IMG/VR virus record: IMGVR_UViG_3300047284_000378
Strand: one strand, 5' to 3'
DNA: 64,000 bases
DNA from: a virus
Below are positions 1 through 64,000 of this stretch, one piece after another. The notes under the pieces were generated by a model. The model was given only the letters and a program-made list of their open reading frames with translations, did not search any database and had not been told where the DNA came from. How positions within the stretch are numbered: position 1 is the first letter of the stretch; every line of letters begins with the position of its first letter. The translations under genes and the position numbers were made by a program.

Positions 1-516
1 GTAGTCGATGCCCGATCCACAAAGGGCCTTTGGATGATGCACTGCTGTATCTTCCCACATATCCATAACCCGGCACCCATATTTGGTTTTGATGTTATCG
101 CAGGTAAGAACAAAATCACAGGTTGTTTTCATGATTTTAGTCCCGCAGGTGATAGCGAGCATCACCTAATCGATTGGTTCGCAGATGAAGCCAGTAGATT
201 AGAGTGGAATAAAACCCGTAAACTTCCCGAGTGGGCGGAGCGTATTTTTACAGGTAGTATGATAGCTGCCGGTAATGTACAAGATGAAGCTGAACTAGAA
301 CAGCTCACAGATCTTGTAAAATTAACCACTAAAGTCTATCTACAGCACGTGGGCGATACGAATCATACTGCAAAGAATACTACCTTTAATCAAAATTTCT
401 ACGCCCAAAATCAAAAAATGAATCCTCATACTCCTAAAGTAATGGCTAGCCTAGGCCTGAACGAAGAGGATGTACAGGTGTTTATACAGGATTGTCTGTT
501 CCCAGAGATCCGATAA
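1..516 (+). CDS. Ferredoxin-dependent bilin reductase (PcyA/PcyX-like), 5' truncated by window edge
   Basis: Frame is open from base 1 (VVDARSTKGLWMMHCCIFP); P-IFGFDVIAG---TG-FHDFSP and NQKMNPHT motifs of the PcyA family. Confidence 0.8.
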   Translation, partial: VVDARSTKGLWMMHCCIFPHIHNPAPIFGFDVIAGKNKITGCFHDFSPAGDSEHHLIDWFADEASRLEWNKTRKLPEWAERIFTGSMIAAGNVQDEAELEQLTDLVKLTTKVYLQHVGDTNHTAKNTTFNQNFYAQNQKMNPHTPKVMASLGLNEEDVQVFIQDCLFPEIR

Positions 517-519
517 ATA
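513..519 (+). promoter_or_regulatory. T4-late-like promoter motif ATAAATA
   Basis: Recurrent motif just upstream of putative late genes. Confidence 0.55.
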
Positions 520-526
520 CTCTGTT

Positions 527-1903
527 ATGAGATTTTTTGAATTTAATCTACACGAGTCATCTAGAGGAATCCTATTTCGTACAGTAGGAGATCCCTTTAA
601 ATCCACTGCGGACCCTAATAAAACACTGACCTATGCAGGATCGCAGACATTTCCCGCCCCAGTTCCGGGCCAAGGTGCAGCTCAATTTCCCGATCCTGAA
701 ACATTTAATCAAGAAGTCGCTGCTGCTGAAAAAAAGTTTCCGGGGATCACATGGACTAATAAATCAAATGCTTCGATGCGAGCATTTGCTGTGGTTACCT
801 TAGACGATCCTGTCGCAAAGAAGAAGGTACATTTTGGTAGATTTTTCAAAGAAATATCACCGGACATGGCAGGTAAATGGAAAAATGACGGTATACCCGG
901 ATATAGTCTAGAAATTAAATCTTCAAAGAAATCTAGATCGGGTCTTAAGCCCAACGATCTAATTCCATTAGGGCAGCAATTTCCAAACCCACAGGCACTT
1001 ATAGAAGCTCTAAAACCAGATTTAGATCCTGCTATCAAAGCAGGATTGACAATGATAGTTGAAAAGAAACTACCAGTGTTTAATGTTGATGCTAGCATGG
1101 AAGCAGCTATTAGAGATGACCTAGGGGAAATAATCGCTCCCATGGCACTATGGCAAGGCATGATATCTGCAGAAGCAGAGTCAGCTAGAAAGTTTTTGTT
1201 GAAAACAACACCATGGAGTGCCTGTGCTATAACATTTTCATCAACTAAGAATGCAGGCTTGATTGATAGCTATGTTAAACCTCCAAAAGGCGTAGCTGTT
1301 GGTATTTCTAGTAAGGGTGCAGAAGGAGCTAAGGCATCTGCATCGAACATATGGGCAGGTGTTGAATTGCTACGTTCTACAGGACAACAAGATGTTGTCG
1401 ATCAATACCCAGAAGCTGTTCATGTATTAGAAATGATCAAGCGAGAATCTCAATACCGAGGACCTATGGTACTAGGTACAGAATATGGTTTTCTTACTGG
1501 TCAAGACGAAACATTGATCAACCAGGCAATCAAGCAGGGAATGCAAAAACTACCTCCAGGACCAGAATGGGAAAACATAGGTGCATTAATGAAAAAATTT
1601 GCTCCTAGAGACATGTCTAAATCTAACTATAACATAGGGTATCATGCTCTTGCCGGATTGGCAAAAATGGTACAAGAAAAAGTCAACAGTAGTGTTCCAA
1701 AGTTTAGTGAAGCGTGTATAACATTCCTAAATAGTTCTCCATTATTACAGATACATCTGTATACCAAAGCATCCGGTAATACTGTTTCAGTAACCGGTTT
1801 CAAAACAATATGGCCTCCACAGTTCAAAGGATCCGTATCTCTCAATGCCGGCAAGAGTTATTATGCTACCGGTGTCATAAACAAGTTCGCGTTTAGTTGG
1901 TAG
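527..1903 (+). CDS. Hypothetical protein, possible internal head protein
   Basis: Long ORF; likely start 527; N-terminus MRFFEFNLHE resembles a capsid-targeting sequence. Confidence 0.7.
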   Translation: MRFFEFNLHESSRGILFRTVGDPFKSTADPNKTLTYAGSQTFPAPVPGQGAAQFPDPETFNQEVAAAEKKFPGITWTNKSNASMRAFAVVTLDDPVAKKKVHFGRFFKEISPDMAGKWKNDGIPGYSLEIKSSKKSRSGLKPNDLIPLGQQFPNPQALIEALKPDLDPAIKAGLTMIVEKKLPVFNVDASMEAAIRDDLGEIIAPMALWQGMISAEAESARKFLLKTTPWSACAITFSSTKNAGLIDSYVKPPKGVAVGISSKGAEGAKASASNIWAGVELLRSTGQQDVVDQYPEAVHVLEMIKRESQYRGPMVLGTEYGFLTGQDETLINQAIKQGMQKLPPGPEWENIGALMKKFAPRDMSKSNYNIGYHALAGLAKMVQEKVNSSVPKFSEACITFLNSSPLLQIHLYTKASGNTVSVTGFKTIWPPQFKGSVSLNAGKSYYATGVINKFAFSW

Positions 1904-1973
1904 TCTATATCTAGTGTTATAATTTTTTCAACCCGCTCAGTAAATACTAATACCGTTTACCGGGAGCGAAAAG

Positions 1974-2429
1974 ATGAAAAAATTGATAGCTGTGGCCATG
2001 GTTGCCTCTATGGCCGTTTCTGCACACGGAGCAGAAATAGTACATCAGTTCAATAGCCCTTCTTTTTCTGGAATAGGCTTCTCTAGTCATACGTTGACAA
2101 TCTATTCCCAGGAACTAAGTAGAAAATTAGCTATTGCCGCTGAAAAAAAGGCAGAAGAGTTAAAAGCAGAGCAAGATGCTAAAAATACCACACAGGCCAA
2201 GTTTATTGCGAACTTAGAAAGTAGGGTATACAACGAACTTGCACGTCAAATCACAGAAAAACTGTTCGAAGGAACAGGCACACAAGTCACTGGAACCTTC
2301 GCGTTCAACGGTGGCACCATTCGTTATACAAAAACAGGTAACGAAATAACCATAACAATAACAGGTGCAGACGGAAGTGTAACTACCATGACTGTGCCAG
2401 TAGGAGACTTCGGATGGCTAGCACCTTAA
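1974..2429 (+). CDS. csgF: Curli assembly protein CsgF-like
   Basis: Signal peptide; HQFNSPSFSG motif; F--NLESRVY--LARQ; adjacent to CsgG. Confidence 0.8.
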   Translation: MKKLIAVAMVASMAVSAHGAEIVHQFNSPSFSGIGFSSHTLTIYSQELSRKLAIAAEKKAEELKAEQDAKNTTQAKFIANLESRVYNELARQITEKLFEGTGTQVTGTFAFNGGTIRYTKTGNEITITITGADGSVTTMTVPVGDFGWLAP

Positions 2430-3625
2430 TGAAACTTACACCGATAGCACTGGCTATCACACTAACTGGCTGTGGAACAATAGGCAATGCTGTCCGATCA
2501 TTTGACGAGCCTACTGTAACTAAACCTACACTAAAAGTAGAATCAACCTTAAAAGAACCGGCTGCTGGGGCTATCGCCATAGCTGTCTACAACTTCCGTG
2601 ATATGACTGGCCAGCGTAAGGCCAGCCAAAACATTGCCAGCCTTAGTTCGGCTGTAACACAAGGTGCAGATGCTTACCTTGTTAAGAGCCTACAAGAAGT
2701 AGGTGGCGGTCGTTGGTTCAAAGTATTAGAAAGAGGTGGATTAGATAATCTGGTCAAAGAACGTCAGCTTATCCGTCAAATGCGCGAACTGTATCAAGGT
2801 AAAGATGCACAGCCTTTACCTCCTATGCTGTTCGCTGGAATCATATTAGAAGGCGGTATTATCGGCTATGATTCTAACACAATGAGCGGCGGATCCGGTG
2901 CTAGATTCCTAGGCATTGGCGCTTCTACAGAATATCGACAGGACGAAGTTACTATCAGCCTACGAGCAGTTTCAGTAGCCACTGGAGAAGTTCTAGTGAC
3001 TGTGAACACAAACAAAAAAGTCTACAGTTTTCAAGACAAGCTAGGAGTTTTGCGTTTTGTAGATGCCGGAACACAAGCACTGGAGTTAGAAACAGGTTCT
3101 GCTACTAACGAATCTATGAACAAAGCGGTACAATTAGCCATACATGCTGCGGTCATAGAACTTATTAACTCTGGAGCAGGAAAAGGTCATTGGGCATTTA
3201 AATCCGATGTTGCTGCGGCACCTCAGCCAAGACCAGAACCTGTGGTTGTAAAAGAGGAGGAGGTAAAGAAAGATGAGTTGGTTCAAAAGGACTCCGCACC
3301 TAAAGAAGAAAAAATTGAAGCACCTGCGACACCCGCAGTACCACAACCCGATGACAGAAAAACTGTTACAGAAGAGCCAGCAAGAACAGAATCAAAAAAC
3401 ACAGACACAAACACAGTAATAACCGTGCAGCCTAAAGTTACTTTAGGAAATGTCACAGATTGGGTAAACGTAAGAAAAGAACGCGATATAAACAGCGAAA
3501 AGTTAGCCAATCTTAGGCCTGGAACGCAAGTAGAAGTACTTGATACTAAAGGCGATCACTACGTTGTTAGAGTCAACGGAAAGGAAGGTTATGTAGTAAG
3601 AAAATTTATTAAGGTACAAAAATAA
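2429..3625 (+). CDS. csgG: Curli secretion channel CsgG-like lipoprotein with C-terminal SH3b-like domain
   Basis: Lipobox LTGC; AVYNFRDMTGQRK, WFKVLERGGLDNLVKERQLIR, LEGGIIGYD; C-terminal VNVRKE...LRPGTQVEVL...GKEGYV. Confidence 0.85.
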   Translation: MKLTPIALAITLTGCGTIGNAVRSFDEPTVTKPTLKVESTLKEPAAGAIAIAVYNFRDMTGQRKASQNIASLSSAVTQGADAYLVKSLQEVGGGRWFKVLERGGLDNLVKERQLIRQMRELYQGKDAQPLPPMLFAGIILEGGIIGYDSNTMSGGSGARFLGIGASTEYRQDEVTISLRAVSVATGEVLVTVNTNKKVYSFQDKLGVLRFVDAGTQALELETGSATNESMNKAVQLAIHAAVIELINSGAGKGHWAFKSDVAAAPQPRPEPVVVKEEEVKKDELVQKDSAPKEEKIEAPATPAVPQPDDRKTVTEEPARTESKNTDTNTVITVQPKVTLGNVTDWVNVRKERDINSEKLANLRPGTQVEVLDTKGDHYVVRVNGKEGYVVRKFIKVQK

Positions 3626-3652
3626 CAATAACAGTACCACGGAGCGAAGAAA

Positions 3653-4336
3653 ATGATCAAAAATAATTATAAAATGGCTTTCATTATGGCGGCCATATTT
3701 GCCGGTTCAGGATCAGTTCAGGCAAACAACGGAGTCTATATTGAACAAGTAGGTTCCACAAACACAGTTACTATCACTCAAATAGGCGCTAATAATAGAG
3801 TGGGTAACAGCGGTTTAAATCAACAGAGTAAAATTACAGGCAGCAACAACACATTGACTGCTAGCCAAACAGGCGACGGAAATATCATAGACTACACAGT
3901 AATAGGCAGCGGCAACACTATTACTAAAACTGTAGCAGGAGATACCAATCAAATCACCTTTATCTGCGGCGATGGAACAACCAGCTGTAGTAATGTGACC
4001 AGCACCATGACACTCACTGGTAATCAAAATACTGTTACTAGTACGATCAAAGGTTCTTCGATCACTAACATGTTGTCTATCACCGGTGACAGCAATACTG
4101 TAACACAGACTATCACTACCAACAATAGCACTAGTTCTATTACTATCCTAGGCGACAGTAATACCTTTACTAGTTCGATGACTGGTGCCAGCGCAGGCGC
4201 AGGACATCATTTGCTGGCGTCTGTTACAGGTACCAGCAATACCCATACTATTACACAGAGCGGTACCGTGAATACCACGGTTAATGTTACCACCAATGGT
4301 AACAGCAATAATGTAACTGTAAGTACTGGAAACTAA
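3653..4336 (+). CDS. Curlin-repeat secreted protein
   Basis: Signal peptide; VYIEQVGSTN and repeated I-G-x-N-x-x-T-x-x-Q units rich in T/S/N/G. Confidence 0.75.
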   Translation: MIKNNYKMAFIMAAIFAGSGSVQANNGVYIEQVGSTNTVTITQIGANNRVGNSGLNQQSKITGSNNTLTASQTGDGNIIDYTVIGSGNTITKTVAGDTNQITFICGDGTTSCSNVTSTMTLTGNQNTVTSTIKGSSITNMLSITGDSNTVTQTITTNNSTSSITILGDSNTFTSSMTGASAGAGHHLLASVTGTSNTHTITQSGTVNTTVNVTTNGNSNNVTVSTGN

Positions 4337-5415
4337 TGAAATATGCATGGCTACTATTGACCGTATTTGCCCTGGACGCTAATGCCGCAATTGGCACGAT
4401 GAGCGAAGTCCAGGGCACAGCCATTGAAATCAAAAGAAACAAATCTGCCATCGTAGGCAAAACAAATTCAGAAGTAGAATCTATGGATGCAGTAACCGTA
4501 GGTTCAAAATCACAGGTCGGAATTATTTTCAAAGATAGTACCAAAGTAAAGATCACAGAAAATTCTAGACTGGTCATAGACGATTTCGTCTTCGACCCTA
4601 AGAAATCAGATGCTGGTAAACTAGGCATGAAAGTGGCTCTAGGCACCGTACGTTACGCATCTGGGCAGGTAGCTAAAAATAATCCTCAAAATGTAAACAT
4701 AAAAACCCCTACAGCTTCTATCGCTGTACGTGGAACAGACTTTGCCATGACTGTAGATGAAGTTGGACGTAGTCTTGTTGTATTGTTACCTAGCTGCGAT
4801 GATCCCACCAAACTAAACAACTACCAGATACAAGGTAACTGCGTGGTAGGGGCTATCGATGTTATTACAGATGCAGGTCTAGTCAGCCTCAATCAAGCCT
4901 ATACAGCGACTTATGTAACTGATGCACAACAGCCTCCACTGCCCCCAGTAAAGGTCGATCCTGTGGCTGTTAGCAATGACAGCAATCTTAAAAAACCGGA
5001 AAACATCGCTCGGGCAGAAACTGATAGAGAAGAGAAGAAAGACGCAGCAAGAGATAAATCAAAGTTCGGTGATGACGAACGTAAAAAGGCCGGCGAATCT
5101 AATGAAAGATCTCTGTCGGAAAAGAAAGCTCAAGAAGAAGAAGGTACGAAACTCATAGGATTGAATGGTAATAATAATGGTGCATTAGGTAATCCTGCAT
5201 CTAATCCCTGTTGGCCTTTCAATGACTGTGGTAATGAAAAAGGACTGAACTGGTACTATCGCAAAGATGACGATCGCGGCAATACTATCTTTATTAGGTC
5301 CGGAGAAAAGTTCGATAATACTACCTATAATATTTCTATCAACAGCAACGACATAGAAACTCGCGTCAACGGAGATGGCAGTAATAAAGTTACAGTAAGG
5401 ATATGGAACAAATGA
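4336..5415 (+). CDS. FecR-domain protein
   Basis: IFKDSTKVKITENSRLVIDDF, GTVRYASG, IKTPTASIAVRGTDF typical of FecR. Confidence 0.8.
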   Translation: MKYAWLLLTVFALDANAAIGTMSEVQGTAIEIKRNKSAIVGKTNSEVESMDAVTVGSKSQVGIIFKDSTKVKITENSRLVIDDFVFDPKKSDAGKLGMKVALGTVRYASGQVAKNNPQNVNIKTPTASIAVRGTDFAMTVDEVGRSLVVLLPSCDDPTKLNNYQIQGNCVVGAIDVITDAGLVSLNQAYTATYVTDAQQPPLPPVKVDPVAVSNDSNLKKPENIARAETDREEKKDAARDKSKFGDDERKKAGESNERSLSEKKAQEEEGTKLIGLNGNNNGALGNPASNPCWPFNDCGNEKGLNWYYRKDDDRGNTIFIRSGEKFDNTTYNISINSNDIETRVNGDGSNKVTVRIWNK

Positions 5416-7334
5416 GAAATCTGTTGATTTTTTTGTTCGGTGTTATGTCTGTATTGAATTCTGCGATAGCTAATGCTAACTACGGATTTGAAGGCGGCCT
5501 AGGAGCTGAATGGCAGATCGGAGGTACTACCGGCACACAATCTGCAACTGCCTGGAATGATACAGGAGTTGGTGTAAGTATAGTTACTGGTGTTACAAAC
5601 TACAGTCCTGGCGGTGGTAATACTTGGAACATAACTCCCTATGGTACTAAAATGGCCAGTATACAAGGCGGTGGTTTAGCCTTTGATCAGATCACTTCGG
5701 GACTAGGGCTGTCGGGAGTAGAGAACACTGCGATCAAAAATATGTTGACCTATCAGTCACAGAATGGTGGCGGTGGCAATCCAACACCTACCACAGGTTC
5801 CTATATGAAACGGGAAGTCACACTGCAAGCAGGTCAGACCTATACCATGGCCTGGCAGTATCTTTCCACAGACTATACTCCGTTCAATGATGGTTCTATC
5901 ATGACTTTGGTTCATAGCAGTGACGGAAACATTACTCCTACACTAAACAATAAACAACAGAGATATTCTTTACTAGGTTTTACCAATCCCGGAACGGGTA
6001 ACTATGCCACAGGCAGCTACGGTGCCACAGGTTGGCAGGTAGCTACATTTACTGTGCCGGTGTCGGGCACATATGTTCTAGGTTTTACATCATTTAACCT
6101 AGGTGATACAGCATTGAGTCCTATCCTACTAGTTGACGAAGTACAGGGAACAACTACACTAAACGGACAGACATTTACTCCAGTTAATCCTAATCCGGGA
6201 TCAGATGCACCTCCACCTCCTACACCGTCTGTGCCCACAGCCGTGTATAACTCGGGCATCAGTCAAAATGTTTGGATAACTAATCACTATCCTACATCAA
6301 ATAATTCACCTGCAGGAGAAGGTGCTGCTAATGCCTTTGACAATAATCCCGATACCAAATATTTGAACTTTGATAAGAAGAATGCAGGTGTTACGGTCAA
6401 ACTAAACGTTGGTAAAGTCATAACAGGATTTACATTGACCACTGCCAACGACTTTCCGGGACGAGATCCAACCAGTTACAAACTATATGCGTCTAACGAC
6501 GGCGTCACTTGGACACTGATCAGTGAAGGTAGTCTTTCATTGACTGACAGTAGAAAAACAACCAGCAGTATGATCTCAGTGACCAATACCAACCCTTATG
6601 TCTACTACTACATTTTCTTTCCTACAACCAAAGCAGGTGAGGGTTGCGGATTAAACTGTGACAGTATGCAGATCGCTGAAATCACTTTTTATTACGAATC
6701 TGGTAATACAGCAACTTCAACTGCCACAGGATCGGGATCGGTGTCAAACCCTAGTGATCTTTGTTGCGGCGGAGTTAGCACTCCATTCAATGCTAACACA
6801 GGATTCGCTACTAGAGCAGGAGTATTTTCTGCCGCAGGAGACAGCCGTGTTATCATAGAACAGATAGGTAACTATAACACAGCTAACATTACACAGTCAG
6901 GCAGCAAAAACTATCTCGAAGCTAATTTCACAGGCAACAATAACTCATTGACTGCTAATCAAACTACTGCTAACTCGTCTACAAACTACACAGAGTTAAA
7001 CGTTACAGGAAACAGTAATACTCTTAACATCACACAGAATAATACAGGTGGTTCCAAAGGCATAATGGCTACTGTGGATAATTCTTCTAACTCTGTAACT
7101 GTTAATCAATCTGGTACGGGCAATCATTATTCAGAAATAAACCTCACTGGTGGTAACAAGACCGTGAATGTAACACAGAGTGGATCAGCAGCACACATGG
7201 CCAAGATTGAACTCAGCGGTGGTGCTACATCGATCACTACCACACAGACTGGTGCTACACAGCAGCACTATTCAATCACTCATAACTGCGCTCAAGCTAG
7301 TTGTGCAGCAATCACTGTAACACAAGGGCAATAA
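5412..7334 (+). CDS. Secreted multidomain protein: lectin-like N-domain, F5/8-type C (discoidin-like) domain, C-terminal curlin repeats
   Basis: NAFDNNPDTKY...TTANDFPGRDPTSYKLYASNDG; C-terminal IEQIGNYN, QSGSKN, QSGTGN repeats; Pro linker. Confidence 0.7.
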   Translation: MRNLLIFLFGVMSVLNSAIANANYGFEGGLGAEWQIGGTTGTQSATAWNDTGVGVSIVTGVTNYSPGGGNTWNITPYGTKMASIQGGGLAFDQITSGLGLSGVENTAIKNMLTYQSQNGGGGNPTPTTGSYMKREVTLQAGQTYTMAWQYLSTDYTPFNDGSIMTLVHSSDGNITPTLNNKQQRYSLLGFTNPGTGNYATGSYGATGWQVATFTVPVSGTYVLGFTSFNLGDTALSPILLVDEVQGTTTLNGQTFTPVNPNPGSDAPPPPTPSVPTAVYNSGISQNVWITNHYPTSNNSPAGEGAANAFDNNPDTKYLNFDKKNAGVTVKLNVGKVITGFTLTTANDFPGRDPTSYKLYASNDGVTWTLISEGSLSLTDSRKTTSSMISVTNTNPYVYYYIFFPTTKAGEGCGLNCDSMQIAEITFYYESGNTATSTATGSGSVSNPSDLCCGGVSTPFNANTGFATRAGVFSAAGDSRVIIEQIGNYNTANITQSGSKNYLEANFTGNNNSLTANQTTANSSTNYTELNVTGNSNTLNITQNNTGGSKGIMATVDNSSNSVTVNQSGTGNHYSEINLTGGNKTVNVTQSGSAAHMAKIELSGGATSITTTQTGATQQHYSITHNCAQASCAAITVTQGQ

Positions 7335-7373
7335 TCCTCTAACTAAATAGCTGTGTTTTTTTAAGGACAAGCT

Positions 7374-7511
7374 ATGATTTTAGAAATAATGATGTGGGGA
7401 TTTTTCTCTGCGTGGGGCTGGTTTGGTGCTAGTTATATCAAAGATAAAGTTTGGCCCGAAACTCCCCCGGCACAGTCACAGCCCGAAACGCAACACAGAA
7501 AAGACAGCTGA
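7374..7511 (+). CDS. Small membrane protein (45 aa)
   Basis: RBS AAGGA; MILEIMMWGFFSAWGWFGASYIKDKVW. Confidence 0.55.
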   Translation: MILEIMMWGFFSAWGWFGASYIKDKVWPETPPAQSQPETQHRKDS

Positions 7512-7759
7512 TGTTAACATATCTTATAACTTTTATTGCGATTTTTGTAACAGATATAATTTATGTTTGTTTTGTAAATTCTATACAACAAAATCAACCA
7601 ATGACTGCTAGCTTCTGGTCGGCGTTCGTTACCTTCACCGCCAGTATCGCAGTGATTAATTATACCCAGGATAACTGGGCATTGATACCTGCGTTACTGG
7701 GCGCATTCTGCGGAACCTATGCAGGCATGCTTATAAAGGATAGGATTAAAACTAAATAG
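7511..7759 (+). CDS. Small membrane protein
   Basis: ATGA overlap; three hydrophobic segments. Confidence 0.6.
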   Translation: MLTYLITFIAIFVTDIIYVCFVNSIQQNQPMTASFWSAFVTFTASIAVINYTQDNWALIPALLGAFCGTYAGMLIKDRIKTK

Positions 7760-7777
7760 TGTTTTAAGGAGTGAGCC

Positions 7778-8074
7778 ATGCGTTTTTTAACCGTGGCGTT
7801 CCTATTCTGCCTATCCGGCACCGTAGCCAACGCCCAGCCATTTGAGAGCCGTAAACCTGTGCTCTGCGATGATACCAAAACTCTAATCAAGAGCCTTACG
7901 GAAAACTATAACGAAAAACCCATTTGGACAGCTCGCAATCCCGTAGACCATACAAGATTTGGGTTATTCGTTAATTCTAAAACCGGATCTTGGACACTTT
8001 TACAAATGACTCCGGACATAGCCTGTATTCTCGGCGTTGGCGAAGAATCTAGTTCGATTGGCGATTCGACCTAA
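7778..8074 (+). CDS. Hypothetical secreted protein
   Basis: RBS AAGGAG; signal peptide; two Cys. Confidence 0.65.
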   Translation: MRFLTVAFLFCLSGTVANAQPFESRKPVLCDDTKTLIKSLTENYNEKPIWTARNPVDHTRFGLFVNSKTGSWTLLQMTPDIACILGVGEESSSIGDST

Positions 8075-8209
8075 AAAGAAATTTCTTATGTAGGTGTAGT
8101 CTTGTCTTGTTGTATTGAACAGCAATAACGACTAATGCATCTAATCAAGGTAGTGTTTTTGCTACCAATAGTGCCATACCTGCCCACTATGCATTTAGTT
8201 AAATATAAA

Positions 8210-10264
8210 ATGATGAAAAAAATACTTTTAAGTCCTTGGACTGCCTTGATCACATTAGTACTTGTTACAAGTATAAGAATAGCCGATCCTGTACTTGTAG
8301 AAAGTATAAGATTACGTTATTTCGACACGCTGATCACTAGTAAAGCACCTACAGAAAATAACATCGTTACTGTAAACATAGATGAGTCGGCCTTAGAGAA
8401 ATACGGCCAGTGGCCATTTAAGCGAGACATTTATGCCGATCTAATCGAAGATCTTTATAAAAGAAAAGCAGGTCTAGTAGTTTTCAACGTGCTGATGACC
8501 GAACCAGATCGACAAGGTGGTGACGGAGCTCTAGCAGCCACACTTAATGAGTTTCCTGTGGTGTTGCCTAACATGCCCGCAGATCGAAATAAAAATATGC
8601 CTCGACAACCAGGTACGGCTGTGATAGGTGCAGACTTCCAGGATATGATAGTGCAGTATCCCGGTATCATAGCTAATGTTCCGGATTTAGAAAGCAGAGC
8701 AGTAGGAGTAGGTACGGTCAACACACTACCAGAAGTAGATGGAGTTAATCGTCGCATGCCACTGATAGTGTCTGTCGACGGCAAAGTATATCCTAGCCTA
8801 TCTATGGAGATACTAAGAGTGGCATCTGGGGATACTACTACACAGATCAAACTGTTTGAAGGTGGTGTTGAAAAGATGCGTATACCTGCCTACGGTCCTG
8901 TGTCTACAGATCCTCTAGGCCGTGTGTGGATTGATTGGAGCCAGAAGAGTCGCTCAGTGTCTATGACAGATCTTCCTAAAGACTTAAATGGTGCTGTAGT
9001 TATCGTAGGAGTAGCCGCAGCCGGTCTAGGTAATCCTGTGCCCACAGCAGTCGGCAGCATATGGCCGCACGAAGCACAGGCTGCGGTAGTTGGAACGATG
9101 TTCAACAATGTCACTATTCAACGCCCTGATTATGCCGACGGTGCTGAAATCTTAACACTGGCTCTAGCAGGTATATTATTGATATTTTTAACGAGGTATG
9201 TATATGCAGGTTTGGCAACGACGATTATTCTTATCTCTGGCACTGCTGTTGGCAGTTGGATTGTGTTCGATCTCTATCTATGGTTATTTGACGCTACTGC
9301 CCCTGGAGTTGGCCTACTCATGGTCGCTCTGCATGCCTATGGCGTCAAGTTTGTAAGTGAGTTCTTACAGAAGCAGGCAATCAAGAAACAGTTCGCTGGC
9401 TACTGCTCACCTGAAGTTGTTAGACTTCTACAAGAAAATCCAGACTTAATCAAGAAAGGTGTTAAGAAAGATGTGTCAGTTATGTTCAGTGACCTGCGTG
9501 GATTTACTCCTATCGGTGAACACTTTGACAAGCCAGGCAATGGCGGGCCTGAAGGTCTGGCCAAGTATATGAACGGATATATGGATGCTATTACTATTCC
9601 TATCATTGATGCCAACGGTATGGTGCTCAAGTATGTAGGTGATGCATCAATGCACATACATGGTGCTCCTTTAGAAGATCCTAACCATGCACATACTATT
9701 GTAAGGGTAGGACTAGAGATGTTAGATCGAGTAGACGCTTATACAAAAGAAATGGAAGCAAAAGGTCTACCACCTGCCGCAATGGGGTGGGGTTGCAATA
9801 CAGGAGACGGATATATCGGTGAGATGGGATCAACTGCAAGACACGGCTACGACATCCTAGGTGATATGGTTTCAACTGCGGCTCGTCTAGAAGCACGTTG
9901 TAAGGCCTACGGTGTGTTGTGTATCATTGGTGCTGAAACTTATAAGCGTACCAAGGATGATTTCTTTTATTTGCTACTAGACAACCTACAACCAAAAGGT
10001 AAGAGTGTAGCAGATCTGATCTATACTGTGTTGCGCACTCATGGTGAAGATTATACAAAAGATCGAGAACAACATGATAGGATGCATGCCTTGTACAAGG
10101 CCAAGAAGTTTGACGAAGCAGCCGCTATGTGCGAAAAACTAAAGGGTAACTTCGGTGGACAAATGGACAAGTACTACGATATCTGGATTGACCGTTGTAG
10201 TTTTATGAAACAGCAAGATCTAGGCGATAATTGGAATGGCGAATTTATCGCCCACGAAAAATGA
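8210..10264 (+). CDS. CHASE2-domain class III adenylate/guanylate cyclase
   Basis: IVTVNIDESALEKYGQWPFKR (CHASE2), three TM helices, FSDLRGFT, LKYVGDA, LGDMVSTAARLE. Confidence 0.9.
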   Translation: MMKKILLSPWTALITLVLVTSIRIADPVLVESIRLRYFDTLITSKAPTENNIVTVNIDESALEKYGQWPFKRDIYADLIEDLYKRKAGLVVFNVLMTEPDRQGGDGALAATLNEFPVVLPNMPADRNKNMPRQPGTAVIGADFQDMIVQYPGIIANVPDLESRAVGVGTVNTLPEVDGVNRRMPLIVSVDGKVYPSLSMEILRVASGDTTTQIKLFEGGVEKMRIPAYGPVSTDPLGRVWIDWSQKSRSVSMTDLPKDLNGAVVIVGVAAAGLGNPVPTAVGSIWPHEAQAAVVGTMFNNVTIQRPDYADGAEILTLALAGILLIFLTRYVYAGLATTIILISGTAVGSWIVFDLYLWLFDATAPGVGLLMVALHAYGVKFVSEFLQKQAIKKQFAGYCSPEVVRLLQENPDLIKKGVKKDVSVMFSDLRGFTPIGEHFDKPGNGGPEGLAKYMNGYMDAITIPIIDANGMVLKYVGDASMHIHGAPLEDPNHAHTIVRVGLEMLDRVDAYTKEMEAKGLPPAAMGWGCNTGDGYIGEMGSTARHGYDILGDMVSTAARLEARCKAYGVLCIIGAETYKRTKDDFFYLLLDNLQPKGKSVADLIYTVLRTHGEDYTKDREQHDRMHALYKAKKFDEAAAMCEKLKGNFGGQMDKYYDIWIDRCSFMKQQDLGDNWNGEFIAHEK

Positions 10265-10431
10265 TGTATACTCCACTGGATTGGTGGTTTGACTATTCTG
10301 TATGGTTGATGCTACAATATAAGTTTATATATCCAGCTAAGTTGATCAGTGTCAACGAAGACATGGAAAACTTCTTAAAACAATTTAGTCTTAACGGAAT
10401 CAAAACCGTTAACATTTGCAGACCATGGTAA
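10261..10431 (+). CDS. Hypothetical protein
   Basis: Short ORF coupled to neighbours. Confidence 0.45.
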   Translation: MMYTPLDWWFDYSVWLMLQYKFIYPAKLISVNEDMENFLKQFSLNGIKTVNICRPW

Positions 10432-11135
10432 AAATAACTTTATTTCTATTTACGATATTGTTATCAGTACAGAGCTATGCTAAAGATATCACTGCTACAG
10501 CTTGGTTAGTAGCCAACGGTGATGGGGATATCATTCAGAGTGAAAACATGCATGAACGCAGAAGCATAGCCAGTATTACAAAACTGATGACTGTCATGGT
10601 GGTACTTGATGCTCATCAAGATCTAGATCAATACTTCCGACCCTATACTAGAAAAGAACTGATACAACTGGCTATCGTTCATTCTGATAATAGAGCTTCG
10701 GAAAAACTGTGCAATCATTATCCGGGAGGAAGACCCGCCTGTGTCTCGGCTATGAATGCTAAGGCCAGATATCTGGGCATGATTGATACCAACTTTGTCG
10801 ACCCCACTGGTCTGGGAGTAATGAATTCTAGCACAGCCTACGATCTAATTAAATTGGTCAGAGCAGCAGAGCATTATAGTGAAATCGTAGAAGCCAGCAA
10901 TATGTCTGCGGTTAAGATACAGAACAAGAAAAAATTCCTAGTGTTTAAGAATACTAATCCGTTAGTCGCTCAAAATGATTTTATCATTAGCAAAACTGGT
11001 TATATCAGAGCATCAGGGGGCTGTATAGTTATGATGCTAGATACAAAAATAGGACGACGCATAGTCGTCCTATTGAATTCAAAGAATACTAGAACTCGTA
11101 TTCCTGAAGCCTATAAGCTAGCCAGTAGCTATTAA
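10425..11135 (+). CDS. D-alanyl-D-alanine carboxy/endopeptidase (peptidase S11, PBP7-like)
   Basis: SxxK (ASITKLMT), SDN, KTG motifs; NFVDPTGL. Confidence 0.9.
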   Translation: MVKITLFLFTILLSVQSYAKDITATAWLVANGDGDIIQSENMHERRSIASITKLMTVMVVLDAHQDLDQYFRPYTRKELIQLAIVHSDNRASEKLCNHYPGGRPACVSAMNAKARYLGMIDTNFVDPTGLGVMNSSTAYDLIKLVRAAEHYSEIVEASNMSAVKIQNKKKFLVFKNTNPLVAQNDFIISKTGYIRASGGCIVMMLDTKIGRRIVVLLNSKNTRTRIPEAYKLASSY

Positions 11136-11476
11136 CCTTCTCCGCTGGCCGCTGACTTTTTATCATCTATGTGAGCAGCTTCGTCAAATTTTTGATTGGC
11201 TTCTTTGTCTACCTTGACCTGTTCAAGCACACGTTCGCTTTCAATAATCTTGCCTCTTAGATGCAGAGTAGTATTAACCTTCTGTTGAAGCCTTATAAGA
11301 TCATTATCAAGCATACGAATACGATCAATAAGCGCGATTAAGGTAGTATTAGCTTCGCTGAGCACAGGTTTGATTTCAGTAGTGGCCCACTTCCATACGT
11401 AGAAAATAAGATATCCCATACCGCCGGCAGCGACGATAGGAAAACCGTATTTGTTAACTAATTCTACTGGATCCAT
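11132..11476 (-). CDS. Membrane-anchored coiled-coil protein (paralogue of 12237-12518)
   Basis: YGFPIVAAGGMGY TM segment followed by heptads. Confidence 0.7.
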   Translation of the reverse strand: MDPVELVNKYGFPIVAAGGMGYLIFYVWKWATTEIKPVLSEANTTLIALIDRIRMLDNDLIRLQQKVNTTLHLRGKIIESERVLEQVKVDKEANQKFDEAAHIDDKKSAASGEG

Positions 11477-11485
11477 TTATTTCTC

Positions 11486-11701
11486 CTAGATATTGTTGAA
11501 TGGTGTATTTGGATTTTTTTTCACGGGTTTTTCTTTGGCTTTGTCGTGATAATAATTCCATGCACTCATTGACTGCCTTTTTTTAGTATCATTAAGTTCT
11601 TTTTCTATCTCTTTATAAGACATACAGGCATAGACGGCAAATACCAGAGCGATCGTAGCCAAAATGTAAGTTATTCCGAATAATATGATCGTCGAGTCCA
11701 T
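11486..11701 (-). CDS. Small membrane protein
   Basis: N-terminal TM helix, RBS. Confidence 0.55.
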   Translation of the reverse strand: MDSTIILFGITYILATIALVFAVYACMSYKEIEKELNDTKKRQSMSAWNYYHDKAKEKPVKKNPNTPFNNI

Positions 11702-11904
11702 TATCCGATCAAAGGTCTAAAAGATTGTTCAACTGGTCTCCATGCCCATTCATAGCCTACTACGAGACCAACTAAAAATCCTATGACCACTCCTATGGCT
11801 AGAGATTTATACAAATCTTTGTCGCGCCAAACCGGTTGCTCCTTGATATACTTCTGCATCTGTGGAGATAAAGAATCCCACCATACTTCATACTTGTTCA
11901 TTTT
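11701..11904 (-). CDS. Small membrane protein
   Basis: ORF track; likely start MNKYEVWW; C-terminal TM. Confidence 0.55.
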   Translation of the reverse strand, partial: KMNKYEVWWDSLSPQMQKYIKEQPVWRDKDLYKSLAIGVVIGFLVGLVVGYEWAWRPVEQSFRPLIG

Positions 11905-12085
11905 TTTCCGCTCCTTTGAGTATGAACTGCTGTACATCTCCTACCTTTCTTAAAATTTGCCTTCCGTTAATATTGATGAGTTGGAAATAATCACCGCCTT
12001 TCCAACCTAGTCTATCACTGTTAAATTCCTCGTCTAGGATGATGCCTCTTTCGCTACAATCCCAGGTATAATCAATGTATAACAT
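11888..12085 (-). CDS. Hypothetical protein (AbrB-like appearance)
   Basis: MLYIDYTWD...LGWKGGDYFQLININGRQILRK. Confidence 0.55.
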   Translation of the reverse strand: MLYIDYTWDCSERGIILDEEFNSDRLGWKGGDYFQLININGRQILRKVGDVQQFILKGAEKNEQV

Positions 12086-12087
12086 TT

Positions 12088-12234
12088 TTATTCCTTCCAA
12101 AATCCCCACGGATCCCAAATTTTCCTAGGTTGCATTTTGGGTTCGTGATAATAGTATAATGCTGCTCCAACCAATACCAAGCATTCGAGGAGATAAAAAA
12201 CCAAAAAGGATTCGAACAGCAGGCTAAGTTCCAT
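12088..12234 (-). CDS. Small membrane protein (48 aa)
   Basis: Read manually: MELSLLFESFLVFYLLECLVLVGAALYYY...WDPWGFWKE. Confidence 0.5.
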   Translation of the reverse strand: MELSLLFESFLVFYLLECLVLVGAALYYYHEPKMQPRKIWDPWGFWKE

Positions 12235-12236
12235 GC

Positions 12237-12518
12237 TTAATCTCTTCTAGCATCATTCTTTCCATCTGCACGAGCGATACGTTCTACATCGGGTCTAAGA
12301 CCCAATGCATTCGAAACCACTGTGTCGATTCGAATCACATCGTGATTCATGGTTTTGACTCTGTTATCCAATGCACCAATGATACCTTTGATACCATTAA
12401 CACTAGATGTAACACCAGCCAAAATAAATTTGAGCGTTAGGAATACGAAGTATCCTGCTCCCATTGCAGCCGCGATTGGAAATCCCAATTCCGCGACCAG
12501 TTTGAAAAAATCTCCCAT
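12237..12518 (-). CDS. Membrane-anchored coiled-coil protein (paralogue of 11132-11476)
   Basis: LGFPIAAAMGAGY TM segment; ALDNRVKTMNHDVIRI. Confidence 0.7.
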   Translation of the reverse strand: MGDFFKLVAELGFPIAAAMGAGYFVFLTLKFILAGVTSSVNGIKGIIGALDNRVKTMNHDVIRIDTVVSNALGLRPDVERIARADGKNDARRD

Positions 12519-12555
12519 CGTTTCGCTCCCGGGTTATGTACGTGTATTTAACTGA

Positions 12556-12584
12556 TTGACAGGATCTTTAACTGGTGCTATAAT
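12556..12584 (+). promoter_or_regulatory. sigma70-type early promoter
   Basis: TTGACA-17-TATAAT with TG extension. Confidence 0.85.
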
Positions 12585-12604
12585 ATACACATATTTCTAA
12601 CAAA

Positions 12605-13459
12605 GTGAGCAAAATGCGTATCCAAATCGTATCAGATCTGCATCTAGAATTCGCAGATATCAACATCCAAAATGCAGGCGACACTGATGTGTTGATCCTG
12701 TCCGGAGACATCATGGTCGCTCAAGATCTCCATGATCATCCTACGGTTGATAGCCTTTGGGATCCACCAAATGCCCAGGGCATAGGACGTCGACAAGAAA
12801 CTGCTCTTCGCTTTCGCGACTTCCTCAAGCGTTGTAGTTTTCAGTTCCCTCACGTTATCTATGTTGCCGGCAACCACGAATTTTATCATGGTAAGTTTTT
12901 TGCCAGTCTTGATTATCTACGTGAAGAATGTGCCAAGTTCGATAATGTGTATTTTCTAGAACAAGATGTTAAGACCATAGATGGTATTATGTTTATGGGT
13001 GCTACTCTGTGGACTGACTGTAACAAACATGATCCGTTTACACTTCATGCTCTAGCAGATATGATGAACGATTTTAGAATCATTCGACATGACTATGCCG
13101 GATTCCGTAAACTTAAACCTGCTGATATCGCAGAACGACATCGCAAGACTCTAGACTACTTTAAGACTGTTCTAGATACACAGGCTCCTGAACAAAAGTT
13201 TGTGGTGGTGGGACATCACACCCCGAGTCACTTGAGCTGTCATCCGCAGTATGCACATGATTATATCATGAACGGTGGTTATCACAGCGATCTAAGTGAG
13301 TTCATACTAGATCATCCTAACATCGTTCTTTGGACTCATGGTCATACACATCATCCTTTTGACTATGTCATAGGCAGTACTAGGATCGTGTGTAATCCCA
13401 GAGGCTATGATGGCTATGAGGATACTGGTTGGGACATGATGAAAGTCATAGAAATATGA
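12605..13459 (+). CDS. Calcineurin-like metallophosphoesterase
   Basis: SDLHLE, GD, GNHE, GHH, HGHTH motifs. Confidence 0.9.
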   Translation: MSKMRIQIVSDLHLEFADINIQNAGDTDVLILSGDIMVAQDLHDHPTVDSLWDPPNAQGIGRRQETALRFRDFLKRCSFQFPHVIYVAGNHEFYHGKFFASLDYLREECAKFDNVYFLEQDVKTIDGIMFMGATLWTDCNKHDPFTLHALADMMNDFRIIRHDYAGFRKLKPADIAERHRKTLDYFKTVLDTQAPEQKFVVVGHHTPSHLSCHPQYAHDYIMNGGYHSDLSEFILDHPNIVLWTHGHTHHPFDYVIGSTRIVCNPRGYDGYEDTGWDMMKVIEI

Positions 13460-13671
13460 TCGATGTGTATCTAAATGATCGCAACATGGACTATGACCAG
13501 GCACAGAATTATTTTCAAGAAGCCTGTGCCTGGGCACAGGATCAGTGTTCTAGTTTTACTTCTTTTTATATTCAGGATGTTTCTGATGTGTCTTATGAAT
13601 ATGATCAAATCGCACAATATATTTTTGCTGACGAAAAGGATGCACAATGGTTTTCTCTCAAATGGAAATAA
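13456..13671 (+). CDS. FxL[KR]W-family paralogue 1
   Basis: C-terminus YIFADEKDAQWFSLKWK. Confidence 0.7.
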   Translation: MIDVYLNDRNMDYDQAQNYFQEACAWAQDQCSSFTSFYIQDVSDVSYEYDQIAQYIFADEKDAQWFSLKWK

Positions 13672-13988
13672 CTCCTGAAAAGCTCATAGAAGAAATGCGA
13701 GGTCTTCGCCGTGTGGTAATCAACACCTGTTACGGAGGATTTAGTCTGAGCAAAAGAGCCATAGACGAATATAAAAGACTAGCAGGAATCACTGATCCCG
13801 GCTTTTATGAGTCTGATATCGCACGAGATGATCCTTATCTAGTCAGTGTCGTTAAGAGTTTGGGTATGTCCGCTAACGGTGCTCATGCCAATCTAAAAAT
13901 CGTAGAAATACCTAGTGATGTTGACTGGCACATCGGCGACTATGACGGCAATGAATGGGTAGCTGAAAATCATAGAACATGGTCTTGA
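13662..13988 (+). CDS. Conserved phage hypothetical protein
   Basis: VVINTCYGGFSLS...RDDP-LV-VV...LKIVEIP...YDGNEWV. Confidence 0.7.
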   Translation: MEITPEKLIEEMRGLRRVVINTCYGGFSLSKRAIDEYKRLAGITDPGFYESDIARDDPYLVSVVKSLGMSANGAHANLKIVEIPSDVDWHIGDYDGNEWVAENHRTWS

Positions 13989-14257
13989 AAATTAAAAAAC
14001 AAACGCTCATCCATCATTGGAGATTCGAAGACGGCAAGACCTGCCCTAATCCGGGTAGTCAGTGGCCGGCAGATCCTCCCCCTCGTGGTTGGTACTGCTG
14101 GGTATATCCCGAAGACGATTGCGAGTTCGAAACCTGGATGTTTAATAACTGTCCCACTGCTGAATGCACTCATAGATTTAACAGCGGAGATCCTATGTAC
14201 ACAGTTTACATCAAAGACTCCCAGGAAGCAGTGATTTTTCAATTGAGGTGGTTGTGA
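13979..14257 (+). CDS. FxL[KR]W-family paralogue 2
   Basis: VYIKDSQEAVIFQLRWL. Confidence 0.7.
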   Translation: MVLKIKKQTLIHHWRFEDGKTCPNPGSQWPADPPPRGWYCWVYPEDDCEFETWMFNNCPTAECTHRFNSGDPMYTVYIKDSQEAVIFQLRWL

Positions 14258-14517
14258 AATCTGTTGTTTTATCAGAAGACAGTTGGAAAAAATTACGTCA
14301 GCATCTAATCCAGACACAGCCAAAAAGTGTGATGTTAAGCAGGAGTAAGATGCGCGAAGTCTTAGGATTTACCGATCGCAGACACACGGATTGGAATCCT
14401 GATATAGAAAATGATTGGAGTGGGCTGGGTCGGCAGACTATCAAGATATATCTCGATTTCTTCGACGAAAGCAAGAAAACTTTTTTCCTATTGAAATATA
14501 GTGACTGGATTAACTAA
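14248..14517 (+). CDS. FxL[KR]W-family paralogue 3
   Basis: LDFFDESKKTFFLLKYS. Confidence 0.65.
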   Translation: MVVKSVVLSEDSWKKLRQHLIQTQPKSVMLSRSKMREVLGFTDRRHTDWNPDIENDWSGLGRQTIKIYLDFFDESKKTFFLLKYSDWIN

Positions 14518-14767
14518 AGGTTTAAGGGTGGCTAGTGTGAACGAGATCTTGGCAACAAGAGCTCGTGCCACCTTTAGTCATCGCATAAACTTCGATCAAG
14601 TAGGCTACGAAACTCTTCCTAAAATGAAAACATGGTGCGAAGAAAACTGTGAAGGGCTTTGGAGAGCACAAACGATACATGCTCTTTATTGGCAATTCGC
14701 TGAAGAAAGAGACGCCATGCTGTTCATGCTCAAATGGGGTGGTGCAGAAGGAAATAAGTTGAAATGA
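14501..14767 (+). CDS. FxL[KR]W-family paralogue 4
   Basis: TWCEENC...WQFAEERDAMLFMLKWG. Confidence 0.7.
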   Translation: MTGLTKGLRVASVNEILATRARATFSHRINFDQVGYETLPKMKTWCEENCEGLWRAQTIHALYWQFAEERDAMLFMLKWGGAEGNKLK

Positions 14768-14964
14768 GAGTGATGAACAAAAACATTTGGCCCTTTCAAA
14801 CTCGTATCAAAGGCGACAGTGATGAAGCCTATCGCTGGTGTGAGGAAAAACTCTATCACGGTGGTTACTACGAGCCTAACTGGTATTTCAACGCTTCGAC
14901 CAGTACCTGGTGTTTCAAAGACAGCAAAGAGTTTACGATGTTTTGTCTAAGGTGGGCATCGTGA
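14764..14964 (+). CDS. FxL[KR]W-family paralogue 5
   Basis: RWCEEKL...WCFKDSKEFTMFCLRWA. Confidence 0.7.
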   Translation: MRVMNKNIWPFQTRIKGDSDEAYRWCEEKLYHGGYYEPNWYFNASTSTWCFKDSKEFTMFCLRWAS

Positions 14965-15356
14965 ACTTACAACCTTGGCAATCGGAGTTATTGAAGAAAA
15001 TGACACAATATAAAGGTCGTGGTCTAATACAAATCACAGGACGTAATTCGGGTAAGAGTGCCGTTTCTGCCGCTGCCCTTCAACGAATGATGAATGATAT
15101 CCATAGTCGTCCTATAGAAGATATCATACTATCGGAAGGCAAAGTCTACGGTGCTCGTTATTATACAGCAGAACCCATTGGTGGTAACTGGTTAGAGATG
15201 GAAGCATGGTGCTACGAAACATTCGGCAATGACACACAGCCGATTTGGGGAGAGAGTAAGGCACCGGAGCCAGCACAGCGTTGGTATAAGAATGCTCGTA
15301 AGTTTTGGTTTCGGAATGAGGCAGACAGAACGATGTTTGTATTAAAATGGCGTTAA
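14961..15356 (+). CDS. FxL[KR]W-family paralogue 6 with N-terminal extension
   Basis: GTGA overlap start; AWCYETFG...FWFRNEADRTMFVLKWR. Confidence 0.7.
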   Translation: MNLQPWQSELLKKMTQYKGRGLIQITGRNSGKSAVSAAALQRMMNDIHSRPIEDIILSEGKVYGARYYTAEPIGGNWLEMEAWCYETFGNDTQPIWGESKAPEPAQRWYKNARKFWFRNEADRTMFVLKWR

Positions 15357-15562
15357 ATCATTTAGATATTGGCAGAGGTTATGTGCTAAACTACGACAGC
15401 AAAGACATTCCCTTACCGTCTACTATAAGACAAGAAGTTTGGGATTGGTCTGAAAAACACGGCATAGTGTTAGAAGGTCACAAGTATGGTGTCGCTGGCA
15501 TGGACATTTGGCGGATTCGTGACGAGGAACAACGTGTGAGGTTTATATTAAGATGGCTGTAA
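15347..15562 (+). CDS. FxL[KR]W-family paralogue 7
   Basis: DWSEKHG...WRIRDEEQRVRFILRWL. Confidence 0.65.
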   Translation: MALNHLDIGRGYVLNYDSKDIPLPSTIRQEVWDWSEKHGIVLEGHKYGVAGMDIWRIRDEEQRVRFILRWL

Positions 15563-15951
15563 GAACTCTAAGACGCAAAGTCATCATCCGCGAGTATGAT
15601 TTCAATAAAGTTAGAGATCAAGCATTTGCACCTCTGGCTTGTATGGGGATCATAGACAGTCTCTACGACCGGGCGGAGTTCACTCCTATTAATCAAGATA
15701 ATCTAGAAAAGCTGAAACTCTTAGAAATACTTAAGAGTAAAACTTCTAAACTATCCGAAGTAGAACTAGATCTAAAAAGACCTGCTATATTGGTAGCACA
15801 GTTACGAGACTATCTTTACAGTGACAGGTATTATCAATGGAGTGTGACTGTAGATGATGACGGTTATATCTGTGTGCAGGCTCGCAAGAACACCCCCAAG
15901 AGTAGACTAGGTTGGGCGGTGTTCGAAAAGGATATAAAATGTCGAATCTAG
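15553..15951 (+). CDS. Hypothetical protein
   Basis: ORF coupled to neighbours. Confidence 0.6.
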   Translation: MAVRTLRRKVIIREYDFNKVRDQAFAPLACMGIIDSLYDRAEFTPINQDNLEKLKLLEILKSKTSKLSEVELDLKRPAILVAQLRDYLYSDRYYQWSVTVDDDGYICVQARKNTPKSRLGWAVFEKDIKCRI

Positions 15952-16199
15952 AGCAATGGATTGTGGAAGAACTCAGCAGTCAGATGCAGAGCGAAATAGA
16001 CAAAGAAATACTCTGGGGTATGCTTGTAGGTTTGGGCTGGACGAGAGTTTTATTGCCGAGGTTTGAGAATCGAGATCATGCTCTTGATGTATTGAAATGG
16101 GTGGAAGATAATTGTCAGCATCCCTATGAACGTAAGGGTTCAGAATATATCTTTGAAAATAATGTAGATGCTGTGAATTTTATCTTAAAATGGAAATAA
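15939..16199 (+). CDS. FxL[KR]W-family paralogue 8
   Basis: KWVEDNC...YIFENNVDAVNFILKWK. Confidence 0.7.
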   Translation: MSNLEQWIVEELSSQMQSEIDKEILWGMLVGLGWTRVLLPRFENRDHALDVLKWVEDNCQHPYERKGSEYIFENNVDAVNFILKWK

Positions 16200-16402
16200 C
16201 ACAAAGAATATATGACGGCTGCGACTGTTATCCCTGGATGGAAGTATTCGCATGGTGGCCTGTGAAAACCGTCAGTGGAAATTATATCTGGGGCCGTAGA
16301 GTTTATAAACGTAAGTTTTGGGTAGTATGGGGTACAGGATTTCATATGGAACCAGAGGTAGAGTATGCCGAGCTTTTTGATATATTACGAATTGAGGAAT
16401 AG
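16190..16402 (+). CDS. Hypothetical Trp-rich protein
   Basis: FAWWPVKTVSG-YIW motif. Confidence 0.6.
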   Translation: MEITQRIYDGCDCYPWMEVFAWWPVKTVSGNYIWGRRVYKRKFWVVWGTGFHMEPEVEYAELFDILRIEE

Positions 16403-16405
16403 ATT

Positions 16406-16807
16406 ATGGGTCGTGTTAAGGAAAGTATCGCCTGGCCTAATGCGACGGATAGAACGTCCCAGGTTGATCAGTATCTTGCGGACCGGTACTTCGAATGTCA
16501 CAAAGACAGAATCTATAAGCCCCCGATGACTAAGTACGTGCTAGTGGGAGATAGAGTGGAAGAAGTCAAGACTATTGTAGTTCATGAATTTTCAATGGGG
16601 GATGTCGACGACCCGGATCTCTATGCTGCTCAACCTCTCTATGAATGGGAAAAGAGCGAAATAGGGCAGTGGGTGATGAAGAATGCCTGCGATACTCCTA
16701 CTTGGTATAGAATGGCAGATCAGTTAAGCTATGGATACAGATATCAGATAAGAGCTAAACTAATGGGGCCGGCACTTACAGAATGGTTGTTGAGATATGG
16801 TAAGTGA
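16406..16807 (+). CDS. FxL[KR]W-family paralogue 9 (divergent)
   Basis: QWVMKNA...ALTEWLLRYG. Confidence 0.55.
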   Translation: MGRVKESIAWPNATDRTSQVDQYLADRYFECHKDRIYKPPMTKYVLVGDRVEEVKTIVVHEFSMGDVDDPDLYAAQPLYEWEKSEIGQWVMKNACDTPTWYRMADQLSYGYRYQIRAKLMGPALTEWLLRYGK

Positions 16808-17060
16808 TAGTCCAAAATCTTTCTTGAATATGGCTCATAAAAAGATCGGGTCTGTATTGTTGGAAGATAATAAACTGATGTCTATCCTAGGTTCGTATTT
16901 TGTTGTTCGTTTGGAAAACGACGACGACTTCAACGAAAAATTAACTTGGTGTATGGAGCATTGCCAAAACAAGTTCCGTGATATCAGAGAATCGGATTGC
17001 CGAGCATGGTATTTCCAAAGCGAACAGGATGCTTCTATGTTCGCTCTTAAATGGAGTTGA
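16797..17060 (+). CDS. FxL[KR]W-family paralogue 10
   Basis: TWCMEHC...WYFQSEQDASMFALKWS. Confidence 0.7.
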   Translation: MVSDSPKSFLNMAHKKIGSVLLEDNKLMSILGSYFVVRLENDDDFNEKLTWCMEHCQNKFRDIRESDCRAWYFQSEQDASMFALKWS

Positions 17061-17085
17061 CTTTCTCACAGTTTGATTGTATAAT
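17057..17085 (+). promoter_or_regulatory. sigma70-type promoter
   Basis: TTGACT-17-TATAAT with TG extension. Confidence 0.8.
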
Positions 17086-17115
17086 GTATTATATTCACTG
17101 CTGAGAGAGGTTAAC

Positions 17116-17340
17116 ATGTTATACCAATTGGTGCTTATTACTAATCTAGGTATCGTCACTCCACTGGCCACTTTTGATACTCAAGGTAATTGCCTTAGAG
17201 AGCAGGCCATGCTGCAAAAAACAGCTCAATATTCTACAGCCTGCTTGCCTACACAAAGCCCCGAGCAACTTCAAAAACAACTTGAGTCCAGCATGAAAAT
17301 GATGATGGATACTCTTAACAAGATACAACAATCCAAATGA
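17116..17340 (+). CDS. Hypothetical protein
   Basis: RBS GAGG; ORF track. Confidence 0.6.
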   Translation: MLYQLVLITNLGIVTPLATFDTQGNCLREQAMLQKTAQYSTACLPTQSPEQLQKQLESSMKMMMDTLNKIQQSK

Positions 17341-17522
17341 ACAAGCGAATCGCTGATCTAATGCGTAGCAAGGGATTACATAAAAATATAAGTGAAGACT
17401 GTCAACATCGTATGGAGATGTTAGCAGATTTAATCGTATTTGAATGCATAAAACTTGCTGTGTTCAACGGCGATGCGGCAACTGGTCGAGCCATCAAAGA
17501 ACATTTCGGAGTTAAAGAATGA
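17337..17522 (+). CDS. Hypothetical phage protein
   Basis: ATGA coupling; MNKRI...IKEHFGV. Confidence 0.6.
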   Translation: MNKRIADLMRSKGLHKNISEDCQHRMEMLADLIVFECIKLAVFNGDAATGRAIKEHFGVKE

Positions 17523-17923
17523 AAATCGGATTTAGTCTAGGTCGTTGTATTCGAGATATTGTAAACGGAGAAGTTAGCATAGATGATGTAGCATTTCTTA
17601 TCACCGCCACGTATGTCAAAACGTCTGAACAATTAGATAATGTTATTAATAACTATATGTTTGAACGAGGATATCTGCTTGGGCTGGATAATGAAAAATG
17701 TCTAGAGGTAGCTAGACAGCTCTGGGATACTAATCGTATTTTACAACCTCGGGCACAAGGTATGCATCGACATGCTCAACCTGAAAACTCTGTTTGGGTC
17801 GATATCTTTCCTACCACAAACAGTGATAGTGAAGGTGTCAAGAAAGCCTGGGATGCCTATAGATTTATGATACATATGGTAGAGAACGTAGACATGGAGG
17901 CTACGGAAGTGTTTAAAACCTAA
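17519..17923 (+). CDS. Hypothetical phage protein
   Basis: ATGA coupling; MKIGFSLGRCIRDIV. Confidence 0.65.
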   Translation: MKIGFSLGRCIRDIVNGEVSIDDVAFLITATYVKTSEQLDNVINNYMFERGYLLGLDNEKCLEVARQLWDTNRILQPRAQGMHRHAQPENSVWVDIFPTTNSDSEGVKKAWDAYRFMIHMVENVDMEATEVFKT

Positions 17924-17934
17924 GGAGAGCGTAT

Positions 17935-18123
17935 ATGGAGATAAAATCAGGAAGCAGATGGTGGGCCAGTAATGGCGAACAGTTTGTGGTGTTAGCAACA
18001 CCAACTATAGACGGCAATGATTGGGTCTATTACAGGGCTGAAAAACTAAAGAACGAAGAAGTACGAGAATACAGTTGTTATAAAGAAAGTTTTCTAAGTC
18101 GCTTCAGTCCGCTACCAGAATGA
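17935..18123 (+). CDS. Hypothetical protein
   Basis: RBS AAGGAG. Confidence 0.6.
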   Translation: MEIKSGSRWWASNGEQFVVLATPTIDGNDWVYYRAEKLKNEEVREYSCYKESFLSRFSPLPE

Positions 18124-18413
18124 TAAAACTCCGTTTAGAAATCCGCAATCCTTGGAGCAAAGATCGTTTTAAAAATTTGGGCTGTGTCTTTGGTAAAATA
18201 ACCAAACATACAGCCTGGGAATTAGAACATACTTTCTACGACGGTATGCTTGTAGATTTGGATTTTGAATTTACTACTAAACAAGATCATGCAGGAATAA
18301 GATTTAGCTTGGGCGTTTTTGGCTATGCTGTAGGTTTTTCAATCTACGATACTAGACATTGGGATCAAGAAAACAACTGTTGGAAGAAGTACGATGAAAA
18401 AAATATTCTATGA
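18120..18413 (+). CDS. Hypothetical protein
   Basis: ATGA coupling. Confidence 0.6.
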   Translation: MIKLRLEIRNPWSKDRFKNLGCVFGKITKHTAWELEHTFYDGMLVDLDFEFTTKQDHAGIRFSLGVFGYAVGFSIYDTRHWDQENNCWKKYDEKNIL

Positions 18414-18852
18414 AAAAGTCGGTAGAAAGTATGTACCGGTAGCAGAATACGACAGCGACTTCATGGATAGTTTTACTAAAGGTAGTCATTTGGTGATGTC
18501 TTATCCTGGAGGAACTAGTCGTCGTTTTAACATCAATCCTGCATATGCTCCGATGATCGCTGCCGGCCGTGTCGCTGAGGACGCTATCTGTCGAGCTATC
18601 TCAAAGGCTTCGGAACTACGTCCTCCCAGCACTCCTATCACTGAAAATCAAAAAAAGGCGTGGAATGCTTTGTCCGAAGCCTTTGGAGATGAAATCAGTA
18701 CCCTTCGCGGATTGAGTATTCACGACTGTGCAGAAGCAGGCATCAAGGCCATGCAAGAAGAAGCAGATAAACTCATGCAGCACGAAAGTGTACGCAGAGC
18801 CTACGATCATTTTATGTTAATGTGTGAACTTGCCAAGGAACGAAATGTATAA
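18394..18852 (+). CDS. Hypothetical phage protein
   Basis: MKKIFYEKVGRKYVPV start; ORF track. Confidence 0.65.
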   Translation: MKKIFYEKVGRKYVPVAEYDSDFMDSFTKGSHLVMSYPGGTSRRFNINPAYAPMIAAGRVAEDAICRAISKASELRPPSTPITENQKKAWNALSEAFGDEISTLRGLSIHDCAEAGIKAMQEEADKLMQHESVRRAYDHFMLMCELAKERNV

Positions 18853-19066
18853 AACAATCTATACCAGCGTCGAAGTAGATGTTGATCTCTCAGAGTTCGA
18901 CACAGACGATCTCCTCGAAGAGTTGGAAAGCCGTGGTACAGGCGTTACCGACTTCGGAGACGGAAAAGATATCTTATCCGCGATCTATGAAAAACGTCGA
19001 TTAGGTCAAAATTACCAAACAGATCTTGATCAACTTATTTGGCTAGGACTAGGCAAAATCGTATGA
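18845..19066 (+). CDS. Hypothetical acidic protein
   Basis: VEVDVDLSEFDTDDLLEELESRG. Confidence 0.6.
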   Translation: MYKTIYTSVEVDVDLSEFDTDDLLEELESRGTGVTDFGDGKDILSAIYEKRRLGQNYQTDLDQLIWLGLGKIV

Positions 19067-19440
19067 TAGAAATTCTCATATTATTTGCTCTGTTATCGAT
19101 TAAACATTTCATAGTCGATTTTCCTCTTCAGACAAGATTCCAATATTCGAACAAAGGAATCTATGGTCATCTGGGAGGAATCACTCATTCATACTTGCAC
19201 GGACTAGGTACGCTGATCTGTGTCTTTTATTTTGTACCTACTTTATATACTGCGATAATCATTTCGATAATTGATATGGTGCTCCATTATCATATCGATT
19301 GGGCCAAAGTAAAAATCAACAGCCATTATAAATTGGCACCTACTACTCATGAGCAATTTTGGTGGCTTCTGGGTTTTGACCAGCTATTACACTATCTTAC
19401 CTATATCGCTATCATCGGATACATCGCGGGTGTTTTCTAG
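19063..19440 (+). CDS. DUF3307-like membrane protein
   Basis: KHFIVDFPLQ, HS-LHG, HYHIDWAK, GFDQLLH. Confidence 0.75.
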   Translation: MIEILILFALLSIKHFIVDFPLQTRFQYSNKGIYGHLGGITHSYLHGLGTLICVFYFVPTLYTAIIISIIDMVLHYHIDWAKVKINSHYKLAPTTHEQFWWLLGFDQLLHYLTYIAIIGYIAGVF

Positions 19441-19457
19441 TATAAACTGATGCTATT

Positions 19458-20048
19458 ATGATAAGTAATCATAACCAGGAACGCACCGTGAAAAAAATCG
19501 ACGATTTTAACGCTGAAGATAGGGTCAACCTAAAATTACTCGAAAATTCTGTACACTTTCTACAGGGCGAAATAGACGAAGAAACTGTTGGAAATTGTAT
19601 TAAATGGATAACCTACGAGAATTTTGACTCTAGAGAAAAAGTTCTTACTCTATATATTAACTCTATGGGCGGAGATCTTTATCAGGCATTCGCTTTGATA
19701 GATATCATGAACCAGAGCAACCATCCTATACGTGTGATAGGCATAGGTTCTGTGATGAGTGCGGCCTTCCTTATTTTTGCCGCAGGCACAAATGGCCAGA
19801 GGTATGCAGCTAAAAATACCAGTTTTATGATACATCAGTATTCAGACAATCTCAGTGGTAAACATCACGACCTAAAAGCGACCATGCGCGATGGTGAATT
19901 GTGTAATCAAAAAATGGTTGATATACTACGCACAGCAACAGGCTTAGCCCCGTCAAAAATCAAGAGCAAATTGCTGCCTGCCAGTGATGTGTACCTTTCT
20001 GCAGAAGAAGTAATTGAGTTAGGCATAGCAGATCATATATTTGGATAA
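19458..20048 (+). CDS. clpP: ClpP-like protease proteolytic subunit
   Basis: LYINSMGG, GSVMSAA (Ser), MIHQ (His), DVYLSAEE (Asp). Confidence 0.85.
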   Translation: MISNHNQERTVKKIDDFNAEDRVNLKLLENSVHFLQGEIDEETVGNCIKWITYENFDSREKVLTLYINSMGGDLYQAFALIDIMNQSNHPIRVIGIGSVMSAAFLIFAAGTNGQRYAAKNTSFMIHQYSDNLSGKHHDLKATMRDGELCNQKMVDILRTATGLAPSKIKSKLLPASDVYLSAEEVIELGIADHIFG

Positions 20049-20051
20049 ATT

Positions 20052-20288
20052 ATGAAAGTTATCAGTATCAATAACGAAACACAAGATAAACGCAAACAGG
20101 ATATGCTAGAGGTGATAGACTATGTCAGGGATTTAGTAGAAAAAGGCGAAATCAAAGAATTCGTGGCTGCTAGTATGGACGCTGACGGAACCGCGCAAAT
20201 TCACGTTTCTGCCCTGGATTTACCTGGTAGTATTGGGCTTTTTGAGATAGGAAAACACCTATTAATCGCACAAGAATCCGGTATTTGA
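20052..20288 (+). CDS. Hypothetical protein
   Basis: ORF track. Confidence 0.6.
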   Translation: MKVISINNETQDKRKQDMLEVIDYVRDLVEKGEIKEFVAASMDADGTAQIHVSALDLPGSIGLFEIGKHLLIAQESGI

Positions 20289-20301
20289 AAGTTTCGAATA
20301 A

Positions 20302-20308
20302 ATAAATA
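20302..20308 (+). promoter_or_regulatory. T4-late-like promoter motif ATAAATA
   Basis: Upstream of the ferritin-like pair. Confidence 0.55.
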
Positions 20309-20345
20309 TCATAAGCATTCATGCTTTAATTTAGGAGAAATTTTC

Positions 20346-21095
20346 ATGCAGATGACCGGTGAACAATTCGTAGAAGAACTATGGGAAGAGAACCAAGTTC
20401 TTTACAAAGCAAGCCAAATTCAAATCAAGGCTTTCTATGACAGTAACCCCAGCAAGGAAAAACTATACAATAACTTCGTGCGTAGAATGGTCAACGAGCG
20501 TATGAACATGGTTGAAATCGCCAAAGCCATCGCAGCAGCACCATTAGACAAGGATCCAAAAGAACTTGTTTCATTGGCTAAGCAGATGTTAGACGAAGCC
20601 AATCATTATCGTATGGTTTTTGATATCGTTCCTTACGTCAGTGGTTACGATGTTGATCTTGCTACAGCAGTTCCAACAGAACTAGCAGATCTAAAGACCA
20701 AAGGCGCTCGCGTAGCAGAAAGATATAACTGCGAGAACGATCCAATCGCTCTAGCACTATATCAAGCTATCGTTGAAGGCCACGCTAGCTGCAACTGGCA
20801 AGTTATGGCAGATTCTTTAACTGACCCTGTTCTAAGCACAACATATGCTAAGATCGCAGCAGACGAGAGATTTCATGCTAAGTTAGGTAAGACCAGCCTA
20901 GCAAAGATGCTAGACACAGAAGAAAAGCAGCAGTATGCTCGTGAACTAGCAAAGAAAATGAGAAAAGATCTTTATGACATCAACTGTGGTGGTAACATCG
21001 CTATTGAAGAAAGTCGTAAAATGATCCAAGAGTACTACGGTGAAGATTGGATTGCTGGCAAGCATGAGACTGTAGAACTAAAAGCAATTTATTAA
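20346..21095 (+). CDS. Ferritin-like diiron protein A
   Basis: E(RMN)...DEANHY...VEG...DERFH = E-ExxH-E-ExxH ligand set; RBS AGGAG. Confidence 0.75.
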   Translation: MQMTGEQFVEELWEENQVLYKASQIQIKAFYDSNPSKEKLYNNFVRRMVNERMNMVEIAKAIAAAPLDKDPKELVSLAKQMLDEANHYRMVFDIVPYVSGYDVDLATAVPTELADLKTKGARVAERYNCENDPIALALYQAIVEGHASCNWQVMADSLTDPVLSTTYAKIAADERFHAKLGKTSLAKMLDTEEKQQYARELAKKMRKDLYDINCGGNIAIEESRKMIQEYYGEDWIAGKHETVELKAIY

Positions 21096-21114
21096 TCATA
21101 GAGGAACCATTATT

Positions 21115-21888
21115 ATGATCAAGTATGATACAGCAGAACTAGAAAAGATGGTATCCGATGGCTCTGAGTTTAGCGCAGATGTAAAAGAGTTTGTTGCTAA
21201 AATCGAAGCAGACAGCGAAGCTCTTTTCCAAGCTTCTGAAGCACAAGTAGAAGCATATTACAAGAGTGTTTCTGACAAGAAGCAATTGGCCAAGCACTTC
21301 CAAGGTCGTATGGTTTGTGAAAGAATGAACCTTATCGAAATCTGCAACACCATCGCTAATGCTCCAGTTGACATGGATCCAAAAGAGCTACAGCTTCTAA
21401 GCAAGCAGGCTCTAGACGAAGCCAATCACTTCCGTATGGTAAAAGGTGTAGTAGAGTACCTAGGTGGTGAGCCAGTTGACGTAGAGGCAGCTGTCGAGTT
21501 CGAACTAAACAAGAACAAAGACATCAAGGGTGCAAAACTATTAGAGAAGTACAACTGCCAGAATGATGAAATCGCCCTAGGCGTATATCAACTCCTAGCA
21601 GAAGGCCGCGCAGCACGTAACTGGGCTATGATGGCTAAGACTGTTGAAGATCAGTTCATCGCAGAAACATATGCAAAAATTGCTAAGGATGAAAAATTCC
21701 ATAGCCAATTAGGTCGTCGTAGACTAATGCAGTTATGCGATACAATTGAAAAGCAACAACACGCTCTAAGTATTGCTGCTCAGATGCGTTTGGACCTTTT
21801 CGACATCAACTGCAAGAACACAGTTGAGTTAGAAAGCAGCCTTCAGTTGATGAAGGATGCCTACGGTTACGAGAAAACTACTGCCTAA
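21115..21888 (+). CDS. Ferritin-like diiron protein B (paralogue of A)
   Basis: E(RMN)...DEANHF...AEG...DEKFH; RBS GAGGA. Confidence 0.75.
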   Translation: MIKYDTAELEKMVSDGSEFSADVKEFVAKIEADSEALFQASEAQVEAYYKSVSDKKQLAKHFQGRMVCERMNLIEICNTIANAPVDMDPKELQLLSKQALDEANHFRMVKGVVEYLGGEPVDVEAAVEFELNKNKDIKGAKLLEKYNCQNDEIALGVYQLLAEGRAARNWAMMAKTVEDQFIAETYAKIAKDEKFHSQLGRRRLMQLCDTIEKQQHALSIAAQMRLDLFDINCKNTVELESSLQLMKDAYGYEKTTA

Positions 21889-21900
21889 ATAGGATATCGC

Positions 21901-22494
21901 GTGAAAATAGCTATCAGCCAATCTGAATATCACCTCGGAAACAGCGAACTAGCTCATGATTGCTTAACACAGGATTGGTATAGTTTCGTGGGACACCACG
22001 AAATTATACCTGTTCCTAATATCAATAGCGATACTTTCCATAATTTCGATATGTTGATCCTCAGCGGAGGCAATGCCACTGCTGCGAGATCTCGTACCGA
22101 AGCAGGCTTATTTAATTACGCAGTAAAAAATAACATACCAGTGCTAGGTGTATGCCATGGCGCTTTCTTCATCGCACAGTTGACCGGTGCCGAAGTCGTA
22201 GATATCGAAGGTCACAGAAACGTAGAACACATCGTCAAGCTCGACGGCAGAAACGTCATAGTCAATAGCTTCCACGGCAGTACCATAACTAAACTAGGCC
22301 AAGACTACGATGCCATCGCAGTTGACACTGAAGGTTACATAGAAGGTTTTAAGCACAAAGAAAAACCAATCTGGGGTCTAATCTGGCATCCAGAACGTCA
22401 AGAAGTTCCTATGTTGCCCGAAGACCTAGATAAGCTTCTACAGGTCAATGATAGAATATTCAATCAAAATTTTGATTGGATGGACGCTCTATAA
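21901..22494 (+). CDS. Class I glutamine amidotransferase / PuuD-like gamma-glutamyl hydrolase (peptidase C26)
   Basis: LILSGG, PVLGVCHG, VNSFH, WHPE. Confidence 0.85.
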   Translation: MKIAISQSEYHLGNSELAHDCLTQDWYSFVGHHEIIPVPNINSDTFHNFDMLILSGGNATAARSRTEAGLFNYAVKNNIPVLGVCHGAFFIAQLTGAEVVDIEGHRNVEHIVKLDGRNVIVNSFHGSTITKLGQDYDAIAVDTEGYIEGFKHKEKPIWGLIWHPERQEVPMLPEDLDKLLQVNDRIFNQNFDWMDAL

Positions 22495-22521
22495 TTTTTT
22501 TTCCTCCTCCTATAATACTTC

Positions 22522-22528
22522 ATAAATA
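22522..22528 (+). promoter_or_regulatory. T4-late-like promoter motif ATAAATA
   Basis: Upstream of the sulfotransferase-like gene. Confidence 0.5.
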
Positions 22529-22551
22529 CTTGCCTAACTAAAAGGTATCGT

Positions 22552-23181
22552 ATGCTTCCCAAAAGAATTTTTTTTACAGGTGTTCCTGGTAGTCGTTGGA
22601 GTGGTCTGGCCCAACATATCGAATCAAATGTTCCAGGGATGAATATTTCAGATAGAAACGACGAAAGAGAATTCGCTCATTGCGTAGCACACTCAGGGAT
22701 GCCTGCAGGACACAAAGGTGCATATTTCGGAACAGGCATGGAATATGCGGCCAAGTTAGAAGATGCAGATTATCTAGACAGTCCCTGGAAAACTCCAGGT
22801 GGTACTAGAATTGTAAAGAGCCACGAGTGGGCTTTCCAGCTCGATCGTATCAAAGAGATGTATCCGGAAGATTGGATCGTCTTGGTATATCGTCCCGACG
22901 AAGTCAGCAGTGCTTGGTGGCATCAGATCGGTGGATTCACTATCAAGTATCCAAACTATGATCATTATGTAGACAGCATCGGGATGAATCACAATATCAG
23001 ACTGATGAACATCGAAATCCTCAAGTATGCCAAGAAGCACGATGCTAGATGGTATCATATCGGTCAGAAATTTTTCAAGGAAGTATTCGGAGTCGATGTA
23101 CCTTGGTTTCCAGACTTCTTTCACGATGTGATGGTAACCGCTATCCCTAATAGCACCAAATGTGGCGAAAAAGCCACATAA
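22552..23181 (+). CDS. Sulfotransferase-fold protein (TGxPGSxWS family)
   Basis: FTGVPGSRWS, RIVKSHEW, LVYRPDEVS. Confidence 0.6.
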   Translation: MLPKRIFFTGVPGSRWSGLAQHIESNVPGMNISDRNDEREFAHCVAHSGMPAGHKGAYFGTGMEYAAKLEDADYLDSPWKTPGGTRIVKSHEWAFQLDRIKEMYPEDWIVLVYRPDEVSSAWWHQIGGFTIKYPNYDHYVDSIGMNHNIRLMNIEILKYAKKHDARWYHIGQKFFKEVFGVDVPWFPDFFHDVMVTAIPNSTKCGEKAT

Positions 23182-23197
23182 ACTGCTGATATTTTTC

Positions 23198-23226
23198 TTG
23201 ACATATAAATAAACTGACTATACAAT
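23198..23226 (+). promoter_or_regulatory. sigma70-type promoter
   Basis: TTGACA-17-TACAAT. Confidence 0.75.
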
Positions 23227-23284
23227 AGATAGACTTGTTAGAGATGCAATAACCCTTAGGGTTAGTCAATTTTACCAAAAGTGG

Positions 23285-23313
23285 TTGACAGCAGAACTAA
23301 TTAAGTATATAAT
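23285..23313 (+). promoter_or_regulatory. sigma70-type promoter driving leader and tRNA island
   Basis: TTGACA-17-TATAAT. Confidence 0.85.
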
Positions 23314-23364
23314 AGACACATGAGTTAGGAATTCTCCTAACAATTTAAGGAAACAGAGAAGCAA

Positions 23365-23505
23365 ATGAAAGCAACGTCGTTACATAGACAAGTTAAACAC
23401 ATAGCCCAGTTGGGAGGCTTTATGCCCTCTTATTGGTCAGTATGTGAGATTAGTCTATCTAATGATCGTACACCAGAATCGGGGTCCGCGGAGATCATGA
23501 GTTAA
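23365..23505 (+). CDS. Putative leader peptide (46 aa)
   Basis: MKATSLHRQVKHIAQLGGFMPSYWSVCEISLSNDRTPESGSAEIMS; AAGGA upstream; precedes terminator. Confidence 0.55.
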   Translation: MKATSLHRQVKHIAQLGGFMPSYWSVCEISLSNDRTPESGSAEIMS

Positions 23506-23532
23506 CCGTAAAGTAAACTCAAACTTCAAAGG

Positions 23533-23565
23533 ACCCCAGGATTAAAAACCCTGGGGTTTTTGTTT
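23533..23565 (+). terminator. Intrinsic terminator of putative attenuator
   Basis: ACCCCAGG-loop-CCTGGGGT followed by TTTTTGTTT. Confidence 0.85.
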
Positions 23566-23579
23566 GTTAAAAGGAAAAA

Positions 23580-23762
23580 ATGGAACACAAAGAAATTGAT
23601 TACACTAAATTGAACAAAAAAATCGTTGAACAGGCTTACGTGTCTGCTTATACTCTAAGTGATGAACAGACACGCAAACTTATTCAAGATAAGTTTGATC
23701 GAGCCCAAAAGCTCAGAGATGCCTTAGAGAAGAGTAATCTTCTCTGGCATACTGATCGATAA
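23580..23762 (+). CDS. Hypothetical protein (first gene after attenuator)
   Basis: RBS AAAGGA; 60 aa. Confidence 0.6.
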   Translation: MEHKEIDYTKLNKKIVEQAYVSAYTLSDEQTRKLIQDKFDRAQKLRDALEKSNLLWHTDR

Positions 23763-23764
23763 GG

Positions 23765-24005
23765 TTCAGCGGTAAAGTGCGATAGGGAACGCGACCCTGC
23801 AGGGCACTCTAAACATCCTGCTACTAATGTGGGCGGCCTACCTGATGGTAAGTCTAGGGCGATAACCTAGATGTGTAAAACGGTAGCGTATTAAAGTATA
23901 TTGCCGAACAGTCAAATGGCGCAAGCCGATGAGCAGTATACTTTAATACACACTCTTCTTTCGCCTTACGACGGCGTCAAAAAGCATAGCGGAGAGTGTT
24001 ACAAA
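23765..24005 (+). ncRNA. Unassigned structured RNA(s)
   Basis: Hairpins AGTGC/GCACT, TCTAGG/CCTAGA, 17-bp GTATTAAAGTATATTGC/GCAGTATACTTTAATAC, ACACTCT/AGAGTGT; no ORF. Confidence 0.5.
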
Positions 24006-24009
24006 TCAT

Positions 24010-24098
24010 GGAGCTTGATCCCTACGGCGGACTGTAAATCCGTTGCCTTAATATGTAGGGTGGCTGGCAATTAGGTTCGATTCCTTCAGGCTCCACCA
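24010..24098 (+). tRNA. tRNA-Tyr(GTA), aberrant 9/3 fold without a canonical D-arm
   Basis: GCGGA-CTGTAAA-TCCGT anticodon arm; 9-bp acceptor; AGG-TTCGATT-CCT; ACCA end. Confidence 0.7.
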
Positions 24099-24107
24099 AA
24101 ATTTAGG

Positions 24108-24136
24108 TTGACATTTTTTGAGTTTGGTGCTATACT
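24108..24136 (+). promoter_or_regulatory. sigma70-type promoter
   Basis: TTGACA-17-TATACT with TG extension. Confidence 0.8.
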
Positions 24137-24169
24137 AATAACACTGAGAAACTTAGAAAAGGTTCCAAA

Positions 24170-24364
24170 ATGCAAGTTCATCGAGTATTTGTTGAAGTTG
24201 GTTATTATGCAGGCGGTGGCACCGATGGTGCTTTTATCTCCGAAACTATTAACCATTTCGAAACTACAGTTAATGCTAATTCTTCAGGTGACGCTGTTAG
24301 GATTGCACAGGCTCAATTCGGTGGTCAAGAACGTTGTCGCGTAACCTATCGCGGCACGATGTAA
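24170..24364 (+). CDS. Hypothetical protein
   Basis: 64 aa ORF between promoter and tRNAs. Confidence 0.6.
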   Translation: MQVHRVFVEVGYYAGGGTDGAFISETINHFETTVNANSSGDAVRIAQAQFGGQERCRVTYRGTM

Positions 24365-24369
24365 GATTT

Positions 24370-24444
24370 GGTCTCAAAGTGTTCATGGACGCACACGACA
24401 CTGTCACTGTCGAAGAAGGGGATCGTTACCCCTTGGGACCGCCA
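24370..24444 (+). tRNA. tRNA-Asp(GTC)
   Basis: Cloverleaf, CGACA-CTGTCAC-TGTCG, CCA. Confidence 0.9.
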
Positions 24445-24453
24445 AAGTTTTAT

Positions 24454-24528
24454 TCCAGAGTAGCACAGCGGCAGTGCAGTTGACTGTTAATCAATTGGTC
24501 GGTGGTTCGATCCCACCCTCTGGAGCCA
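24454..24528 (+). tRNA. tRNA-Asn(GTT)
   Basis: Cloverleaf, CCA. Confidence 0.95.
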
Positions 24529-24533
24529 GTTTT

Positions 24534-24608
24534 GCACCGTTCGTCTATCGGTTAGGACACCCGCCTTTCACGCAGGTAAGAGGAGTTCGATTCTCCTACG
24601 GTGTACCA
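24534..24608 (+). tRNA. tRNA-Glu(TTC)
   Basis: Cloverleaf, CCA. Confidence 0.9.
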
Positions 24609-24616
24609 GTTTTATT

Positions 24617-24692
24617 GCGGGAGTAGCTCAGTTGGTAGAGCGCAACCTTGCCAAGGTTGAGGTCGCGAGTTCGAGACTCGTCTCCCGCTCCA
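24617..24692 (+). tRNA. tRNA-Gly(GCC)
   Basis: Canonical cloverleaf. Confidence 0.95.
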
Positions 24693-24694
24693 TT

Positions 24695-24768
24695 ATCTCG
24701 GTGGTGTAATGGCAGCATAGCAGTCTCCAAAACTGTTTGTGGGGGTTCGAGTCCCTCCCGGGATGCCA
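24695..24768 (+). tRNA. tRNA-Trp(CCA)
   Basis: Cloverleaf; U11-A24 pair; G27-U43. Confidence 0.92.
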
Positions 24769-24780
24769 ATAATTCAATAT

Positions 24781-24858
24781 GCACAGGTGGCAGAGAGGCC
24801 CAATGCAAGAGTCTGCAAAACTCTAAAACCGTCGGTTCGAATCCGACCCTGTGCTCCA
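24781..24858 (+). tRNA. tRNA-Cys(GCA)
   Basis: Cloverleaf, U73, CCA. Confidence 0.92.
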
Positions 24859-24865
24859 AGTTTAT

Positions 24866-24965
24866 GCCTCTGTAGCTTAATTGGTAAAGACGCGAGCTTA
24901 TACCTCGCCAAAGCACCGGCCAGATAAGCCGGCGTGTGCAGGTTCGAGTCCTGCCAGAGGCACCA
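24866..24965 (+). tRNA. tRNA with TAT anticodon (Ile?) and very long variable arm
   Basis: GCGAG-CTTATAC-CTCGC; ~30-nt V region with CCGGC/GCCGG stem; A73. Confidence 0.8.
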
Positions 24966-24970
24966 TATAT

Positions 24971-25049
24971 ACCCCTATGGACAAATTGGTAAAGTCGTCT
25001 CTCTCAAAAGGAGAAGTTGTTCTCCGTTCGAATCGGAGTAGGGGTACCA
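24971..25049 (+). tRNA. tRNA-Leu(CAA), short variable region
   Basis: Cloverleaf, CCA. Confidence 0.88.
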
Positions 25050-25055
25050 AGTTAA

Positions 25056-25147
25056 GGAAGCGTGGCAGAGTCTGGTTTATTGCACCGGTCTTGAAAACCG
25101 ACGTCTTAGAAATAGGGCCGTGAGTTCGAATCTCACCGCTTCCACCA
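25056..25147 (+). tRNA. tRNA-Ser(TGA)
   Basis: Cloverleaf with long V-arm. Confidence 0.92.
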
Positions 25148-25162
25148 TATAAGGAGATAGTC

Positions 25163-25357
25163 ATGGAAGTCAGCGCAGTTACCTATTACGGTTGGAGAGA
25201 CGGTTTCCAAACAGTAGAAAAACGCACTACCTACGATTATCCCAAGAGCAATGATGTTACCGTAGTCGAACATAGATCCTATCAGATTACGCTGTATACT
25301 GATAAAGGAACTTTAGAAACACATAATCGTGGTAGCAACATTGACCAGATGGTATAA
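25163..25357 (+). CDS. Hypothetical protein
   Basis: RBS AAGGAG; ends just before tRNA-Ile. Confidence 0.6.
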   Translation: MEVSAVTYYGWRDGFQTVEKRTTYDYPKSNDVTVVEHRSYQITLYTDKGTLETHNRGSNIDQMV

Positions 25358-25358
25358 T

Positions 25359-25434
25359 GCCTGTTTAGCTCAATCGGGAGAGCATCGTCTTGATAAGGCG
25401 GAGGTACCAGGATCGAAACCTGGAACAGGCACCA
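25359..25434 (+). tRNA. tRNA-Ile(GAT)
   Basis: Cloverleaf, CCA. Confidence 0.92.
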
Positions 25435-25451
25435 TTATAAGGAGAAATCAA

Positions 25452-25520
25452 AATGGGGCATTGGCAGTTGTTATTTTGGTTATCATAGGTTTAATTTGGA
25501 TTGACAAACATCTAAAGTGA
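25452..25520 (+). CDS. Small hydrophobic peptide (22 aa)
   Basis: RBS AAGGAG; MGALAVVILVIIGLIWIDKHLK. Confidence 0.45.
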   Translation, partial: NGALAVVILVIIGLIWIDKHLK

Positions 25521-25529
25521 AGTTACAAT
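25501..25529 (+). promoter_or_regulatory. sigma70-type promoter
   Basis: TTGACA-17-TACAAT. Confidence 0.75.
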
Positions 25530-25555
25530 ACTAAAACTGAAAAAAGGAGAATGGC

Positions 25556-25613
25556 ATGAAACGTGGTAAACGTTAGTGTCGCCCTGGTACTCCGTATGGT
25601 CCAGGGTTGGCAC
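25556..25613 (+). other. Micro-ORF MKRGKR followed by hairpin
   Basis: AAAGGAG RBS, ATGAAACGTGGTAAACGTTAG, then CCCTGG/CCAGGG stem. Confidence 0.4.
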
Positions 25614-25635
25614 AGTAAATCATCTAGTACGACGA

Positions 25636-25711
25636 CCCTGTGTAGCGTTAATGGTAGCGCACTTGACTCTTAATCAATGAGGTGTGAGTTCAAATCTCAC
25701 TGCAGGGACCA
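25636..25711 (+). tRNA. tRNA-Lys(CTT)
   Basis: Cloverleaf, CCA. Confidence 0.9.
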
Positions 25712-25714
25712 TAT

Positions 25715-25789
25715 GGGAGTATAGCTCAGCGGTAGAGCAGCGGACTTTTAATCCGTTGGTCCAGGGTTCAAATCCCTGTGCTCCTACCA
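25715..25789 (+). tRNA. tRNA-Lys(TTT)
   Basis: Cloverleaf, CCA. Confidence 0.95.
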
Positions 25790-25868
25790 TATAAAAACAC
25801 ACCGGTCTACCGCCACCGAGAGGTAGTTAAAGACAATGACAAGCAACAGCCAGTGTGTTTCTATATGG
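25787..25868 (+). ncRNA. Inverted-repeat-closed small RNA element E1
   Basis: CCATATAAAAACACAC ... GTGTGTTTCTATATGG; internal CTACC/GGTAG hairpin. Confidence 0.55.
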
Positions 25869-26766
25869 TAAAGAATTCAAGGGCAGCTTAATGTCCTGTA
25901 GGCGGTTCGCCGCTTACGAAGAATAACTCCTGTGAGGGAGCCAACAGATGTATGCCTACATAAGTCTGCCAGCGATGGTTCATTTAAGCAAGCCTGCTCA
26001 CTCCGGTGACGGAGCGTTCACTGATAAGACCGGTGGATGTAACAGCAAAGCTGATGTAGTGGAAAGAATGTTTGCTCAAGCGCCGCAAGGTAACGCAAGC
26101 AGATAGAGAGTAACAGGTGGTGCTGACCTCACTACAAAACCAATCAGTTAGTTGGTATGAGAAAGGGTAGTGTTCGGTTCCGAAGAGTCGCGTCTAAGGG
26201 GTCGAGCGCAGTTTGAGTGGTTAGTGGTAACGTAGCAATACGTTGACGCCGATCGCGAAGAACGACTGAGTAGCTCGCGAGGCAAAAGGTACGTGGTGTG
26301 TTGTATTCAGTAGAGCAAAACTTTATTGAGCAACAGAGGCAGCACATCGCAGTAGGTTCAGTTATAGCACAATTGGTAGTGCATCTCCCCTGTTAAGGAG
26401 ACGGCTGAAGGTTCAACTCCTTCTAACGTTCAAAAAAGCAAAGACTGCCTCGGTCATATGTGAAAAGCATCTAATACTTAGGGCGCAAGCCAACTAAGTC
26501 AGACGTAGCTCGCAAGGTGAAATCTGTTTATGCTGGAAGTTTCGTAAGGTGTTAGCGCACCTGAATAGCTCGCAAGGTTAACGGAATAGATAGCGTAGAA
26601 TAGCATATGACGACAAGACTACTGCCTGTCTTTAAAAACGGCGATGCTGATAGTGGACATAGGTACCGCAAGGGCTTATGTGGATGTCTAGAGAAGCTGT
26701 GCTCGCAAGGTGCAGTATAATGCTAGAGGCACTATTAGCTAACGTGTAATCTCAGCGTTAGCACCA
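25867..26766 (+). ncRNA. Large structured RNA, GOLLD-like (~900 nt)
   Basis: ORF-free, many hairpins capped by GCAA/GNRA loops, in a phage tRNA array, embedded tRNA-like domain, 3' GTAATCTCAG hairpin; size and context fit GOLLD. Confidence 0.7.
26361..26427 (+). ncRNA. tRNA-Asn-like domain embedded in large RNA
   Basis: D-arm GCAC/GTGC, TCTCC-CCTGTTAA-GGAGA (8-nt loop), GAAGG-TTCAACT-CCTTC; only a 4-bp acceptor. Confidence 0.65.
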
Positions 26767-26873
26767 TATAAAAACACATTCAAGGCAAAGTACAAGCCTA
26801 GCAGAAGGTGCAGCCACGCCCGGCAACGAGCGTCGGTGGACGGTGCTACTCCGTCGAGTGTGTTTCTATATGG
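26764..26873 (+). ncRNA. Inverted-repeat-closed small RNA element E2
   Basis: Same termini as E1; internal AGGC/GCCT and GACGG/CCGTC hairpins. Confidence 0.55.
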
Positions 26874-26946
26874 TAATGTAGCATAATGGTAGTGCAACAC
26901 CTTCATACGGTGCGCTGTGAAAGTTCGACTCTTTCCATTACCACCA
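26872..26946 (+). tRNA. tRNA(CAT), Met or Ile2
   Basis: Cloverleaf, loop TTCATAC. Confidence 0.85.
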
Positions 26947-26951
26947 TATTT

Positions 26952-27026
26952 GGGGGCAGCAGAGGGCTGCGGTGGATCCTTGCAAGATTCATGACTACAA
27001 GGGTTCGATACCCTGGGCCTCCACCA
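26952..27026 (+). tRNA. tRNA-Ala(TGC), reduced D-loop
   Basis: G3-U70; GCAG-AGGG-CTGC D-arm. Confidence 0.8.
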
Positions 27027-27032
27027 ATTTTC

Positions 27033-27106
27033 GCCCTTTTAGTTTAATGGTAGAGCACCGGTTTTGTAATCCGGGAATGGTGGTTCGATTCCATCAAGGG
27101 GCACCA
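27033..27106 (+). tRNA. tRNA-Thr(TGT)
   Basis: Cloverleaf, CCA. Confidence 0.88.
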
Positions 27107-27109
27107 AGT

Positions 27110-27328
27110 TTTGTTGTAGTGTCAGCAAGAGAAAGTCACGCTATAAAGGTTTCTTCGAAGGACTGATATAGTAGAAGGTGGCGGGTTCGATGCCCGACGG
27201 ATCGGAAGATCCGGGTACATGGTGGCGTACTATCTGGTCCGGTATCCCAAGTAACGTACCGAGTCCTGCCCGGGCTAGTTAATCCAGGTGAATGGTGCCA
27301 ATAACGATGGTGGCACATCTACAACAAA
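27110..27328 (+). ncRNA. Unassigned ~220-nt multibranched RNA
   Basis: Closing stem TTTGTTGTAG/CTACAACAAA; internal T-loop-like CGGG-TTCGATG-CCCG and several hairpins. Confidence 0.6.
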
Positions 27329-27339
27329 TTTATTTCTGA

Positions 27340-27413
27340 TCGGGTGTAGTGTAATGGTAACACCACAGACTTTGACTCTGTTATTCTAGGTTCGAGCCCT
27401 AGCACCCGTGCCA
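27340..27413 (+). tRNA. tRNA-Gln(TTG)
   Basis: Cloverleaf, unpaired 1-72. Confidence 0.92.
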
Positions 27414-27414
27414 T

Positions 27415-27488
27415 GCTCCTATAGTTAAATGGAAGAACACATCCTTGGTAAGGATGCGATACAAGTTCGATTCTTGTTAGGAGCACCA
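27415..27488 (+). tRNA. tRNA-Thr(GGT)
   Basis: Cloverleaf, CCA. Confidence 0.92.
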
Positions 27489-27493
27489 TATAT

Positions 27494-27568
27494 CGGCCTG
27501 TAGCTCAGTGGAAGAGTTCTGGTCTTCGAAACCAGCTGTCGGGAGTTCGAATCTCTCCAGGCCGGCCA
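27494..27568 (+). tRNA. tRNA-Arg(TCG)
   Basis: Cloverleaf, CCA. Confidence 0.92.
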
Positions 27569-27585
27569 TATCCTAGGAGATTGTT

Positions 27586-27792
27586 ATGAAAGCAACAATG
27601 TTTAAAAATCGTTTTAATAATGAGCATTTTGTCTGTGACGATATCCGTGTGACCGAGAATATCGACGGTGTCGAGTATCTTATCGTACATCGACCCAATG
27701 AACATCGTCCGCTTAAAATGCGTCGCGATGCATTAGAGAAGATCAATACCCCAGTAACTCAGCGGAATAAGAGTACTACGCTACGAACGTAG
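27586..27792 (+). CDS. Hypothetical protein; 3' end overlaps tRNA-Arg(ACG)
   Basis: RBS AGGAG; stop lies inside the tRNA. Confidence 0.6.
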   Translation: MKATMFKNRFNNEHFVCDDIRVTENIDGVEYLIVHRPNEHRPLKMRRDALEKINTPVTQRNKSTTLRT

Positions 27793-27825
27793 GAGTCGGA
27801 GGTTCGAGTCCTTCCTGGGGTGCCA
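27748..27825 (+). tRNA. tRNA-Arg(ACG)
   Basis: CTACG-CTACGAA-CGTAG; CCA. Confidence 0.9.
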
Positions 27826-27831
27826 AACAAT

Positions 27832-27905
27832 ATCGCGTTGGACTTCTGGGAGGTCACTAGGCTTTCAACCTAGATAGGCGGGTTCGATCCCCGTACGCGA
27901 TACCA
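27832..27905 (+). tRNA. tRNA-Glu(TTC), second copy with divergent body
   Basis: Cloverleaf, CCA. Confidence 0.88.
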
Positions 27906-27910
27906 ACAAT

Positions 27911-27983
27911 GGTGTTGTTAGTGTAATGGCTGCACGGCTGTCTGTGAAACAGTAAGGGAGGGTTCGATTCCCCACTTCACCCC
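27911..27983 (+). tRNA. tRNA-His(GTG), imperfect acceptor and T stems
   Basis: G-1:C73; anticodon arm intact; 3' side 2 nt short. Confidence 0.7.
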
Positions 27984-27988
27984 ATGTA

Positions 27989-28063
27989 TAGTTCCTTAGT
28001 TCAATGGTAGAACGATACTTTGACATGGTATAGACACAAGTTCAATTCTTGTAGGAACTACCA
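27989..28063 (+). tRNA. tRNA-Val(GAC)
   Basis: Cloverleaf, CCA. Confidence 0.9.
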
Positions 28064-28154
28064 TATGTAAACACATTAGTGAAAGAACGGTCGTAGACCT
28101 TAGGGCTTAGCCTGCGGCATTGTCCTTCGACGGTGGCTAGTGTGTTTGCATATG
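28062..28154 (+). ncRNA. Inverted-repeat-closed small RNA element E3
   Basis: CATATGTAAACACATTAG / CTAGTGTGTTTGCATATG (G-U pairs), related to E1/E2 termini. Confidence 0.55.
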
Positions 28155-28159
28155 TTAAT

Positions 28160-28235
28160 GCCGCTTTAGCTGATGTGGTCATAGCACCGGTTTGAAGCAC
28201 CGAGGAACTAGGTTCGATCCCTAGAGGCGGCACCA
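28160..28235 (+). tRNA. tRNA-Phe(GAA)
   Basis: Cloverleaf, CCA. Confidence 0.9.
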
Positions 28236-28307
28236 GAGTACTCCTTATTGTGTACTGTGCGTTTCATGATAAGGGAAGGGAGAAGGCACAGTTCTCCCGA
28301 GAGATAT

Positions 28308-28384
28308 GCGGATGTGACGGAATTGGTATACGTATTAGACTTAAAATCTAAGTACTGAGGGTTCGAGTCCCTCCATCCGTACCA
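28308..28384 (+). tRNA. tRNA-Leu(TAA), short variable region
   Basis: Leu-type D-arm, CCA. Confidence 0.9.
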
Positions 28385-28385
28385 T

Positions 28386-28462
28386 GCCCAGATGGCGGAA
28401 TTGGTATACGCACTATGTTGAGGTCGTAGGCGCTGCGGGTTCGAGTCCCGCTCTGGGTACCA
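28386..28462 (+). tRNA. tRNA-Leu(GAG), short variable region
   Basis: Leu-type D-arm, CCA. Confidence 0.9.
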
Positions 28463-28469
28463 AAAAATT

Positions 28470-28541
28470 GCCTCTGCTGATGGAGCAGTGCCAGGTCTTC
28501 TAAACCAGGTTATGGGAGTTCGAATCTCTCCAGAGGCGCCA
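28470..28541 (+). tRNA. tRNA-Arg(TCT), reduced D-arm
   Basis: 72 nt; acceptor and T arm canonical. Confidence 0.75.
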
Positions 28542-28549
28542 TATAAAGG

Positions 28550-28578
28550 TTGACAGTAACAAACAAAGGCTATATAAT
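28550..28578 (+). promoter_or_regulatory. sigma70-type promoter
   Basis: TTGACA-17-TATAAT. Confidence 0.85.
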
Positions 28579-28614
28579 ATACACTTGTTCGTTAAAAATT
28601 CAAAGTAGTTAATT

Positions 28615-28695
28615 GCCCCGGTGGTGGAATTGGTAGACACGCTGGTCTTAGAAGCCAGTCTTCGGGTACGAGTTCGAGTCTCGTCTGGGGCACCA
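28615..28695 (+). tRNA. tRNA-Leu(TAG)
   Basis: Leu-type D-arm, mini V-arm with CTTCGG. Confidence 0.92.
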
Positions 28696-28868
28696 TTAAA
28701 AAATAACATTGACAGGTATCGTCTATGGACGCATAGACTTACGAAGAATAGGGCCATCTTACTCTTCTGAAAAAACTGCGGGCAATGGCTTATGAGGAGA
28801 ATCGAACTCCACTCAGAAATTCGCTCCATCCCATAGGGTGCAATGTTATTCTTTAATGGTAAGTTTTT

Positions 28869-28947
28869 CCGGGTGTAGCTTAGTCTGGCTTAAAGCGCCT
28901 GCTTTGGGAGCAGGAGATCGTGAGTTCGAATCCCACTTCCCGGACCA
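28869..28947 (+). tRNA. tRNA-Pro(TGG)
   Basis: Cloverleaf, CCA. Confidence 0.92.
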
Positions 28948-28952
28948 ATTTT

Positions 28953-29028
28953 GCATCCTTAACTCAGTTGGTAGAGTTCCGCCTTTACACGGCGGCTGTC
29001 GGGAGTTCGAGTCTCTCAGGATGCACCA
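28953..29028 (+). tRNA. tRNA-Val(TAC)
   Basis: Canonical cloverleaf. Confidence 0.95.
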
Positions 29029-29036
29029 TATAGTAC

Positions 29037-29130
29037 GGTGAGTTGGATGAGCTGGTTTAAATCACTTTCCTGCTAAGAAAGAGTTCGATGTAAAGTCGGG
29101 CCGTGGGTTCGAATCCCACACTCACCACCA
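29037..29130 (+). tRNA. tRNA-Ser(GCT)
   Basis: Long V-arm, CCA. Confidence 0.9.
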
Positions 29131-29150
29131 ATTTTAAAAAGGAAAAATAA

Positions 29151-29330
29151 ATGCTTAAACCCGGTCCAAACTATAGAATGAGTAAACAAGGTAAAAGATT
29201 TGCTGCTCTCATCATTGATTCTCATCAGCGAGGTGAATTTCTTCGCTCGACTGTTCAGGCAGAATTAGCAGCGGCTATTCAACCCAAGCGTGAAAAACCA
29301 CGCCGTGATGTTCCACAAGGTAATCAGTAA
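29151..29330 (+). CDS. Hypothetical protein (59 aa)
   Basis: RBS AAAGGA; MLKPGPNYRMSK. Confidence 0.6.
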   Translation: MLKPGPNYRMSKQGKRFAALIIDSHQRGEFLRSTVQAELAAAIQPKREKPRRDVPQGNQ

Positions 29331-29332
29331 TC

Positions 29333-29590
29333 ATGGTTGCACGTAATGATATCACGGGCGATGCAATTCAAACCAAAAGTGCATCGGAAGCATATCGAGA
29401 TAATTACGATTTAATTTTTAGGAAAAATAATATGCAGGTAAGAGTAGCAGAAGAAGGTAAAAAGATTGGAACTTGTGGTTGTGGTCGTTCGCCCACCGGC
29501 GATTGTATCGGTTGGCACGGTCTCAGCGAAACTGTCTATCAAGAAAAACTTCAGAAGTATCTTGAAGAACAGAAGGTCGCTGATAAGTAA
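29333..29590 (+). CDS. Small protein with CDGSH-like Fe-S motif
   Basis: CGCGRSPTGDCIGWH. Confidence 0.6.
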   Translation: MVARNDITGDAIQTKSASEAYRDNYDLIFRKNNMQVRVAEEGKKIGTCGCGRSPTGDCIGWHGLSETVYQEKLQKYLEEQKVADK

Positions 29591-29596
29591 AAAGTT

Positions 29597-29672
29597 GGGG
29601 GTATAGCTCAGCTGGGAGAGCAGTAGCTTTGCAAGCTAAAGGTCGTCGGTTCGATCCCGTCTACCTCCACCA
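29597..29672 (+). tRNA. tRNA-Ala(TGC)
   Basis: Canonical, G3-U70. Confidence 0.95.
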
Positions 29673-29677
29673 AATTT

Positions 29678-29751
29678 GCTCTGTTAGTTAAATGGTATAA
29701 CAGTTGCCTTGTAAGCATCAGTCGTTGGTTCGATTCCATCACGGAGCACCA
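29678..29751 (+). tRNA. tRNA-Thr(TGT), second copy
   Basis: Cloverleaf, CCA. Confidence 0.88.
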
Positions 29752-29767
29752 GTATTACCAAAATGTC

Positions 29768-29795
29768 TTGACAAAGACGTTAATGAGTGTATAAT
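29768..29795 (+). promoter_or_regulatory. sigma70-type promoter
   Basis: TTGACA-16-TATAAT. Confidence 0.75.
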
Positions 29796-29801
29796 ATTTT
29801 T

Positions 29802-30056
29802 GTTACGGTAGAAATACTGTAACCGGTGAAGCAGAAGGTAGATGAGGATAGACGTTGTATGGCTTCATGCCGTACAGACTAATTCTGGCAAAGACGCTTG
29901 AAACGTCTCCGTGCTTGGGTGATCCGATTTTATAGACTGTCATTTGCTGATCGGAAATATTCAGGCCACTGTCGCCTGTGTATTGCACGTTGTCTAGACC
30001 GACGACTTCGAACAATAGGTCTTGTCAATTGTCCGGTCTATTACTTGACCTTTTGC
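29802..30056 (+). ncRNA. Unassigned ~255-nt structured RNA upstream of rpoZ
   Basis: 5' GAAA hairpin at predicted TSS; long-range GCAGAAGGT/ACCTTTTGC and ATAGAC/GTCTAT stems enclosing four hairpins. Confidence 0.55.
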
Positions 30057-30085
30057 CGACCCGTCAACAACATCAAGGAAGCTAC

Positions 30086-30331
30086 ATGGCTAGGATTTCA
30101 GCGGAAGAAGCGGCAGCAGCGATAGGTAACAGATTTGACTTGGTGTTAGTAGCCAGTCAACGAGCGAGAGAGATTAAGAATGGGTCTAGGCCTAGGATAG
30201 CTGATCAGAACTCTACACCCTGTGTAGCAGCTCTTAAAGAAATCGAAGAAGGCAAGTATACCTACAACGACTATTTGGTCACAGTACAACGAAAGAAAAA
30301 AGGACACAGAGATGAATATTTCCCTACGTAA
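30086..30331 (+). CDS. rpoZ: RNA polymerase omega subunit
   Basis: MARIS...IGNRFDLVLVASQRAREI...ALKEIEEG. Confidence 0.88.
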   Translation: MARISAEEAAAAIGNRFDLVLVASQRAREIKNGSRPRIADQNSTPCVAALKEIEEGKYTYNDYLVTVQRKKKGHRDEYFPT

Positions 30332-30884
30332 AGCAAACGCAATCCAAAACAACATCAATGACGCTATCCGTAGTGTCAAGATCGAATCTAGCATCGAACT
30401 CAACGAGTTTCAGGATGTGGCTGTAGAGCTGCAAAAGGCCAACGATCTGGTCATCGCCAACGATGCCCGTAGGCAGAAACTGTTGTTGGCTCTGTACAAC
30501 ATCAGAGGCCTAGTCGGCACAGCCAATGCCAGCTGCGGTATCGATCTTAGCTTGGCCAAGGCTGCGTTTATCGACAAGCGTATCGCTCAGCTCGAAGAAT
30601 TGGCATCGTTAAAGGCAGTCACATCATTAGATGTGATCAAAGGTAAACTTGAGAAAATCAAAAGCCTTAAAGACGAAGCTCGTAGCCGTATCTATGGCTA
30701 CGGTGACACCGTGAGCACCACAGTGGTCAGCCAAAGTCAGATCGATCAGGCCAAGGCAGAGATTCTAAATCTCAAGAAGCAGAAGCAAAAGCTCAACGAC
30801 GAAGTGCTTGAGCTTAACATCAAAACTGAGATTCCTCTCAGCGATGAAACAGTAGCTCTTCTACAAGCAGAAGGCCTACTGTAA
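30312..30884 (+). CDS. Coiled-coil hypothetical protein
   Basis: ORF track; helical composition. Confidence 0.7.
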   Translation: MNISLRKANAIQNNINDAIRSVKIESSIELNEFQDVAVELQKANDLVIANDARRQKLLLALYNIRGLVGTANASCGIDLSLAKAAFIDKRIAQLEELASLKAVTSLDVIKGKLEKIKSLKDEARSRIYGYGDTVSTTVVSQSQIDQAKAEILNLKKQKQKLNDEVLELNIKTEIPLSDETVALLQAEGLL

Positions 30885-30889
30885 CAGAC

Positions 30890-31090
30890 CCCGGGGTCCC
30901 TTCCTCGTTATTAAAGGGGGTAATTGGCTTCACCAGAATGCCAGGGTACAAACGGTAACGACCCCAAGGCCCTCTTTAGGGGCGACTTGAGACACCGTGG
31001 CGGCAGAAGTAGAACTGACGACAAAGATGCAAATACTAACGGACAGGGTAACAACTCAGTCTAGGGCGGAACAGGGAACCGTAGCTAGAC
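30890..31090 (+). ncRNA. Unassigned structured RNA
   Basis: GGGGTC/GACCCC, TGGC/GCCA, GCCC/GGGGC, GTCTAG/CTAGAC pairings; no ORF. Confidence 0.45.
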
Positions 31091-31201
31091 ACTTTTAATG
31101 AGTAGATTGACGAGATTTCGACACTCCGGCAAGAGTAACATTATCAAGTCGATTTGCCGATCGAGGGGGCCTATAATTTCCCTTCAGTCTACTCCTTAAA
31201 A
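31091..31201 (+). ncRNA. Long-stem-closed small RNA element E5
   Basis: CTTTTAATGAGTAGATTGA / TCAGTCTACTCCTTAAAAG with internal GCAA hairpin. Confidence 0.5.
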
Positions 31202-31212
31202 GTAAAGTCTAT

Positions 31213-31286
31213 CGCGGGATAGAGAAACGGTAACTCAAGAGTCTCATAAGCTCTAGATCCTGGTTCGATTCCAGGTCCCGCAACCA
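31213..31286 (+). tRNA. tRNA-fMet-like (CAT)
   Basis: C1-A72 mismatch; CAT anticodon. Confidence 0.88.
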
Positions 31287-31290
31287 TTCT

Positions 31291-31365
31291 CTCGCTATAG
31301 TTCAATGGACAGAACGGTTCTCTCCTAAAGAACAAATCCAGGTTCGACTCCTGGTGGCGAGGCCA
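31291..31365 (+). tRNA. tRNA-Arg(CCT)
   Basis: Cloverleaf, CCA. Confidence 0.92.
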
Positions 31366-31382
31366 GAAGTAAATAGTTTTAT

Positions 31383-31456
31383 GCGGGGTTCGTATAGTGG
31401 TAATACCTCAGCCTTCCAAGCTGATGCGGAGAGTTCGATTCTCTTACCCCGCTCCA
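31383..31456 (+). tRNA. tRNA-Gly(TCC)
   Basis: Cloverleaf, CCA. Confidence 0.92.
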
Positions 31457-32371
31457 TTAATCTACAAAATGAAAAACTACTTCGGTAGTTTTTCTTTTGA
31501 CAAAATAATCTAAATCACTATCGGGATTGATAGACCCCACAGGAAATTCCAGAGGAGCGATCAGCTTATTATCTGTCACAGATTCTAGCCAATTTTGAAA
31601 TTCACAACTTTTATAAATTGCAGTTCGCTGGTCATCCAATTTTAAATCTAAATTTCCAAAAGTATAATCTATTCCTGATATCGCAGGAGAATTAGTAGAT
31701 TCGTCATCGAGGAAACTTTGATAAAATGTTTTTCCTAGTATTTCATTAGAAAATACTACATCATAAAATGTATCATTTTTTAGAGTACTATGATACAGGT
31801 CTTGTTCTTCTTGAGTGATTTCAAACCATAAGTCCAACCCGTGATCGTTTTGATCTATGTGTGTTTGTAAACGCTTATGTCCGTACTGTTCGGCACTGAG
31901 ATAATTTTTGGTAAAATCTGAATACAGTTCTAATTTATGAACCAATGAATTTATTATCTTCGATGATTCGGAAATAGAATTTTCCCAAGATGACGATTTA
32001 ATCCAATGGTCGGGGTAATGAGTTTGCAGGTAAAAATTTATACCGACGAATATGTTATGAACATCATTACACCAGCGTTGATCTCGATTGAATGTATCAT
32101 GTAAAGTGGGAAACTCAAATTGAGTTATATTTTTTTGTTTTAAAAGTTTTTTAAAATTTGAAATTTCATTTAATAACTGTGAATATATTTCTATATGCCT
32201 ATCGTCTCGAAGAACAATCGGTGCATGACCATATAAATTAAGTATTCCTTTAATAGGACATATTTTTTGAAGTTTTACACAATTATCAAACCAACGACGC
32301 AGTACCGAATTATCGAGCACATCAATTACTATCTGTGCATTTGAATCATTTGATTTTAGAATTATTTTCAT
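31457..32371 (-). CDS. Hypothetical protein (AT-rich)
   Basis: 304-aa ORF; TAAATA upstream on minus strand. Confidence 0.7.
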   Translation of the reverse strand: MKIILKSNDSNAQIVIDVLDNSVLRRWFDNCVKLQKICPIKGILNLYGHAPIVLRDDRHIEIYSQLLNEISNFKKLLKQKNITQFEFPTLHDTFNRDQRWCNDVHNIFVGINFYLQTHYPDHWIKSSSWENSISESSKIINSLVHKLELYSDFTKNYLSAEQYGHKRLQTHIDQNDHGLDLWFEITQEEQDLYHSTLKNDTFYDVVFSNEILGKTFYQSFLDDESTNSPAISGIDYTFGNLDLKLDDQRTAIYKSCEFQNWLESVTDNKLIAPLEFPVGSINPDSDLDYFVKRKTTEVVFHFVD

Positions 32372-32401
32372 AGTGTTATTTAATCACTAAATATTTCACC
32401 T

Positions 32402-32980
32402 ATGTACAATATAATAGACCACAACGAAACTTTTCAAAAATTTGATTTTAGTTCCACGATCAGTCAAAAAGATAATAACGAAGCCATAGGCATTATAAAA
32501 AATATTATCGCTGATGGGAATTACTTCACGAATAGCCCTAAGTTCCAAACTAAAGAAAATATTTTTTCTAGATCTGAAGCTATATGGTTAAAATACAGAA
32601 TGAGTTTCTTGTTCTCGGTGTTTATGTACTTAGGTCGTGAAGTAAAGGTCAGTAACATGATGGCCTGGTCATTCATGACTAATCTTGAGGGTGCCGAGGA
32701 TCGAGAAAAACTATGGCATCATCATTGGCATCCAACTCGCCCCGAAGCTAAAATGCTCAGCGGTATTTGGTATCTACATATACCAGAAGACGTGAAAGAT
32801 CGTGACTATTGCGGAACAGAAATGGCTCCAAATGGCATCAAAGAGGATGGCAAATTTTTTGTCAAACCCACCGATTACAATTGGTTGATATATCCCAGTG
32901 ATCGGTGGCATAGACCCGGTATCGTACAGAGCAACGATTACAGATTTATTTTAGCCGCGGACATCGAATATCTTCCTTGA
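32402..32980 (+). CDS. Putative 2OG-Fe(II) oxygenase-like protein
   Basis: WHHHWH, LSGIWYL, IYPSDRWHRP pattern of a double-stranded beta-helix fold. Confidence 0.6.
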   Translation: MYNIIDHNETFQKFDFSSTISQKDNNEAIGIIKNIIADGNYFTNSPKFQTKENIFSRSEAIWLKYRMSFLFSVFMYLGREVKVSNMMAWSFMTNLEGAEDREKLWHHHWHPTRPEAKMLSGIWYLHIPEDVKDRDYCGTEMAPNGIKEDGKFFVKPTDYNWLIYPSDRWHRPGIVQSNDYRFILAADIEYLP

Positions 32981-32987
32981 TTCAAAA

Positions 32988-33077
32988 GGAGGATGCAGCA
33001 AGATGGTTCTTGCACCTGTTTGGAAAACAGGCGGCTGGCGTTGGCTGGCCGGGGTTCGATTCCTCCTTCCTCCGCCA
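32988..33077 (+). tRNA. tRNA-Ser(GGA), 8/4 allo-tRNA-like fold
   Basis: 8-bp acceptor, 6-bp D-stem with 4-nt loop, 7-bp V-arm, 4-bp T-stem, G73. Confidence 0.8.
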
Positions 33078-33078
33078 C

Positions 33079-33107
33079 TTGACAATCGCAAGAAAAGACT
33101 ATATAAT
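33079..33107 (+). promoter_or_regulatory. sigma70-type promoter
   Basis: TTGACA-17-TATAAT. Confidence 0.85.
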
Positions 33108-33113
33108 AGTGTT

Positions 33114-33338
33114 ATGTATAAAGTAAATTGGAAAGACACAGCGGGTAGAGGCTGTGTGGAAGAAGTAAAAGATCTATCGGAAGCTCTGGCTTTCGCAAAA
33201 GAATTAGGTATACTGGTCACGATAAACGGTGACGGTATGGAATTAGTCGGCGTCTTTGGTGCAGATGAAATCAAGGACGGTAAATTACCCAACGGAGAAG
33301 CTTACAGCTGGTATAAAAGAAGATATGTCAAAAAATGA
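33114..33338 (+). CDS. Hypothetical phage protein
   Basis: ORF after promoter. Confidence 0.6.
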   Translation: MYKVNWKDTAGRGCVEEVKDLSEALAFAKELGILVTINGDGMELVGVFGADEIKDGKLPNGEAYSWYKRRYVKK

Positions 33339-33543
33339 TTTAATTGAATTAACAGGTAAGATCGAAGAAGTCTTGCCTGGCAGTATGTATAGAGTAAAAA
33401 TAGACAACATGCCTAACGTCATAACTTGTTATACGGGAGGCAAGCTCAAACAACACAAGATTAAAATCATTCTTGGCGATCGAGTAAAAGTTGAAGTCAG
33501 TGCCTACGATTTAACCAAAGGTCGTGTAACATATCGTTTATAA
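33325..33543 (+). CDS. infA: Translation initiation factor IF-1
   Basis: IELTGKIEEVLP...GKLKQHKIKIILGDRVKVEVSAYDLTKGRVTYR. Confidence 0.93.
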   Translation: MSKNDLIELTGKIEEVLPGSMYRVKIDNMPNVITCYTGGKLKQHKIKIILGDRVKVEVSAYDLTKGRVTYRL

Positions 33544-33552
33544 GGAGTTAAT

Positions 33553-34230
33553 ATGAAACGAGTGATTGAAATCCGTGCCGCAGAGGGCGGAGAAGATAGC
33601 AAATTGTTTGTCAGCGATCTCGCTCAAGCATACGCCAAACTAGGAACCAAACTGGGTTGAACTACCCGCCTGATAGATGTACGTCCTGGCGAGTGTTCAT
33701 TACTTGTTGAGGGCGTAGATTTATCCGGCTTAGACAATGAGCCCGGTGGTCACAGAATACAACGAATTCCTCCTACAGAGCGCAAGGGCCGAGTTCACAC
33801 CAGCACCGTTACCGTCGCTGTCATAGACGGCGAGGATGTCTGGACAACACCAACTATACATAAAAACGATCTCAAGATTGAATGGTATAGTGGTACTGGT
33901 GCTGGTGGACAACATCGAAACAAACATCAAAATAGCTGTCGCATAACACATCTGCCTACAGGTATCATGGCCAAAGCAGAATGTCGTAGTCGACAATCTA
34001 GCCTAGATTCGGCTGTGGCAGAAATACAACAGCGTGTTGACGCAGCAGCCAAAAGATCATATAATAATAGTATAGCGAGCAATAGAAAGAATCAAGTAGG
34101 ATCGGGTATGCGTGGAGACAAAATCCGCACATATAGATTCCAAGATGATACTGTACAAGATCACCTAACAGGTCAAAGAGCCAAGTGTTCTGCTGTGCTT
34201 AAAGGCAATATAGATTTACTTTGGAGATAA
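33553..34230 (+). CDS. Class I peptide chain release factor, RF1-like (lacks domain 1), with in-frame TGA at 33658-33660
   Basis: RBS AAGGAG; IEIRAAEGG, GGHRIQRIPPTE (PxT), GAGGQH, KIRTY; single frame across the TGA. Confidence 0.85.
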
Positions 34231-34232
34231 CC

Positions 34233-34742
34233 ATGCCATGGATTCAGAATGTAGCCTATGCAGATATACCTAAGCGCCATCATGTTGCTGTAGGTGAGAA
34301 TTCCATGTTGATCCAGATCGTCGATCCGGCCATGGAGTTTCCTAACCCCGCACACGAGTTCAAAGAAGTTCATCAGTTTGAGTTTCTTGATCTTGAACGC
34401 GATGACAAGTGGGGTGAGGAGTTTAAGATCACCGACGATCAGGCCGCAGAACTTGTTCGTCTATTGCGACATGCTCTAGATAAACATATGGACGTTATCG
34501 TTCATTGTGTCGCTGGTGTATGTCGTAGTGGTGCAGTATGTGAAGTAGGCGTTATGATGGGCTTTCGTGATACAGAAGCATATCGTAGCCCTAACTTAAT
34601 GGTCAAGCACAAGATGATGAAAGTCTTGGGTTGGACCTACGATGAAAACGAACCGCACACTATCAACGGTGTGCCCTTTGAATACGACGATCTAGGCAAC
34701 AAAAAGATTTGGGTGCCGCCACAACGTGAAGGAGATATCTAA
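34233..34742 (+). CDS. Protein-tyrosine/dual-specificity phosphatase-like protein
   Basis: VHCVAGVCRSG (HCxxGxxRS). Confidence 0.8.
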   Translation: MPWIQNVAYADIPKRHHVAVGENSMLIQIVDPAMEFPNPAHEFKEVHQFEFLDLERDDKWGEEFKITDDQAAELVRLLRHALDKHMDVIVHCVAGVCRSGAVCEVGVMMGFRDTEAYRSPNLMVKHKMMKVLGWTYDENEPHTINGVPFEYDDLGNKKIWVPPQREGDI

Positions 34743-35041
34743 TGGGTGATGAATACGAAGTCCCTAGCCATACAGTAGAAGCACTAGACAGATATTGGAC
34801 ACACGGTTACTCGCCAGGAAGTTTTCTCAGCAGTCTGCTCTGCGGTGATATCTATGGCGCTATCGGTAGAGCAGATCATTGGAACAAGGCTTCTCTAGGT
34901 CAGATTGTAGAATATATCGTACATAAGGCACCACGAGGCAGTTACGGTACACCGGATCTGTATCAAGATTGGATTAATCGGGGTGTGGCTTTTCAGCAAC
35001 ACGAAAAGAACCGTGTAGTTGACATTTTGAGCACACCATAG
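34742..35041 (+). CDS. Hypothetical phage protein
   Basis: Y...G--PGSFL-SLL--D...RAD. Confidence 0.65.
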   Translation: MGDEYEVPSHTVEALDRYWTHGYSPGSFLSSLLCGDIYGAIGRADHWNKASLGQIVEYIVHKAPRGSYGTPDLYQDWINRGVAFQQHEKNRVVDILSTP

Positions 35042-35047
35042 TATAAT
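35019..35047 (+). promoter_or_regulatory. sigma70-type promoter
   Basis: TTGACA-17-TATAAT. Confidence 0.8.
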
Positions 35048-35053
35048 ACAATT

Positions 35054-35458
35054 ATGGAATACGCCGTACAATCTCGAAGCAAGCGAACCCGGCAGTTCAT
35101 AGAGGGAGTACTGCCCTCTATGATAAAACAGTTGGGTTTAACACGTAGTAAAAAACTATTGTTTGTCAAAGTTGTTAGAGAACAACTCGACGATAATGAT
35201 GGATTGACCAGTAATTTAGCACAGTTCGGAGCTATCGTGATTTTACTCAAACCACAGAGCTTTGAAAAACTAGGGGTCACACTTGCGCATGAGATGGTCC
35301 ATGTAAAGCAAATGGCTAAAGGTACGTTGAAAACCGTTAAGGGTATAAATTATTGGAATGGTCGTAGATACAGTAAACGCACAAAGTATCTCGATCAACC
35401 GTGGGAAATTGAAGCATTTAGTAAACAAGAGCTCATCTTTAGGAGAGCTATAGAATAG
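35054..35458 (+). CDS. Zn metallopeptidase-like protein (HExxH)
   Basis: TLAHEMVHVKQ...QPWEIEA. Confidence 0.75.
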   Translation: MEYAVQSRSKRTRQFIEGVLPSMIKQLGLTRSKKLLFVKVVREQLDDNDGLTSNLAQFGAIVILLKPQSFEKLGVTLAHEMVHVKQMAKGTLKTVKGINYWNGRRYSKRTKYLDQPWEIEAFSKQELIFRRAIE

Positions 35459-35471
35459 AAAGGAGGGTAAA

Positions 35472-36077
35472 ATGCCTAGCGTATTTTTAGTTAGCGATAC
35501 GCATTTCGGACACGCTGGCGTTTGCCGCTTCACCCGAAATGACGGAGTTACGAAGTTGCGTCCCTGGGACGATCCTGCGGAGATGGACGAAGCTATGGTC
35601 AAGGCTTGGAACGAAAGAGTCAAGCCCACAGACAAAGTCTACCACTTAGGCGACGTTGTTATTAACCGTAAGGCATTAGGTACCTTAGCCCGTTTGAACG
35701 GCGACAAGGTCTTAATCCGCGGTAACCACGACATCTTCCGTGATGACGAGTACAGGCAGTACTTCAGAGAGTTACGTGCATACCATGTTATGAACGGCAT
35801 GATCTTAAGCCATATTCCTGTACACAGCGATAGCTTAGGTCGGTTTGGTGTTAACATCCATGGACACTTACACGCAAACCGTGTTCGTAAGGCTCGTGGC
35901 GTTGATGCTAGGACCGGTGAAGTGTTATACAGTGACGAGATCGATCCACGTTACCACTGTGTTTGCGTAGAACAAACTCCAGACTTTGCCCCTATCTTAT
36001 TCGAAGACGCTATCAAACGTATCGAAGCAGAAGGCGGTGAAGTAGGTTTTAGGAACGGCAACGGTCCTACTATGTGA
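35472..36077 (+). CDS. Calcineurin-like phosphoesterase
   Basis: SDTHFGH, HLGD, GNHD, HIP, HGHLH. Confidence 0.88.
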   Translation: MPSVFLVSDTHFGHAGVCRFTRNDGVTKLRPWDDPAEMDEAMVKAWNERVKPTDKVYHLGDVVINRKALGTLARLNGDKVLIRGNHDIFRDDEYRQYFRELRAYHVMNGMILSHIPVHSDSLGRFGVNIHGHLHANRVRKARGVDARTGEVLYSDEIDPRYHCVCVEQTPDFAPILFEDAIKRIEAEGGEVGFRNGNGPTM

Positions 36078-36094
36078 CATTAACTACGCACTTT

Positions 36095-36122
36095 ATAGGG
36101 CTCTTCGGAGCCCTATTTTTTT
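36095..36122 (+). terminator. Intrinsic terminator
   Basis: ATAGGGCTC-TTCG-GAGCCCTAT-T run. Confidence 0.9.
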
Positions 36123-36147
36123 GGCTATAGGTTCTGGAACGTGTGAC

Positions 36148-36154
36148 ATAAATA
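36148..36154 (+). promoter_or_regulatory. T4-late-like promoter motif ATAAATA
   Basis: Upstream of structural gene. Confidence 0.6.
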
Positions 36155-36184
36155 TATGAGCTTGGTAAAGTTTCGGAGTCAAAT

Positions 36185-37915
36185 ATGCCCTTACAAATTA
36201 AAAGAGGCCCAACAGCAGATAGAAGCACTTATACACCCGTACAAGGTGAATTGGTATTCGATACTGATGAGAATAAATTATACGTAGGTGATGGTGCTAC
36301 CGTCGGCGGTGTCGCCACTACCTCAATAAGTTTAGAAGATGCTGAACAAGAAGCAGCGTCTCTATTCACTACTGGTATACATACAGGTATTTCTTTTACA
36401 TACAATAATTTGGCTGGTAGGATCGATGCACAGGTCGCAGAATTTTTAGAATCAGATATTAAAGGATCAGTCTTTGCTGATAACAGTACACTACTTGTAG
36501 ATGGTGTATCAGCAACATTTAACCTAGACGGAACAGTCAAAGGTAACATCATACCTAACGCAGATTCTGCCTATGATCTAGGGAGTGCCAGTTTTAAGTT
36601 TAGAGATCTTTATCTAAGCGGAACTAGTATTCACTTAGGATCTGCTGTGATAACTTCAACAGGAACGGCTGTTGATTTACCAGCAGGATCAACAGTAAAC
36701 GGAAATATCATCGGTGCATCCGGAAGCGGAGTCGTAGAAGGTAGCACCTATAAGATCAATATCGCTGCCGATGACAGCAGTATCATGCTAGATACTGACC
36801 TAGAAACTGTCACTGCTTCTGGTGGTTTTTTTGGTAACCTAACAGGTTATCACACTGGAGATACCAAAGGTTCTGTATTCGCAGACGATTCATCTATCTT
36901 AGTAGATGCAGTCAGCGGAGTTATATTAGGCGATGTAGCCAGCCAAGAAATCAAACTAGGAACAGCCACAGCTTACAATTCACGATTCCATAGTACAATA
37001 CCAGGCGAGATAACCACAGATGTTACCGGCAGTATCGTTTATAGAGTAAATGCTCAGACCGTAGCTTTGGGATCAGAATCATACTCTTCTCGTCTAAATG
37101 TCTACGGTGATGGAGCTGTAGGTACCGTAGGTAATTTTTATACCGCGATCTCGGGCGGCGGAGCTCTTAGCAAGAGACTTGTGTTCTATAGAGCCAACGG
37201 TAGTAATGCTGCACCTACAGCCATAGCAGACTCAGAAAGAATCATAGACATAGATTTCAACGGATACGATGGTACTGACTATGTTACTAGTGCCACTATT
37301 CGTGCTATTGTCGACGGATCAGTAACTACTGGCAGAGTTCCGGGTAGTTTAATTTTCTTAACAGCAGATAGTACCGGTACCCTTCAAACAGGAATCAGAA
37401 TTGATTCGACCAACGGAGTAACCTTACAGGGTAATTTAACCGCAGATTCTGGTAGTGTTTTATTTTACGGATATAGTAATGCTCAGACTGCCAAATCATT
37501 AAACCTATATCGAGCCAGAGGTAGTAGAACATCTTTCTCAGTGGCCCAGGCCAATGATCACATTTACTCTTTAAAATGGAATGCCTATGACGGTTCTGCC
37601 TATCAGCAGGTTACACAAATCAGAGGTGAAATAGATGGTTCGTTGTTAGGCGGCGGAATCATTCCAGGTAAGCTAAGAATGATGACTGTTGATTCAACAG
37701 GAGTCATGGCGACTGCTATCGTTATCGATAGTTTACAGAATGTTCAAATTCCTAAGAGACTAACCATACAGAGCGGCGGAGTTTTGACCTTATCTGTATA
37801 TGCAGATTCTACTGCTAGAGGAACTGCAATTCCAGCTCCTACTGCAGGGATGGTTTGTATAACCGGAACTTCATTTACTTTCTATGACGGTTCTGCCTGG
37901 CAAACACTAACCTAA
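36185..37915 (+). CDS. Tail fibre / virion structural protein
   Basis: N-terminal LQIKRG...GELVFDTD--KLYVGDG (Mtd_N-like); internal GSVFADDS and RAxGS...YDG repeats. Confidence 0.75.
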   Translation: MPLQIKRGPTADRSTYTPVQGELVFDTDENKLYVGDGATVGGVATTSISLEDAEQEAASLFTTGIHTGISFTYNNLAGRIDAQVAEFLESDIKGSVFADNSTLLVDGVSATFNLDGTVKGNIIPNADSAYDLGSASFKFRDLYLSGTSIHLGSAVITSTGTAVDLPAGSTVNGNIIGASGSGVVEGSTYKINIAADDSSIMLDTDLETVTASGGFFGNLTGYHTGDTKGSVFADDSSILVDAVSGVILGDVASQEIKLGTATAYNSRFHSTIPGEITTDVTGSIVYRVNAQTVALGSESYSSRLNVYGDGAVGTVGNFYTAISGGGALSKRLVFYRANGSNAAPTAIADSERIIDIDFNGYDGTDYVTSATIRAIVDGSVTTGRVPGSLIFLTADSTGTLQTGIRIDSTNGVTLQGNLTADSGSVLFYGYSNAQTAKSLNLYRARGSRTSFSVAQANDHIYSLKWNAYDGSAYQQVTQIRGEIDGSLLGGGIIPGKLRMMTVDSTGVMATAIVIDSLQNVQIPKRLTIQSGGVLTLSVYADSTARGTAIPAPTAGMVCITGTSFTFYDGSAWQTLT

Positions 37916-37917
37916 TA

Positions 37918-39189
37918 TTATCTGATCCACTCAGCATGGAGTCTTTCGGTAACACCGACTGACTCCTTTTTAAAATTAATTTGTTTGAACCCGAATTCAG
38001 AGGAAAATTCTTGAAGCTTTTCCATGGTCCAGGGATAGAAATCAATAGCCTTGCAACCTTCGTGCTGATGATCTTTATATCCGGGATTAACTCTCCAATA
38101 GATTCGACCAGTATCTTTTAAACAAGATACGACTTTTTTTATTTGATTTCTGATATCGTCGTCAGATCCAAAGTTTATGCTACCGAAGCAGATAGCTACA
38201 TCAAACAGCCTATCCGGTTCATAGTTTTCTATGGTAGTAATAACATCTGCTTGATCGAAGGCTGGATCTATACCTATGACATTTTTACATAGATTTTTAA
38301 AGGGATTATACCCGCAGCCTACATCCAGTACCCACTCGTCGTCTCCGATCTGTGTTGCCAACTCTCTGTGAGTATAGTCAGGACACTCTCCGTAAATAGG
38401 AGACCATTTGTTAGCAAAATAATCATTCAACAGTCCCTGATCTAATGCTCTTTCTTTCTTTTGTAAGATAAAAAAGAATCTGTTGTTGCTGTCTTTTTTG
38501 AATGAAATCAAATTAAGATTATATTTCTTAGACAGTTCGTATACAGTTTCAAAATCCCAAGGAAAAATATCTACATAGGGTCCATTGGGCCACGAAATTC
38601 CGGGATTGGCTCTAAAATATATCTTGCCCATAGGCATTAGAAGTTCTACTAGTTTTCTAAATCTCAATTCTATCTCATCTCTTGAATTGAAATTCAAACT
38701 TCCAAATGCTATGATATGATCGAAACTTTCATTTTCGACTTTAAAATCTAATACATCGACCATATAGTCAGCACAATTATTGTAGGGATCAATACCAATA
38801 AGATTACTAACTCGTCCTTTGAACTGATTAAAACCGCAACCAAAATCTAAAACTGATTTAGGATTTTGTTTATTGATTTCTTCTACTATAGACCAACCTG
38901 TGTACTGATATTTTTCAGTATTAGGTTTCCATATTTCTCCGAAAAATCTCATAAGGTATCGCTGATCTAAATTTTTACATACCTGTTCTAGGGTTCCCGA
39001 TAAATCAATGTTAGATAATATTAATTGTTCTTTAATATGATTTTCAAATTTCTGTAATCTAGCAGGAGTCCACGGCAACTCTAACAATACAGTTGAAGTA
39101 TTGATTTTTTCTACTACTTCTTTGTACTTGGGTAAGCTAAAGGCTAGGTTTAGCTCGTCATAGAGTAATTTGTAAATTTTTTGATTCAT
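37918..39189 (-). CDS. Tandem double class I SAM-dependent methyltransferase
   Basis: Two domains, VLDFGCG...IGIDP and VLDVGCG...IGIDP, each followed by GS-NF and RxNPG. Confidence 0.8.
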   Translation of the reverse strand: MNQKIYKLLYDELNLAFSLPKYKEVVEKINTSTVLLELPWTPARLQKFENHIKEQLILSNIDLSGTLEQVCKNLDQRYLMRFFGEIWKPNTEKYQYTGWSIVEEINKQNPKSVLDFGCGFNQFKGRVSNLIGIDPYNNCADYMVDVLDFKVENESFDHIIAFGSLNFNSRDEIELRFRKLVELLMPMGKIYFRANPGISWPNGPYVDIFPWDFETVYELSKKYNLNLISFKKDSNNRFFFILQKKERALDQGLLNDYFANKWSPIYGECPDYTHRELATQIGDDEWVLDVGCGYNPFKNLCKNVIGIDPAFDQADVITTIENYEPDRLFDVAICFGSINFGSDDDIRNQIKKVVSCLKDTGRIYWRVNPGYKDHQHEGCKAIDFYPWTMEKLQEFSSEFGFKQINFKKESVGVTERLHAEWIR

Positions 39190-39301
39190 TTGACATCCTT
39201 GCTGGAATTATATACGTATTTATTTGCTATTTGTTTGTGCAATAAATTATTGATATTAGAAGATAAATACAACTGTTATCTTAATAAATTTGGAGAAAAA
39301 A

Positions 39302-39838
39302 ATGCCGAAACTATTTTTTGTCGTAGGGCCTATAGGTACCCATAGAGGAATCACGGTCGGTCTTATAGAACTATGCAAATCTCTAAATAAAACATTTTTT
39401 GAAGTAACTTTGGGTGCTAACAAAAATATAGCCAAGTACGGGTCTAGCCAACCAGATGTAGTAGTTACTAGGGTAGCTGAACACATGGCGGCCCCTACCG
39501 AAGATGTTATTATTTTTAATGGATTTAAAATAGCCGAACATATCGGATCAATATATCCGGTATATAAAGATAAGGCAACCTTTATATTTTCAAGAGAAAG
39601 ATTTCCTGGAAGTACTTCTGAAAGTTTAAGATTTCATAGAAAATACGCACCCGACGACGTAGTAGATAATGTTGTAAACAGTCAGAAAACGGCTATTGCC
39701 AAACTAGTTTCAGATCATAATCTAGACTTATCCTACAGATCAGTGAATTGGGATCAATCTATGTTCGAAGGCTCGGTCTTAAATAGCGAAGAAGGTGTTA
39801 CTGAAATTGCGGTTCTTGGATCGCTGAATTTAAGTTAA
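39302..39838 (+). CDS. P-loop/sulfotransferase-fold-like protein
   Basis: LFFVVGPIG N-terminal strand-loop; resembles 44152 and 60892 ORFs; ATAAATA upstream. Confidence 0.45.
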   Translation: MPKLFFVVGPIGTHRGITVGLIELCKSLNKTFFEVTLGANKNIAKYGSSQPDVVVTRVAEHMAAPTEDVIIFNGFKIAEHIGSIYPVYKDKATFIFSRERFPGSTSESLRFHRKYAPDDVVDNVVNSQKTAIAKLVSDHNLDLSYRSVNWDQSMFEGSVLNSEEGVTEIAVLGSLNLS

Positions 39839-40417
39839 AGTCCAAAGCCTTACTCGCATCGGAGTTTCGATAGATACTCCATCTTCAAAGTAATCTTTTA
39901 GATCAAAATCTCTCCAGTCGTCAGCACCTATTTGATCTGCCATGTTATCTAATGTCTGATATTCCTCGTCGAAAAGTCTAGGTAAGTCATTGGCAATTAA
40001 TTTAGGCTTATTAAAATTATAGGTCTTCATGATGTGCCTATCTCTTTTATATGGCTCTAGAAATTCGTAATGATCTTTTATGGTCTGCTCCATATCCTTT
40101 GGTTTGAAAAACCAAAATCTAGTGCCTTTGGGACTGTAAGGAACAAAATATCTCTTGATAAGATTATTTTTGCTGTCTTCCGCGAAATGTTGTAGTCCGA
40201 TATTTCCTTCTTGAGTTGTAGGATCATCGTATAACAAAGATAATATCACGTCATCAAATCCTACTCTGGTAATGGCGGTATTAAAAAGCCCTTTACCTAT
40301 CTTATGTAGAGATAGAGCAGGAGTTGAAATTCGCGGATCATTGCTCAATACTTTACGCATCACGTGGTGCGTGAGTCTTATTCCTATAAAAAAATTAATT
40401 CTCATCTTTCTTCTCAA
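39830..40417 (-). CDS. Hypothetical protein in enzyme cluster
   Basis: ORF track. Confidence 0.6.
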   Translation of the reverse strand: MRRKMRINFFIGIRLTHHVMRKVLSNDPRISTPALSLHKIGKGLFNTAITRVGFDDVILSLLYDDPTTQEGNIGLQHFAEDSKNNLIKRYFVPYSPKGTRFWFFKPKDMEQTIKDHYEFLEPYKRDRHIMKTYNFNKPKLIANDLPRLFDEEYQTLDNMADQIGADDWRDFDLKDYFEDGVSIETPMRVRLWTLT

Positions 40418-41147
40418 CGTTAAATTGTCTAGGAGTTCCGTACTTAATAGTTACGTAACATGAGTTTCCTAGATTTCTACCCATAGATGCTTGACCACAA
40501 AAGCTATCTATACCGTCAGGATGTCTAATTCTTCCTGCGTTTTGTTCTATTAACAAGGTTGAAGGCTCACCAAAATGCTCTCTAAAAAAATCAACATTAA
40601 GATATTGCAATTTCAGATTATGTTTATTAATCCAGGCATCGATATTCTTGCATTGAGTAGCTACTTCATTCCATACCTCTCCCCAATCTCTCTTATAAAA
40701 GTCATAGGCATCGTGTACGATATCGTGGCCGTCACAGACCTGCCACCATATCCACGACTTATGAGGCTCTTGTCTTGTGGTCAGGATATCGCACTCTGGA
40801 AAAAGTTTTTCGATGTGATCGAAAAAATAACTCCAATAGTGACTCTTGTGAGTTCTAACTATATAGGGGATTTCGCTTTCGTCCGGCACTTCGTCAGCAT
40901 AAGCAGAGTCCAGCATATTTTCAATTTCTTCTCTTGAATATTTGTCGAAATTTAAAACCCAATCGTATCCGGGTTCATTGCCTGGATTCCAATATGCACC
41001 TTGATGTCCGTGCCAATTTCTGTTCTTGTTAACATCTGAATTGTCTGTGTAAGGAGCGAATCCTGCTCTTAGTACTCTATCAGTACTAGACCACATCGCG
41101 CCGGGCGATCCAGTGATAAAAATTCTTTTTACTTTTGCTTTTGCCAT
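40395..41147 (-). CDS. Sulfotransferase-fold protein (TGxPGxxWS family)
   Basis: ITGSPGAMWS, HQGAYW-PG, THKSHYW. Confidence 0.6.
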   Translation of the reverse strand: MAKAKVKRIFITGSPGAMWSSTDRVLRAGFAPYTDNSDVNKNRNWHGHQGAYWNPGNEPGYDWVLNFDKYSREEIENMLDSAYADEVPDESEIPYIVRTHKSHYWSYFFDHIEKLFPECDILTTRQEPHKSWIWWQVCDGHDIVHDAYDFYKRDWGEVWNEVATQCKNIDAWINKHNLKLQYLNVDFFREHFGEPSTLLIEQNAGRIRHPDGIDSFCGQASMGRNLGNSCYVTIKYGTPRQFNVEKKDEN

Positions 41148-41692
41148 GTGAATACGTACCTTAATCCGTCAGTTAGTCTTACTGGTTTGATAATTTCAAA
41201 ATTATGTTTTCTTGTGAAATAAGCGATATCTGCCATAGTCCATTTATATATGGCAAACTTAGGTGGAGTGATTTCTTCTAAGACAGGATTTACTCTCATA
41301 TAAATTCTGCCTCCGGGTCTACACCAATAATCTAATTTTGCTATCTGACTTTCGATCACTTCGAAAGAATGTAGGTTAGTGGCCCCTAGTGCAATCACAA
41401 CGTCAAACGATTCTTTTTCTGCTTCGTAATCTAGCATATCAACAACCACATCTGCTGCGGTATTATATTTGTCTATTCCGATTAGGTTTTTTATTCTTCC
41501 CTTAAAAGGATGATAGCCGCAGCCCACGTCTAGGACTTTTTCGTCATCGTTTATATCTGCTACGATAGCATCGTATTCTACTACCGCACTGGGATACTTC
41601 TCTGGATCGAAAAACTTTGGTCTCCAGTATCCTTCTTTAGAAGGATCATTGCTGTTTGTAAAATATTCTTTTAGATAATTTTCGTGGTTCAT
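41129..41692 (-). CDS. Class I SAM-dependent methyltransferase
   Basis: VLDVGCGYHPF...IGIDKY...GGRIYMRVNP. Confidence 0.8.
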   Translation of the reverse strand: MNHENYLKEYFTNSNDPSKEGYWRPKFFDPEKYPSAVVEYDAIVADINDDEKVLDVGCGYHPFKGRIKNLIGIDKYNTAADVVVDMLDYEAEKESFDVVIALGATNLHSFEVIESQIAKLDYWCRPGGRIYMRVNPVLEEITPPKFAIYKWTMADIAYFTRKHNFEIIKPVRLTDGLRYVFTWQKQK

Positions 41693-42600
41693 AGAATATT
41701 ATATATCCTGGCTGCGTTGGTATAGCCTATCTTCTTGGCGATCGCAGGGTCTAGTTGATCTAATATACCTCTCCAAATCTTTACGATCGATTTGTAAGAT
41801 TTCCATCTTAGTTTTTTATGTGCATCAGTAGCGAACATCATTCGATCTTGATATTTTGTTATGAGATCAACCCATTCTGGCTTTATTACCCCGTCTAAAT
41901 CAATACATGCTCCGTCTACTTTTTCAAGAAAGTCAGGATTGACAATATTAAACCCACCTATGTCTTCGCCGGTATGGGCGATCCATAATGTTCTATATCT
42001 AACTAATTCTCTTTTACTTAGAGTAGGATATACATTCGGAAAGGTAGACAGCACATAATCAATCTGCTCGACGGTGGCGAAACCACAGTGAGGCCATATA
42101 AATTTAATATTTGGATAGGTTTTTAACATCCAACTAATATTTGGCCAGTCCCTTTCCCAATGATAAACTTCCCAATGGAACATCACTGGCACAGGATTTT
42201 TTGAAATTTCGTCAAATAGCTTCTTGACATTTGGAGATGAAGAATTTACATATCGCTCTAATGTTGGATTAACCTCTCCGTCGTACTTGTCAGCATGTGT
42301 AAACATTAGTTCGCCAACAAATTTTTGACCTTCTTTGTAAATTCCCTCTAGGATCTGAGACACATATACTTCTGTAAGATCATTTCTCTGATCATTTCTC
42401 TTGGCTGATCCCGGAATAACTCTATCTTTACAACTATCTATTAACATCTTTGCATGATGCCAACAGGCTCTTCCAGTTTTAGCTCGAGGAAATAACGCGA
42501 TATACTCTATTCCGGATTTATCTAAATCCGATAAAAACTGTTCTTTTGGCCACTCAAATTCTATTTGAGTCATCGCATCAATTAATTTTTCTGTATACAT
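41689..42600 (-). CDS. Amidohydrolase-superfamily (TIM barrel) protein
   Basis: MFHWE, WPHCG, MFATDAH, IGYTNAARIY. Confidence 0.7.
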   Translation of the reverse strand: MYTEKLIDAMTQIEFEWPKEQFLSDLDKSGIEYIALFPRAKTGRACWHHAKMLIDSCKDRVIPGSAKRNDQRNDLTEVYVSQILEGIYKEGQKFVGELMFTHADKYDGEVNPTLERYVNSSSPNVKKLFDEISKNPVPVMFHWEVYHWERDWPNISWMLKTYPNIKFIWPHCGFATVEQIDYVLSTFPNVYPTLSKRELVRYRTLWIAHTGEDIGGFNIVNPDFLEKVDGACIDLDGVIKPEWVDLITKYQDRMMFATDAHKKLRWKSYKSIVKIWRGILDQLDPAIAKKIGYTNAARIYNIL

Positions 42601-42603
42601 TGA

Positions 42604-43320
42604 TTAAATCTTATGTATAGTATTCTTGTCCGATTCTTGTAAGATCTTATCCGTTGCCTGAGAATTTATGCCGGTGACGACAAGAGTTGATCTGGGGAAT
42701 CTACTGGCATTTGCAGTAGCATGAGGAACATTAGGCCAATCGAAAATATGTACATCACCTGCTTTCCAGTGGCTGTAATGATGTGTACCGTATAGATAAA
42801 ACTGTCCCGGACGCCAATCTTCTAGCATTATTACGATTCTAGAAACAGTTTCAGGTTTATTCACATCCCTGACCTTTTCCCATAATTTGTCTATGTGAAG
42901 ATTAAACATCTGCCCAGGCATCTGAACATGTATCCAAGGCTTGTACCACTCTTTTTCCATCTTAAAGTAATTGGCCACAGAATTTAAAATAGGATAGTCT
43001 TCGATATAATCGTATCGATTGGCCATTTCTAATCCGGCAGGAGCGCCAGACTTTCGAAGATCATTCAATTCTTGTTCTAGCATATCAGAATATTGATCGG
43101 TTGAATCTCGATAATTCTTTCTGCTTTCCCAGGTAACGATTTTGTTTTTAGATTTCTCTATTACATCTTTTACTTCTTCGGCCCAATCGAGTTCGAATCT
43201 ACCCAGAGATCTAAACCATTCTCCTTCGTTGTCCTTTACAGTATCATCGAAATGATATTTGCTGTGAGACTTAGCCCATTCCCAACTGCTGCTATAATCA
43301 TCTTTTTCATTGAGTTTCAT
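42604..43320 (-). CDS. Cupin / Asp-beta-hydroxylase-like Fe(II) oxygenase
   Basis: QMPGQMFNLHID...WKAGD...PHATAN. Confidence 0.6.
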   Translation of the reverse strand: MKLNEKDDYSSSWEWAKSHSKYHFDDTVKDNEGEWFRSLGRFELDWAEEVKDVIEKSKNKIVTWESRKNYRDSTDQYSDMLEQELNDLRKSGAPAGLEMANRYDYIEDYPILNSVANYFKMEKEWYKPWIHVQMPGQMFNLHIDKLWEKVRDVNKPETVSRIVIMLEDWRPGQFYLYGTHHYSHWKAGDVHIFDWPNVPHATANASRFPRSTLVVTGINSQATDKILQESDKNTIHKI

Positions 43321-43537
43321 TTTTATGCTGCTCCAAAATTTTTCTACGTTCGAGTTCTTCTATTTCTTTTTCCATACGTATCATAAAGGCTTCGTCAGAC
43401 TCGTAGGTAGTTGACCAGATATATATTTTTCTAAAAATATCTTTGATACTATTCATCAACTGCATTTGGTCGCCTATAAATGTAAGTATTTTGCCGTCTC
43501 GCATCTCGCCTTCTTCCGTTTCTAGTACCCCAATCAT
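43307..43537 (-). CDS. Hypothetical protein
   Basis: ORF track. Confidence 0.5.
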   Translation of the reverse strand: MIGVLETEEGEMRDGKILTFIGDQMQLMNSIKDIFRKIYIWSTTYESDEAFMIRMEKEIEELERRKILEQHKNETQ

Positions 43538-44159
43538 CTAACCAAAATTTATTTACGAAATTGATATATTTTTGATTTGAATCATCTTTCAATATTTCTT
43601 CAAGTTTTTCTTCGGAGACCGATATAGGAAAATCTAATGTCTGAGACAACGACTGTAGATAAAGATCTCTGTAAAGAAAAAGTGATTCGGTACTTAAAAT
43701 TACCGGTTTGTATTTCAACAATGTATTTTTGTAAACGTCCATGAAGACAGGTAGCGTGATTTTTAATCTTACTCTCATCTGTTGGTTCTGGAGAATATTC
43801 TTATCTCTAGAAATGATAGCTACCTTTACATCGAATCCGGCTTTTTTAGCATAATCAATAAATTTATCATAGTCCGGCAACTGCATGGCTTTTGAATCAT
43901 CTATGATTGATCCGTTGCTGCCTTTCCAAATAAATGGGCAGCTGGTATTAGTAACATAATGAGTATGGGGCCAGTCTAGCTCTAGAAATATAGAAGGATC
44001 TTTCCATACATCTGAGAAAGGTTCGAGGCCGTGACTCAACCAATATTCTGTTCTAAGTTCTTCCCAACCCTGTACTTCCGGACTTTCTGCGAATATCTTA
44101 CTCCAAAGATGATTGCCTGCGCCCTGTGGTCCGGTTACTATTAAAAGTTTTTTACTCAT
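43449..44159 (-). CDS. Sulfotransferase-fold protein (GPQGxGNH family)
   Basis: LLIVTGPQGAGNHLWS; ISRDKNI. Confidence 0.55.
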   Translation of the reverse strand: MSKKLLIVTGPQGAGNHLWSKIFAESPEVQGWEELRTEYWLSHGLEPFSDVWKDPSIFLELDWPHTHYVTNTSCPFIWKGSNGSIIDDSKAMQLPDYDKFIDYAKKAGFDVKVAIISRDKNILQNQQMRVRLKITLPVFMDVYKNTLLKYKPVILSTESLFLYRDLYLQSLSQTLDFPISVSEEKLEEILKDDSNQKYINFVNKFWLDDWGTRNGRRRDARRQNTYIYRRPNAVDE

Positions 44160-44721
44160 TCTTAAGTCCTGTGACAAAACAACTATAGCGATTATTATTT
44201 CCGTTGGCAACTTCTTCGGCGTCAACATCTTTGTCTACATGAAAAATTTCCACAGTTTTGTCTTTTAAAAATGTTTCAACCTTTTCATATTGTTGTACAA
44301 TACGCTGTTCTAACTTCGCCGGATCCAAAGGAGTTTTACTCCTCTGCATCAGAGCTTCTCTCAACTTTCTCTTATAATTAGGCTTATTTTTAAATGTTAC
44401 AAAGAATTCACAGTCCTTATAATGTTCGTAGAGTCTATCGATACACTCGGCTAACTCCCATCCGTAATAAACAAATGTGGTTTCTCGAAAGTAGGTAAGA
44501 TGCTCGTTAATCGTTAAAATAATCCTGTCAAAAGGATCAGCATCTAGATCCATTCTAGACACAGCTCCAAATTTAAAGAATACTCTTTTTCCTTCTAGTT
44601 CTATATTAAAAATTTTATCGGCATGATCGATAAAAAATTCTTTTCCTTGTCCCATAGGAGCTATTATGAAAACAACTCGATTAGAAGTTTTTGAAACGAT
44701 TTCCATTTTATTTTTTATCAT
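44152..44721 (-). CDS. P-loop-like protein
   Basis: VVFIIAPMGQGK. Confidence 0.45.
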   Translation of the reverse strand: MIKNKMEIVSKTSNRVVFIIAPMGQGKEFFIDHADKIFNIELEGKRVFFKFGAVSRMDLDADPFDRIILTINEHLTYFRETTFVYYGWELAECIDRLYEHYKDCEFFVTFKNKPNYKRKLREALMQRSKTPLDPAKLEQRIVQQYEKVETFLKDKTVEIFHVDKDVDAEEVANGNNNRYSCFVTGLKNE

Positions 44722-45370
44722 CCTCTATAAGATCTTCAATGGTCAGACCCACAGTTGTATGAGAATCCAGCCAATAGCTTTCAACGTATTTAAGATACTT
44801 TTCGTTAGGGCTTCCTTCTATGAATTTTAAAATATCGGGATTATCATAATCCACAGGAAAGTCTAATAGCTTTTCTAAATATTTTAAGTATTCGATTTTA
44901 TAAGCAAAAAAAGTTTCTAGACTTATAAAGTGTACTGGAAATTCACTCTTCAAAAGATCATTTACGATAAAACTCTTAGCAGAATCAATAGTGGGCCCTG
45001 AACGAATTCTCTTTTGTTGTAGCTTATTGATGCCTTCATCTCTGGTAATGATTCCGAACTTGACATCGATATCCCAGTCTCTAACAATTCTTGCGAATTC
45101 GAGAACTTTAGGATTGTACCTCATGCCGTCAAAATTTACCGGGTAACTTACATCAGTAGCAAAAAAATCGTGACTGTCAAAATAGTTACGTTTCAACAAC
45201 TGCGGATATATCCAATACTCTGCCAAGGGTTCACGTTGATGTTTGACAAAATATTGATTTTTTAACTCGTCCCATCCTTTTACCTTGTCGTGCAGACTAA
45301 AAACTCTGGCAAACAGGTGGTTGCCAGAGCCTTGGGGACCGACTAAAATAAGCATTTTTTTCGTTGACAT
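44708..45370 (-). CDS. Sulfotransferase-fold protein (GPQGxGNH family)
   Basis: MLILVGPQGSGNHLFA; ITRDEGI; paralogue of 43449 ORF. Confidence 0.55.
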   Translation of the reverse strand: MSTKKMLILVGPQGSGNHLFARVFSLHDKVKGWDELKNQYFVKHQREPLAEYWIYPQLLKRNYFDSHDFFATDVSYPVNFDGMRYNPKVLEFARIVRDWDIDVKFGIITRDEGINKLQQKRIRSGPTIDSAKSFIVNDLLKSEFPVHFISLETFFAYKIEYLKYLEKLLDFPVDYDNPDILKFIEGSPNEKYLKYVESYWLDSHTTVGLTIEDLIEDDKK

Positions 45371-45429
45371 AACTGTAGAATAAACCTGTATTAACTACTA
45401 CTATTTACACGTTATCAACTCAGCCCGAG

Positions 45430-46497
45430 TTACTTCTTGATAACTAGCTGCGGCTTATATTCACTCTTGAAACCGTAGGCATTATCGTGCCAGTAAACTA
45501 AGGTCTGCAATTTCTTCTCAGTGACTTCTCTTCTAAGTGTATCGACTACAGCATTACCGTCGTTGCCTATGATCCATTCGTATTTTCCGGTATCGTTTTC
45601 CAGTGCTTTGGCTGCTTCTGGATCACTGACCATTTTGCGTACCGCTTCACGTAGTTTTTCTGTGTTAGGATTCCCCTTGTTAACCCAAAGAGCCTTTTGC
45701 AGAACATCTCTAAATTCTCTGCTTAGCCTGTAAGCTTCGTAGAATTCACCTCTAGGAGCAACTCCGTGTGCTTTACGGAACTGTGCTTCAAAAGTATAGC
45801 CTGGTTCGAAATTAGGATCATCATTTACACGCTTAGTTTTTAAATCATAGATGCCATGATGAAACCAAAGAATGTTATTTTTATCTTCAGAATAATATTT
45901 GTTCCAGGCTACTGTTGTTTCTCTAGTGGTATTAAGTTCACCACGCTGGAATCCCAGTCTTCTTTCCGGACCAGAAAGACCGTTGACCCAAACGATTCTT
46001 TGTTTAAAACAATTGAGATAATCTTCTTTGGCAGGTAGATTCCCACAGAGCAACATGATCACAGCCATACCGTCTGGTTCCATACCGCTACCGTTAGCAA
46101 TCTTTAATTTAGCAGTTTTCAGATCGATATCTTTCTTAACACCGACCATGATGTTAAGATTTTGCATGCCTATGCTGTCATAATTTTTGTAGTCGTATTC
46201 AACTCGGTCGACAAGATAACTCACACCATTGCCGCCATGGCTGACCATGATAGTTTTGTTATCAAATCGTAGTTTGTTATGGAATTCGTTAAAGCCTTGG
46301 ATATCCTTAGCACCTGGAAGATGCTGTACCACTACAGTCTCTCCTAGTTGTTTTTCCAAATGTTTAGCGATGATACCAGCCCATACTGCTGTTCCCTGTC
46401 CTGGACCTTGCGGGACGATCAATCTATATTCAGCATTGGCCGTGCTAGACAGCCCCAGGGCCACTAAAGCTGTGGCAATTAGTTTTATAACCTTCAT
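45430..46497 (-). CDS. Tripartite tricarboxylate transporter substrate-binding protein (TctC/Bug-like)
   Basis: Signal peptide; LIVPQGPGQGT---...KQLGETVVV-H-PGA. Confidence 0.7.
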   Translation of the reverse strand: MKVIKLIATALVALGLSSTANAEYRLIVPQGPGQGTAVWAGIIAKHLEKQLGETVVVQHLPGAKDIQGFNEFHNKLRFDNKTIMVSHGGNGVSYLVDRVEYDYKNYDSIGMQNLNIMVGVKKDIDLKTAKLKIANGSGMEPDGMAVIMLLCGNLPAKEDYLNCFKQRIVWVNGLSGPERRLGFQRGELNTTRETTVAWNKYYSEDKNNILWFHHGIYDLKTKRVNDDPNFEPGYTFEAQFRKAHGVAPRGEFYEAYRLSREFRDVLQKALWVNKGNPNTEKLREAVRKMVSDPEAAKALENDTGKYEWIIGNDGNAVVDTLRREVTEKKLQTLVYWHDNAYGFKSEYKPQLVIKK

Positions 46498-46507
46498 GGT
46501 TTTCTCC

Positions 46508-47956
46508 TTAGTGATATTCTAGACCTCTATTCGGTCGTGTAATACTATAGATCGCTATTCCGATAGCTATGGCTATCAATGAAAGGAACAACGGTCTAGA
46601 TAACAAATCTTCTGGTGTGTAGAGAGTAAATGTTTGTAGAGTGAGTTTTTCTAGTCTTTCTGATAATATAAATGCTACCATTATCGCTGGACGACTGATG
46701 CCGGTATATTTACAGACCAAACCTAACAGGCTACACAATATCAACATATAGATATCGTTTATAGTGCCTGTGTACTCTAAGCAACTCCAAAATATCACTG
46801 ATAGGATCAGTGATGCATATATCCAATATGGTATTTCTAACAATTTAACCACTAGCCTTGTAGTGAACATAGCCAAGAACATGACTAGAATAGTGCTGAT
46901 GATAAACGAAGCACCCAAACTCCATAAGAACTTTGAGTCTTGTAGCAGAGCAGGGGTTCCTAATTCTATTCCAAAATACATACATATGGCCATCATCACT
47001 GCTGCGAATGGTGCTGCTGGAATACCAAATAACACCGTAGGTACTAGGCTACCGGCTTTTTGTGCATTATTGGCACCTTCGCAGCCCAGGAGTCCTCGGA
47101 CATTGCCGTTACCGAATTTTTCGTTAGGATACTTGGCCACCGTCGCTCCGTAGGCCATGATGTCTCCGATAGTTCCGCCTATGCCCGGCAATAGTCCTGT
47201 AAAGAATCCAATAACTCCTCCGCGCATCATATCTCTGCGATAAGTCCAACAGTCTTTAAACCCCTGGAATAACTGTCCCCAATAATCTACTATCGGTGCA
47301 GCTCTTAATTTTTTATTCCTAAATCCTTCAACGACTTCGGGAATACCGAACAGTCCTGCGATCAGGGGTATGATCTGTATTCCTGCTTCAATATATTGCC
47401 AGCCCCCTGTCCATCTAGGAGCATTTGTAGATGGATCTAGTCCTATCATTCCTATAAAAATACCAACTGCTATGCCTACAATACTGAGCCAAAAGTTTTT
47501 ACTAGCGATAAATCCCACACATGACAAGGCGATGATCATGAATGCCAACATGTCCGGTGTGCTCAATTTCATGATCAACATACCGTACAAGGGCATCAGT
47601 GCGAATGCTACTAGTCCCCAGAACACACCGTTAATGGTAGAATCCATGATAGCCACACCTATAGCTCGAGCAGCCTGACCATTGAGACTCATCTGATAGC
47701 CGTCTATTATTGAAGCTGCTGTGGTATTTGAACCAGGTATGCCTGTTAATATACTAGTAAAAGAATCTCCTGTACTAGATGCTGCGATAAGACTAGTTAG
47801 GAAGACCACTCCAAGATATGGGTTAGCTAAAAACTGATCTGATAGAGCAAACACTGTTAACAGTCCAGTGGTCGCGCCTGCCATAGGAATAATTCCAATA
47901 AGGAGACCATATGCTGTCCCTATGAATATCCAAAATGCGTAGAGTAGTAGTTCCAT
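46508..47956 (-). CDS. tctA: Tripartite tricarboxylate transporter large permease TctA-like
   Basis: GIIPMAGAT, ILTGIPGS, GLLPGIGG, EGANNA, P-VLFGIP; many TM helices. Confidence 0.85.
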   Translation of the reverse strand: MELLLYAFWIFIGTAYGLLIGIIPMAGATTGLLTVFALSDQFLANPYLGVVFLTSLIAASSTGDSFTSILTGIPGSNTTAASIIDGYQMSLNGQAARAIGVAIMDSTINGVFWGLVAFALMPLYGMLIMKLSTPDMLAFMIIALSCVGFIASKNFWLSIVGIAVGIFIGMIGLDPSTNAPRWTGGWQYIEAGIQIIPLIAGLFGIPEVVEGFRNKKLRAAPIVDYWGQLFQGFKDCWTYRRDMMRGGVIGFFTGLLPGIGGTIGDIMAYGATVAKYPNEKFGNGNVRGLLGCEGANNAQKAGSLVPTVLFGIPAAPFAAVMMAICMYFGIELGTPALLQDSKFLWSLGASFIISTILVMFLAMFTTRLVVKLLEIPYWIYASLILSVIFWSCLEYTGTINDIYMLILCSLLGLVCKYTGISRPAIMVAFILSERLEKLTLQTFTLYTPEDLLSRPLFLSLIAIAIGIAIYSITRPNRGLEYH

Positions 47957-48130
47957 AAAAATATAAGATTGTTAACTGTTATATATCGAACCGGTAAAAA
48001 ATTTTAATGTTTCTTGGTTTTTTTATCCGGGCTTGAAAAAATCAGACTTTTTAAATTTTTTTTACGGTAAATTTATTTTTTATGAATCTGTCTTTGTTGT
48101 AAATAACACAGACATTACAAAGGATCGATC

Positions 48131-48841
48131 ATGGTAGACGAAAGTAAAATTATTTTTTATACTGGTGCGCCCGGTAGTAAATGGAGTGCTACTGCTCATC
48201 TTATAACCAAAAATAAAAAATATCCTATCAATACTTCGGATTATGCACCTGACAAGATCTATACACACAAAGGTTCACAGATTTCACATCAGGGTGCCTA
48301 TTGGGGTCCAGGTAACGGTATCGGAGAAAACTTTCATCAACTACATACCATGACCAAAGAAGAAATCCTAGAAGAAATCGACAAACCGTATAAAGATAAG
48401 AGTTGGAACGAATATCGACTGATCAAATGTCACCACTTTAGTTCGCAGCTCGAGTGGATCAAAGATAACTTTCCGGAAAGCAAGATACTCATAGTTCTTC
48501 GACCCGATAACACTTGTCTTAGAGGATGGCTGGCCACAGGCGGATTTACTGACATCACCTACCCAAACTACTCTGTATTTTACAAAAATAAGTTTGTTCT
48601 TGAAGAAAAAATCATAGAAGAGAATAATGCTGCTAGAAAATTCATCTATGATCATGACCTCGATCTAAATGTAGTAAGGAAAAAATACTGGAAAAAATGG
48701 TGGGGCGTTGACTGCGATACGGAAGAAAAAGAAACCTATATGTCTTCTCTGGAACGAAGAATGGATTCAAACGAAATACAGGAAGTCTATAGATTTGATG
48801 TTACTATCGCAGATTATAATTTCAAAGATTTATCTTCGTAG
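48131..48841 (+). CDS. Sulfotransferase-fold protein (TGxPGSxWS family)
   Basis: YTGAPGSKWS, HQGAYWGPG, RLIKCHHF, VLRPD. Confidence 0.6.
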   Translation: MVDESKIIFYTGAPGSKWSATAHLITKNKKYPINTSDYAPDKIYTHKGSQISHQGAYWGPGNGIGENFHQLHTMTKEEILEEIDKPYKDKSWNEYRLIKCHHFSSQLEWIKDNFPESKILIVLRPDNTCLRGWLATGGFTDITYPNYSVFYKNKFVLEEKIIEENNAARKFIYDHDLDLNVVRKKYWKKWWGVDCDTEEKETYMSSLERRMDSNEIQEVYRFDVTIADYNFKDLSS

Positions 48842-50083
48842 ATCAAAATATCTATCTTTGTCAAGTTTCCAAACTACCTGACGGACACCGAATACTTCTT
48901 CCTCTCCGCAGTTAACTACCATACCGCCTTTCTCCATTTGGAAGAACGATCGGTGTACCCTAGACATACTTCCGCTGGCATCGTTGTCTATATTGGTTGT
49001 AATATAGATCGGGACATCTTTTCCTGAAATAGATTCAGCATACTCTATCTGCAAAGGCAACTGCGAGTGAACACAGTATGACTGCATCTGGTACCTATTA
49101 AGACCCTGTATAGGCCTAGTTTCTGTTTGAGCTCCCCTAAACAATGCTCGCCAGCCGTCCTTAAACGGATGGATTCCGCTGATAGAAATAATCTTATGAT
49201 CTTTGACGGTCACCCACCAGGATCCATTCTGTTCTAGACACCAACTGAATCTCATAGCTGACAAAGAATTATTATTATGATATCCTAGATCATCGCAGGT
49301 GCTGCAAAAATCTTTTAACATGATCATGTCTTTTCTTTCTAGCTTTTTTGTAATAACAGTTGGCTGGAACGAATCCTCCTTTACGAAATCATGTACCTTA
49401 TTATAATTCTGTTCGTTAGCTGTTAGATCAAAATGTCTACATAGATCTTGGAATTTGTCGTAGTCTAGTAGTTGTTCGATGTCATCTATGACATAATCCT
49501 GCTCTTGGATATTTGATTTGTAATTGTCTAATAACGAATTAATATATGTTTTAATCCAAGTTTCGTAGCCAATGTCTAAATGTAGACTTTCAAAATGCTG
49601 ATAAAATGTTTTTTTCTTTGGGTCAGCATAAGAATAAACAAAATTTGCGGTAGTTTTGATGAATCTATTCACTAGCTTATCTACATCACTGCACAAAACC
49701 ACTAGATGTTTAGAGTCTTTGAATAGCTGCTTACTAGCATCTAGTCTTGCATGTAAAGGATAAACACAATAAAAAGGAGATATTTTCTTTGACCAGCTGT
49801 CAAGAATCTGCCGTTCATCTAAGCTATATTGATTTCTCTCAGCCATATCTAGCACAGGAGGAATAGTAAAATCATCTATGCCTATGCCGCTGGCACCTCT
49901 GAACCTACGATCGAAGTGAAATTTAGAAATATTTCCCATGTCCATACCCATGGCAGGTAACCACGGATGATCACCATTCTTGAAATGATCGTACCATCGA
50001 ACATTATCGCAAGAAGCCAGCAACCTGCCTATCTGGTGACCTTTGGCTCCTGGTACAAATATTATAGGAATGATATTCTGCAT
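48830..50083 (-). CDS. Two-domain protein: P-loop-like N-domain plus GNAT-like C-domain
   Basis: IFVPGAKGH; C-terminal KIISISGIH...RALFRGAQ...IYITTN. Confidence 0.5.
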   Translation of the reverse strand: MQNIIPIIFVPGAKGHQIGRLLASCDNVRWYDHFKNGDHPWLPAMGMDMGNISKFHFDRRFRGASGIGIDDFTIPPVLDMAERNQYSLDERQILDSWSKKISPFYCVYPLHARLDASKQLFKDSKHLVVLCSDVDKLVNRFIKTTANFVYSYADPKKKTFYQHFESLHLDIGYETWIKTYINSLLDNYKSNIQEQDYVIDDIEQLLDYDKFQDLCRHFDLTANEQNYNKVHDFVKEDSFQPTVITKKLERKDMIMLKDFCSTCDDLGYHNNNSLSAMRFSWCLEQNGSWWVTVKDHKIISISGIHPFKDGWRALFRGAQTETRPIQGLNRYQMQSYCVHSQLPLQIEYAESISGKDVPIYITTNIDNDASGSMSRVHRSFFQMEKGGMVVNCGEEEVFGVRQVVWKLDKDRYFDLRR

Positions 50084-50814
50084 TAGCCTTTTCTCGGCTG
50101 ATTAAGATCCACGTCAGTGTTGGTCCTGCCTAGATAAAACAGAGTTCCTCCAACGTCAACTACTCGATCTTTAGTTCCGTACCAATCATCATAGATACAG
50201 ATATCCCCTTTGACATATAACTCCCCGTTCCTGATGTCAGTATCACAGAACTTGGTATCTCCCATTATGGTAGAATGTAAAGGTCCTAATGATGCGTATC
50301 TATCAACGGTATCTACCGAATCGAATTCTTTATTGATAGCCAATGGGCCTATCTCTGTCATGCCCCAATTGGTTATAAATCTAGCTCCCTGTGCCACAAA
50401 TGTTCTAACGATATCCCAGGTAACTGGATCTGCACCGCAGGTGATCGTGATACCATTTAGGTCTAGATTATAGAAGTTTTTGGTAGACATTATAGCTTTG
50501 GCATGTAAAGGAGTTATGTGAGTATGTGTATAGTTCTTGATATCTCTAACCCAATCATAGGCGCTGAAGGCTACAATATCTACTTTGGCTCCTATTTCCA
50601 AACCTGGTAATGTCTGAGCTAATAGACCGCCTGCATGGGTGATCTTACAACAGGTATAGATACTACTATGCTTATCGATACCCTGAACCTGTCTAGCCAC
50701 TGAGTTGGCTGCTTTCAATTTTTTAGGAGACTGATAGAATTCTTTGGCCGTACCGCTGGTTCCAGAACTCTGTATAGTAATTCCATTTTTTAGGATAGTT
50801 AAGTAATCGATCAT
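50083..50814 (-). CDS. Minimal AMP-binding (ANL family) acyl-activating enzyme
   Basis: SSGTSGTAK, WGMTEIGP, ELYVKG, WYGTKD, GRT. Confidence 0.75.
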   Translation of the reverse strand: MIDYLTILKNGITIQSSGTSGTAKEFYQSPKKLKAANSVARQVQGIDKHSSIYTCCKITHAGGLLAQTLPGLEIGAKVDIVAFSAYDWVRDIKNYTHTHITPLHAKAIMSTKNFYNLDLNGITITCGADPVTWDIVRTFVAQGARFITNWGMTEIGPLAINKEFDSVDTVDRYASLGPLHSTIMGDTKFCDTDIRNGELYVKGDICIYDDWYGTKDRVVDVGGTLFYLGRTNTDVDLNQPRKG

Positions 50815-50852
50815 GTTTGGTGCCCTAGATTAAATATTTAATGCGCATTAGG

Positions 50853-50881
50853 TTGTTCTTATCAATTTAAGAATATATAAT
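50853..50881 (+). promoter_or_regulatory. sigma70-type promoter
   Basis: TTGTTC-17-TATAAT. Confidence 0.6.
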
Positions 50882-50887
50882 ATCATT

Positions 50888-50998
50888 GTGGTCGTGAGTG
50901 GAACATGGAAGACCTCCGGTCCGTTGCGAAACGCACTAGGGAATAGGGCGCCGTCTTAGACACAGCCTTTGTAGGTTCGAATCCTACCGACCACACCA
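50888..50998 (+). tRNA. tRNA-Leu(TAG) with ~35-nt insertion between D- and anticodon arms
   Basis: GTGGTCG/CGACCAC acceptor, GCCGT-CTTAGAC-ACAGC, GTAGG-TTCGAAT-CCTAC, ACCA; 111 nt. Confidence 0.7.
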
Positions 50999-51043
50999 GA
51001 TTCTATGATAAGTAGAATACTACTAACAAAGAGGAAACATTAT

Positions 51044-51247
51044 ATGTCAAACACAGTAGAACAACTTAAAGCACAATTTGAAGAATTCCTAGCAGAAGAT
51101 GCTAAATTTTCAGGCGGAAATTCTGCAGCAGGTACTCGTGCTCGTAAAGCACTTCAGGAAGTCGCCAAGTTAGTCAAGGCACGTCGTAACGAAATCACAG
51201 AAGAAAAGAACGCTCGTAAAGAAGCCAAAGCCGCAGCAAAGGCCTAA
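51044..51247 (+). CDS. Histone H1-like (Hc1-family) small protein
   Basis: KF--GNSAAGTRARKALQE--KL-K--R. Confidence 0.75.
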   Translation: MSNTVEQLKAQFEEFLAEDAKFSGGNSAAGTRARKALQEVAKLVKARRNEITEEKNARKEAKAAAKA

Positions 51248-51248
51248 T

Positions 51249-51746
51249 ATGGACGATAAGGATACCTATATCCTTAGCGGCAGCGGAACTGACAGCATCA
51301 CAGTCACAGATACAGTAACCCTGGATCTTGACTTTGGTGCTGCTCAACCTGCATTGACCTCGACGGACATACAAACTATCACACTCGATGATCTGATCAC
51401 AACATCTACTATTACTTTTCCCCAAGCATCTTATTCTATCAGCGGTACTAGCATTAACAATAGTGTATATACTACAGGTACATCGGGATATACCTGGACA
51501 CAGCCCTATACTCCTACTGTTAATATTGGAAATAACGGTATTGACATGGCCGCTGGCACTGACATCAAGATCGACGGTAAGAGTCTTAAAGAGTTTATGA
51601 CAAAAATGGAACAACGATTATCTATTCTTGTTCCTGATCCCGAAAAATTAGAAAAGTTTGAAGCTCTTAAGAAAGCCTATGAGCATTACAAAACCATGGA
51701 AGCCTTATGCTTCCCTGAAGAGAAAGACAAAAAGAATGAATGTTAA
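51249..51746 (+). CDS. Hypothetical protein
   Basis: Thr-rich N-half; IKIDGKSL---M-K-EQRL-IL. Confidence 0.65.
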   Translation: MDDKDTYILSGSGTDSITVTDTVTLDLDFGAAQPALTSTDIQTITLDDLITTSTITFPQASYSISGTSINNSVYTTGTSGYTWTQPYTPTVNIGNNGIDMAAGTDIKIDGKSLKEFMTKMEQRLSILVPDPEKLEKFEALKKAYEHYKTMEALCFPEEKDKKNEC

Positions 51747-52407
51747 ACTCGTATCCTATTCACAACCAACAGGCGAATTTAGAGATATGGGCATCTCAGA
51801 TGCGCAGGAACTCATTGCGTATTGCGCCCGTGTGTCCAATCCATCCAACCAACTCAATACAGAGACATCAGAGAAGCTTATACGATATCTTGTTAAACAC
51901 GCACACTGGAGTCCCTTGGAGATGGTTTCAGCCTGCGTCGAAATCACCACAACCAGAGATATCGCAAGACAGATCTTACGTCATAGAAGTTTCTCCTTTC
52001 AAGAGTTCAGTCAGCGATATGCTGACCCTACTAAAGACCTCTCGTTCGTACTTCGAGAAGCACGACTTCAAGACCCAAAGAATAGACAGAACAGCGTCGA
52101 AACAGATGACGAACGCCTACAAAGAGAATGGGAACTTAGGCAAAACAATGTCATCACCGAAGCCAGACTGGCCTATGAATGGGCTATCTCTAAGGGCATA
52201 GCTAAAGAACAGGCTCGTGCAGTTCTTCCAGAGGGATTGATAGAAAGTAAACTGTATATGAACGGCACACTGCGTTCATGGGTACACTTTATCGAACTAC
52301 GCTCGGCAAATGGCACACAAAAAGAACATCAGCTAGTAGCACTGGCCTGCGCCAAAGCCATCGCCGCTATCTTTCCTATGACTGAAAGTCTAATTCAAAA
52401 TGGATGA
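51736..52407 (+). CDS. thyX: FAD-dependent thymidylate synthase
   Basis: HWSPLE, RQILRHRSFSFQEFSQRY, EQARAVLP. Confidence 0.95.
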   Translation: MNVKLVSYSQPTGEFRDMGISDAQELIAYCARVSNPSNQLNTETSEKLIRYLVKHAHWSPLEMVSACVEITTTRDIARQILRHRSFSFQEFSQRYADPTKDLSFVLREARLQDPKNRQNSVETDDERLQREWELRQNNVITEARLAYEWAISKGIAKEQARAVLPEGLIESKLYMNGTLRSWVHFIELRSANGTQKEHQLVALACAKAIAAIFPMTESLIQNG

Positions 52408-52783
52408 AGAACTCAAAGATTTCTGTAAGAATTATGAAGTCCGTATCCTAAACGATCAAAAGTATAGGGCACGATATCATCCTCCTAAATTTTTTACAAT
52501 CCCCGAACGTGCTGACATCATTCGCAATGATATTGTTGAGTTTGAACGAGAAAGAGTATTCACTTTAGAAATACCCGAAGGTAGAATGCGATCATTGATA
52601 GAAATGGAACGACGTTTTTACAAATGGCAGCGCCATAGTCCGGGCGAGATTGATATGTTCGAAACTCTAATGAACAAAGAGCGGGAAGAAGCATACTATC
52701 GTAATACCAGTCCTGCTGTCCAAAAAGCCTACGAGCAATACTCGATCATGCTCAATCTAGCTGGTTACCAAAAGAAATTTTGA
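52400..52783 (+). CDS. Hypothetical phage protein
   Basis: ORF track; NPAVQKAYEQY-like tail. Confidence 0.65.
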   Translation: MDEELKDFCKNYEVRILNDQKYRARYHPPKFFTIPERADIIRNDIVEFERERVFTLEIPEGRMRSLIEMERRFYKWQRHSPGEIDMFETLMNKEREEAYYRNTSPAVQKAYEQYSIMLNLAGYQKKF

Positions 52784-52800
52784 TTCGAAATTGATATATC

Positions 52801-52829
52801 TTGACAGGTTTTTAGAAATCTCGTATAAT
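52801..52829 (+). promoter_or_regulatory. sigma70-type promoter
   Basis: TTGACA-17-TATAAT. Confidence 0.85.
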
Positions 52830-52856
52830 TAATGTGTTCGACAGAAAGAAAATCAT

Positions 52857-53672
52857 ATGAGAAATTATTGGACTTGCTCAAAATTCGCAGATTGGATCCG
52901 CGGCACTACTAAACTGAAGTGTGGTACTGGCAAAGAATGGCGTGAATGGGAAGAGGCCGCTAAGGCCAAATACCCAATCCGCTGGTGGCTGGCTGAAGAA
53001 GGTTTGGACAAAATTCAAGATGTTTGGTGCTATATTCCAGAAAGGATCAACGATGTTCGCTACTATATCAACAATCGTTGGGTTACCCGTACTCATGCTC
53101 TTACTGCCCATCCTAGGGACATTCCTCGTGGCCAATGGCGTGATGTAGGAAATCGTTTTCTTCCTTGTCTTTTTAATGAGCTTGTGGATTTCATCGAAAT
53201 AGAACAAGCATGGCATCACTGTCTTTGGGATAACGAAGCCCGTAAAAAATACAACTATCCTTGGTGGCGCCGCTGGTATCGCCAATGGCGTTGCCCAGAA
53301 GCAGGTATTGCCTACCTTAATTGGGCAATGACCTTGACCAACGAAGAGTTTTTAGACGAGGGCGAGAAGCACAAAGCAGAACCTACATATCAAGCCAAAG
53401 CTGCTCGTGAAATGTTAGAACTCTATACGTGGTGGAAGGAAGTCTATCCAAATCGTCCCGATGTACACGATGCTAGTGGTTGGACTGCCTACTGTGAAAT
53501 GCGCAGAGAAAAAGGCTACAAGTTCTTTGACATGGAAGATAAGACTCCTGAAGAAGCAGAACAGTGCCGTACTGCTCTAGATAAAAGCCACGAAATCGAA
53601 AAGGCCTATAATGACGAAGACGAAGCTATGATGATTCGTCTAATTAAAATCCGAGAGAGTCTATGGACCTAA
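52857..53672 (+). CDS. Hypothetical Trp-rich phage protein
   Basis: 271-aa ORF after promoter. Confidence 0.7.
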   Translation: MRNYWTCSKFADWIRGTTKLKCGTGKEWREWEEAAKAKYPIRWWLAEEGLDKIQDVWCYIPERINDVRYYINNRWVTRTHALTAHPRDIPRGQWRDVGNRFLPCLFNELVDFIEIEQAWHHCLWDNEARKKYNYPWWRRWYRQWRCPEAGIAYLNWAMTLTNEEFLDEGEKHKAEPTYQAKAAREMLELYTWWKEVYPNRPDVHDASGWTAYCEMRREKGYKFFDMEDKTPEEAEQCRTALDKSHEIEKAYNDEDEAMMIRLIKIRESLWT

Positions 53673-53884
53673 CCGAAAAAACCGGTAACAGTGTAGAAGA
53701 TCTTTACTCTAAATATCTGCAATTTACAGGAATCATGCTAGAAGATTATGATGCTATGGAGGTAGCTGCCATCATGGCTGCACAGGCATTAAGCCTTTAT
53801 AAGACCTGCATGAGCGAAGAAGATTATCAAAAAATGGTAGAAAGTATCTACGATAATAGAAACGAGGTAAAAACTTTTGGATAA
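53663..53884 (+). CDS. Hypothetical protein
   Basis: ORF track. Confidence 0.6.
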   Translation: MDLTEKTGNSVEDLYSKYLQFTGIMLEDYDAMEVAAIMAAQALSLYKTCMSEEDYQKMVESIYDNRNEVKTFG

Positions 53885-54281
53885 AATGAAATCACAAACT
53901 CCGGCAGAAGGTATTTTGAAAAAGGACGACTGGGGTGACGCTAAGACATATCATGTGGTCTGCGACTGCGGTGCCGATGATCACACTCATAATCTTTGGG
54001 TAGAAGCGGACGATTTGGGTATCACTGTGACCATTTATGCAACTGTTAAAAGTCCTTGGTGGTCTATGAATCGTTGGAAACAGATCTGGACTCTGATCAC
54101 CAAAGGTTATCTCGAACATCAAACAGTACTAACAATCAATCAACAGTCTGCACTCAATTATGCAGAAACTCTTAAAACCGCAATCAAAGACGTAGAAATT
54201 TTTAGACAACAAAGATTATCTAAAAAAGATATTGCCAACCAGGTAGCCGCAAAATTAGCTCAACAATCTGACTGTGTATGA
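53877..54281 (+). CDS. Hypothetical protein
   Basis: ORF track. Confidence 0.6.
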   Translation: MDKMKSQTPAEGILKKDDWGDAKTYHVVCDCGADDHTHNLWVEADDLGITVTIYATVKSPWWSMNRWKQIWTLITKGYLEHQTVLTINQQSALNYAETLKTAIKDVEIFRQQRLSKKDIANQVAAKLAQQSDCV

Positions 54282-54823
54282 CTAAAGTTTCAAAAAGCCC
54301 CCAAAGGCATACTTTCCAAAAAGAAGGTTATGTCAAGCGTCAGGCTGAAAAAGGCGAACCCGTCAACGAGGATTATCTAGATTTTTTTGAGAGCTCTCTC
54401 AACCAATATGATGCTAGATTTGACGATCCTCAAAAGCGCATCAACAATATGGAGTACGATCTCCTAACCACCGATTGGATCTTGGAGAAAGTTCGTACCG
54501 ATAATTACTATGCCCAAAATTTATATGCGGCTATGTGCAATAACGGATTTATTAAATTGGAAGTCATTCCTGTGCTCAAAGGTGAGGAATGGGGTTGCAG
54601 TTGGCGCTATGCCGGCGGCATAATTGCAGACATGCAACAACAGGGAGATTACATCGATTGGTATTGTTCGGGTATTCGAAACGATGGTTATCATAGCGAG
54701 TTAGATACCATATCTCCAGAACGATATGTACCAGAAGGTTGTATTACCGACGAGATCCGGACAGATCTCCAACGTCTCGGTTGGGCAGTGGCGCCTGGTG
54801 GAGATTGGGAAAATTTTAAATAA
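54278..54823 (+). CDS. Hypothetical phage protein
   Basis: YAQNLYAAMCNN...SWRYAGGIIA...YIDWYCSG. Confidence 0.7.
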   Translation: MTKVSKSPQRHTFQKEGYVKRQAEKGEPVNEDYLDFFESSLNQYDARFDDPQKRINNMEYDLLTTDWILEKVRTDNYYAQNLYAAMCNNGFIKLEVIPVLKGEEWGCSWRYAGGIIADMQQQGDYIDWYCSGIRNDGYHSELDTISPERYVPEGCITDEIRTDLQRLGWAVAPGGDWENFK

Positions 54824-54848
54824 CCTGATAGGAGAAAAGTAAAACAAA

Positions 54849-55040
54849 ATGACCTGGGAACTTTATGAGGTCTGGTCCGAAGATTCTGAGGGCCATGAAG
54901 AGCTTATTGATACTACCAAGAGCCGAAAAGAAGCCTTACATTTGGCTAGAAAAGCCCTAAATGAGGGGGCAGATGTAGCCAAAGTCTTTAGAGAGTCCGA
55001 CGACGGCGACTACGAAGAAATTGAACGGTTGACATCATGA
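54849..55040 (+). CDS. Hypothetical acidic protein
   Basis: RBS AGGAG. Confidence 0.6.
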   Translation: MTWELYEVWSEDSEGHEELIDTTKSRKEALHLARKALNEGADVAKVFRESDDGDYEEIERLTS

Positions 55041-55057
55041 TCATTTGGTGCTATAAT
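55029..55057 (+). promoter_or_regulatory. sigma70-type promoter
   Basis: TTGACA-17-TATAAT with TG extension. Confidence 0.85.
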
Positions 55058-55089
55058 AGATACATACAGTTAATTCATAGGAGCAACTA

Positions 55090-56274
55090 ATGGCTAAGGC
55101 AGCAACCAAAACTCGTGTTACTAAGAAGCATGTAGCCGAGCATCGTTCAGCATCTAAGCGCGATCTAAGTCCGAAATGGGACGGTCAAGAATCGTGGAGT
55201 GCTGATCAGTTCAGTCGCCATTTTAGAATTTCCATGGAATACTACAGGATCGAAAGCAGCGGCAAAGATCTCAAGCCTAAGGTTATCAATTGGATGTCTG
55301 TGAATGGATATACCAAAGATCAAATCAAAGCATTCAAAGACACTAAAGATTTTCGCTGTAATCTAACCATGGGTGCTATCGCTGCTAATTTGCTTCGAGG
55401 TATGCCTCCTGTACGAGCAGACTTCAACGAAGGTCGTAATACCGCAGATTGGTTGGGTCAAGCCATTCGAAAGGTCATCGATGAAGGCAAAGACGACTTT
55501 GAACCCGAAGTTGTTGAAGAAGCTCCAACCGTCCCAGTAATGTCAATCCAGGATCGTGTACGTGAAGCCACTTTTGGAATGACTGAAGAGATCGAAGATA
55601 CACTGGAATCTTTTGTCAAAGATCCCGAATCATTTGATCCTAAAGCGTTCAAGTTGTTAAACCTTCTACGAGGTAAACAGGCCAAAGCCGCTCATGCTCG
55701 TATTATCAAAGACTTCTATCAGCGTCAATACAACGAGTATCTCGAACTGCAAGAAGGCAAGTGCGATCAACTCAAAGAAGCCTACAGTCATTTGACCAAA
55801 GTTCAAGTAAAGAAAATCATTACGTTTTATCAGGAAATCCTTTCAGCCTGCGATATGCTGATGCAGGAAGCTAAGATCAATCGCAAGCCTCGTGCTAAGA
55901 AGTCTAAGCCCGTGGAAAAGATCGTTGAAAAGCTCAAGTATATGAAGCAAGACGACAAGCTCAAGCTAGTCTCTATCAGTCCCGCAGATATCGTAGGTGC
56001 TAAAGAACTGTGGGTTTTCAATGTTAAAACTCGCAAGTTGGGCAAGTATGTGACCGGAGAGTTCAACGAGCTAGGCGTTAAGGGTACCAGTATCACAGGC
56101 TACGATGAGCACAAGAGTGTACAAAAGACCCTGCGTAAGCCCGAAGAGCAGCTCAAAGAGTTCAAGGCTGCGGGCAAAGTGGCTCTGCGCAAGTTCCTCG
56201 AGGACATTAAAGCAGTAGATATCAAGCTCAACGGTCGTATCAACGAAGATACGATACTGCTAAAGGTAGCCTGA
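55090..56274 (+). CDS. Conserved large-phage hypothetical protein
   Basis: RBS AGGAG; 394 aa; SVQKTLRKPEEQL...LNGRINED. Confidence 0.75.
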   Translation: MAKAATKTRVTKKHVAEHRSASKRDLSPKWDGQESWSADQFSRHFRISMEYYRIESSGKDLKPKVINWMSVNGYTKDQIKAFKDTKDFRCNLTMGAIAANLLRGMPPVRADFNEGRNTADWLGQAIRKVIDEGKDDFEPEVVEEAPTVPVMSIQDRVREATFGMTEEIEDTLESFVKDPESFDPKAFKLLNLLRGKQAKAAHARIIKDFYQRQYNEYLELQEGKCDQLKEAYSHLTKVQVKKIITFYQEILSACDMLMQEAKINRKPRAKKSKPVEKIVEKLKYMKQDDKLKLVSISPADIVGAKELWVFNVKTRKLGKYVTGEFNELGVKGTSITGYDEHKSVQKTLRKPEEQLKEFKAAGKVALRKFLEDIKAVDIKLNGRINEDTILLKVA

Positions 56275-56304
56275 TATTTGTTTTAGAGTTTGATAAATAA
56301 TGGT

Positions 56305-57180
56305 ATGAACAATACCAACATAGATCAAACTCTAAACGACCTCAACAAAGTACTCAAAGACCTTGTAGAAGCCGCACACCAACCGGTAGCACAAGAAGTT
56401 ACGCAATTCTTAGAATTCCGTGCTAAAAAAGGTTCAGGCAATTCGGGCAAAGGTATAATCTGGAGTGGTCAGGGTCATACTAAACAGTTCGTTTACAACG
56501 AAGAACCAGATAGATTTTTCTCTTCTGAGTCCATAGAACTAGACAAAGATAAGAACATATCTATAGCGGGCGTCAAAGTTCTAGACAGCAAAGAACTAGG
56601 TTCCGGAATCACAAAAAGTAATCTGCAGACTGTTGGCAGACTAAAAGGTCTGATCGTCGACGGCTCTGTCAACATCAATCAATATCTGATCTATAATGGT
56701 TCTGTTGATCGTCTTGGACTAGGCACCGAAGCTCCTAATGCTGCTCTATCTGTAGCAGAAATGGGCATCGAAGTTATGGTAGGAACCACCGACGACCTTC
56801 AGGGTATGGTAGGTACCTTTGCTTCGACGGATTTTAATATCGTCACTGACAACACTTCTCGTATCGCTGTCAAGGCCAACGGTAATATTGATCTGGGTAA
56901 TCCAAATAGAAATCCCATACAGGTTAAAATAAATGGCAAACTAAGCATCGGCGTGCAAGTGCCAGATCCTGCTGTTGATCTACATGTTGCAGGTCCTGTA
57001 AGATTTAACGGTCACATACAGATGTATGCATCTGCACCGCCACAGAGCGGAACCTATGCTGTAGGAGATATGATCTGGAATGAGTCTCCAAGAGTTGGTG
57101 CAAACATAGGTTGGGTATGTCTAAGAGCAGGCAGTCCGGGTGCATGGTATCCGTTCGGAGAAATCAAAGAGCGAGGCTAA
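56305..57180 (+). CDS. Putative virion/tail protein
   Basis: ATAAATA upstream; beta-rich repeats LGLGTEAP, LSIGVQVP; C-terminal GWVC---G-PG-W-PFG. Confidence 0.65.
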   Translation: MNNTNIDQTLNDLNKVLKDLVEAAHQPVAQEVTQFLEFRAKKGSGNSGKGIIWSGQGHTKQFVYNEEPDRFFSSESIELDKDKNISIAGVKVLDSKELGSGITKSNLQTVGRLKGLIVDGSVNINQYLIYNGSVDRLGLGTEAPNAALSVAEMGIEVMVGTTDDLQGMVGTFASTDFNIVTDNTSRIAVKANGNIDLGNPNRNPIQVKINGKLSIGVQVPDPAVDLHVAGPVRFNGHIQMYASAPPQSGTYAVGDMIWNESPRVGANIGWVCLRAGSPGAWYPFGEIKERG

Positions 57181-57181
57181 A

Positions 57182-57772
57182 TTGTCTGCGCTGGTAATAG
57201 GCAACGGCGAAAGTCGCTCGTCTTTGGATCTAATCGAATTATCTAAAAACAAAATAACGATCGGTTGCAATGCTCTGCACAGAGATTTTGTCACAGATCA
57301 TCTCGTCTGCTGCGATGCTCGCATGGTCAGAGAAGCTCTATCTAATCCCAAAACTTCAAGGTCCAAAATCTACGTTAGAGATTCTTGGTACGCTACCTTT
57401 AGAAAGATACAGAAGAATAAGAACATTTTTCTCTTGCCAGAGCTTCCATATCAAGGAAGCCTAAGACCTGATAATCCCACACATTGGGGTAGTGGCAGCT
57501 ATGCTGTTCTGGTATCTGCATCGCTATGCGAAGATGTTACTCTGATAGGTTTCGATCTCTACGGCAGGCAAGGTCAAGTGAATAACATATATAAAAACAC
57601 AGAAAACTATGCCAAGGAAGAATCAGCTGCTATAGATCATAGCTACTGGGTTTACCAGATATCAAAAGTATTTGACTGTTTCCCAAACACTAGGTTTAAA
57701 ATCTTAAATCATCATTATTGGTGCATGCCCGAAGAATGGCAAAAAAATAATGTTGAATTTGTTGCATTATAA
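57182..57772 (+). CDS. Hypothetical protein with GNGxS motif (glycosyltransferase/MptE-like fold)
   Basis: ALVIGNGESR, IGCNALHRD, LIGFDL. Confidence 0.55.
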   Translation: MSALVIGNGESRSSLDLIELSKNKITIGCNALHRDFVTDHLVCCDARMVREALSNPKTSRSKIYVRDSWYATFRKIQKNKNIFLLPELPYQGSLRPDNPTHWGSGSYAVLVSASLCEDVTLIGFDLYGRQGQVNNIYKNTENYAKEESAAIDHSYWVYQISKVFDCFPNTRFKILNHHYWCMPEEWQKNNVEFVAL

Positions 57773-57790
57773 ATACTCTCACAGTATAAT
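57762..57790 (+). promoter_or_regulatory. Overlapping sigma70 and late promoters
   Basis: TTGCAT-17-TATAAT with TATAAATA inside the spacer. Confidence 0.7.
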
Positions 57791-57811
57791 ATACACTTAC
57801 ACACAGAGCAC

Positions 57812-57859
57812 AGCGGTCTCCAATGGCATTCAACCCGCTATATAAATTCTGCATGTCAT
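57812..57859 (+). promoter_or_regulatory. preQ1-I-like H-type pseudoknot candidate
   Basis: AGCGG/CCGCT stem, A-rich tail, loop ATGGCA pairs with TGTCAT; 5' UTR of queD. Confidence 0.45.
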
Positions 57860-57894
57860 CAAACTTACTCGCTTATTTTTACAGGAGGCAAGAG

Positions 57895-58437
57895 ATGGCG
57901 AAATATTACTCAACAAAAACTTACGGCAACGATAGAGGTCTTAGTTGTTGCTTTAGACAATGGCGTGCCACACACAGCCATTGTTCACTGCTACATGGTT
58001 ACTCAATTGGTATCAAACTTGTGTTCGAATGCGACACACTAGATGAAAAGAATTGGGGCATGGATTTCGGTGGACTAAAAGATTTCAAAGCATGGGCAGA
58101 CTATATGTTTGATCATACCACAGTGATCGCTGAAGATGATCCACTATTACCTAGATTCAAAGAGATGGCCGGCTGGAGCAGTGATCCAGAGCATGATGGA
58201 AATCCGGAACGTGTACAAACTGAACCTTTCCATCGCAAGGGTGTCTGTGATCTACGCATCGTAGAAGGTGTTGGCTGCGAACTGTTTGCTAAGATGTGCT
58301 ATGATAAGATGGATTGGCTGCTGAAGAACGGTAATCACCGTTATCCGCTTAATCCAACTGTGCGTATCAAATCTGCAGAAGTATTTGAACACGCAGGCAA
58401 CTCTGCAATTTATCAAGTGGATTGGAATCTTGATTAA
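57895..58437 (+). CDS. queD: 6-pyruvoyl-tetrahydropterin synthase / QueD
   Basis: SHCSLLHGYS, MDFGGLK, FDHT, EVFEH--NSA. Confidence 0.88.
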   Translation: MAKYYSTKTYGNDRGLSCCFRQWRATHSHCSLLHGYSIGIKLVFECDTLDEKNWGMDFGGLKDFKAWADYMFDHTTVIAEDDPLLPRFKEMAGWSSDPEHDGNPERVQTEPFHRKGVCDLRIVEGVGCELFAKMCYDKMDWLLKNGNHRYPLNPTVRIKSAEVFEHAGNSAIYQVDWNLD

Positions 58438-59122
58438 TGTAATCTGTGTTCGATTAGGTAACAAATACGGCAGAGACTATGTAGAAAAACTACGTAACAT
58501 GGTTTCTAGGCATCTCACTCTGCCGTATCGATTTAATTGTCTCACAGATGATCAGCATCCCATAGACGGTGTCAATATCGTATACCTTCCAAGCCAAGGA
58601 TATAAAAAACTATGGTGGCATAAGGTACATCTGTTTGACCCGTCTCTTAATCTAGAAGGTAGGATACTATACTTCGATCTAGATGTTATCATCCATGATA
58701 ATATCAATAAATTAGTAGAAAACTACAAAGACGAATTCCTAGGCATTAGAGATTTCAATAGAAAATTCAATCCACAATGGAACATGTTGAACAGTTCTGT
58801 CATGAGTTGGAATGCTGGCCGACACCCTGACATTTTTACAGTTTTCAAAGATGATCTTAATAGAGCACAACGACTACACGGAGATCAAGATTGGATATGG
58901 CAGATAGCTAAGAATCGAATTAAATTTTGGCCTGAATTATGGATCCAAAGCTATAAATGGGAAATACGGGATCGAAACGAGCTGGCCTACGAAGGCGGTA
59001 AGAGATTTTTCAAAACAGTGAAGAATGTAAAGATTCCTCAGGACTGTAGTGTCTGTGTATTCCATGGTGATCCAAATCCTCACGATATACAAGATCCTTA
59101 TGTACTTGACAACTGGCGCTAA
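58430..59122 (+). CDS. Putative glycosyltransferase
   Basis: VICVRLGNKY, WWHKVHLF, YFDLDVII (DxD), NSSVM, GDQDWI, VFHGDPNP. Confidence 0.75.
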   Translation: MINVICVRLGNKYGRDYVEKLRNMVSRHLTLPYRFNCLTDDQHPIDGVNIVYLPSQGYKKLWWHKVHLFDPSLNLEGRILYFDLDVIIHDNINKLVENYKDEFLGIRDFNRKFNPQWNMLNSSVMSWNAGRHPDIFTVFKDDLNRAQRLHGDQDWIWQIAKNRIKFWPELWIQSYKWEIRDRNELAYEGGKRFFKTVKNVKIPQDCSVCVFHGDPNPHDIQDPYVLDNWR

Positions 59123-59134
59123 CGATGTTATACT
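59106..59134 (+). promoter_or_regulatory. sigma70-type promoter
   Basis: TTGACA-17-TATACT. Confidence 0.8.
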
Positions 59135-59140
59135 TGTAGT

Positions 59141-59368
59141 ATGAAATTTACTACACATCAAAGTCAAATTCGTACAATCAAACAAGATGATTCTCGTTTT
59201 CGTATTGTTGACAAGTTTACAACCTGTGGTAGAGCAGGTTTTGAAATTTCTCAACAATGTCCTCGAGAATACAAGTTGATTCTCTCTGAATGTATAGATC
59301 GTGGATGGATACAACCTGTGGCATACATGACTGAACGAGAACTTCTTATTTCAGGACTGAGCCGTTGA
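59141..59368 (+). CDS. Hypothetical protein
   Basis: ORF after promoter. Confidence 0.6.
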   Translation: MKFTTHQSQIRTIKQDDSRFRIVDKFTTCGRAGFEISQQCPREYKLILSECIDRGWIQPVAYMTERELLISGLSR

Positions 59369-59369
59369 T

Positions 59370-59555
59370 ATGGACATTCCCTATACTGACCAAGAATGCC
59401 GAGAGAAACTAAAAGACCTTTACGAAGGTCGTACATTGGTTATACCGGCCGACATTGACCATGCTTATCAAATGATGAATCTATCAATGATGTATATCAG
59501 AGACAACCAACAACGAATAATGAGTTATTTAAAACAGGATACTGTAAATGGTTAA
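59370..59555 (+). CDS. Hypothetical protein
   Basis: ORF track. Confidence 0.55.
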   Translation: MDIPYTDQECREKLKDLYEGRTLVIPADIDHAYQMMNLSMMYIRDNQQRIMSYLKQDTVNG

Positions 59556-60606
59556 ACGCATAGGCTTTGCCTGCAAATGGATAGATCATCCTGGCCAGGT
59601 AGATGGTATCAAACCCAAGGATGACTGTAAGAAATATAATACAGGCAGTACCACCGTGGCTTGGTTAAATAGACAAACCAAGGATGTGGCTGTTGAAAAA
59701 CTATGGTCACTGATGCAACAGAATATCGAAGCATCTCGACTCCTTGTAGAACGAGTAGGAGAGTTAGATGAAGATCTTAGAATGGTACGACTCAGCAGCG
59801 ATATCTTGCCTGTGTACACTGAGCCAACTTGGTCTTGGTATTGGCGGACTTCCGATGTCCGAGCCTATTGCGAAAGAGAGTTTAAGCGTATCGGAGATGC
59901 AGCTCGTTCGCAGGGTGTTCGCCTTAGCTTCCATCCTGGTCAGTTTACTGTTCTTGCATCTGATAATGACGATATTGTAAATCGAAGCATTGAAGAATTC
60001 GAGTATCACGTAGACATGGCTCGTTGGATGGGCTATGGACAAACATTCCAAGATTTTAAAATTAACGTACACATCGCAGGTAGACGAGGCCCCGATGGTA
60101 TACGTGCTGTCTTGAACAGATTAACTCCCGAAGCTCGTAACACACTCACAATCGAAAATGAAGAAATTACACACAATCTTGACACCTGTTTGGAACTTGC
60201 CGACGTTGTTCCAATCGTACTTGACATCCATCATCACTGGATCAATAGTGGCGAATATATTAGGCCTAGTGATGACCGTGTTAAAAAGGTTATTGATAGT
60301 TGGCGCGGTGTTCGCCCTACTTGCCATTATAGTGTTTCACGGGAAGAGTATTTTGATGACCATTCCAGATACATCAGCCCCGATCTTCGGACGCTATTAG
60401 AATCCGGTCACAAGAAAGCAAAACTCAGAGCACACTCCGATTACTACTGGAATACCGCAGTTAATGAATGGGCTCTGAGCTTTAGAGAGAACTTCGACAT
60501 CATGTGCGAGAGCAAGGCTAAAAACTTAGCCTCCTTCGCACTTTATGAACAGGCTAAAGGACTTACTCAGCCTTTGGCTTGCGACCGCGAGTCGTTGCTT
60601 TCTTAA
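59548..60606 (+). CDS. uvsE: UV DNA damage endonuclease
   Basis: RIGFACK, RLSSD, RLSFHPGQF, LTIENEE, VLDIHHH, LRAHSD, MCESKAK. Confidence 0.92.
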   Translation: MVKRIGFACKWIDHPGQVDGIKPKDDCKKYNTGSTTVAWLNRQTKDVAVEKLWSLMQQNIEASRLLVERVGELDEDLRMVRLSSDILPVYTEPTWSWYWRTSDVRAYCEREFKRIGDAARSQGVRLSFHPGQFTVLASDNDDIVNRSIEEFEYHVDMARWMGYGQTFQDFKINVHIAGRRGPDGIRAVLNRLTPEARNTLTIENEEITHNLDTCLELADVVPIVLDIHHHWINSGEYIRPSDDRVKKVIDSWRGVRPTCHYSVSREEYFDDHSRYISPDLRTLLESGHKKAKLRAHSDYYWNTAVNEWALSFRENFDIMCESKAKNLASFALYEQAKGLTQPLACDRESLLS

Positions 60607-60871
60607 CAGTTTCTTTGGTTTTCTTAGCCGCAGCCTTGACCTTGGTCTTGGTTTGTTCAACAACGATCTGTGCATCGGCTGCATCAACCTTGCCATCCTT
60701 GTTTACGTCTGCGTCTGCCTTGACACCTTCTACTGCGATTTGAACAGCGGCCTTGGCATCTTGCACATCAACCTTGCCGTCTTGATTAACATCAAAACTT
60801 TTGGTGTTGCGATTATAATACCAAATTCCACCTACTGCTAAAACGGCGATTGCTAAAAGAAGTAGTTCCAT
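60563..60871 (-). CDS. Membrane-anchored protein with two EF-hand/dockerin-like repeats
   Basis: DVNQDGKVDVQDA and DVNKDGKVDAADA; basic tail. Confidence 0.7.
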   Translation of the reverse strand: MELLLLAIAVLAVGGIWYYNRNTKSFDVNQDGKVDVQDAKAAVQIAVEGVKADADVNKDGKVDAADAQIVVEQTKTKVKAAAKKTKETVKKATTRGRKPKAE

Positions 60872-60891
60872 GGGTTTTTTCTCCTTGTAGG

Positions 60892-61422
60892 TTATTTATT
60901 AACTGCTGATAGAATAGCGATTTTATGTGCCCCTTCTGCGGGTGAAATCCTGAAATTCGTGATCTTGGGTTCTAGGTCGGCAGCGAACCAACCAGTTTTG
61001 TCCGAGTAAAAAGATTCTAAAGTCTCGGTCATTTGCTTTTTGACCGCACGGTGCTCCGGACTCTGATCCCAGGAATTTGAAAAGTACTTCTGCTCGACCT
61101 CACCGGTGTATTCTTGATTTAGTCTAATACAGATAAAATCTGCACGATCTTTGTATTCTTCGAATATCGTATGAATATGTTTGTTGATTTCCCAACCGCT
61201 CATTATTAGTACATCGTATTCATCTCGATAAAATTTGATGTAATCGTTGATATAGGCCATGGTTTTTTGCACAGTGGATTCGTAGAATAAACCCGCATCT
61301 TGGACTTTAACTCCAAGAAGTTGTTCGTGTATCCTGTATTTGGCATCAGAATATGCCTCGATCAATCGATCTACTACTAGATGTTTTGTTCCAGAATTAC
61401 CTATAGCAAAAATCACTTTCAT
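60892..61422 (-). CDS. P-loop-like protein (resembles 39302 ORF)
   Basis: MKVIFAIGNSG; C-terminal EGAHKIAILSAVN vs EGVTEIAVLGSLN. Confidence 0.5.
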   Translation of the reverse strand: MKVIFAIGNSGTKHLVVDRLIEAYSDAKYRIHEQLLGVKVQDAGLFYESTVQKTMAYINDYIKFYRDEYDVLIMSGWEINKHIHTIFEEYKDRADFICIRLNQEYTGEVEQKYFSNSWDQSPEHRAVKKQMTETLESFYSDKTGWFAADLEPKITNFRISPAEGAHKIAILSAVNK

Positions 61423-61477
61423 AAATTTGATCTCCTTAACAATAATTATTCCAGATAAAATTGCGATAAATATTTGT

Positions 61478-62035
61478 ATGCCCTTACATTTTATTAAATC
61501 TCTAACAGAAGCCGCGGACAAGCGAGAACTATATCAAGACAAGCTCAAATTTGCCAAAGACGAGCTAGAACCTGTGATGAGCGAAGCTACTATCAAGTAT
61601 CATTATGACGGACTCGCTGCCAAGTATTCTGAACGATATAACAAAGGAGAAGGTGATCCCGACTTTAACTACGGCGGCGCGATCTTACACAACCTGTTCT
61701 TTGCTAATCTTACCCCACCTAGAGCAGCTAATAAACCAGAGGGAATCAGTAAAACTCTAATAGAAGAAAAGTATGATAGTTTTGATAAGTTTAAAGAAGC
61801 TGTTGAAAAAGAGTTCATGGCCGCTCAAGGATCCAATTGGATCTATATGGATACCCTCGGCGCACTGCACACGATACATAATCACGAATATAAAAAGACC
61901 ATGAAGATTGCACTGTTGATAGATGCTTGGGAACACTCTTGGTTTACAGATTACGGCCCCGATAAGGCAAAATATCTATCTAACATCTGGCGAATTATTG
62001 ACTGGGATGTAGTTAATATTAGATTAGCAACTTGA
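61478..62035 (+). CDS. Fe/Mn superoxide dismutase-like protein (divergent)
   Basis: LEPVMSEATIKYHY, LHNLFF, DAWEH, IWRIIDW. Confidence 0.8.
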   Translation: MPLHFIKSLTEAADKRELYQDKLKFAKDELEPVMSEATIKYHYDGLAAKYSERYNKGEGDPDFNYGGAILHNLFFANLTPPRAANKPEGISKTLIEEKYDSFDKFKEAVEKEFMAAQGSNWIYMDTLGALHTIHNHEYKKTMKIALLIDAWEHSWFTDYGPDKAKYLSNIWRIIDWDVVNIRLAT

Positions 62036-62065
62036 GATAAATACTCGTGGGAACACACGAGTACT

Positions 62066-62698
62066 ATGAAAAATTACAGAAAATTATACGAGAAATATCA
62101 TAACTGTTGTCTATTACCCGGAATAGACATTCATCATATCGACGGAAATCACGATAATAATTCTATTGAAAATTTAAAAGCAGTTTCATTAGAAGAACAT
62201 TACAACATACATAAATCTCAAAATGAATTTTATGCTGCCTACTTAATAGGCAAAAGAATGAAAATAAAGCCTTCCGATTGGAAAATAATGGCTCGAATAA
62301 ACGGTTCTAAATCCGGTAAATCTAATTACGATAAAGGTATAGGATTAAAAGGTTGGGTTGATTCTTTAAGTGAAGAGGAATTTAAAAAACATTGTTCCGA
62401 GTCTGGGAAATTAGGAGGACTCAAATCTTTAGAAAATTCTTTAGGATTCCATTCTGCAGACAAAGAACAAAAGAAAGAATGGGCATCAAAAGCAGGAAAG
62501 GCATCGCCAGGTTTTAAATTAGGACACGCTTCCCAGGCTGGAAAGGTTGGTGGGAAGAAGGGCGGTAAATATGCTAAAGAGAATAGAACTGGGATATTTG
62601 CATTAAGTCCAGAACAAGATAGATTAAGGATACAAAATATGCAGACTACCTGGGCTATAAAATTAGGAAAGGCGTGTGCCTGGCCTAATTCATTATAA
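62066..62698 (+). CDS. Free-standing HNH homing endonuclease
   Basis: IHHIDGNHDNNSIENL---EEH; KGG-type C-terminal repeats; AT-rich. Confidence 0.8.
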   Translation: MKNYRKLYEKYHNCCLLPGIDIHHIDGNHDNNSIENLKAVSLEEHYNIHKSQNEFYAAYLIGKRMKIKPSDWKIMARINGSKSGKSNYDKGIGLKGWVDSLSEEEFKKHCSESGKLGGLKSLENSLGFHSADKEQKKEWASKAGKASPGFKLGHASQAGKVGGKKGGKYAKENRTGIFALSPEQDRLRIQNMQTTWAIKLGKACAWPNSL

Positions 62699-62708
62699 GG
62701 AGCGTAAC

Positions 62709-62825
62709 ATGTTAGATACATTATTTTGGGTAGCAGTAGGTGCATTCGTAGGTTGGAATTTTCCGCAGCCGTTTTGGGCTAAGATCATTCAGGAAAAAAT
62801 CCAAACTATGATCGCTAAAAAATAA
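62709..62825 (+). CDS. Small membrane peptide (38 aa)
   Basis: RBS AAGGAG; MLDTLFWVAVGAFVGWNFPQPFWAK. Confidence 0.6.
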   Translation: MLDTLFWVAVGAFVGWNFPQPFWAKIIQEKIQTMIAKK

Positions 62826-62837
62826 AGAGGAACAGGA

Positions 62838-63239
62838 ATGGCATATTCAGACAAAGTTATTGATCACTACGAGAACCCTCGCAATGTAGGTAGCTTTGCC
62901 AAGGACGATCCCGAGGTAGGCACCGGTATGGTTGGTGCTCCTGCCTGCGGGGATGTAATGAAGCTACAGATTAAAGTCAACGAAGAGGGCATTATCACAG
63001 ATGCGAAGTTTAAAACTTATGGCTGCGGTTCGGCGATCGCGTCGAGTTCACTGGCAACGGAATGGCTCAAAGGTAGGAACTTACAGCAGGCACAGGATAT
63101 CAAGAACTCAGATATCGCCACTGAGCTGGCTCTTCCTCCGGTTAAAATCCACTGTTCAATCCTTGCGGAAGATGCTATCAAAGCCGCAATAGCAGATTAT
63201 AAGGCCAAACATGATATCATTGACACCGCTAGCAGCTGA
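62838..63239 (+). CDS. iscU: Fe-S cluster scaffold IscU
   Basis: MAYSDKVIDHYENPRNVG, APACGDVM, YGCGSAIAS, LPPVKIHCS. Confidence 0.96.
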   Translation: MAYSDKVIDHYENPRNVGSFAKDDPEVGTGMVGAPACGDVMKLQIKVNEEGIITDAKFKTYGCGSAIASSSLATEWLKGRNLQQAQDIKNSDIATELALPPVKIHCSILAEDAIKAAIADYKAKHDIIDTASS

Positions 63240-63531
63240 AAAAGTTCGTGCGAATCTAGAGCGTAGAGGCAGCGGGCATGGTATTAAAGTCGGTATAAAG
63301 ACTACAGGATGCAGTGGCTTGGCCTATGTATTGGAATATGTTGACGATCCTTTAGATGAAGATATGAGCTTTGTCAGCCAAGGTATACACGTATTTGTAG
63401 ATCCTAGAGCTTTGCCTTACATCAACGGAATGACCATGGATTGGATCAAAAATGGTCTTAACGAAGGTTTTGATTTTATCAATCCCAACGAACGAGATCG
63501 TTGCGGTTGCGGGGAAAGTTTTAGAATTTAG
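63211..63531 (+). CDS. iscA: Fe-S cluster carrier IscA
   Basis: TTGCSGLAY, F-NPN---CGCGESF. Confidence 0.95.
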   Translation: MISLTPLAAEKVRANLERRGSGHGIKVGIKTTGCSGLAYVLEYVDDPLDEDMSFVSQGIHVFVDPRALPYINGMTMDWIKNGLNEGFDFINPNERDRCGCGESFRI

Positions 63532-63808
63532 AAACTGGTAGCTCTACGCTGGCCGGCATATCCCAAATCTTTTTACGCTCAACTCCTTTGCGCTGAGCGA
63601 ATCTTTTACTATCACAATCAGAGCAACAGTGAAAGTAATTGTTACTGAGTCGTTTGCTAGATACCTTTTTTAGTTCTCTTTCAAAATTCTTATCACAGTT
63701 ATCACATCTAAACACAGCTAGAGTTTTTTTCCTCGTATAGGTATGTTCAGTACCTAGCTTACTGATCCTAACATATTGACTTTCTTGTGATTTAGTTTTC
63801 AAGAACAT
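63521..63808 (-). CDS. Hypothetical Zn-ribbon protein
   Basis: CDNC and CSDC pairs. Confidence 0.65.
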   Translation of the reverse strand: MFLKTKSQESQYVRISKLGTEHTYTRKKTLAVFRCDNCDKNFERELKKVSSKRLSNNYFHCCSDCDSKRFAQRKGVERKKIWDMPASVELPVSKF

Positions 63809-63879
63809 AAGTTATTTACATTAGGCTTATAAAATTTTTAGATAAATATCATAGAAATCCAATTTAATCAGGATGCACT

Positions 63880-64000
63880 ATGGCACGTAAAATAATTGAT
63901 ATAGGTACAGTTGGTAATGACGGTACCGGTGATAGTATACGCGATTCGTTTAGAAAAGTAAACGACAACTTCCGTGAGCTTTATAGCTCTCTGGGCTTAG
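63880..64000 (+). CDS. Baseplate/tail structural protein (T4 gp9/gp10-like N-terminus), partial
   Basis: MARKIIDIGTVGNDGTGDSIRDSFRKVNDNF-ELY; ATAAATA upstream. Confidence 0.8.
   Translation, partial: MARKIIDIGTVGNDGTGDSIRDSFRKVNDNFRELYSSLGL

Follow-up and report, generated by a model that had tools for sequence, protein, structure and literature searches.

Introduction

The enterobacterial attenuators trpL, hisL, leuL and pheL, together with the multivalent thrL and ilvL, are built around codon runs for one to three amino acids, and vmlR and bmrCD are further, antibiotic-sensing leader attenuators of resistance genes. The closest published system to the locus described here is the uORF attenuator of whiB7 (wblC) in mycobacteria and other Actinobacteria, where a stall anywhere in the uORF leads to read-through (PMC10274678). 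The amino-acid shortages that are sensed are those of the residues present in the uORF; the M. smegmatis uORF contains 19 of the 20 amino acids, and its single Trp codon is both needed and enough for Trp sensing (PMC10274678). Loss of the start codon raises basal expression and read-through, so the default state of that switch is read-through (PMC10274678). The M. tuberculosis uORF lacks several amino acids, and whiB7 uORFs are enriched in Ala and variable in their set of residues (PMC10274678).

Why phages carry large sets of tRNA genes is a long-standing question. Passages in PMC10264068, PMC11555353 and PMC12409363 argue that phages use their tRNAs to make good the loss of host tRNAs to anticodon-nuclease defences. 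In our search of the literature no description was found of a leader-peptide attenuator ahead of phage tRNA genes. Here, we analyze such a candidate in DNA of an uncultured giant phage (IMG/VR record IMGVR_UViG_3300047284_000378), of which a stretch of 64,000 nt, referred to as the window, was studied. With a probability of roughly 0.7, we propose that the locus is a ribosome-operated transcription attenuator that heads a tRNA island, its leader serving as a general probe of decoding capacity.

Results

Layout of the locus

The features of the locus, in the coordinates of the window, are as follows.

23198-23226, plus strand: upstream promoter P1, TTGACA-17-TACAAT, sigma-70-type (11/12), with -35 and -10 blocks kept in relatives
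23285-23313, plus strand: promoter P2, TTGACA-17-TATAAT, sigma-70-type (12/12), kept in relatives
23324-23341, plus strand: 5' UTR hairpin GTTAGGA-attc-TCCTAAC, 7 bp, near the 5' end of the transcript
23365-23505, plus strand: leader ORF, 46 codons plus TAA, with 20/20 amino acids and 39 distinct codons
23396-23444, plus strand: predicted hairpin within the leader ORF (codons ~11-27), with CCA/TGG pairing at the Trp codon; moderate support
23481-23487, plus strand: 5' strand of the predicted antiterminator helix P1, GGGGTCC, in codons 39-41
23490-23527, plus strand: predicted inner part of the antiterminator, made up of stem P2 (GGAG/CTTC) and hairpin P3 (GAGTT/AACTC), the apex of which holds the stop codon (23503-23505)
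23531-23537, plus strand: strand GGACCCC, shared by the antiterminator (as its 3' strand) and the terminator (as the start of its 5' arm)
23529-23569, plus strand: predicted intrinsic terminator, core stem 23534-23540/23550-23556, 9-nt loop 23541-23549, U tract from 23557
23580-23762, plus strand: conserved 60-aa ORF, the first gene that read-through would reach, without a promoter of its own
24010-24098, plus strand: tRNA-Tyr(GTA)-like gene whose D region is aberrant, first tRNA downstream of the switch; weak Rfam match
24108-24136, plus strand: promoter TTGACA-17-TATACT with TG (11/12)
24370-33073, plus strand: tRNA island, 35 ARAGORN calls
24866-24962, plus strand: additional Rfam tRNA match inside the tRNA island
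26293-26758, plus strand: GOLLD RNA inside the tRNA island

Promoter P2 is the probable start of the leader transcript, and a promoter-like site scoring at least 10/12 lies no more than 166 nt from the leader ATG in 94 of 97 relatives. The stem letters of the 5' UTR hairpin are changed, with pairing kept, in L001, L002, L003 and L005 (read by eye from the alignment). An A/G-rich ribosome-binding region lies between this hairpin and the leader ORF. The stem of the terminator can be extended to 12 bp (23529-23540/23550-23561) and its tail reads TTTTTGTTTGTT; a simple terminator scan did not return it because loops were limited to 8 nt there, one less than the loop found here. A sequence-only reading of the same DNA had pointed to a perfect sigma70 promoter ahead of the leader, a 46-codon ORF at 23365-23505 holding all 20 amino acids and a strong intrinsic terminator behind it, and these three features are all in place. 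Its statement that the terminator stands directly ahead of the tRNA island needs correction, since ~445 nt separate the terminator from the first tRNA.

This interval is filled by the 60-aa ORF, which has an SD and an ATG ~15 nt past the U tract of the terminator, and by ~250 nt of non-coding DNA between that ORF and the tRNA-Tyr-like gene. The latter aligns with a tRNA-Tyr that ARAGORN calls at the corresponding position of the relatives L002, L004 and L008. From the order of the genes, read-through would first reach the 60-aa gene and the tRNA-Tyr-like gene, and a scan of the window found no promoter of at least 10/12 between the terminator and 24108. A 64-aa ORF lies between the promoter at 24108 and the start of the ARAGORN-called array at 24370, and more promoters were found in the window at 25501, 28550, 29768 and 33079. 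Because of the promoter at 24108, the array from 24370 should be partly independent of the switch. Pfam, PHROGs and ESM Atlas returned no function for the 60-aa downstream protein or for a 209-aa upstream protein, and an Rfam scan of 20000-35000 (E ≤ 1) gave only tRNA-clan matches, GOLLD and chance plastid matches.

Relatives and their tRNA arrays

Among GenBank phages no relative was found for the locus (near or distant DNA), for the 60-aa protein or for the switch region alone. Searches of IMG/VR yielded 13 loci with the 60-aa protein as query, at least 119 further loci with a terminator pattern in which variable positions were left open, and 54 loci with a profile of the 60-aa protein, the last search being independent of the terminator sequence. 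At least 120 IMG/VR phage contigs, up to ~400 kb in length, thus carry the element, and the family is so far found only on uncultured viral contigs.

In all of the ~120 loci whose downstream DNA exceeds 520 nt, a same-strand tRNA array of up to 41 genes begins 169-1198 nt past the terminator, and almost no tRNAs occur upstream of the element in these same loci. Thus, within this phage group, the tRNA island has the element at its 5' edge. The small protein is encoded in ~70 of 96 distinct terminator-to-tRNA intervals, starting ~18 nt past the terminator. In about 40% of the relatives a strong promoter lies between the terminator and the first tRNA, often just ahead of the latter, and in ~55% the promoter scan found none of at least 10/12 ahead of the first tRNA. 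These promoters, together with those inside the island, imply that the switch would control part of the tRNA output.

Evidence for translation of the leader

The relatives supplied 97 distinct leader peptides with a mean length of 46.7 aa. Single-base codon differences among them number 445, 387 and 1314 at the first, second and third positions, respectively, and 52% of the leader substitutions are synonymous, compared with an expected 21%. This excess of synonymous and third-position changes indicates that the leader ORF is translated, and conservation of the ORF in related phages, which the sequence-only reading had named as a check, is borne out by the same coding-type substitutions. Of the three sense frames, that of the ORF alone is open, stops averaging 2.9-4.2 in the remaining two, and the start of every leader is either preceded by an SD or of the leaderless type. 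Indels in the leader alignment are in-frame.

A structured non-coding RNA, either riboswitch-like or a T-box-like sensor of tRNA, with the ORF merely incidental, would be in keeping with the good folding of the 253-nt transcript (MFE -81.2 kcal/mol, z = -5.2) and with the conservation of some segments at the nucleotide level. However, tRNA and GOLLD are the only Rfam families that match in 20000-35000, a region with no T-box match, and the bias toward third-position and synonymous changes, the in-frame indels, the single open frame out of six and the SD or leaderless starts all speak for translation. We regard this explanation as extremely improbable.

The leader peptide has a dN/dS of ~0.25 and a conserved core, AKQxGFMPxYW...NDRTPE, in which G18, W24 and D34 each occur in at least 90% of the leaders; the TP of DRTPE is widely kept, and the length of the tail is nearly constant. 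The codons of DRTPE are fixed down to their wobble positions, possibly through a nascent-chain effect or an unrecognized RNA pairing. Part of the conserved core overlaps the ORF-internal hairpin at 23396-23444. From these substitution patterns, the peptide is more conserved than a pure codon probe would need to be. Profile searches of Pfam and PDB with the leader peptide gave nothing significant.

The complete amino-acid alphabet

All 20 amino acids are present in 81% of the 97 distinct leader peptides, while 15 peptides lack one and three lack two. The sequence-only reading had allowed that such completeness could occur by chance, and the comparison across the family argues against this. Random draws from the composition of the family or of the window give all 20 in 3.1-3.6% of cases, real 46-aa windows of this phage's proteins in 3.0%, and shuffling of the alignment columns in 15.7% (maximum 28%). 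A tree-aware null with independent columns, column frequencies and fitted rates gave 16% (sd 6%, maximum 44%), and none of its 2000 simulations reached the observed 81%. The other five reading frames of the leader are complete in 0-4% of cases, and only one of the 73 small ORFs of the window holds all 20. In a set thinned to 27 representatives at ≤45% identity, 63% are complete against an expected 11%. An independent sample anchored on the downstream gene gave 41 of 44 leaders with all 20, and among leaders of that sample whose terminators fall outside the search pattern the count was 16 of 19.

Exactly one Cys is found in 82% of the peptides, one His in 85% and one Trp in 91%, and residue counts are strongly under-dispersed across the leaders. 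The alignment columns occupied by these and other scarce residues are nevertheless many (Cys 27, His 21, Tyr 20, Phe 21). Single copies spread over many columns imply that the presence of each residue is conserved and its position is not. Judged from these comparisons, the complete alphabet of the leader is under selection across the family.

Where the alphabet is complete, it is so ahead of the antiterminator strand in 89% of the leaders, and the leader of the window has it complete by codon 34; the C-terminal tail, which would be unable to sense, is not needed for completeness. Most relatives complete the alphabet ~3 codons ahead of the antiterminator strand, and only 12.5% do so at least 5 codons ahead. 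With such late completion some residues, often Glu, may escape sensing, as a stall there may not free the strand.

Codon usage is also diverse, with a mean of 35.6 distinct codons per leader versus 32.3 ± 0.2 under synonymous redraw. The leader of the window uses 39, where 46-codon windows taken from long ORFs (≥150 aa) of the same stretch use at most 37, and it engages 28 of the 33 phage anticodon species, a value reached by 0.18% of the long-ORF 46-codon windows. Regulatory codon runs are absent from the leader, in which each amino acid occurs about once. When the missing amino acid was compared with the missing tRNA in truncated loci, L050 (Trp) and L035 (Cys) matched, but L026, L044 and L072 did not.

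An attenuator of the pyrBI kind, reporting only bulk ribosome availability or the coupling of transcription and translation, would leave the alphabet as a by-product of another constraint. The architecture alone would indeed respond to any delay, poor initiation included, with read-through as the default. We nevertheless give this reading little credence: the all-20 property is specific to one frame and is kept by compensating gains and losses in ~100 divergent leaders, far above the tree-aware expectation, synonymous codons are over-diversified, and no other constraint that would produce a full alphabet was identified.

A predicted antiterminator-terminator switch

The GGGGTCC near the end of the leader ORF (23481-23487) is exactly complementary to GGACCCC (23531-23537), the last four bases of which are the first four of the terminator 5' arm, and the antiterminator and terminator helices are predicted from this overlap to be mutually exclusive. 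The terminator itself has a G+C-rich stem of 7-12 bp followed by a U tract, as expected of an intrinsic terminator. Of the antiterminator put forward in the sequence-only reading, the GGGGTCC/GGACCCC pairing stands, being exact and covarying, whereas its AATC/GATT extension forms in the fold of the window and is not conserved in relatives.

In an alignment of 89 sequences, the 7-bp antiterminator helix P1 has 99.4% of its cells paired. Its outer pair is GC in 44 sequences, AU in 39 and GU in 3, and counting on a tree built from the other alignment columns gave ~10-12 independent switches between G-C and A-U, with G-U intermediates present. These repeated compensatory switches provide the covariation that had been suggested as a check on the pairing. 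The shared base also covaries with the 3' arm of the terminator (C-G 49, U-G 25, U-A 22, C-A 0; terminator alignment pair 265:281, CG 45, UG 26, UA 18), and other compensatory forms are GGGTTCC/GGAACCC and a different helix in L153. The 5' strand of the antiterminator, though outside the search pattern, is present at a constant distance in relatives. This GGGTCC strand encodes Gly-Ser in 47 relatives and Arg/Gly-Val in 50, and its retention in two reading frames indicates conservation as RNA rather than as codons. The inner stems, P2 (GGAG/CUYC) and the apical hairpin P3, change in sequence and keep their pairing in relatives. In 86 of 98 leaders the stop codon follows the 5' strand of the antiterminator at a distance of 14-18 nt, and the distance from the stop codon to the 3' strand is mostly 21-27 nt.

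Folding of both conformers, also suggested earlier, gave two structures that are nearly isoenergetic by calculation, with mean energies of -28.5 kcal/mol for the antiterminator and -27.5 kcal/mol for the terminator (-29.8 and -26.8 kcal/mol, respectively, in the window). In 94% of the sequences the nascent RNA has the antiterminator in its minimum-energy fold, and helix P1 of the antiterminator retains a pair probability of ~0.8 in the full-length RNA, terminator included. RNAalifold on the 89-sequence alignment returned the terminator only; the antiterminator and the ORF hairpin were therefore tested as named structures and in per-sequence folds. The ORF hairpin (23396-23444), in which the antiterminator strand is not involved, has 72% of its cells paired with modest covariation, and in the window it belongs to a longer predicted stem (23374-23469). 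An anti-antiterminator (1:2) pairing with the antiterminator strand was looked for, and none was found. A candidate outer extension that pairs CACCAG with the terminator 3' arm was rejected, having a mean pair probability of ~0.3 without consistent covariation.

The same data bear on the view that the locus is simply a small-protein gene, equipped with a promoter and a terminator of its own, whose 46-aa peptide acts in trans, for instance as a truncated helix-turn-helix-like regulator, the terminator doing no more than end the transcript of this gene and leakage feeding the downstream genes. Leader peptides with functions in trans are known, peTrpL being an example. Purifying selection on the peptide (dN/dS ~0.25), its conserved core and weak HTH_19 matches in 2 of 73 members (Pfam, E = 0.011) would suit such a gene. 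We consider it unlikely, as it leaves unexplained the full alphabet maintained while Cys, His, Tyr and Phe move among 20-27 columns, the retention of GGGTCC in two reading frames, the three-way covariation of antiterminator and terminator, and the fixed place of the stop codon at the antiterminator apex. An AlphaFold2 model of the peptide from a 73-sequence alignment (pLDDT 63, pTM 0.12) had no secondary structure, which is weak evidence against a folded trans-acting protein. The leader peptide could still have a role in trans alongside attenuation.

Arrest by the nascent peptide was also weighed. Known arrest peptides such as TnaC and SecM have spaced Trp, Asp and Pro residues, and here W...DRTPE would stall the ribosome on a specific ligand or factor, so that the stall and not the supply of tRNA would set the switch. 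W24 and D34, each in at least 90% of the leaders, the widely kept TP, the nearly constant tail and the DRTPE codons that are invariant even at wobble positions would agree with this. Yet the spacing of the residues is unlike that of TnaC and SecM, the Pfam and PDB profile searches found no homology, and arrest offers no reason for all 20 amino acids or for a high diversity of codons; the nucleotide-level conservation of DRTPE may reflect RNA pairing instead. A ribosome stalled at DRTPE would, moreover, sit over or beside the 5' strand of the antiterminator and favor termination, and such a stall would not be an inducing one. Arrest as the setting of the switch is, in our judgement, improbable.

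Discussion

Proposed mechanism

The comparative and thermodynamic results suggest the following model of the attenuator. Host RNA polymerase would start at promoters P1 and P2 and make a leader of ~245 nt that contains the 46-codon ORF. The antiterminator would be a three-tier stem-loop whose 5' half is made of the last eight codons of this ORF and whose tip carries the stop codon. On a ribosome-free leader the antiterminator would be preferred, and the polymerase would read through to transcribe the 60-aa gene, the first tRNA and the array. A ribosome translating fast enough to stay close behind the polymerase and arrive at the end of the ORF would melt the 5' half of the antiterminator and fill its loop; the shared strand would thereby be freed, the terminator would form and transcription would stop. 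Known footprint sizes suggest that a ribosome at the leader stop codon would sterically block the antiterminator, and by analogy with other attenuators the position of the ribosome would decide termination. A delay of the ribosome within the first ~35 codons, including one caused by a missing or uncharged tRNA for any amino acid, would increase read-through, and we infer that shortage of tRNA is the natural signal. As every amino acid and unusually many codons are kept, the leader would probe decoding generally rather than the supply of one amino acid. A single codon makes for a less sensitive probe than the runs of codons in classical attenuators; whiB7, in which one codon is enough to sense Trp, shows that such a logic can work. 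Either the leader peptide or the terminated leader RNA might also act in trans.

Significance for phage tRNA supply

We see even chances that the element has a wider role as a surveillance switch for the whole tRNA pool: cleavage, depletion or lack of charging of any host tRNA, as anticodon-nuclease defences might cause, would lead the phage to transcribe more of its own replacement tRNAs. Such a switch would amount to an inducible counter-defence, and would make tRNA genes a target not previously known for leader-peptide attenuators. If the proposed attenuation is true, the supply of tRNA in these phages is under direct feedback control by decoding, the element is a compact natural sensor of translation capacity, and leader-peptide attenuation extends from amino-acid operons to tRNA genes. 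Selection for a complete alphabet in ~46 codons would be an unusual evolutionary signature, and could be used to find similar sensors elsewhere.

Comparison with known systems

Like the attenuators of the trp and his type, the locus has a short leader ORF and exclusive hairpins, the decision is proposed to depend on the position of the ribosome relative to the polymerase, and a ribosome at the end of the leader would prevent the antiterminator. Those attenuators precede genes that make the sensed amino acids, whereas here each amino acid occurs about once and tRNA genes lie behind; it is the absence of codon runs that sets the phage element apart from standard attenuators of this kind. Since no 1:2 pairing was found, an untranslated leader should read through rather than super-attenuate, in contrast to the trp and his type, which makes use of a 1:2 hairpin. 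The mef/mel (msrD) leader, as described in passages of PMC4335068, is similar in that slowing of a ribosome in a short ORF relieves a terminator. Antibiotic-sensing leaders differ in that the drug stalls the ribosome at particular motifs, the leaders are short and without a complete alphabet, and their targets are resistance proteins. The T-box riboswitch shares only the purpose, antitermination upon poor tRNA charging, and differs in binding tRNA directly without translation and in being specific for one tRNA.

The whiB7 attenuator likewise has a translated uORF ahead of an antiterminator/terminator pair. It controls a cellular transcription factor, whereas viral tRNA genes and a 60-aa protein lie downstream here, and the complete set of residues is itself conserved only in the phage leaders. 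There is no sequence relationship between the two, and the resemblance is functional only; the phage locus has sigma-70 consensus promoters. What sets the locus apart from the whiB7 attenuator is a viral tRNA-gene target combined with an evolutionarily kept, complete amino-acid alphabet.

Leader translation and codon constraint

The 46-codon leader ORF at the head of the tRNA island is preceded in most of its relatives by a UTR of ~45-65 nt. The exceptions are 23 related loci (L004, L017, L018, L028, L030, L035 and 17 others) in which the end of the -10 box lies only 5-12 nt upstream of the leader ATG, and this short spacing makes leaderless mRNAs the probable templates for translation of their leaders. 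Within the leader, the wobble positions of the Asp-Arg-Thr-Pro-Glu codons (23464-23478 in the window) are nearly invariant across relatives (GAT 60/60, ACA 60/60, CCA 59/60, GAG 57/60), which is a constraint at the nucleotide or codon level. Leaders lacking a residue were set against the tRNAs of the same, incomplete loci. The leader of L050 is without Trp and no tRNA-Trp is found among the 29 tRNAs seen, and that of L035 is without Cys, with no tRNA-Cys among its 29 tRNAs; L026, L044 and L072 do not follow this pattern.

The gene and the stretch behind the terminator

23580-23762 (+), gene for a ~50-60-aa protein, conserved in the window and ~70 relatives
24010-24098, tRNA-Tyr(GTA)-like gene, missed by ARAGORN

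The ~50-60-aa protein carries the motif VEQAY...EQxxKLIQDKFxRA and is without annotation in Pfam, PHROG or Atlas. Its gene always lies directly behind the terminator, and the protein may be part of the same circuit as the leader switch, since read-through would yield it first. In the related locus L165, the homologue is preceded by only a different small terminator-like hairpin, with no recognisable leader ORF or antiterminator found upstream. The ~250 nt that follow the gene in the window (23763-24009) gave neither a convincing ORF nor an Rfam match, and may be a further small structured RNA. In three relatives (L002, L004 and L008) a normal tRNA-Tyr occupies the position of the adjoining tRNA-Tyr-like gene. 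The window's gene can be aligned with it over the CCA end and the anticodon and T arms, but has a longer and different D region.

Organization of the tRNA island

24866-24962, Rfam tRNA match (97 nt, 57.6 bits) without an ARAGORN call, between tRNA-Cys and tRNA-Leu
26293-26758, GOLLD RNA (RF02032)
28550-28578, 29768-29795 and 33079-33107, perfect (12/12) sigma-70 promoters

All three further promoters are located within the island or at its end, and its transcription is thus predicted to proceed as several units. Elsewhere, the phage carries cell-like auxiliary genes (2414-10264 and 46508-47956), encoding CsgG-SH3, a FecR-domain protein, a CHASE2-adenylate/guanylate cyclase and a TctA transporter subunit, and an Mtd_N tropism-determinant domain is found at 36185-37915. 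The GOLLD RNA within the island is a full-length match to its Rfam family (216 bits, E = 2e-60), with a tRNA-like match (26361-26427) embedded in it.

Follow-up and report, generated by a model that had tools for sequence, protein, structure and literature searches.

The window analysed here, a single 64-kb stretch of DNA, carries at 24010-24098 on the plus strand a candidate tRNA-Tyr gene of 86 nt before the CCA. Inspection of the sequence found its helices and its anticodon all at the sites listed in the first-pass annotation. The acceptor helix, in which GGAGCUUGA (24010-24018) faces UCAGGCUCC (24086-24094), comprises 9 bp, one of them G.U. The 5' strand of its acceptor stem, G1-G8 (24010-24017), has its partner at 24087-24094, the pair G1-C72 being G24010-C24094, and is followed by a two-base connector, AU (24018-24019), of which A24018 is able to pair with U24086 as a ninth acceptor pair. 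At the position of the D arm lies CCCUAC (24020-24025), the 5' strand of a helix termed X here, which runs without a gap into the anticodon arm GGCGGA-CUGUAAA-UCCGUU (24026-24044), whose stem consists of 5 bp plus a G.U corresponding to 26.44. The anticodon GUA (24034-24036) is placed in a 7-nt loop, CUGUAAA (24032-24038), with U33 and A37. The variable arm that follows is closed by a stem termed V, with GCC (24045-24047; extendable by U24043-U24044, in competition with the anticodon stem) as its 5' strand and GGC (24066-24068; extendable by A24069-A24070) as its 3' strand. Between these strands lie the A/U-rich loop L2 (UUAAUAU, 24048-24054), the 3' strand of helix X (GUAGGG, 24055-24060) and loop L3 (UGGCU, 24061-24065), the UGG of the latter being directly 3' of the X strand. 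The T arm (24073-24085) has a 3-bp stem, AGG/CCU (24073-24075 / 24083-24085), around the canonical loop UUCGAUU. U24086, which pairs with A24018, and the acceptor 3' strand (24087-24094) then lead to the discriminator A73 (24095) and a genome-encoded CCA (24096-24098).

No D hairpin with G18 G19 is present in the window gene, in which at most 10 nt separate the acceptor and anticodon stems. The complementarity of CCCUAC to GUAGGG inside the loop of the variable arm, to which the first-pass annotation had drawn attention, is present as claimed, and it engages the 18-nt variable-arm loop in a knot. The strands succeed one another in the order X 5', V 5', X 3', V 3' and, since they are interleaved in this way, would make a true pseudoknot if both helices form. 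A minimum-free-energy fold of the 89 nt, in which the anticodon stem is disrupted, was set aside, knots not being representable in such a fold. Beginning ten bases past the CCA of the Tyr gene there is a near-consensus sigma-70-type promoter (24108-24136; TTGACA, 17 nt, TG-TATACT; 11/12 matches), which faces a small ORF and the main tRNA array.

ARAGORN, run over the 64-kb window, calls no tRNA at 24010-24098, and in a 1.1-kb search the Rfam tRNA model (RF00005) gives no match at the gene even at E-values up to 10. The tRNA-Sec model touches it at 28.4 bits, to be compared with a threshold of 47 bits, and Rfam 15 contains no family for a knotted tRNA-Tyr. A covariance model, R1, composed of the acceptor stem, X, the anticodon stem and the T arm, gives the window gene 104 bits and nothing else in the window more than 17 bits. 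Over 894 kb of related loci the R1 scores are bimodal: members, one per locus, score at least 70 bits and canonical Tyr genes no more than 40 bits, and not a single array tRNA in these loci scores between 40 and 70 bits. As measured by this model, the knotted tRNA-Tyr is a distinct class.

The gene is followed 272 nt downstream, on the same strand, by an array of 35 tRNAs, this being also the number called by ARAGORN over the window as a whole. The calls cover 19 amino acids and do not include Tyr, and none of three extra Rfam tRNA matches in the window is Tyr either. The proposal that the knotted gene is the only Tyr decoder in an otherwise complete set thus holds within the 64-kb window. The window appears to belong to a large phage, since it has tail-fibre-like and PHROG-family proteins and a GOLLD RNA in its array, and since identical or near-identical copies of the gene occur on IMG/VR contigs. 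CsgG, FecR, CHASE2-cyclase, ClpP and TctA are encoded in it as well. The GOLLD RNA (RF02032, 216 bits) lies at 26293-26758, within the tRNA array, and has embedded in it, at 26361-26427, a tRNA-like element with an 8-nt anticodon loop around GUU.

Some further tRNAs and tRNA-like elements of the window deserve mention in their own right. A 97-nt, five-arm tRNA at 24866-24962 is missed by ARAGORN and scores 57.6 bits with the Rfam tRNA model; it can be drawn either with a 25-nt D-loop hairpin and GAU after A33 or with a long variable arm and UAU, and genes of 90-92 nt in related loci are listed by ARAGORN as 'tRNA-Ile(tat)'. The 97-nt tRNA may be of the allo-tRNA(UAU) type, the predominant type according to Mukai et al. 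(PMC5389517). The tRNA-Ser(GGA) at 32986-33073, which has an 8-bp acceptor stem and scores above the Rfam tRNA-Sec threshold (48.5 vs 47 bits), is probably an (8/4) tRNA-Ser like those of alphaproteobacterial phages, and the tRNA-His at 27911-27983, with its unusually low score of 37.4 bits, may be a matching (8/4) tRNA-His. Far from the array, at 50888-50995, lies a weakly scoring tRNA-like element (29.1 bits, at threshold) with a good acceptor stem and T arm. Its anticodon reads UAG and its D region is expanded by a 52-nt insert; it could have been left behind by an attachment site, or it could be a further irregular tRNA.

Relatives of the knotted gene were sought with a pattern made up of the anticodon arm and the T-loop, separated by a gap too long for a normal tRNA-Tyr. 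In this first scan 55 viral contigs matched, about 48 of them with the same build. Leaving the anticodon free gave at least 119 loci and, among the matches listed, the knotted build is found with GUA only; the matches with TAA and CAA anticodons proved to be ordinary tRNA-Leu and were rejected. A scan of one genome per prokaryote species yielded at least 120 loci, with about 112 true members among the matches listed. Most of the prokaryote matches listed fall on chromosomal contigs of Planctomycetota, where the carriers include Schlesneria sp. T3-172 (complete genome), Bremerella cremea JCM 17758, Thalassoglobus neptunius KOR42 and a Kuenenia MAG, while further carriers among the matches listed belong to Alphaproteobacteria, Melioribacteraceae and other groups. 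A plasmid search for the knotted gene produced no match.

Cultured phages are also among the carriers. BLAST and the covariance model find the gene in the Pseudomonas phages Lyrsu01-03 (host P. syringae) and SCYZ1 (host P. fluorescens); it lies at L173:463-547 in Lyrsu03 (PP179314.1) and at L174:582-667 in SCYZ1 (MH518298.3), each a 47-kb cultured phage, and is unannotated in Lyrsu01-03 and SCYZ1 alike. The Pseudomonas phage copies adjoin a tRNA-Pro(UGG), upstream of the small terminase gene. That tRNA-Pro is annotated in the Lyrsu records and is called by ARAGORN in both Lyrsu and SCYZ1, the knotted gene being missed. When the window gene was compared by BLAST with isolated phages the Pseudomonas group alone was recovered, and a GC-rich member used as query gave no match. 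Permuted (two-piece) tmRNA genes are present at L009:307-783, L017:4076-4467, L021:11753-12256, L036:7022-7494, L048:7114-7545 and L054:926-1340, and permuted tmRNA tags ending in FALAA or FELAA in related viral contigs hint at alphaproteobacterial or similar hosts.

A canonical tRNA-Tyr accompanies the knotted gene in all the cellular genomes checked, namely five Planctomycetia, two Phycisphaerae MAGs and Tateyamaria omphalii. The copy in T. omphalii KCTC 12333 (L058:967-1054) is a lone one amid carnitine and fatty-acid metabolism genes, with one X pair broken (U.U) and no other tRNA within 10 kb. The idea that it might be the sole tRNA-Tyr of this organism was rejected, a looser pattern having found a canonical Tyr gene at G001:C3:465703; this gene had been overlooked by the first canonical-Tyr pattern, which misses most Rhodobacteraceae Tyr genes, and by the Rfam list.

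The pairing of helix X was assessed by counting base pairs in MAFFT alignments made without any fitting to structure. These comprise 36 viral sequences (A1), 60 distinct viral and cellular sequences (A2) and 109 sequences of which 106 come from cellular genomes (A4). The helix is 100% paired in A1, with compensatory changes at 4/6 pairs, 98.9% paired in A2, with such changes at 5/6, and 96.3% paired in the mostly cellular A4, again with 5/6, although kinship among the sequences inflates such counts. In A4 one of the X pairs is represented by UA 58 times, CG 33, UG 7, AU 3, GC 3 and GU 2, and another by AU 63 times, GC 32 and UA 7. The presence of G.U pairs in X indicates that the pairing takes place at the RNA level, on the plus strand. 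In a shuffle control 0/500 reach the observed covariation, in all three alignments, and shifting the partner by 1-3 columns reduces the pairing of the whole structure, all helices taken together, to 34-60%.

Helix X is still 98.6% paired when only the V stem, and not X, is used to fit the alignment, and the V stem itself, on the same V-fitted alignment, is 97.9% paired with 3/4 of its pairs compensatory. The middle V pair (37-66) in the unfitted A4 is UA in 71 sequences, CG in 28, GC in 5 and AU in 3. This stem is only 3-5 bp long, and U35/U36 have two possible sets of partners, one on the 5' side of the anticodon stem and the other among the purines that follow the V stem. On these comparative data the support for helix X is very strong and that for the V stem moderate and, both helices being supported, the knot is real. 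Covariation among homologues had been put forward by the first-pass annotation as a test of the X pairing, which is indeed maintained by compensatory changes across more than 150 distinct homologues. Its description of a gene having no D hairpin, with a pseudoknot in the place of the D arm, agrees with the X pairing of 96-100% and the covariation of the V stem.

The remaining elements were compared across the relatives as well. Their acceptor stem of 8 bp is 98.6-99.4% paired, with compensatory changes at 6-8/8 pairs. The connector is UU in 52/60 relatives, as against AU in the window, and a ninth acceptor pair A-U is seen in 3/60 relatives, the others having U.U (A2). A fourth T-stem pair is kept and covaries in cellular relatives (GU 72, GC 26, AU 7 in A4), while the outer T-stem pair covaries in A2 (AU 44, UA 5, GC 3, CG 1). 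The 9/3 acceptor/T fold earlier described is therefore confirmed for the window gene and not as a trait of the family, whose plan, to judge from these relatives, is 8/4; with its 9/3 division the window departs locally from that plan while keeping the 12-layer branch. The anticodon stem covaries at 5/6 pairs in cellular relatives (A4), and two Pseudomonas phage copies show an A.C mismatch at its loop-closing pair. Loop L2 ranges in length from 4 to 11 nt, 7-8 nt being found in 48/60 relatives. L3 has UGG in 55/60, CGG in two and AAG in three, these three being the sole sequences of the 60 with a T-loop G in place of U55. A73 is present in 60/60 and 108/109 relatives, and G1-C72 in 102/109. The CCA is encoded in most viral copies and absent from most Planctomycete copies. 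The anticodon loop CUGUAAA is identical in all relatives, an invariance that is partly by construction since the collection patterns fixed the Tyr anticodon loop and the T-loop (and, in the second scan, also GGUGG).

The argument for function that was drawn from the otherwise complete tRNA set of the window can be repeated in at least seven other phage arrays and in one bacterial chromosomal array. The viral loci L002, L008, L013, L021, L038, L047 and L052 each have 19 amino-acid types, no Tyr call and a knotted gene. On the chromosome of Schlesneria sp. T3-172 (NZ_CP172346.1) a 4.5-kb array (L292:4320-8831) contains 39 ARAGORN tRNAs for 19 amino acids, once more with no Tyr, and the knotted gene (83.4 bits) occupies a 101-nt gap flanked by tRNA-Glu and tRNA-Leu, with 7 nt on either side. 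This array is separate from the housekeeping tRNA-Tyr/Gly/Thr cluster of the organism; similar arrays are present in Bremerella, Thalassoglobus and one Pirellulales genome. Long tRNA arrays have been described as horizontally spread, supernumerary and, in some hosts, weakly transcribed, and that of Anabaena is induced under translational stress (PMC8421152).

Taken together, the covariation of helix X and the repeated pattern of the Tyr slot support the original reading of the gene as a functional tRNA-Tyr with a pseudoknot in place of the D arm. We consider it likely, arguing from sequence comparison, that the product is a working elongator tRNA-Tyr(GUA) with a non-cloverleaf, rewired core. 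Helix X is contiguous with the anticodon stem, and stacking of the one on the other, which is to be expected, would give 5 + 1 + 6 = 12 layers. A normal tRNA reaches about 12 layers when its four D-stem pairs are counted together with the anticodon stem, 26.44 and the layers 8-14 and 15-48. The acceptor/T branch would likewise keep its 12 layers. The variable-loop strand is predicted to run from the junction toward the elbow, where it would end in the near-invariant UGG; strand and UGG could then act as the 5' strand of the D stem and as G18 G19, with the UGG touching U55 C56 of the T-loop. That AAG replaces UGG in L3 only where T-loop position 55 is G fits such a contact, although the coincidence may reflect a single evolutionary event. 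Half of the D arm would thereby have been moved into the variable arm, with the L shape kept.

Bacterial TyrRS is known to recognise G1-C72, A73, G34 U35 A36 and the variable-arm stem, and since all of these are retained, tyrosine is probably the amino acid with which the RNA is charged. In that case it would supply Tyr within tRNA sets that move horizontally, both in phage arrays and in bacterial long arrays. As to origin, some canonical phage tRNA-Tyr genes agree with it in the anticodon stem and in the GCC/GGC variable stem, which in them encloses a tetraloop, and because these stems are common to both the knotted form seems to be derived, its variable loop having been enlarged. That loop would have grown from 4 to about 18 nt, taking over half of the D arm in the process. 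It is conceivable, if rather doubtful, that the knotted core is an adaptation, offering a D region that would go unseen by tRNA-cleaving defence nucleases or toxins in an RNA still accepted by TyrRS, EF-Tu and the ribosome. Were that so, Tyr decoding would survive destruction of the host tRNA-Tyr, and the RNA would constitute a natural orthogonal-shape tRNA scaffold.

Other readings of the gene have to be weighed against that of a working tRNA-Tyr. The absence of a call from ARAGORN or the Rfam tRNA model would be in keeping with a decaying tRNA-Tyr pseudogene, its D arm deleted and its complementarity accidental, but the more than 150 distinct homologues, spread over phages and several bacterial phyla, keep all the helices by compensatory changes, and with 0/500 shuffles matching the observed covariation we find such decay scarcely credible. 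It is very improbable, too, that the RNA takes part in translation charged with Leu or Ser, the other long-arm classes, and recodes Tyr codons, a role suggested for certain allo-tRNAs. In favour of Leu, bacterial tRNA-Leu likewise has A73 as its discriminator, and recognition by LeuRS involves tertiary features of the core, which the knotted tRNA would rebuild; for Ser, by contrast, SerRS identity normally involves G73 and a longer variable helix, where here A73 is found in 108/109 relatives and the V stem has 3-5 bp. The 8/4-9/3 branch and the long variable region do resemble those of allo-tRNAs, many of which have non-Ser anticodons (PMC5389517). Charging with either amino acid nevertheless sits badly with the homology of the gene to canonical phage tRNA-Tyr, with which it shares the anticodon stem and V stem, and with the cost of misreading all Tyr codons in phages whose arrays otherwise follow the standard code.

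The RNA might, alternatively, act outside translation altogether, as a structured tRNA-like molecule that is either a decoy or sponge for nucleases or toxins attacking tRNA-Tyr or a regulator that travels with mobile tRNA arrays. Several irregular tRNAs from polycistrons are charged but not used in translation, or are not charged (Mukai et al., PMC5389517), all the cellular carriers checked have a canonical tRNA-Tyr, and RNase P, EF-Tu or the ribosome might be unable to accommodate a core that is not a cloverleaf. We nonetheless regard this as unlikely: a decoy leaves unexplained why arrays that provide for all other amino acids should have no other Tyr gene, and the parts that have been kept, namely the 12-layer acceptor/T branch, canonical T-loop, A73, CCA and 7-nt loop with U33 and A37, are those that translation needs.

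If the knotted tRNA-Tyr is charged and decodes, it would be, as far as the literature searched extends, the first non-cloverleaf elongator tRNA outside organelles and the first elongator tRNA with a pseudoknot core, and it would reveal to what extent the D arm is really needed by RNase P, TyrRS, EF-Tu and the ribosome. Because standard gene finders miss the gene, the tRNA sets of phages and long arrays appear to be without tyrosine, and the database records of Lyrsu03 and SCYZ1 leave it unannotated. With cultured phages and cultured Planctomycetes among the carriers its function is directly testable at the bench, for which the Pseudomonas phages provide a tractable system.

It remains to compare the knotted gene with known systems. 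Canonical class II tRNA-Tyr(GUA), as encoded at viral loci L062 and L078 or in Schlesneria at G064:C1:3136632, shares with it the GUA in a 7-nt loop, G1-C72, A73, a canonical T-loop and a base-paired variable-arm stem. The canonical molecule is, however, the RF00005 cloverleaf with a D hairpin and a 7/5 split, whereas the knotted gene lacks the hairpin and is divided 8/4 (9/3 in the window). Pseudoknots and tyrosine charging come together in the 3'-end tRNA-like structure of brome mosaic virus, which is charged by TyrRS. In the tRNA-like structures of plant viruses the pseudoknot builds the acceptor arm, there is no decoding anticodon and the structure forms the end of the viral genome; the knotted gene, in contrast, has a plain acceptor helix and a proper anticodon loop, uses its knot in place of the D arm and is free-standing. 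The D-armless mitochondrial tRNAs, such as mt-tRNA-Ser(AGY) and nematode mt-tRNAs (PMC7609411), also lack the D hairpin and have a short connector between acceptor and anticodon stems. Theirs is a shrunken, flexible core with an unpaired connector, working with an adapted mitochondrial machinery, whereas the knotted RNA is enlarged (86 nt before the CCA), its connector is base-paired, and its bacterial hosts have standard machinery.

The closest likeness in the acceptor branch is to the allo-tRNAs (Mukai et al. 2017, PMC5389517), with which the knotted gene has in common a 12-bp branch divided 8/4 or 9/3, a long variable region and an occurrence in phage tRNA clusters. The allo-tRNAs have a tRNA-Sec-like D stem-loop, with a long stem and a tetraloop, and are mostly of Ser identity, while the knotted RNA has no such stem-loop and carries A73 and a Tyr anticodon. 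The first-pass annotation had stated that known 9/3 allo-tRNAs retain a D arm, which is consistent with that paper: a D stem-loop is present there in the (8/4) and (9/3) allo-tRNAs alike, and also in the tRNA-Ser and tRNA-His of (8/4) type from phages of Alphaproteobacteria (PMC5389517). Mukai et al. mention neither a Tyr species nor a pseudoknot and, on its predicted structure, the knotted gene is not an allo-tRNA in their sense (PMC5389517). Full-text literature searches found no description of the knotted design; a 2020 review of non-canonical tRNAs (PMC7609411) includes no such case, and surveys of tRNA arrays, including PMC8421152, do not mention it. Set beside all these systems, and as judged from the comparison of its homologues, the knotted gene represents a secondary-structure topology that is new among tRNAs.

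Follow-up and report, generated by a model that had tools for sequence, protein, structure and literature searches.

How a giant phage obtains a complete release factor (RF) from a gene that is interrupted by a stop codon is the question raised by the locus described here. The window, that is the whole stretch of 64,000 nucleotides that was analysed (IMG/VR record IMGVR_UViG_3300047284_000378), contains a short RF gene of 225 codons on its plus strand (33553-34230), running from an ATG at 33553 to a TAA at 34228-34230. The sole in-frame stop of this frame is the TGA at codon 36 (33658-33660, context GGT TGA ACT). A preliminary description of the locus had reported this single frame with one TGA, which was confirmed, and had proposed that the stop is a site of programmed UGA read-through at a conserved Trp position. 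The features of the locus are listed below.

33256-33543, plus strand: IF-1 (infA) homologue, directly upstream of the RF gene (Pfam eIF-1a, 2.5e-17)
33542-33547, plus strand: Shine-Dalgarno sequence AAGGAG, which shares bases with the TAA that ends the IF-1 gene upstream (read from the sequence)
33553-33657, plus strand: short RF codons 1-35, strand beta1 and helix alpha1 of RF domain 2
33658-33660, plus strand: in-frame TGA, codon 36, where the RF1 'GW' motif has its Trp
33661-33667, plus strand: spacer ACTACCC of 7 nt between the UGA and the hairpin, synonymous positions almost fixed
33661-34230, plus strand: short RF codons 37-225 and TAA, holding the PPT and GGQ motifs
33668-33729, plus strand: conserved hairpin, 5' arm 33668-33686 and 3' arm 33711-33729
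33769-33777, plus strand: PPT motif, RF1-type
33904-33912, plus strand: GGQ motif, codons 118-120
34233-34742, plus strand: DSP/PTP-like phosphatase (weak Pfam DSPc match, 27.3 bits, below the cut-off of 33.5 bits)
35472-36077, plus strand: metallophosphoesterase (Pfam Metallophos)
24695-24768, plus strand: tRNA-Trp(CCA), D stem GUGU/GCAU giving U11-A24, a candidate UGA decoder

The translated frame displayed the two domains and the GGQ motif of bacterial RF1 (prfA). Pfam PCRF (PF03462, profile positions 103-194 of 194) matched residues 4-88, across the stop (8.5e-21), and RF-1 (PF00472) matched residues 101-204 (2.7e-18). The top NCBIfam model was prfA, at 192 bits against a cut-off of 400 bits for the full-length equivalog. 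Since this match spans only model positions 107-334 of 347, domain 1 is absent; likewise, the match to RF1 from the PDB (HMMER) spans only RF1 residues 112-340. In the PDB search the short RF scored 137 bits with RF1, 84 bits with RF2 and 35 bits with PrfH, and codon 36 was aligned to the W of 'KGW' in T. maritima RF1. The recognition motif IQRIPPTERKGRVHTS was aligned to VQRVPxTE..GRIHTS of RF1, with the Q, the PPT (a PxT motif) and the HTS kept. The Glu of the GGxE element of RF1 and RF2 is replaced by Asp in the short RF family. The factor is an RF1-type class I release factor with a predicted specificity for UAA and UAG. The stop at the Trp position, the RF1-type PPT motif and the missing domain 1, all stated in the preliminary description, were thus borne out.

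The AF2 model (pLDDT 92.7) showed a strand at residues 2-9, a helix at 14-34 and a strand at 37-44, and it superimposed on ribosome-bound RF1 with TM 0.88-0.92, RF1 being the top structural match. Based on this layout and superposition, domain 2 includes codons 1-35 as an integral part. After the TGA the RF homology stays in the 0 frame, and frames +1 and -1 are shut within 5 and 17 codons, respectively; frameshifting at codon 36 was therefore rejected.

In order to see how the stop has fared in related phages, relatives were collected by a scan of IMG/VR that gave 289 matches. The best 80 of the 289 loci were kept (65-90% identity, from about 64 IMG datasets as counted from the table). One of them, L027, is a fragment starting at codon 35 and was set apart. 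In the other 79 full-length loci and the window, codon 36 is TGA in 80 out of 80 sequences, and TGG, TAA or TAG were never found. The AAGGAG upstream of the ATG was also present in the 12 relatives inspected. Among 70 distinct coding sequences, dN/dS was 0.108 for codons 2-35 and 0.109 for codons 37-224, at a dS of about 1.7-2.0, which means that synonymous sites are saturated. The stop is thus retained by selection between two coding flanks, as is expected for read-through. The preliminary description had named conservation in homologues and purifying selection on both flanks as the checks to be made, and a TGA unique to this assembly as the outcome that would speak against it; both checks turned out in its favour, and the TGA is shared by relatives of different datasets. 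Together these results strongly support programmed UGA read-through at the Trp position, as far as can be judged from sequence comparison.

A scan of IMG/VR for the exact 3' context found it preceded by TGA in 62 stretches. When preceded by TGG, the same context gave two matches, neither of them inside an RF gene, and no TGG version of the gene was found there. A near-identity DNA search of the INPHARED phages gave no match. Database proteins that appear to be full-length, with W at this position, can be translated only with TGA taken as W. In its second database form the gene is a shortened call of 182-189 aa with a downstream start, and the starts picked by gene callers vary among relatives. 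As the RF gene is recorded either as this shorter ORF or as a TGA=W call, code-4 calls on short contigs are misleading.

The hairpin 3' of the UGA was evaluated with RNAalifold and by explicit pair counts. Its 17 pairs were 92% paired, in comparison with 25-46% when the partner was slid. Seven pairs vary on both sides, for example UACG/CGUA to AGUA/UACU, and one double-sided change is the synonymous GGC to GGT. The observed covariation score was matched by none of 500 shuffles; the covariation lies mostly between two subclades, and the element sits within coding sequence. Synonymous diversity, calculated from same-amino-acid pairs in 9-codon windows, had a gene mean of 0.79, a minimum of 0.21 at codons 37-45 and a second dip at codons 55-58. 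A purely protein-level cause is disfavoured by the slid controls and by this synonymous-site profile. The gene thus has a conserved 3' context and a conserved RNA structure of the kind expected for read-through. In the window the pairing runs on into the loop, with an MFE of -40.7 kcal/mol (z = -5.25). Analogous hairpins of other sequence were found 7-12 nt past the UGA in L117, L118, L053, L078, L065 and L035. Because the close relatives all keep the stop and the hairpin, the stop is regarded as a built-in expression gate and not as damage.

The spacer ACTACCC lies outside the hairpin yet is almost fixed, and it may act on decoding via the 3' context of the stop. Two further helices were discarded. 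A small helix CGCC/GGCG (33667-33670 with 33688-33691) is conserved but without covariation, and its pairs would cross those of the main hairpin. A hairpin enclosing the TGA, formed by CTGAACTAC and GTAGTTTAG, needs an AGT Ser codon where the window has TCA, and it is therefore not conserved. An Rfam search of the region gave neither a SECIS nor a recoding family.

The preferred reading, with a probability of roughly 0.6, is programmed read-through of the UGA as Trp at codon 36, with the output set by competition between RF2 and Trp-tRNA. Ribosomes would initiate at the strong Shine-Dalgarno sequence, translate 35 codons and reach the UGA, when the long hairpin 7 nt downstream would be at the mRNA entrance. 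Most of them would be terminated by host RF2, freeing a 35-residue peptide. A minority would take near-cognate Trp-tRNA(CCA), regain the ancestral Trp and finish the 225-residue factor, an RF1-type protein without domain 1 that would read UAA and UAG. The hairpin would stimulate the read-through. Host RF2 is most likely the factor that reads the gating UGA, because the recognition residues of the phage factor (Q, PPT, HTS) are RF1-type. RF2 dependence is consistent with these residues and also with the prfB-like cassette of a distant family member, L105 (see below). The output of the RF gene would then gauge RF2 or the overall termination capacity of the infected cell, rising when either is short. 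Since TAA is the main stop of the window (56 of 87 ORFs of at least 80 aa), the additional UAA/UAG-reading activity could relieve RF2 and close an indirect negative-feedback loop. Insertion of Trp at the UGA is the best supported form of decoding because the codon occupies the Trp position, some homologues carry TGG there, only UGA is used, and from codon 18 to codon 139 the window's RF gene offers no in-frame ATG, GTG or TTG from which the C-terminal part could be started.

The comparison was widened by a profile-free search among 1.84 billion representatives, which gave diverse domain-1-less RFs, 35-49% identical to that of the window, many of them truncated calls starting between residues 38 and 86. 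TGA was found at the Trp site in L115, L117, L118, L119 and L120 (44-56% identity, with very different GC content). On the other hand, the short RFs L109 and L110 have TGG at this site, and these ungated members were counted against the read-through reading. L113 (551-1222) has TGG at the Trp site and a fresh TGA four codons on; this TGA lies inside the 5' arm of a perfect 8-bp hairpin, GUUGAUUG...CAAUCAAC. Two huge phages, in which the code is possibly non-standard, have independent TGAs elsewhere: L104 at codons 46 and 54, L106 at codon 52. L105 (LR745208.1, a 485-kb uncultured phage, about 1488-2200) has the +1 cassette AGG GGT CTT TGA C at the equivalent of codons 36-37, and its +1 frame carries on with RF homology and GGQ. 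All in-frame stops seen across the family are UGA. The maximum-likelihood tree groups 19 rows, mostly with TGA at the Trp site, in a clade to which L110 (TGG) is basal (fork support 88/74); L109 and L113 are nested within this clade. This suggests that the gate is old and was occasionally lost or moved.

These family data bear on whether the gate responds to anything. The stop could be a fixed attenuator, in which a constant, low-efficiency read-through limits the dose of a potentially harmful factor and RF2 is not sensed. A strong AAGGAG followed by an early stop fits such dose limitation, and the present data, consisting of sequences, contain no RF2 response. However, a weak ribosome-binding site would do equally well, the stops of the family arose repeatedly and as UGA only, and one member, L105, has a prfB-type cassette, the bacterial role of which is RF2 sensing (PMC5009743). 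The last two observations argue for a responsive gate, and fixed attenuation is considered unlikely. For the family as a whole it is tentatively proposed, at somewhat less than even odds, that UGA-recoding gates have arisen repeatedly, each time independently, in short phage RF1-type factors, as hairpin-stimulated read-through at several positions and in one lineage as a prfB-like +1 shift, and that they would form a cross-factor homeostat in which an RF1-type factor is made when RF2 capacity is short.

Alternatively, the phage factor might have a broadened specificity, read the UGA itself and terminate its own synthesis, as RF2 does at prfB codon 26. Stop-gated RF genes are classically autoregulatory (prfB; the Mimivirus RF, PMC3521657), and the specificity is not certain given the Asp in place of Glu in GGxE. 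In addition, the recognition loop of L105 is shortened (QRTSNGRIHSS) and has neither a PxT nor an SPF motif. Against this, the residues for RF1 specificity are conserved in the short RF (the Q before PxT, the P and T of PPT, and HTS), and by both PDB score and top structural match it is far nearer to RF1 than to RF2. Direct autoregulation thus seems rather improbable.

A further possibility is a dedicated decoder: an undetected opal-suppressor tRNA of phage or host, a modified tRNA-Trp, or the phage tRNA-Trp acting in the manner of the Hirsh suppressor, so that the gate would be a timing switch set by tRNA expression. In phages, code-change modules that include suppressor tRNAs have been described (10.1101/2021.08.26.457843). 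The preliminary description had taken the code to be standard, and this held: TGA terminates 20 of the 87 ORFs of the window. Under code 11, ORFs of 120 aa or more take up 83% of a complete relative, G002 (364,247 bp with direct terminal repeats), and the same-frame junctions between its ORFs (TAA 30, TGA 12, TAG 8) track overall stop usage. The standard code holds for both the window and G002. Apart from the RF gene, no gene with an in-frame TGA was found. The one other candidate (61340-62035 / 62066-62698) was rejected, as it consists of a complete phage Fe/Mn superoxide dismutase gene (61340-62035, plus strand) followed by a separate HNH endonuclease gene.

No UCA tRNA was detected in the 64-kb window or in G002 by ARAGORN and a custom anticodon-loop scan, nor by Rfam on window positions 23000-35000. 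The five relatives that are at least 90% complete have no TrpRS and no RF2, and each of them contains exactly one gene with an RF domain. Consequently, none of the marks of a code-4 module (many genes with in-frame TGA, tRNA-Sup(UCA), TrpRS) was found.

The window and all five of these relatives have a tRNA-Trp(CCA) gene, which is uninformative because these phages have about 45 tRNAs per genome. The preliminary description had linked the gate to a Hirsh-type tRNA-Trp. The wild-type tRNA-Trp of E. coli has U11·G24. In the window tRNA-Trp, the CCA anticodon together with A24 does correspond to the Hirsh type; the U11-A24 pair, as it had been described, is evident from the D stem and was found in 5 of the 6 phage tRNA-Trp genes examined. 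G002, however, has U11·G24 in its tRNA-Trp and its RF gene keeps the TGA, so that gate and pair do not go together. The proposed link is therefore not supported, nor is it needed. A 4-bp anticodon stem has been tied to UGA reading (PMC13092985); it occurs in only one of the six tRNA-Trp genes (G007) and is not a general trait. With no UCA tRNA found in the window or G002 and no TrpRS in the five relatives, with the gate kept in G002 and with no second gene to be decoded, a dedicated decoder is improbable.

An amber-suppressor tRNA(CUA) is conserved in these phages. It is found in four of the five near-complete relatives, at 363408-363482 of G002 (L103:3408-3482) and also in L121, L122 and L123, away from the main tRNA array and with compensatory changes from one genome to another. 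In-frame TAG junctions were not in excess. The occurrence of this tRNA beside an RF1-type factor was counted against the read-through reading.

Several other RNA genes were observed. The relatives carry a tmRNA, which in G002 is permuted (361980-362523). G002 also has, on the minus strand at 227532-227606, an ARAGORN tRNA with an 8-nt anticodon loop (tttc), which is either frameshift-suppressor-like or a miscall. In the window, GOLLD RNA (RF02032, 216 bits) lies at 26293-26758 on the plus strand within the tRNA array and includes a tRNA-like segment at 26361-26427. A tRNA-like gene at 24866-24962 (plus strand; Rfam tRNA, 57.6 bits) was not called by ARAGORN; it has a 25-nt insertion in the D-loop and the anticodon loop CAGAUAA (A33, anticodon GAU). 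At 32987-33074 (plus strand) ARAGORN called a tRNA-Ser(GGA) for which the best Rfam model is tRNA-Sec (48.5 bits). Its 6-bp D stem is closed by a UGGU tetraloop, its variable arm is long and its acceptor stem is extended, so that it resembles an allo-tRNA or a Sec-like fold with a Ser anticodon.

The remaining alternatives do not agree well with the data. If translation stopped at the UGA and re-initiated, the 35-residue peptide and a C-terminal fragment could assemble into a split protein, and gene callers do place downstream starts in some relatives. These starts are inconsistent between relatives, though, and the window has no start codon where one would be required (codons 18-139); moreover, any stop would do for this purpose, yet it is TGA alone that is used, and at the Trp codon. 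A split protein is thus very improbable. Selenocysteine insertion is hardly credible: a UGA with a hairpin a few nucleotides on recalls the geometry of a bacterial SECIS, and the tRNA with the Sec-like fold lies 480 nt upstream, but that tRNA has the anticodon GGA and not UCA, the homologues show Trp/TGG and no Cys at this position, and the hairpin has no Rfam SECIS match and no small apical loop of the SelB type. An assembly error or a recent pseudogene, for which nothing speaks beyond the presence of the stop codon, is excluded by the TGA common to relatives of about 64 datasets and by the purifying selection on both flanks.

The gene neighbourhood may offer a hint to the function of the factor. 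The DSP-like phosphatase is linked to the RF gene on the same strand in 74 of the 80 loci and the metallophosphoesterase in 54 of the 80, and the IF-1 gene adjoins it in 15 of the 80, all close relatives. The RF gene of L109 is near a gene that joins kinase, phosphoesterase and RNA-ligase domains. The short RF might be part of a ribosome-rescue or RNA-repair module. The neighbourhood is reminiscent of PrfH-RtcB2, yet this identity was rejected on the basis of the RF1-nearer sequence and of the score with the NCBIfam PrfH model TIGR03072 (41.9 bits against a cut-off of 166.65). No Pfam RNA-ligase match, as would be expected of an RtcB2 neighbour, was obtained among the ten flanking ORFs tested (31457-39838). 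Elsewhere in the window, the tRNA region includes a gene of the RNA polymerase omega/Rpb6-like type (29978-30331, plus strand), and a protein with an N-terminal Mtd_N (major tropism determinant) domain is encoded at 36185-37915 (plus strand).

Phage-encoded RFs have been reported (PMC7162821; 10.1101/2021.08.26.457843), and an RF gene gated by recoding is known for plant eRF1 (PMC5397192). In a 2016 review of recoding, same-frame read-through of an early stop was considered for RF2, and neither an RF2 case nor an RF1 counterpart was known (PMC5009743). Full-text literature searches did not find a phage UGA-gated short RF described. If the read-through reading is true, the locus would provide the bacterial-type RF regulated by read-through that the recoding field considered early and never found. 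It would further give a natural example of bacterial ribosomes reading through a stop with the help of an RNA structure; the hairpin is a compact, natural and phylogenetically supported candidate for such a stimulator. More generally, phages may actively tune termination capacity.

The closest parallel is prfB, the gene for RF2. In both cases a class I RF gene is broken early by UGA, at codon 26 in prfB and at codon 36 here, and completion hinges, or in the present case would hinge, on poor termination by RF2 at that UGA. The resemblance extends to L105, which has the CUU UGA C cassette after a Shine-Dalgarno-like element. However, the window gene stays in the 0 frame and would be read through, whereas prfB uses a +1 frameshift; within the family a prfB-type cassette is seen in the distant L105 only. 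The putative stimulator is a 3' hairpin here and an upstream Shine-Dalgarno-like element in prfB. Since it is an RF1-type factor that is gated, the control, exerted in cis through read-through, would be cross-regulatory, running from one factor to another, whereas prfB regulates itself.

The class I RF of Mimivirus and Megavirus (PMC3521657) is also a viral release factor synthesised via stop-codon recoding. It is an eRF1-type protein of a virus of eukaryotes and requires one read-through and one frameshift, while the window factor is a bacterial RF1-type protein without domain 1, encoded by a phage, and would need a single UGA read-through. In the Jade phages with code 4 (10.1101/2021.08.26.457843), a phage RF1-type factor is likewise tied to UGA = Trp. 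There the module is itself written in the standard code and comprises tRNA-Sup(UCA) and TrpRS, and many late genes have in-frame TGA. In contrast, here the RF gene alone has the TGA. The present locus is therefore not a code-change module of the Jade type, given its standard code and the absence of a UCA tRNA from the window and G002 and of TrpRS from the relatives examined.

PrfH (RF-H), which is paired with RtcB2, shares with the short RF the absence of domain 1, and the short RF gene is linked to phosphoesterase genes, with a Pnkp-like and RNA-ligase gene near that of L109. The two differ in that the short RF is far nearer to RF1 than to PrfH (137 against 35 bits) and retains the PxT motif.

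Leaky UGA is read through in the A1 protein of phage Qbeta, and structure-stimulated read-through is used by retroviruses and alphaviruses. Structure-stimulated read-through is not known to have a precedent in bacteria. As in these viruses, a near-cognate tRNA would decode a leaky stop in the phage RF gene, and the RNA structure a few nucleotides downstream is a feature in common with the alphavirus and other viral cases (PMC3159437). In Qbeta, retroviruses and alphaviruses, however, the protein already works without read-through, which lengthens it at the C-terminus. In the phage RF gene an essential domain is interrupted by the stop, and read-through would therefore switch the whole protein on or off.
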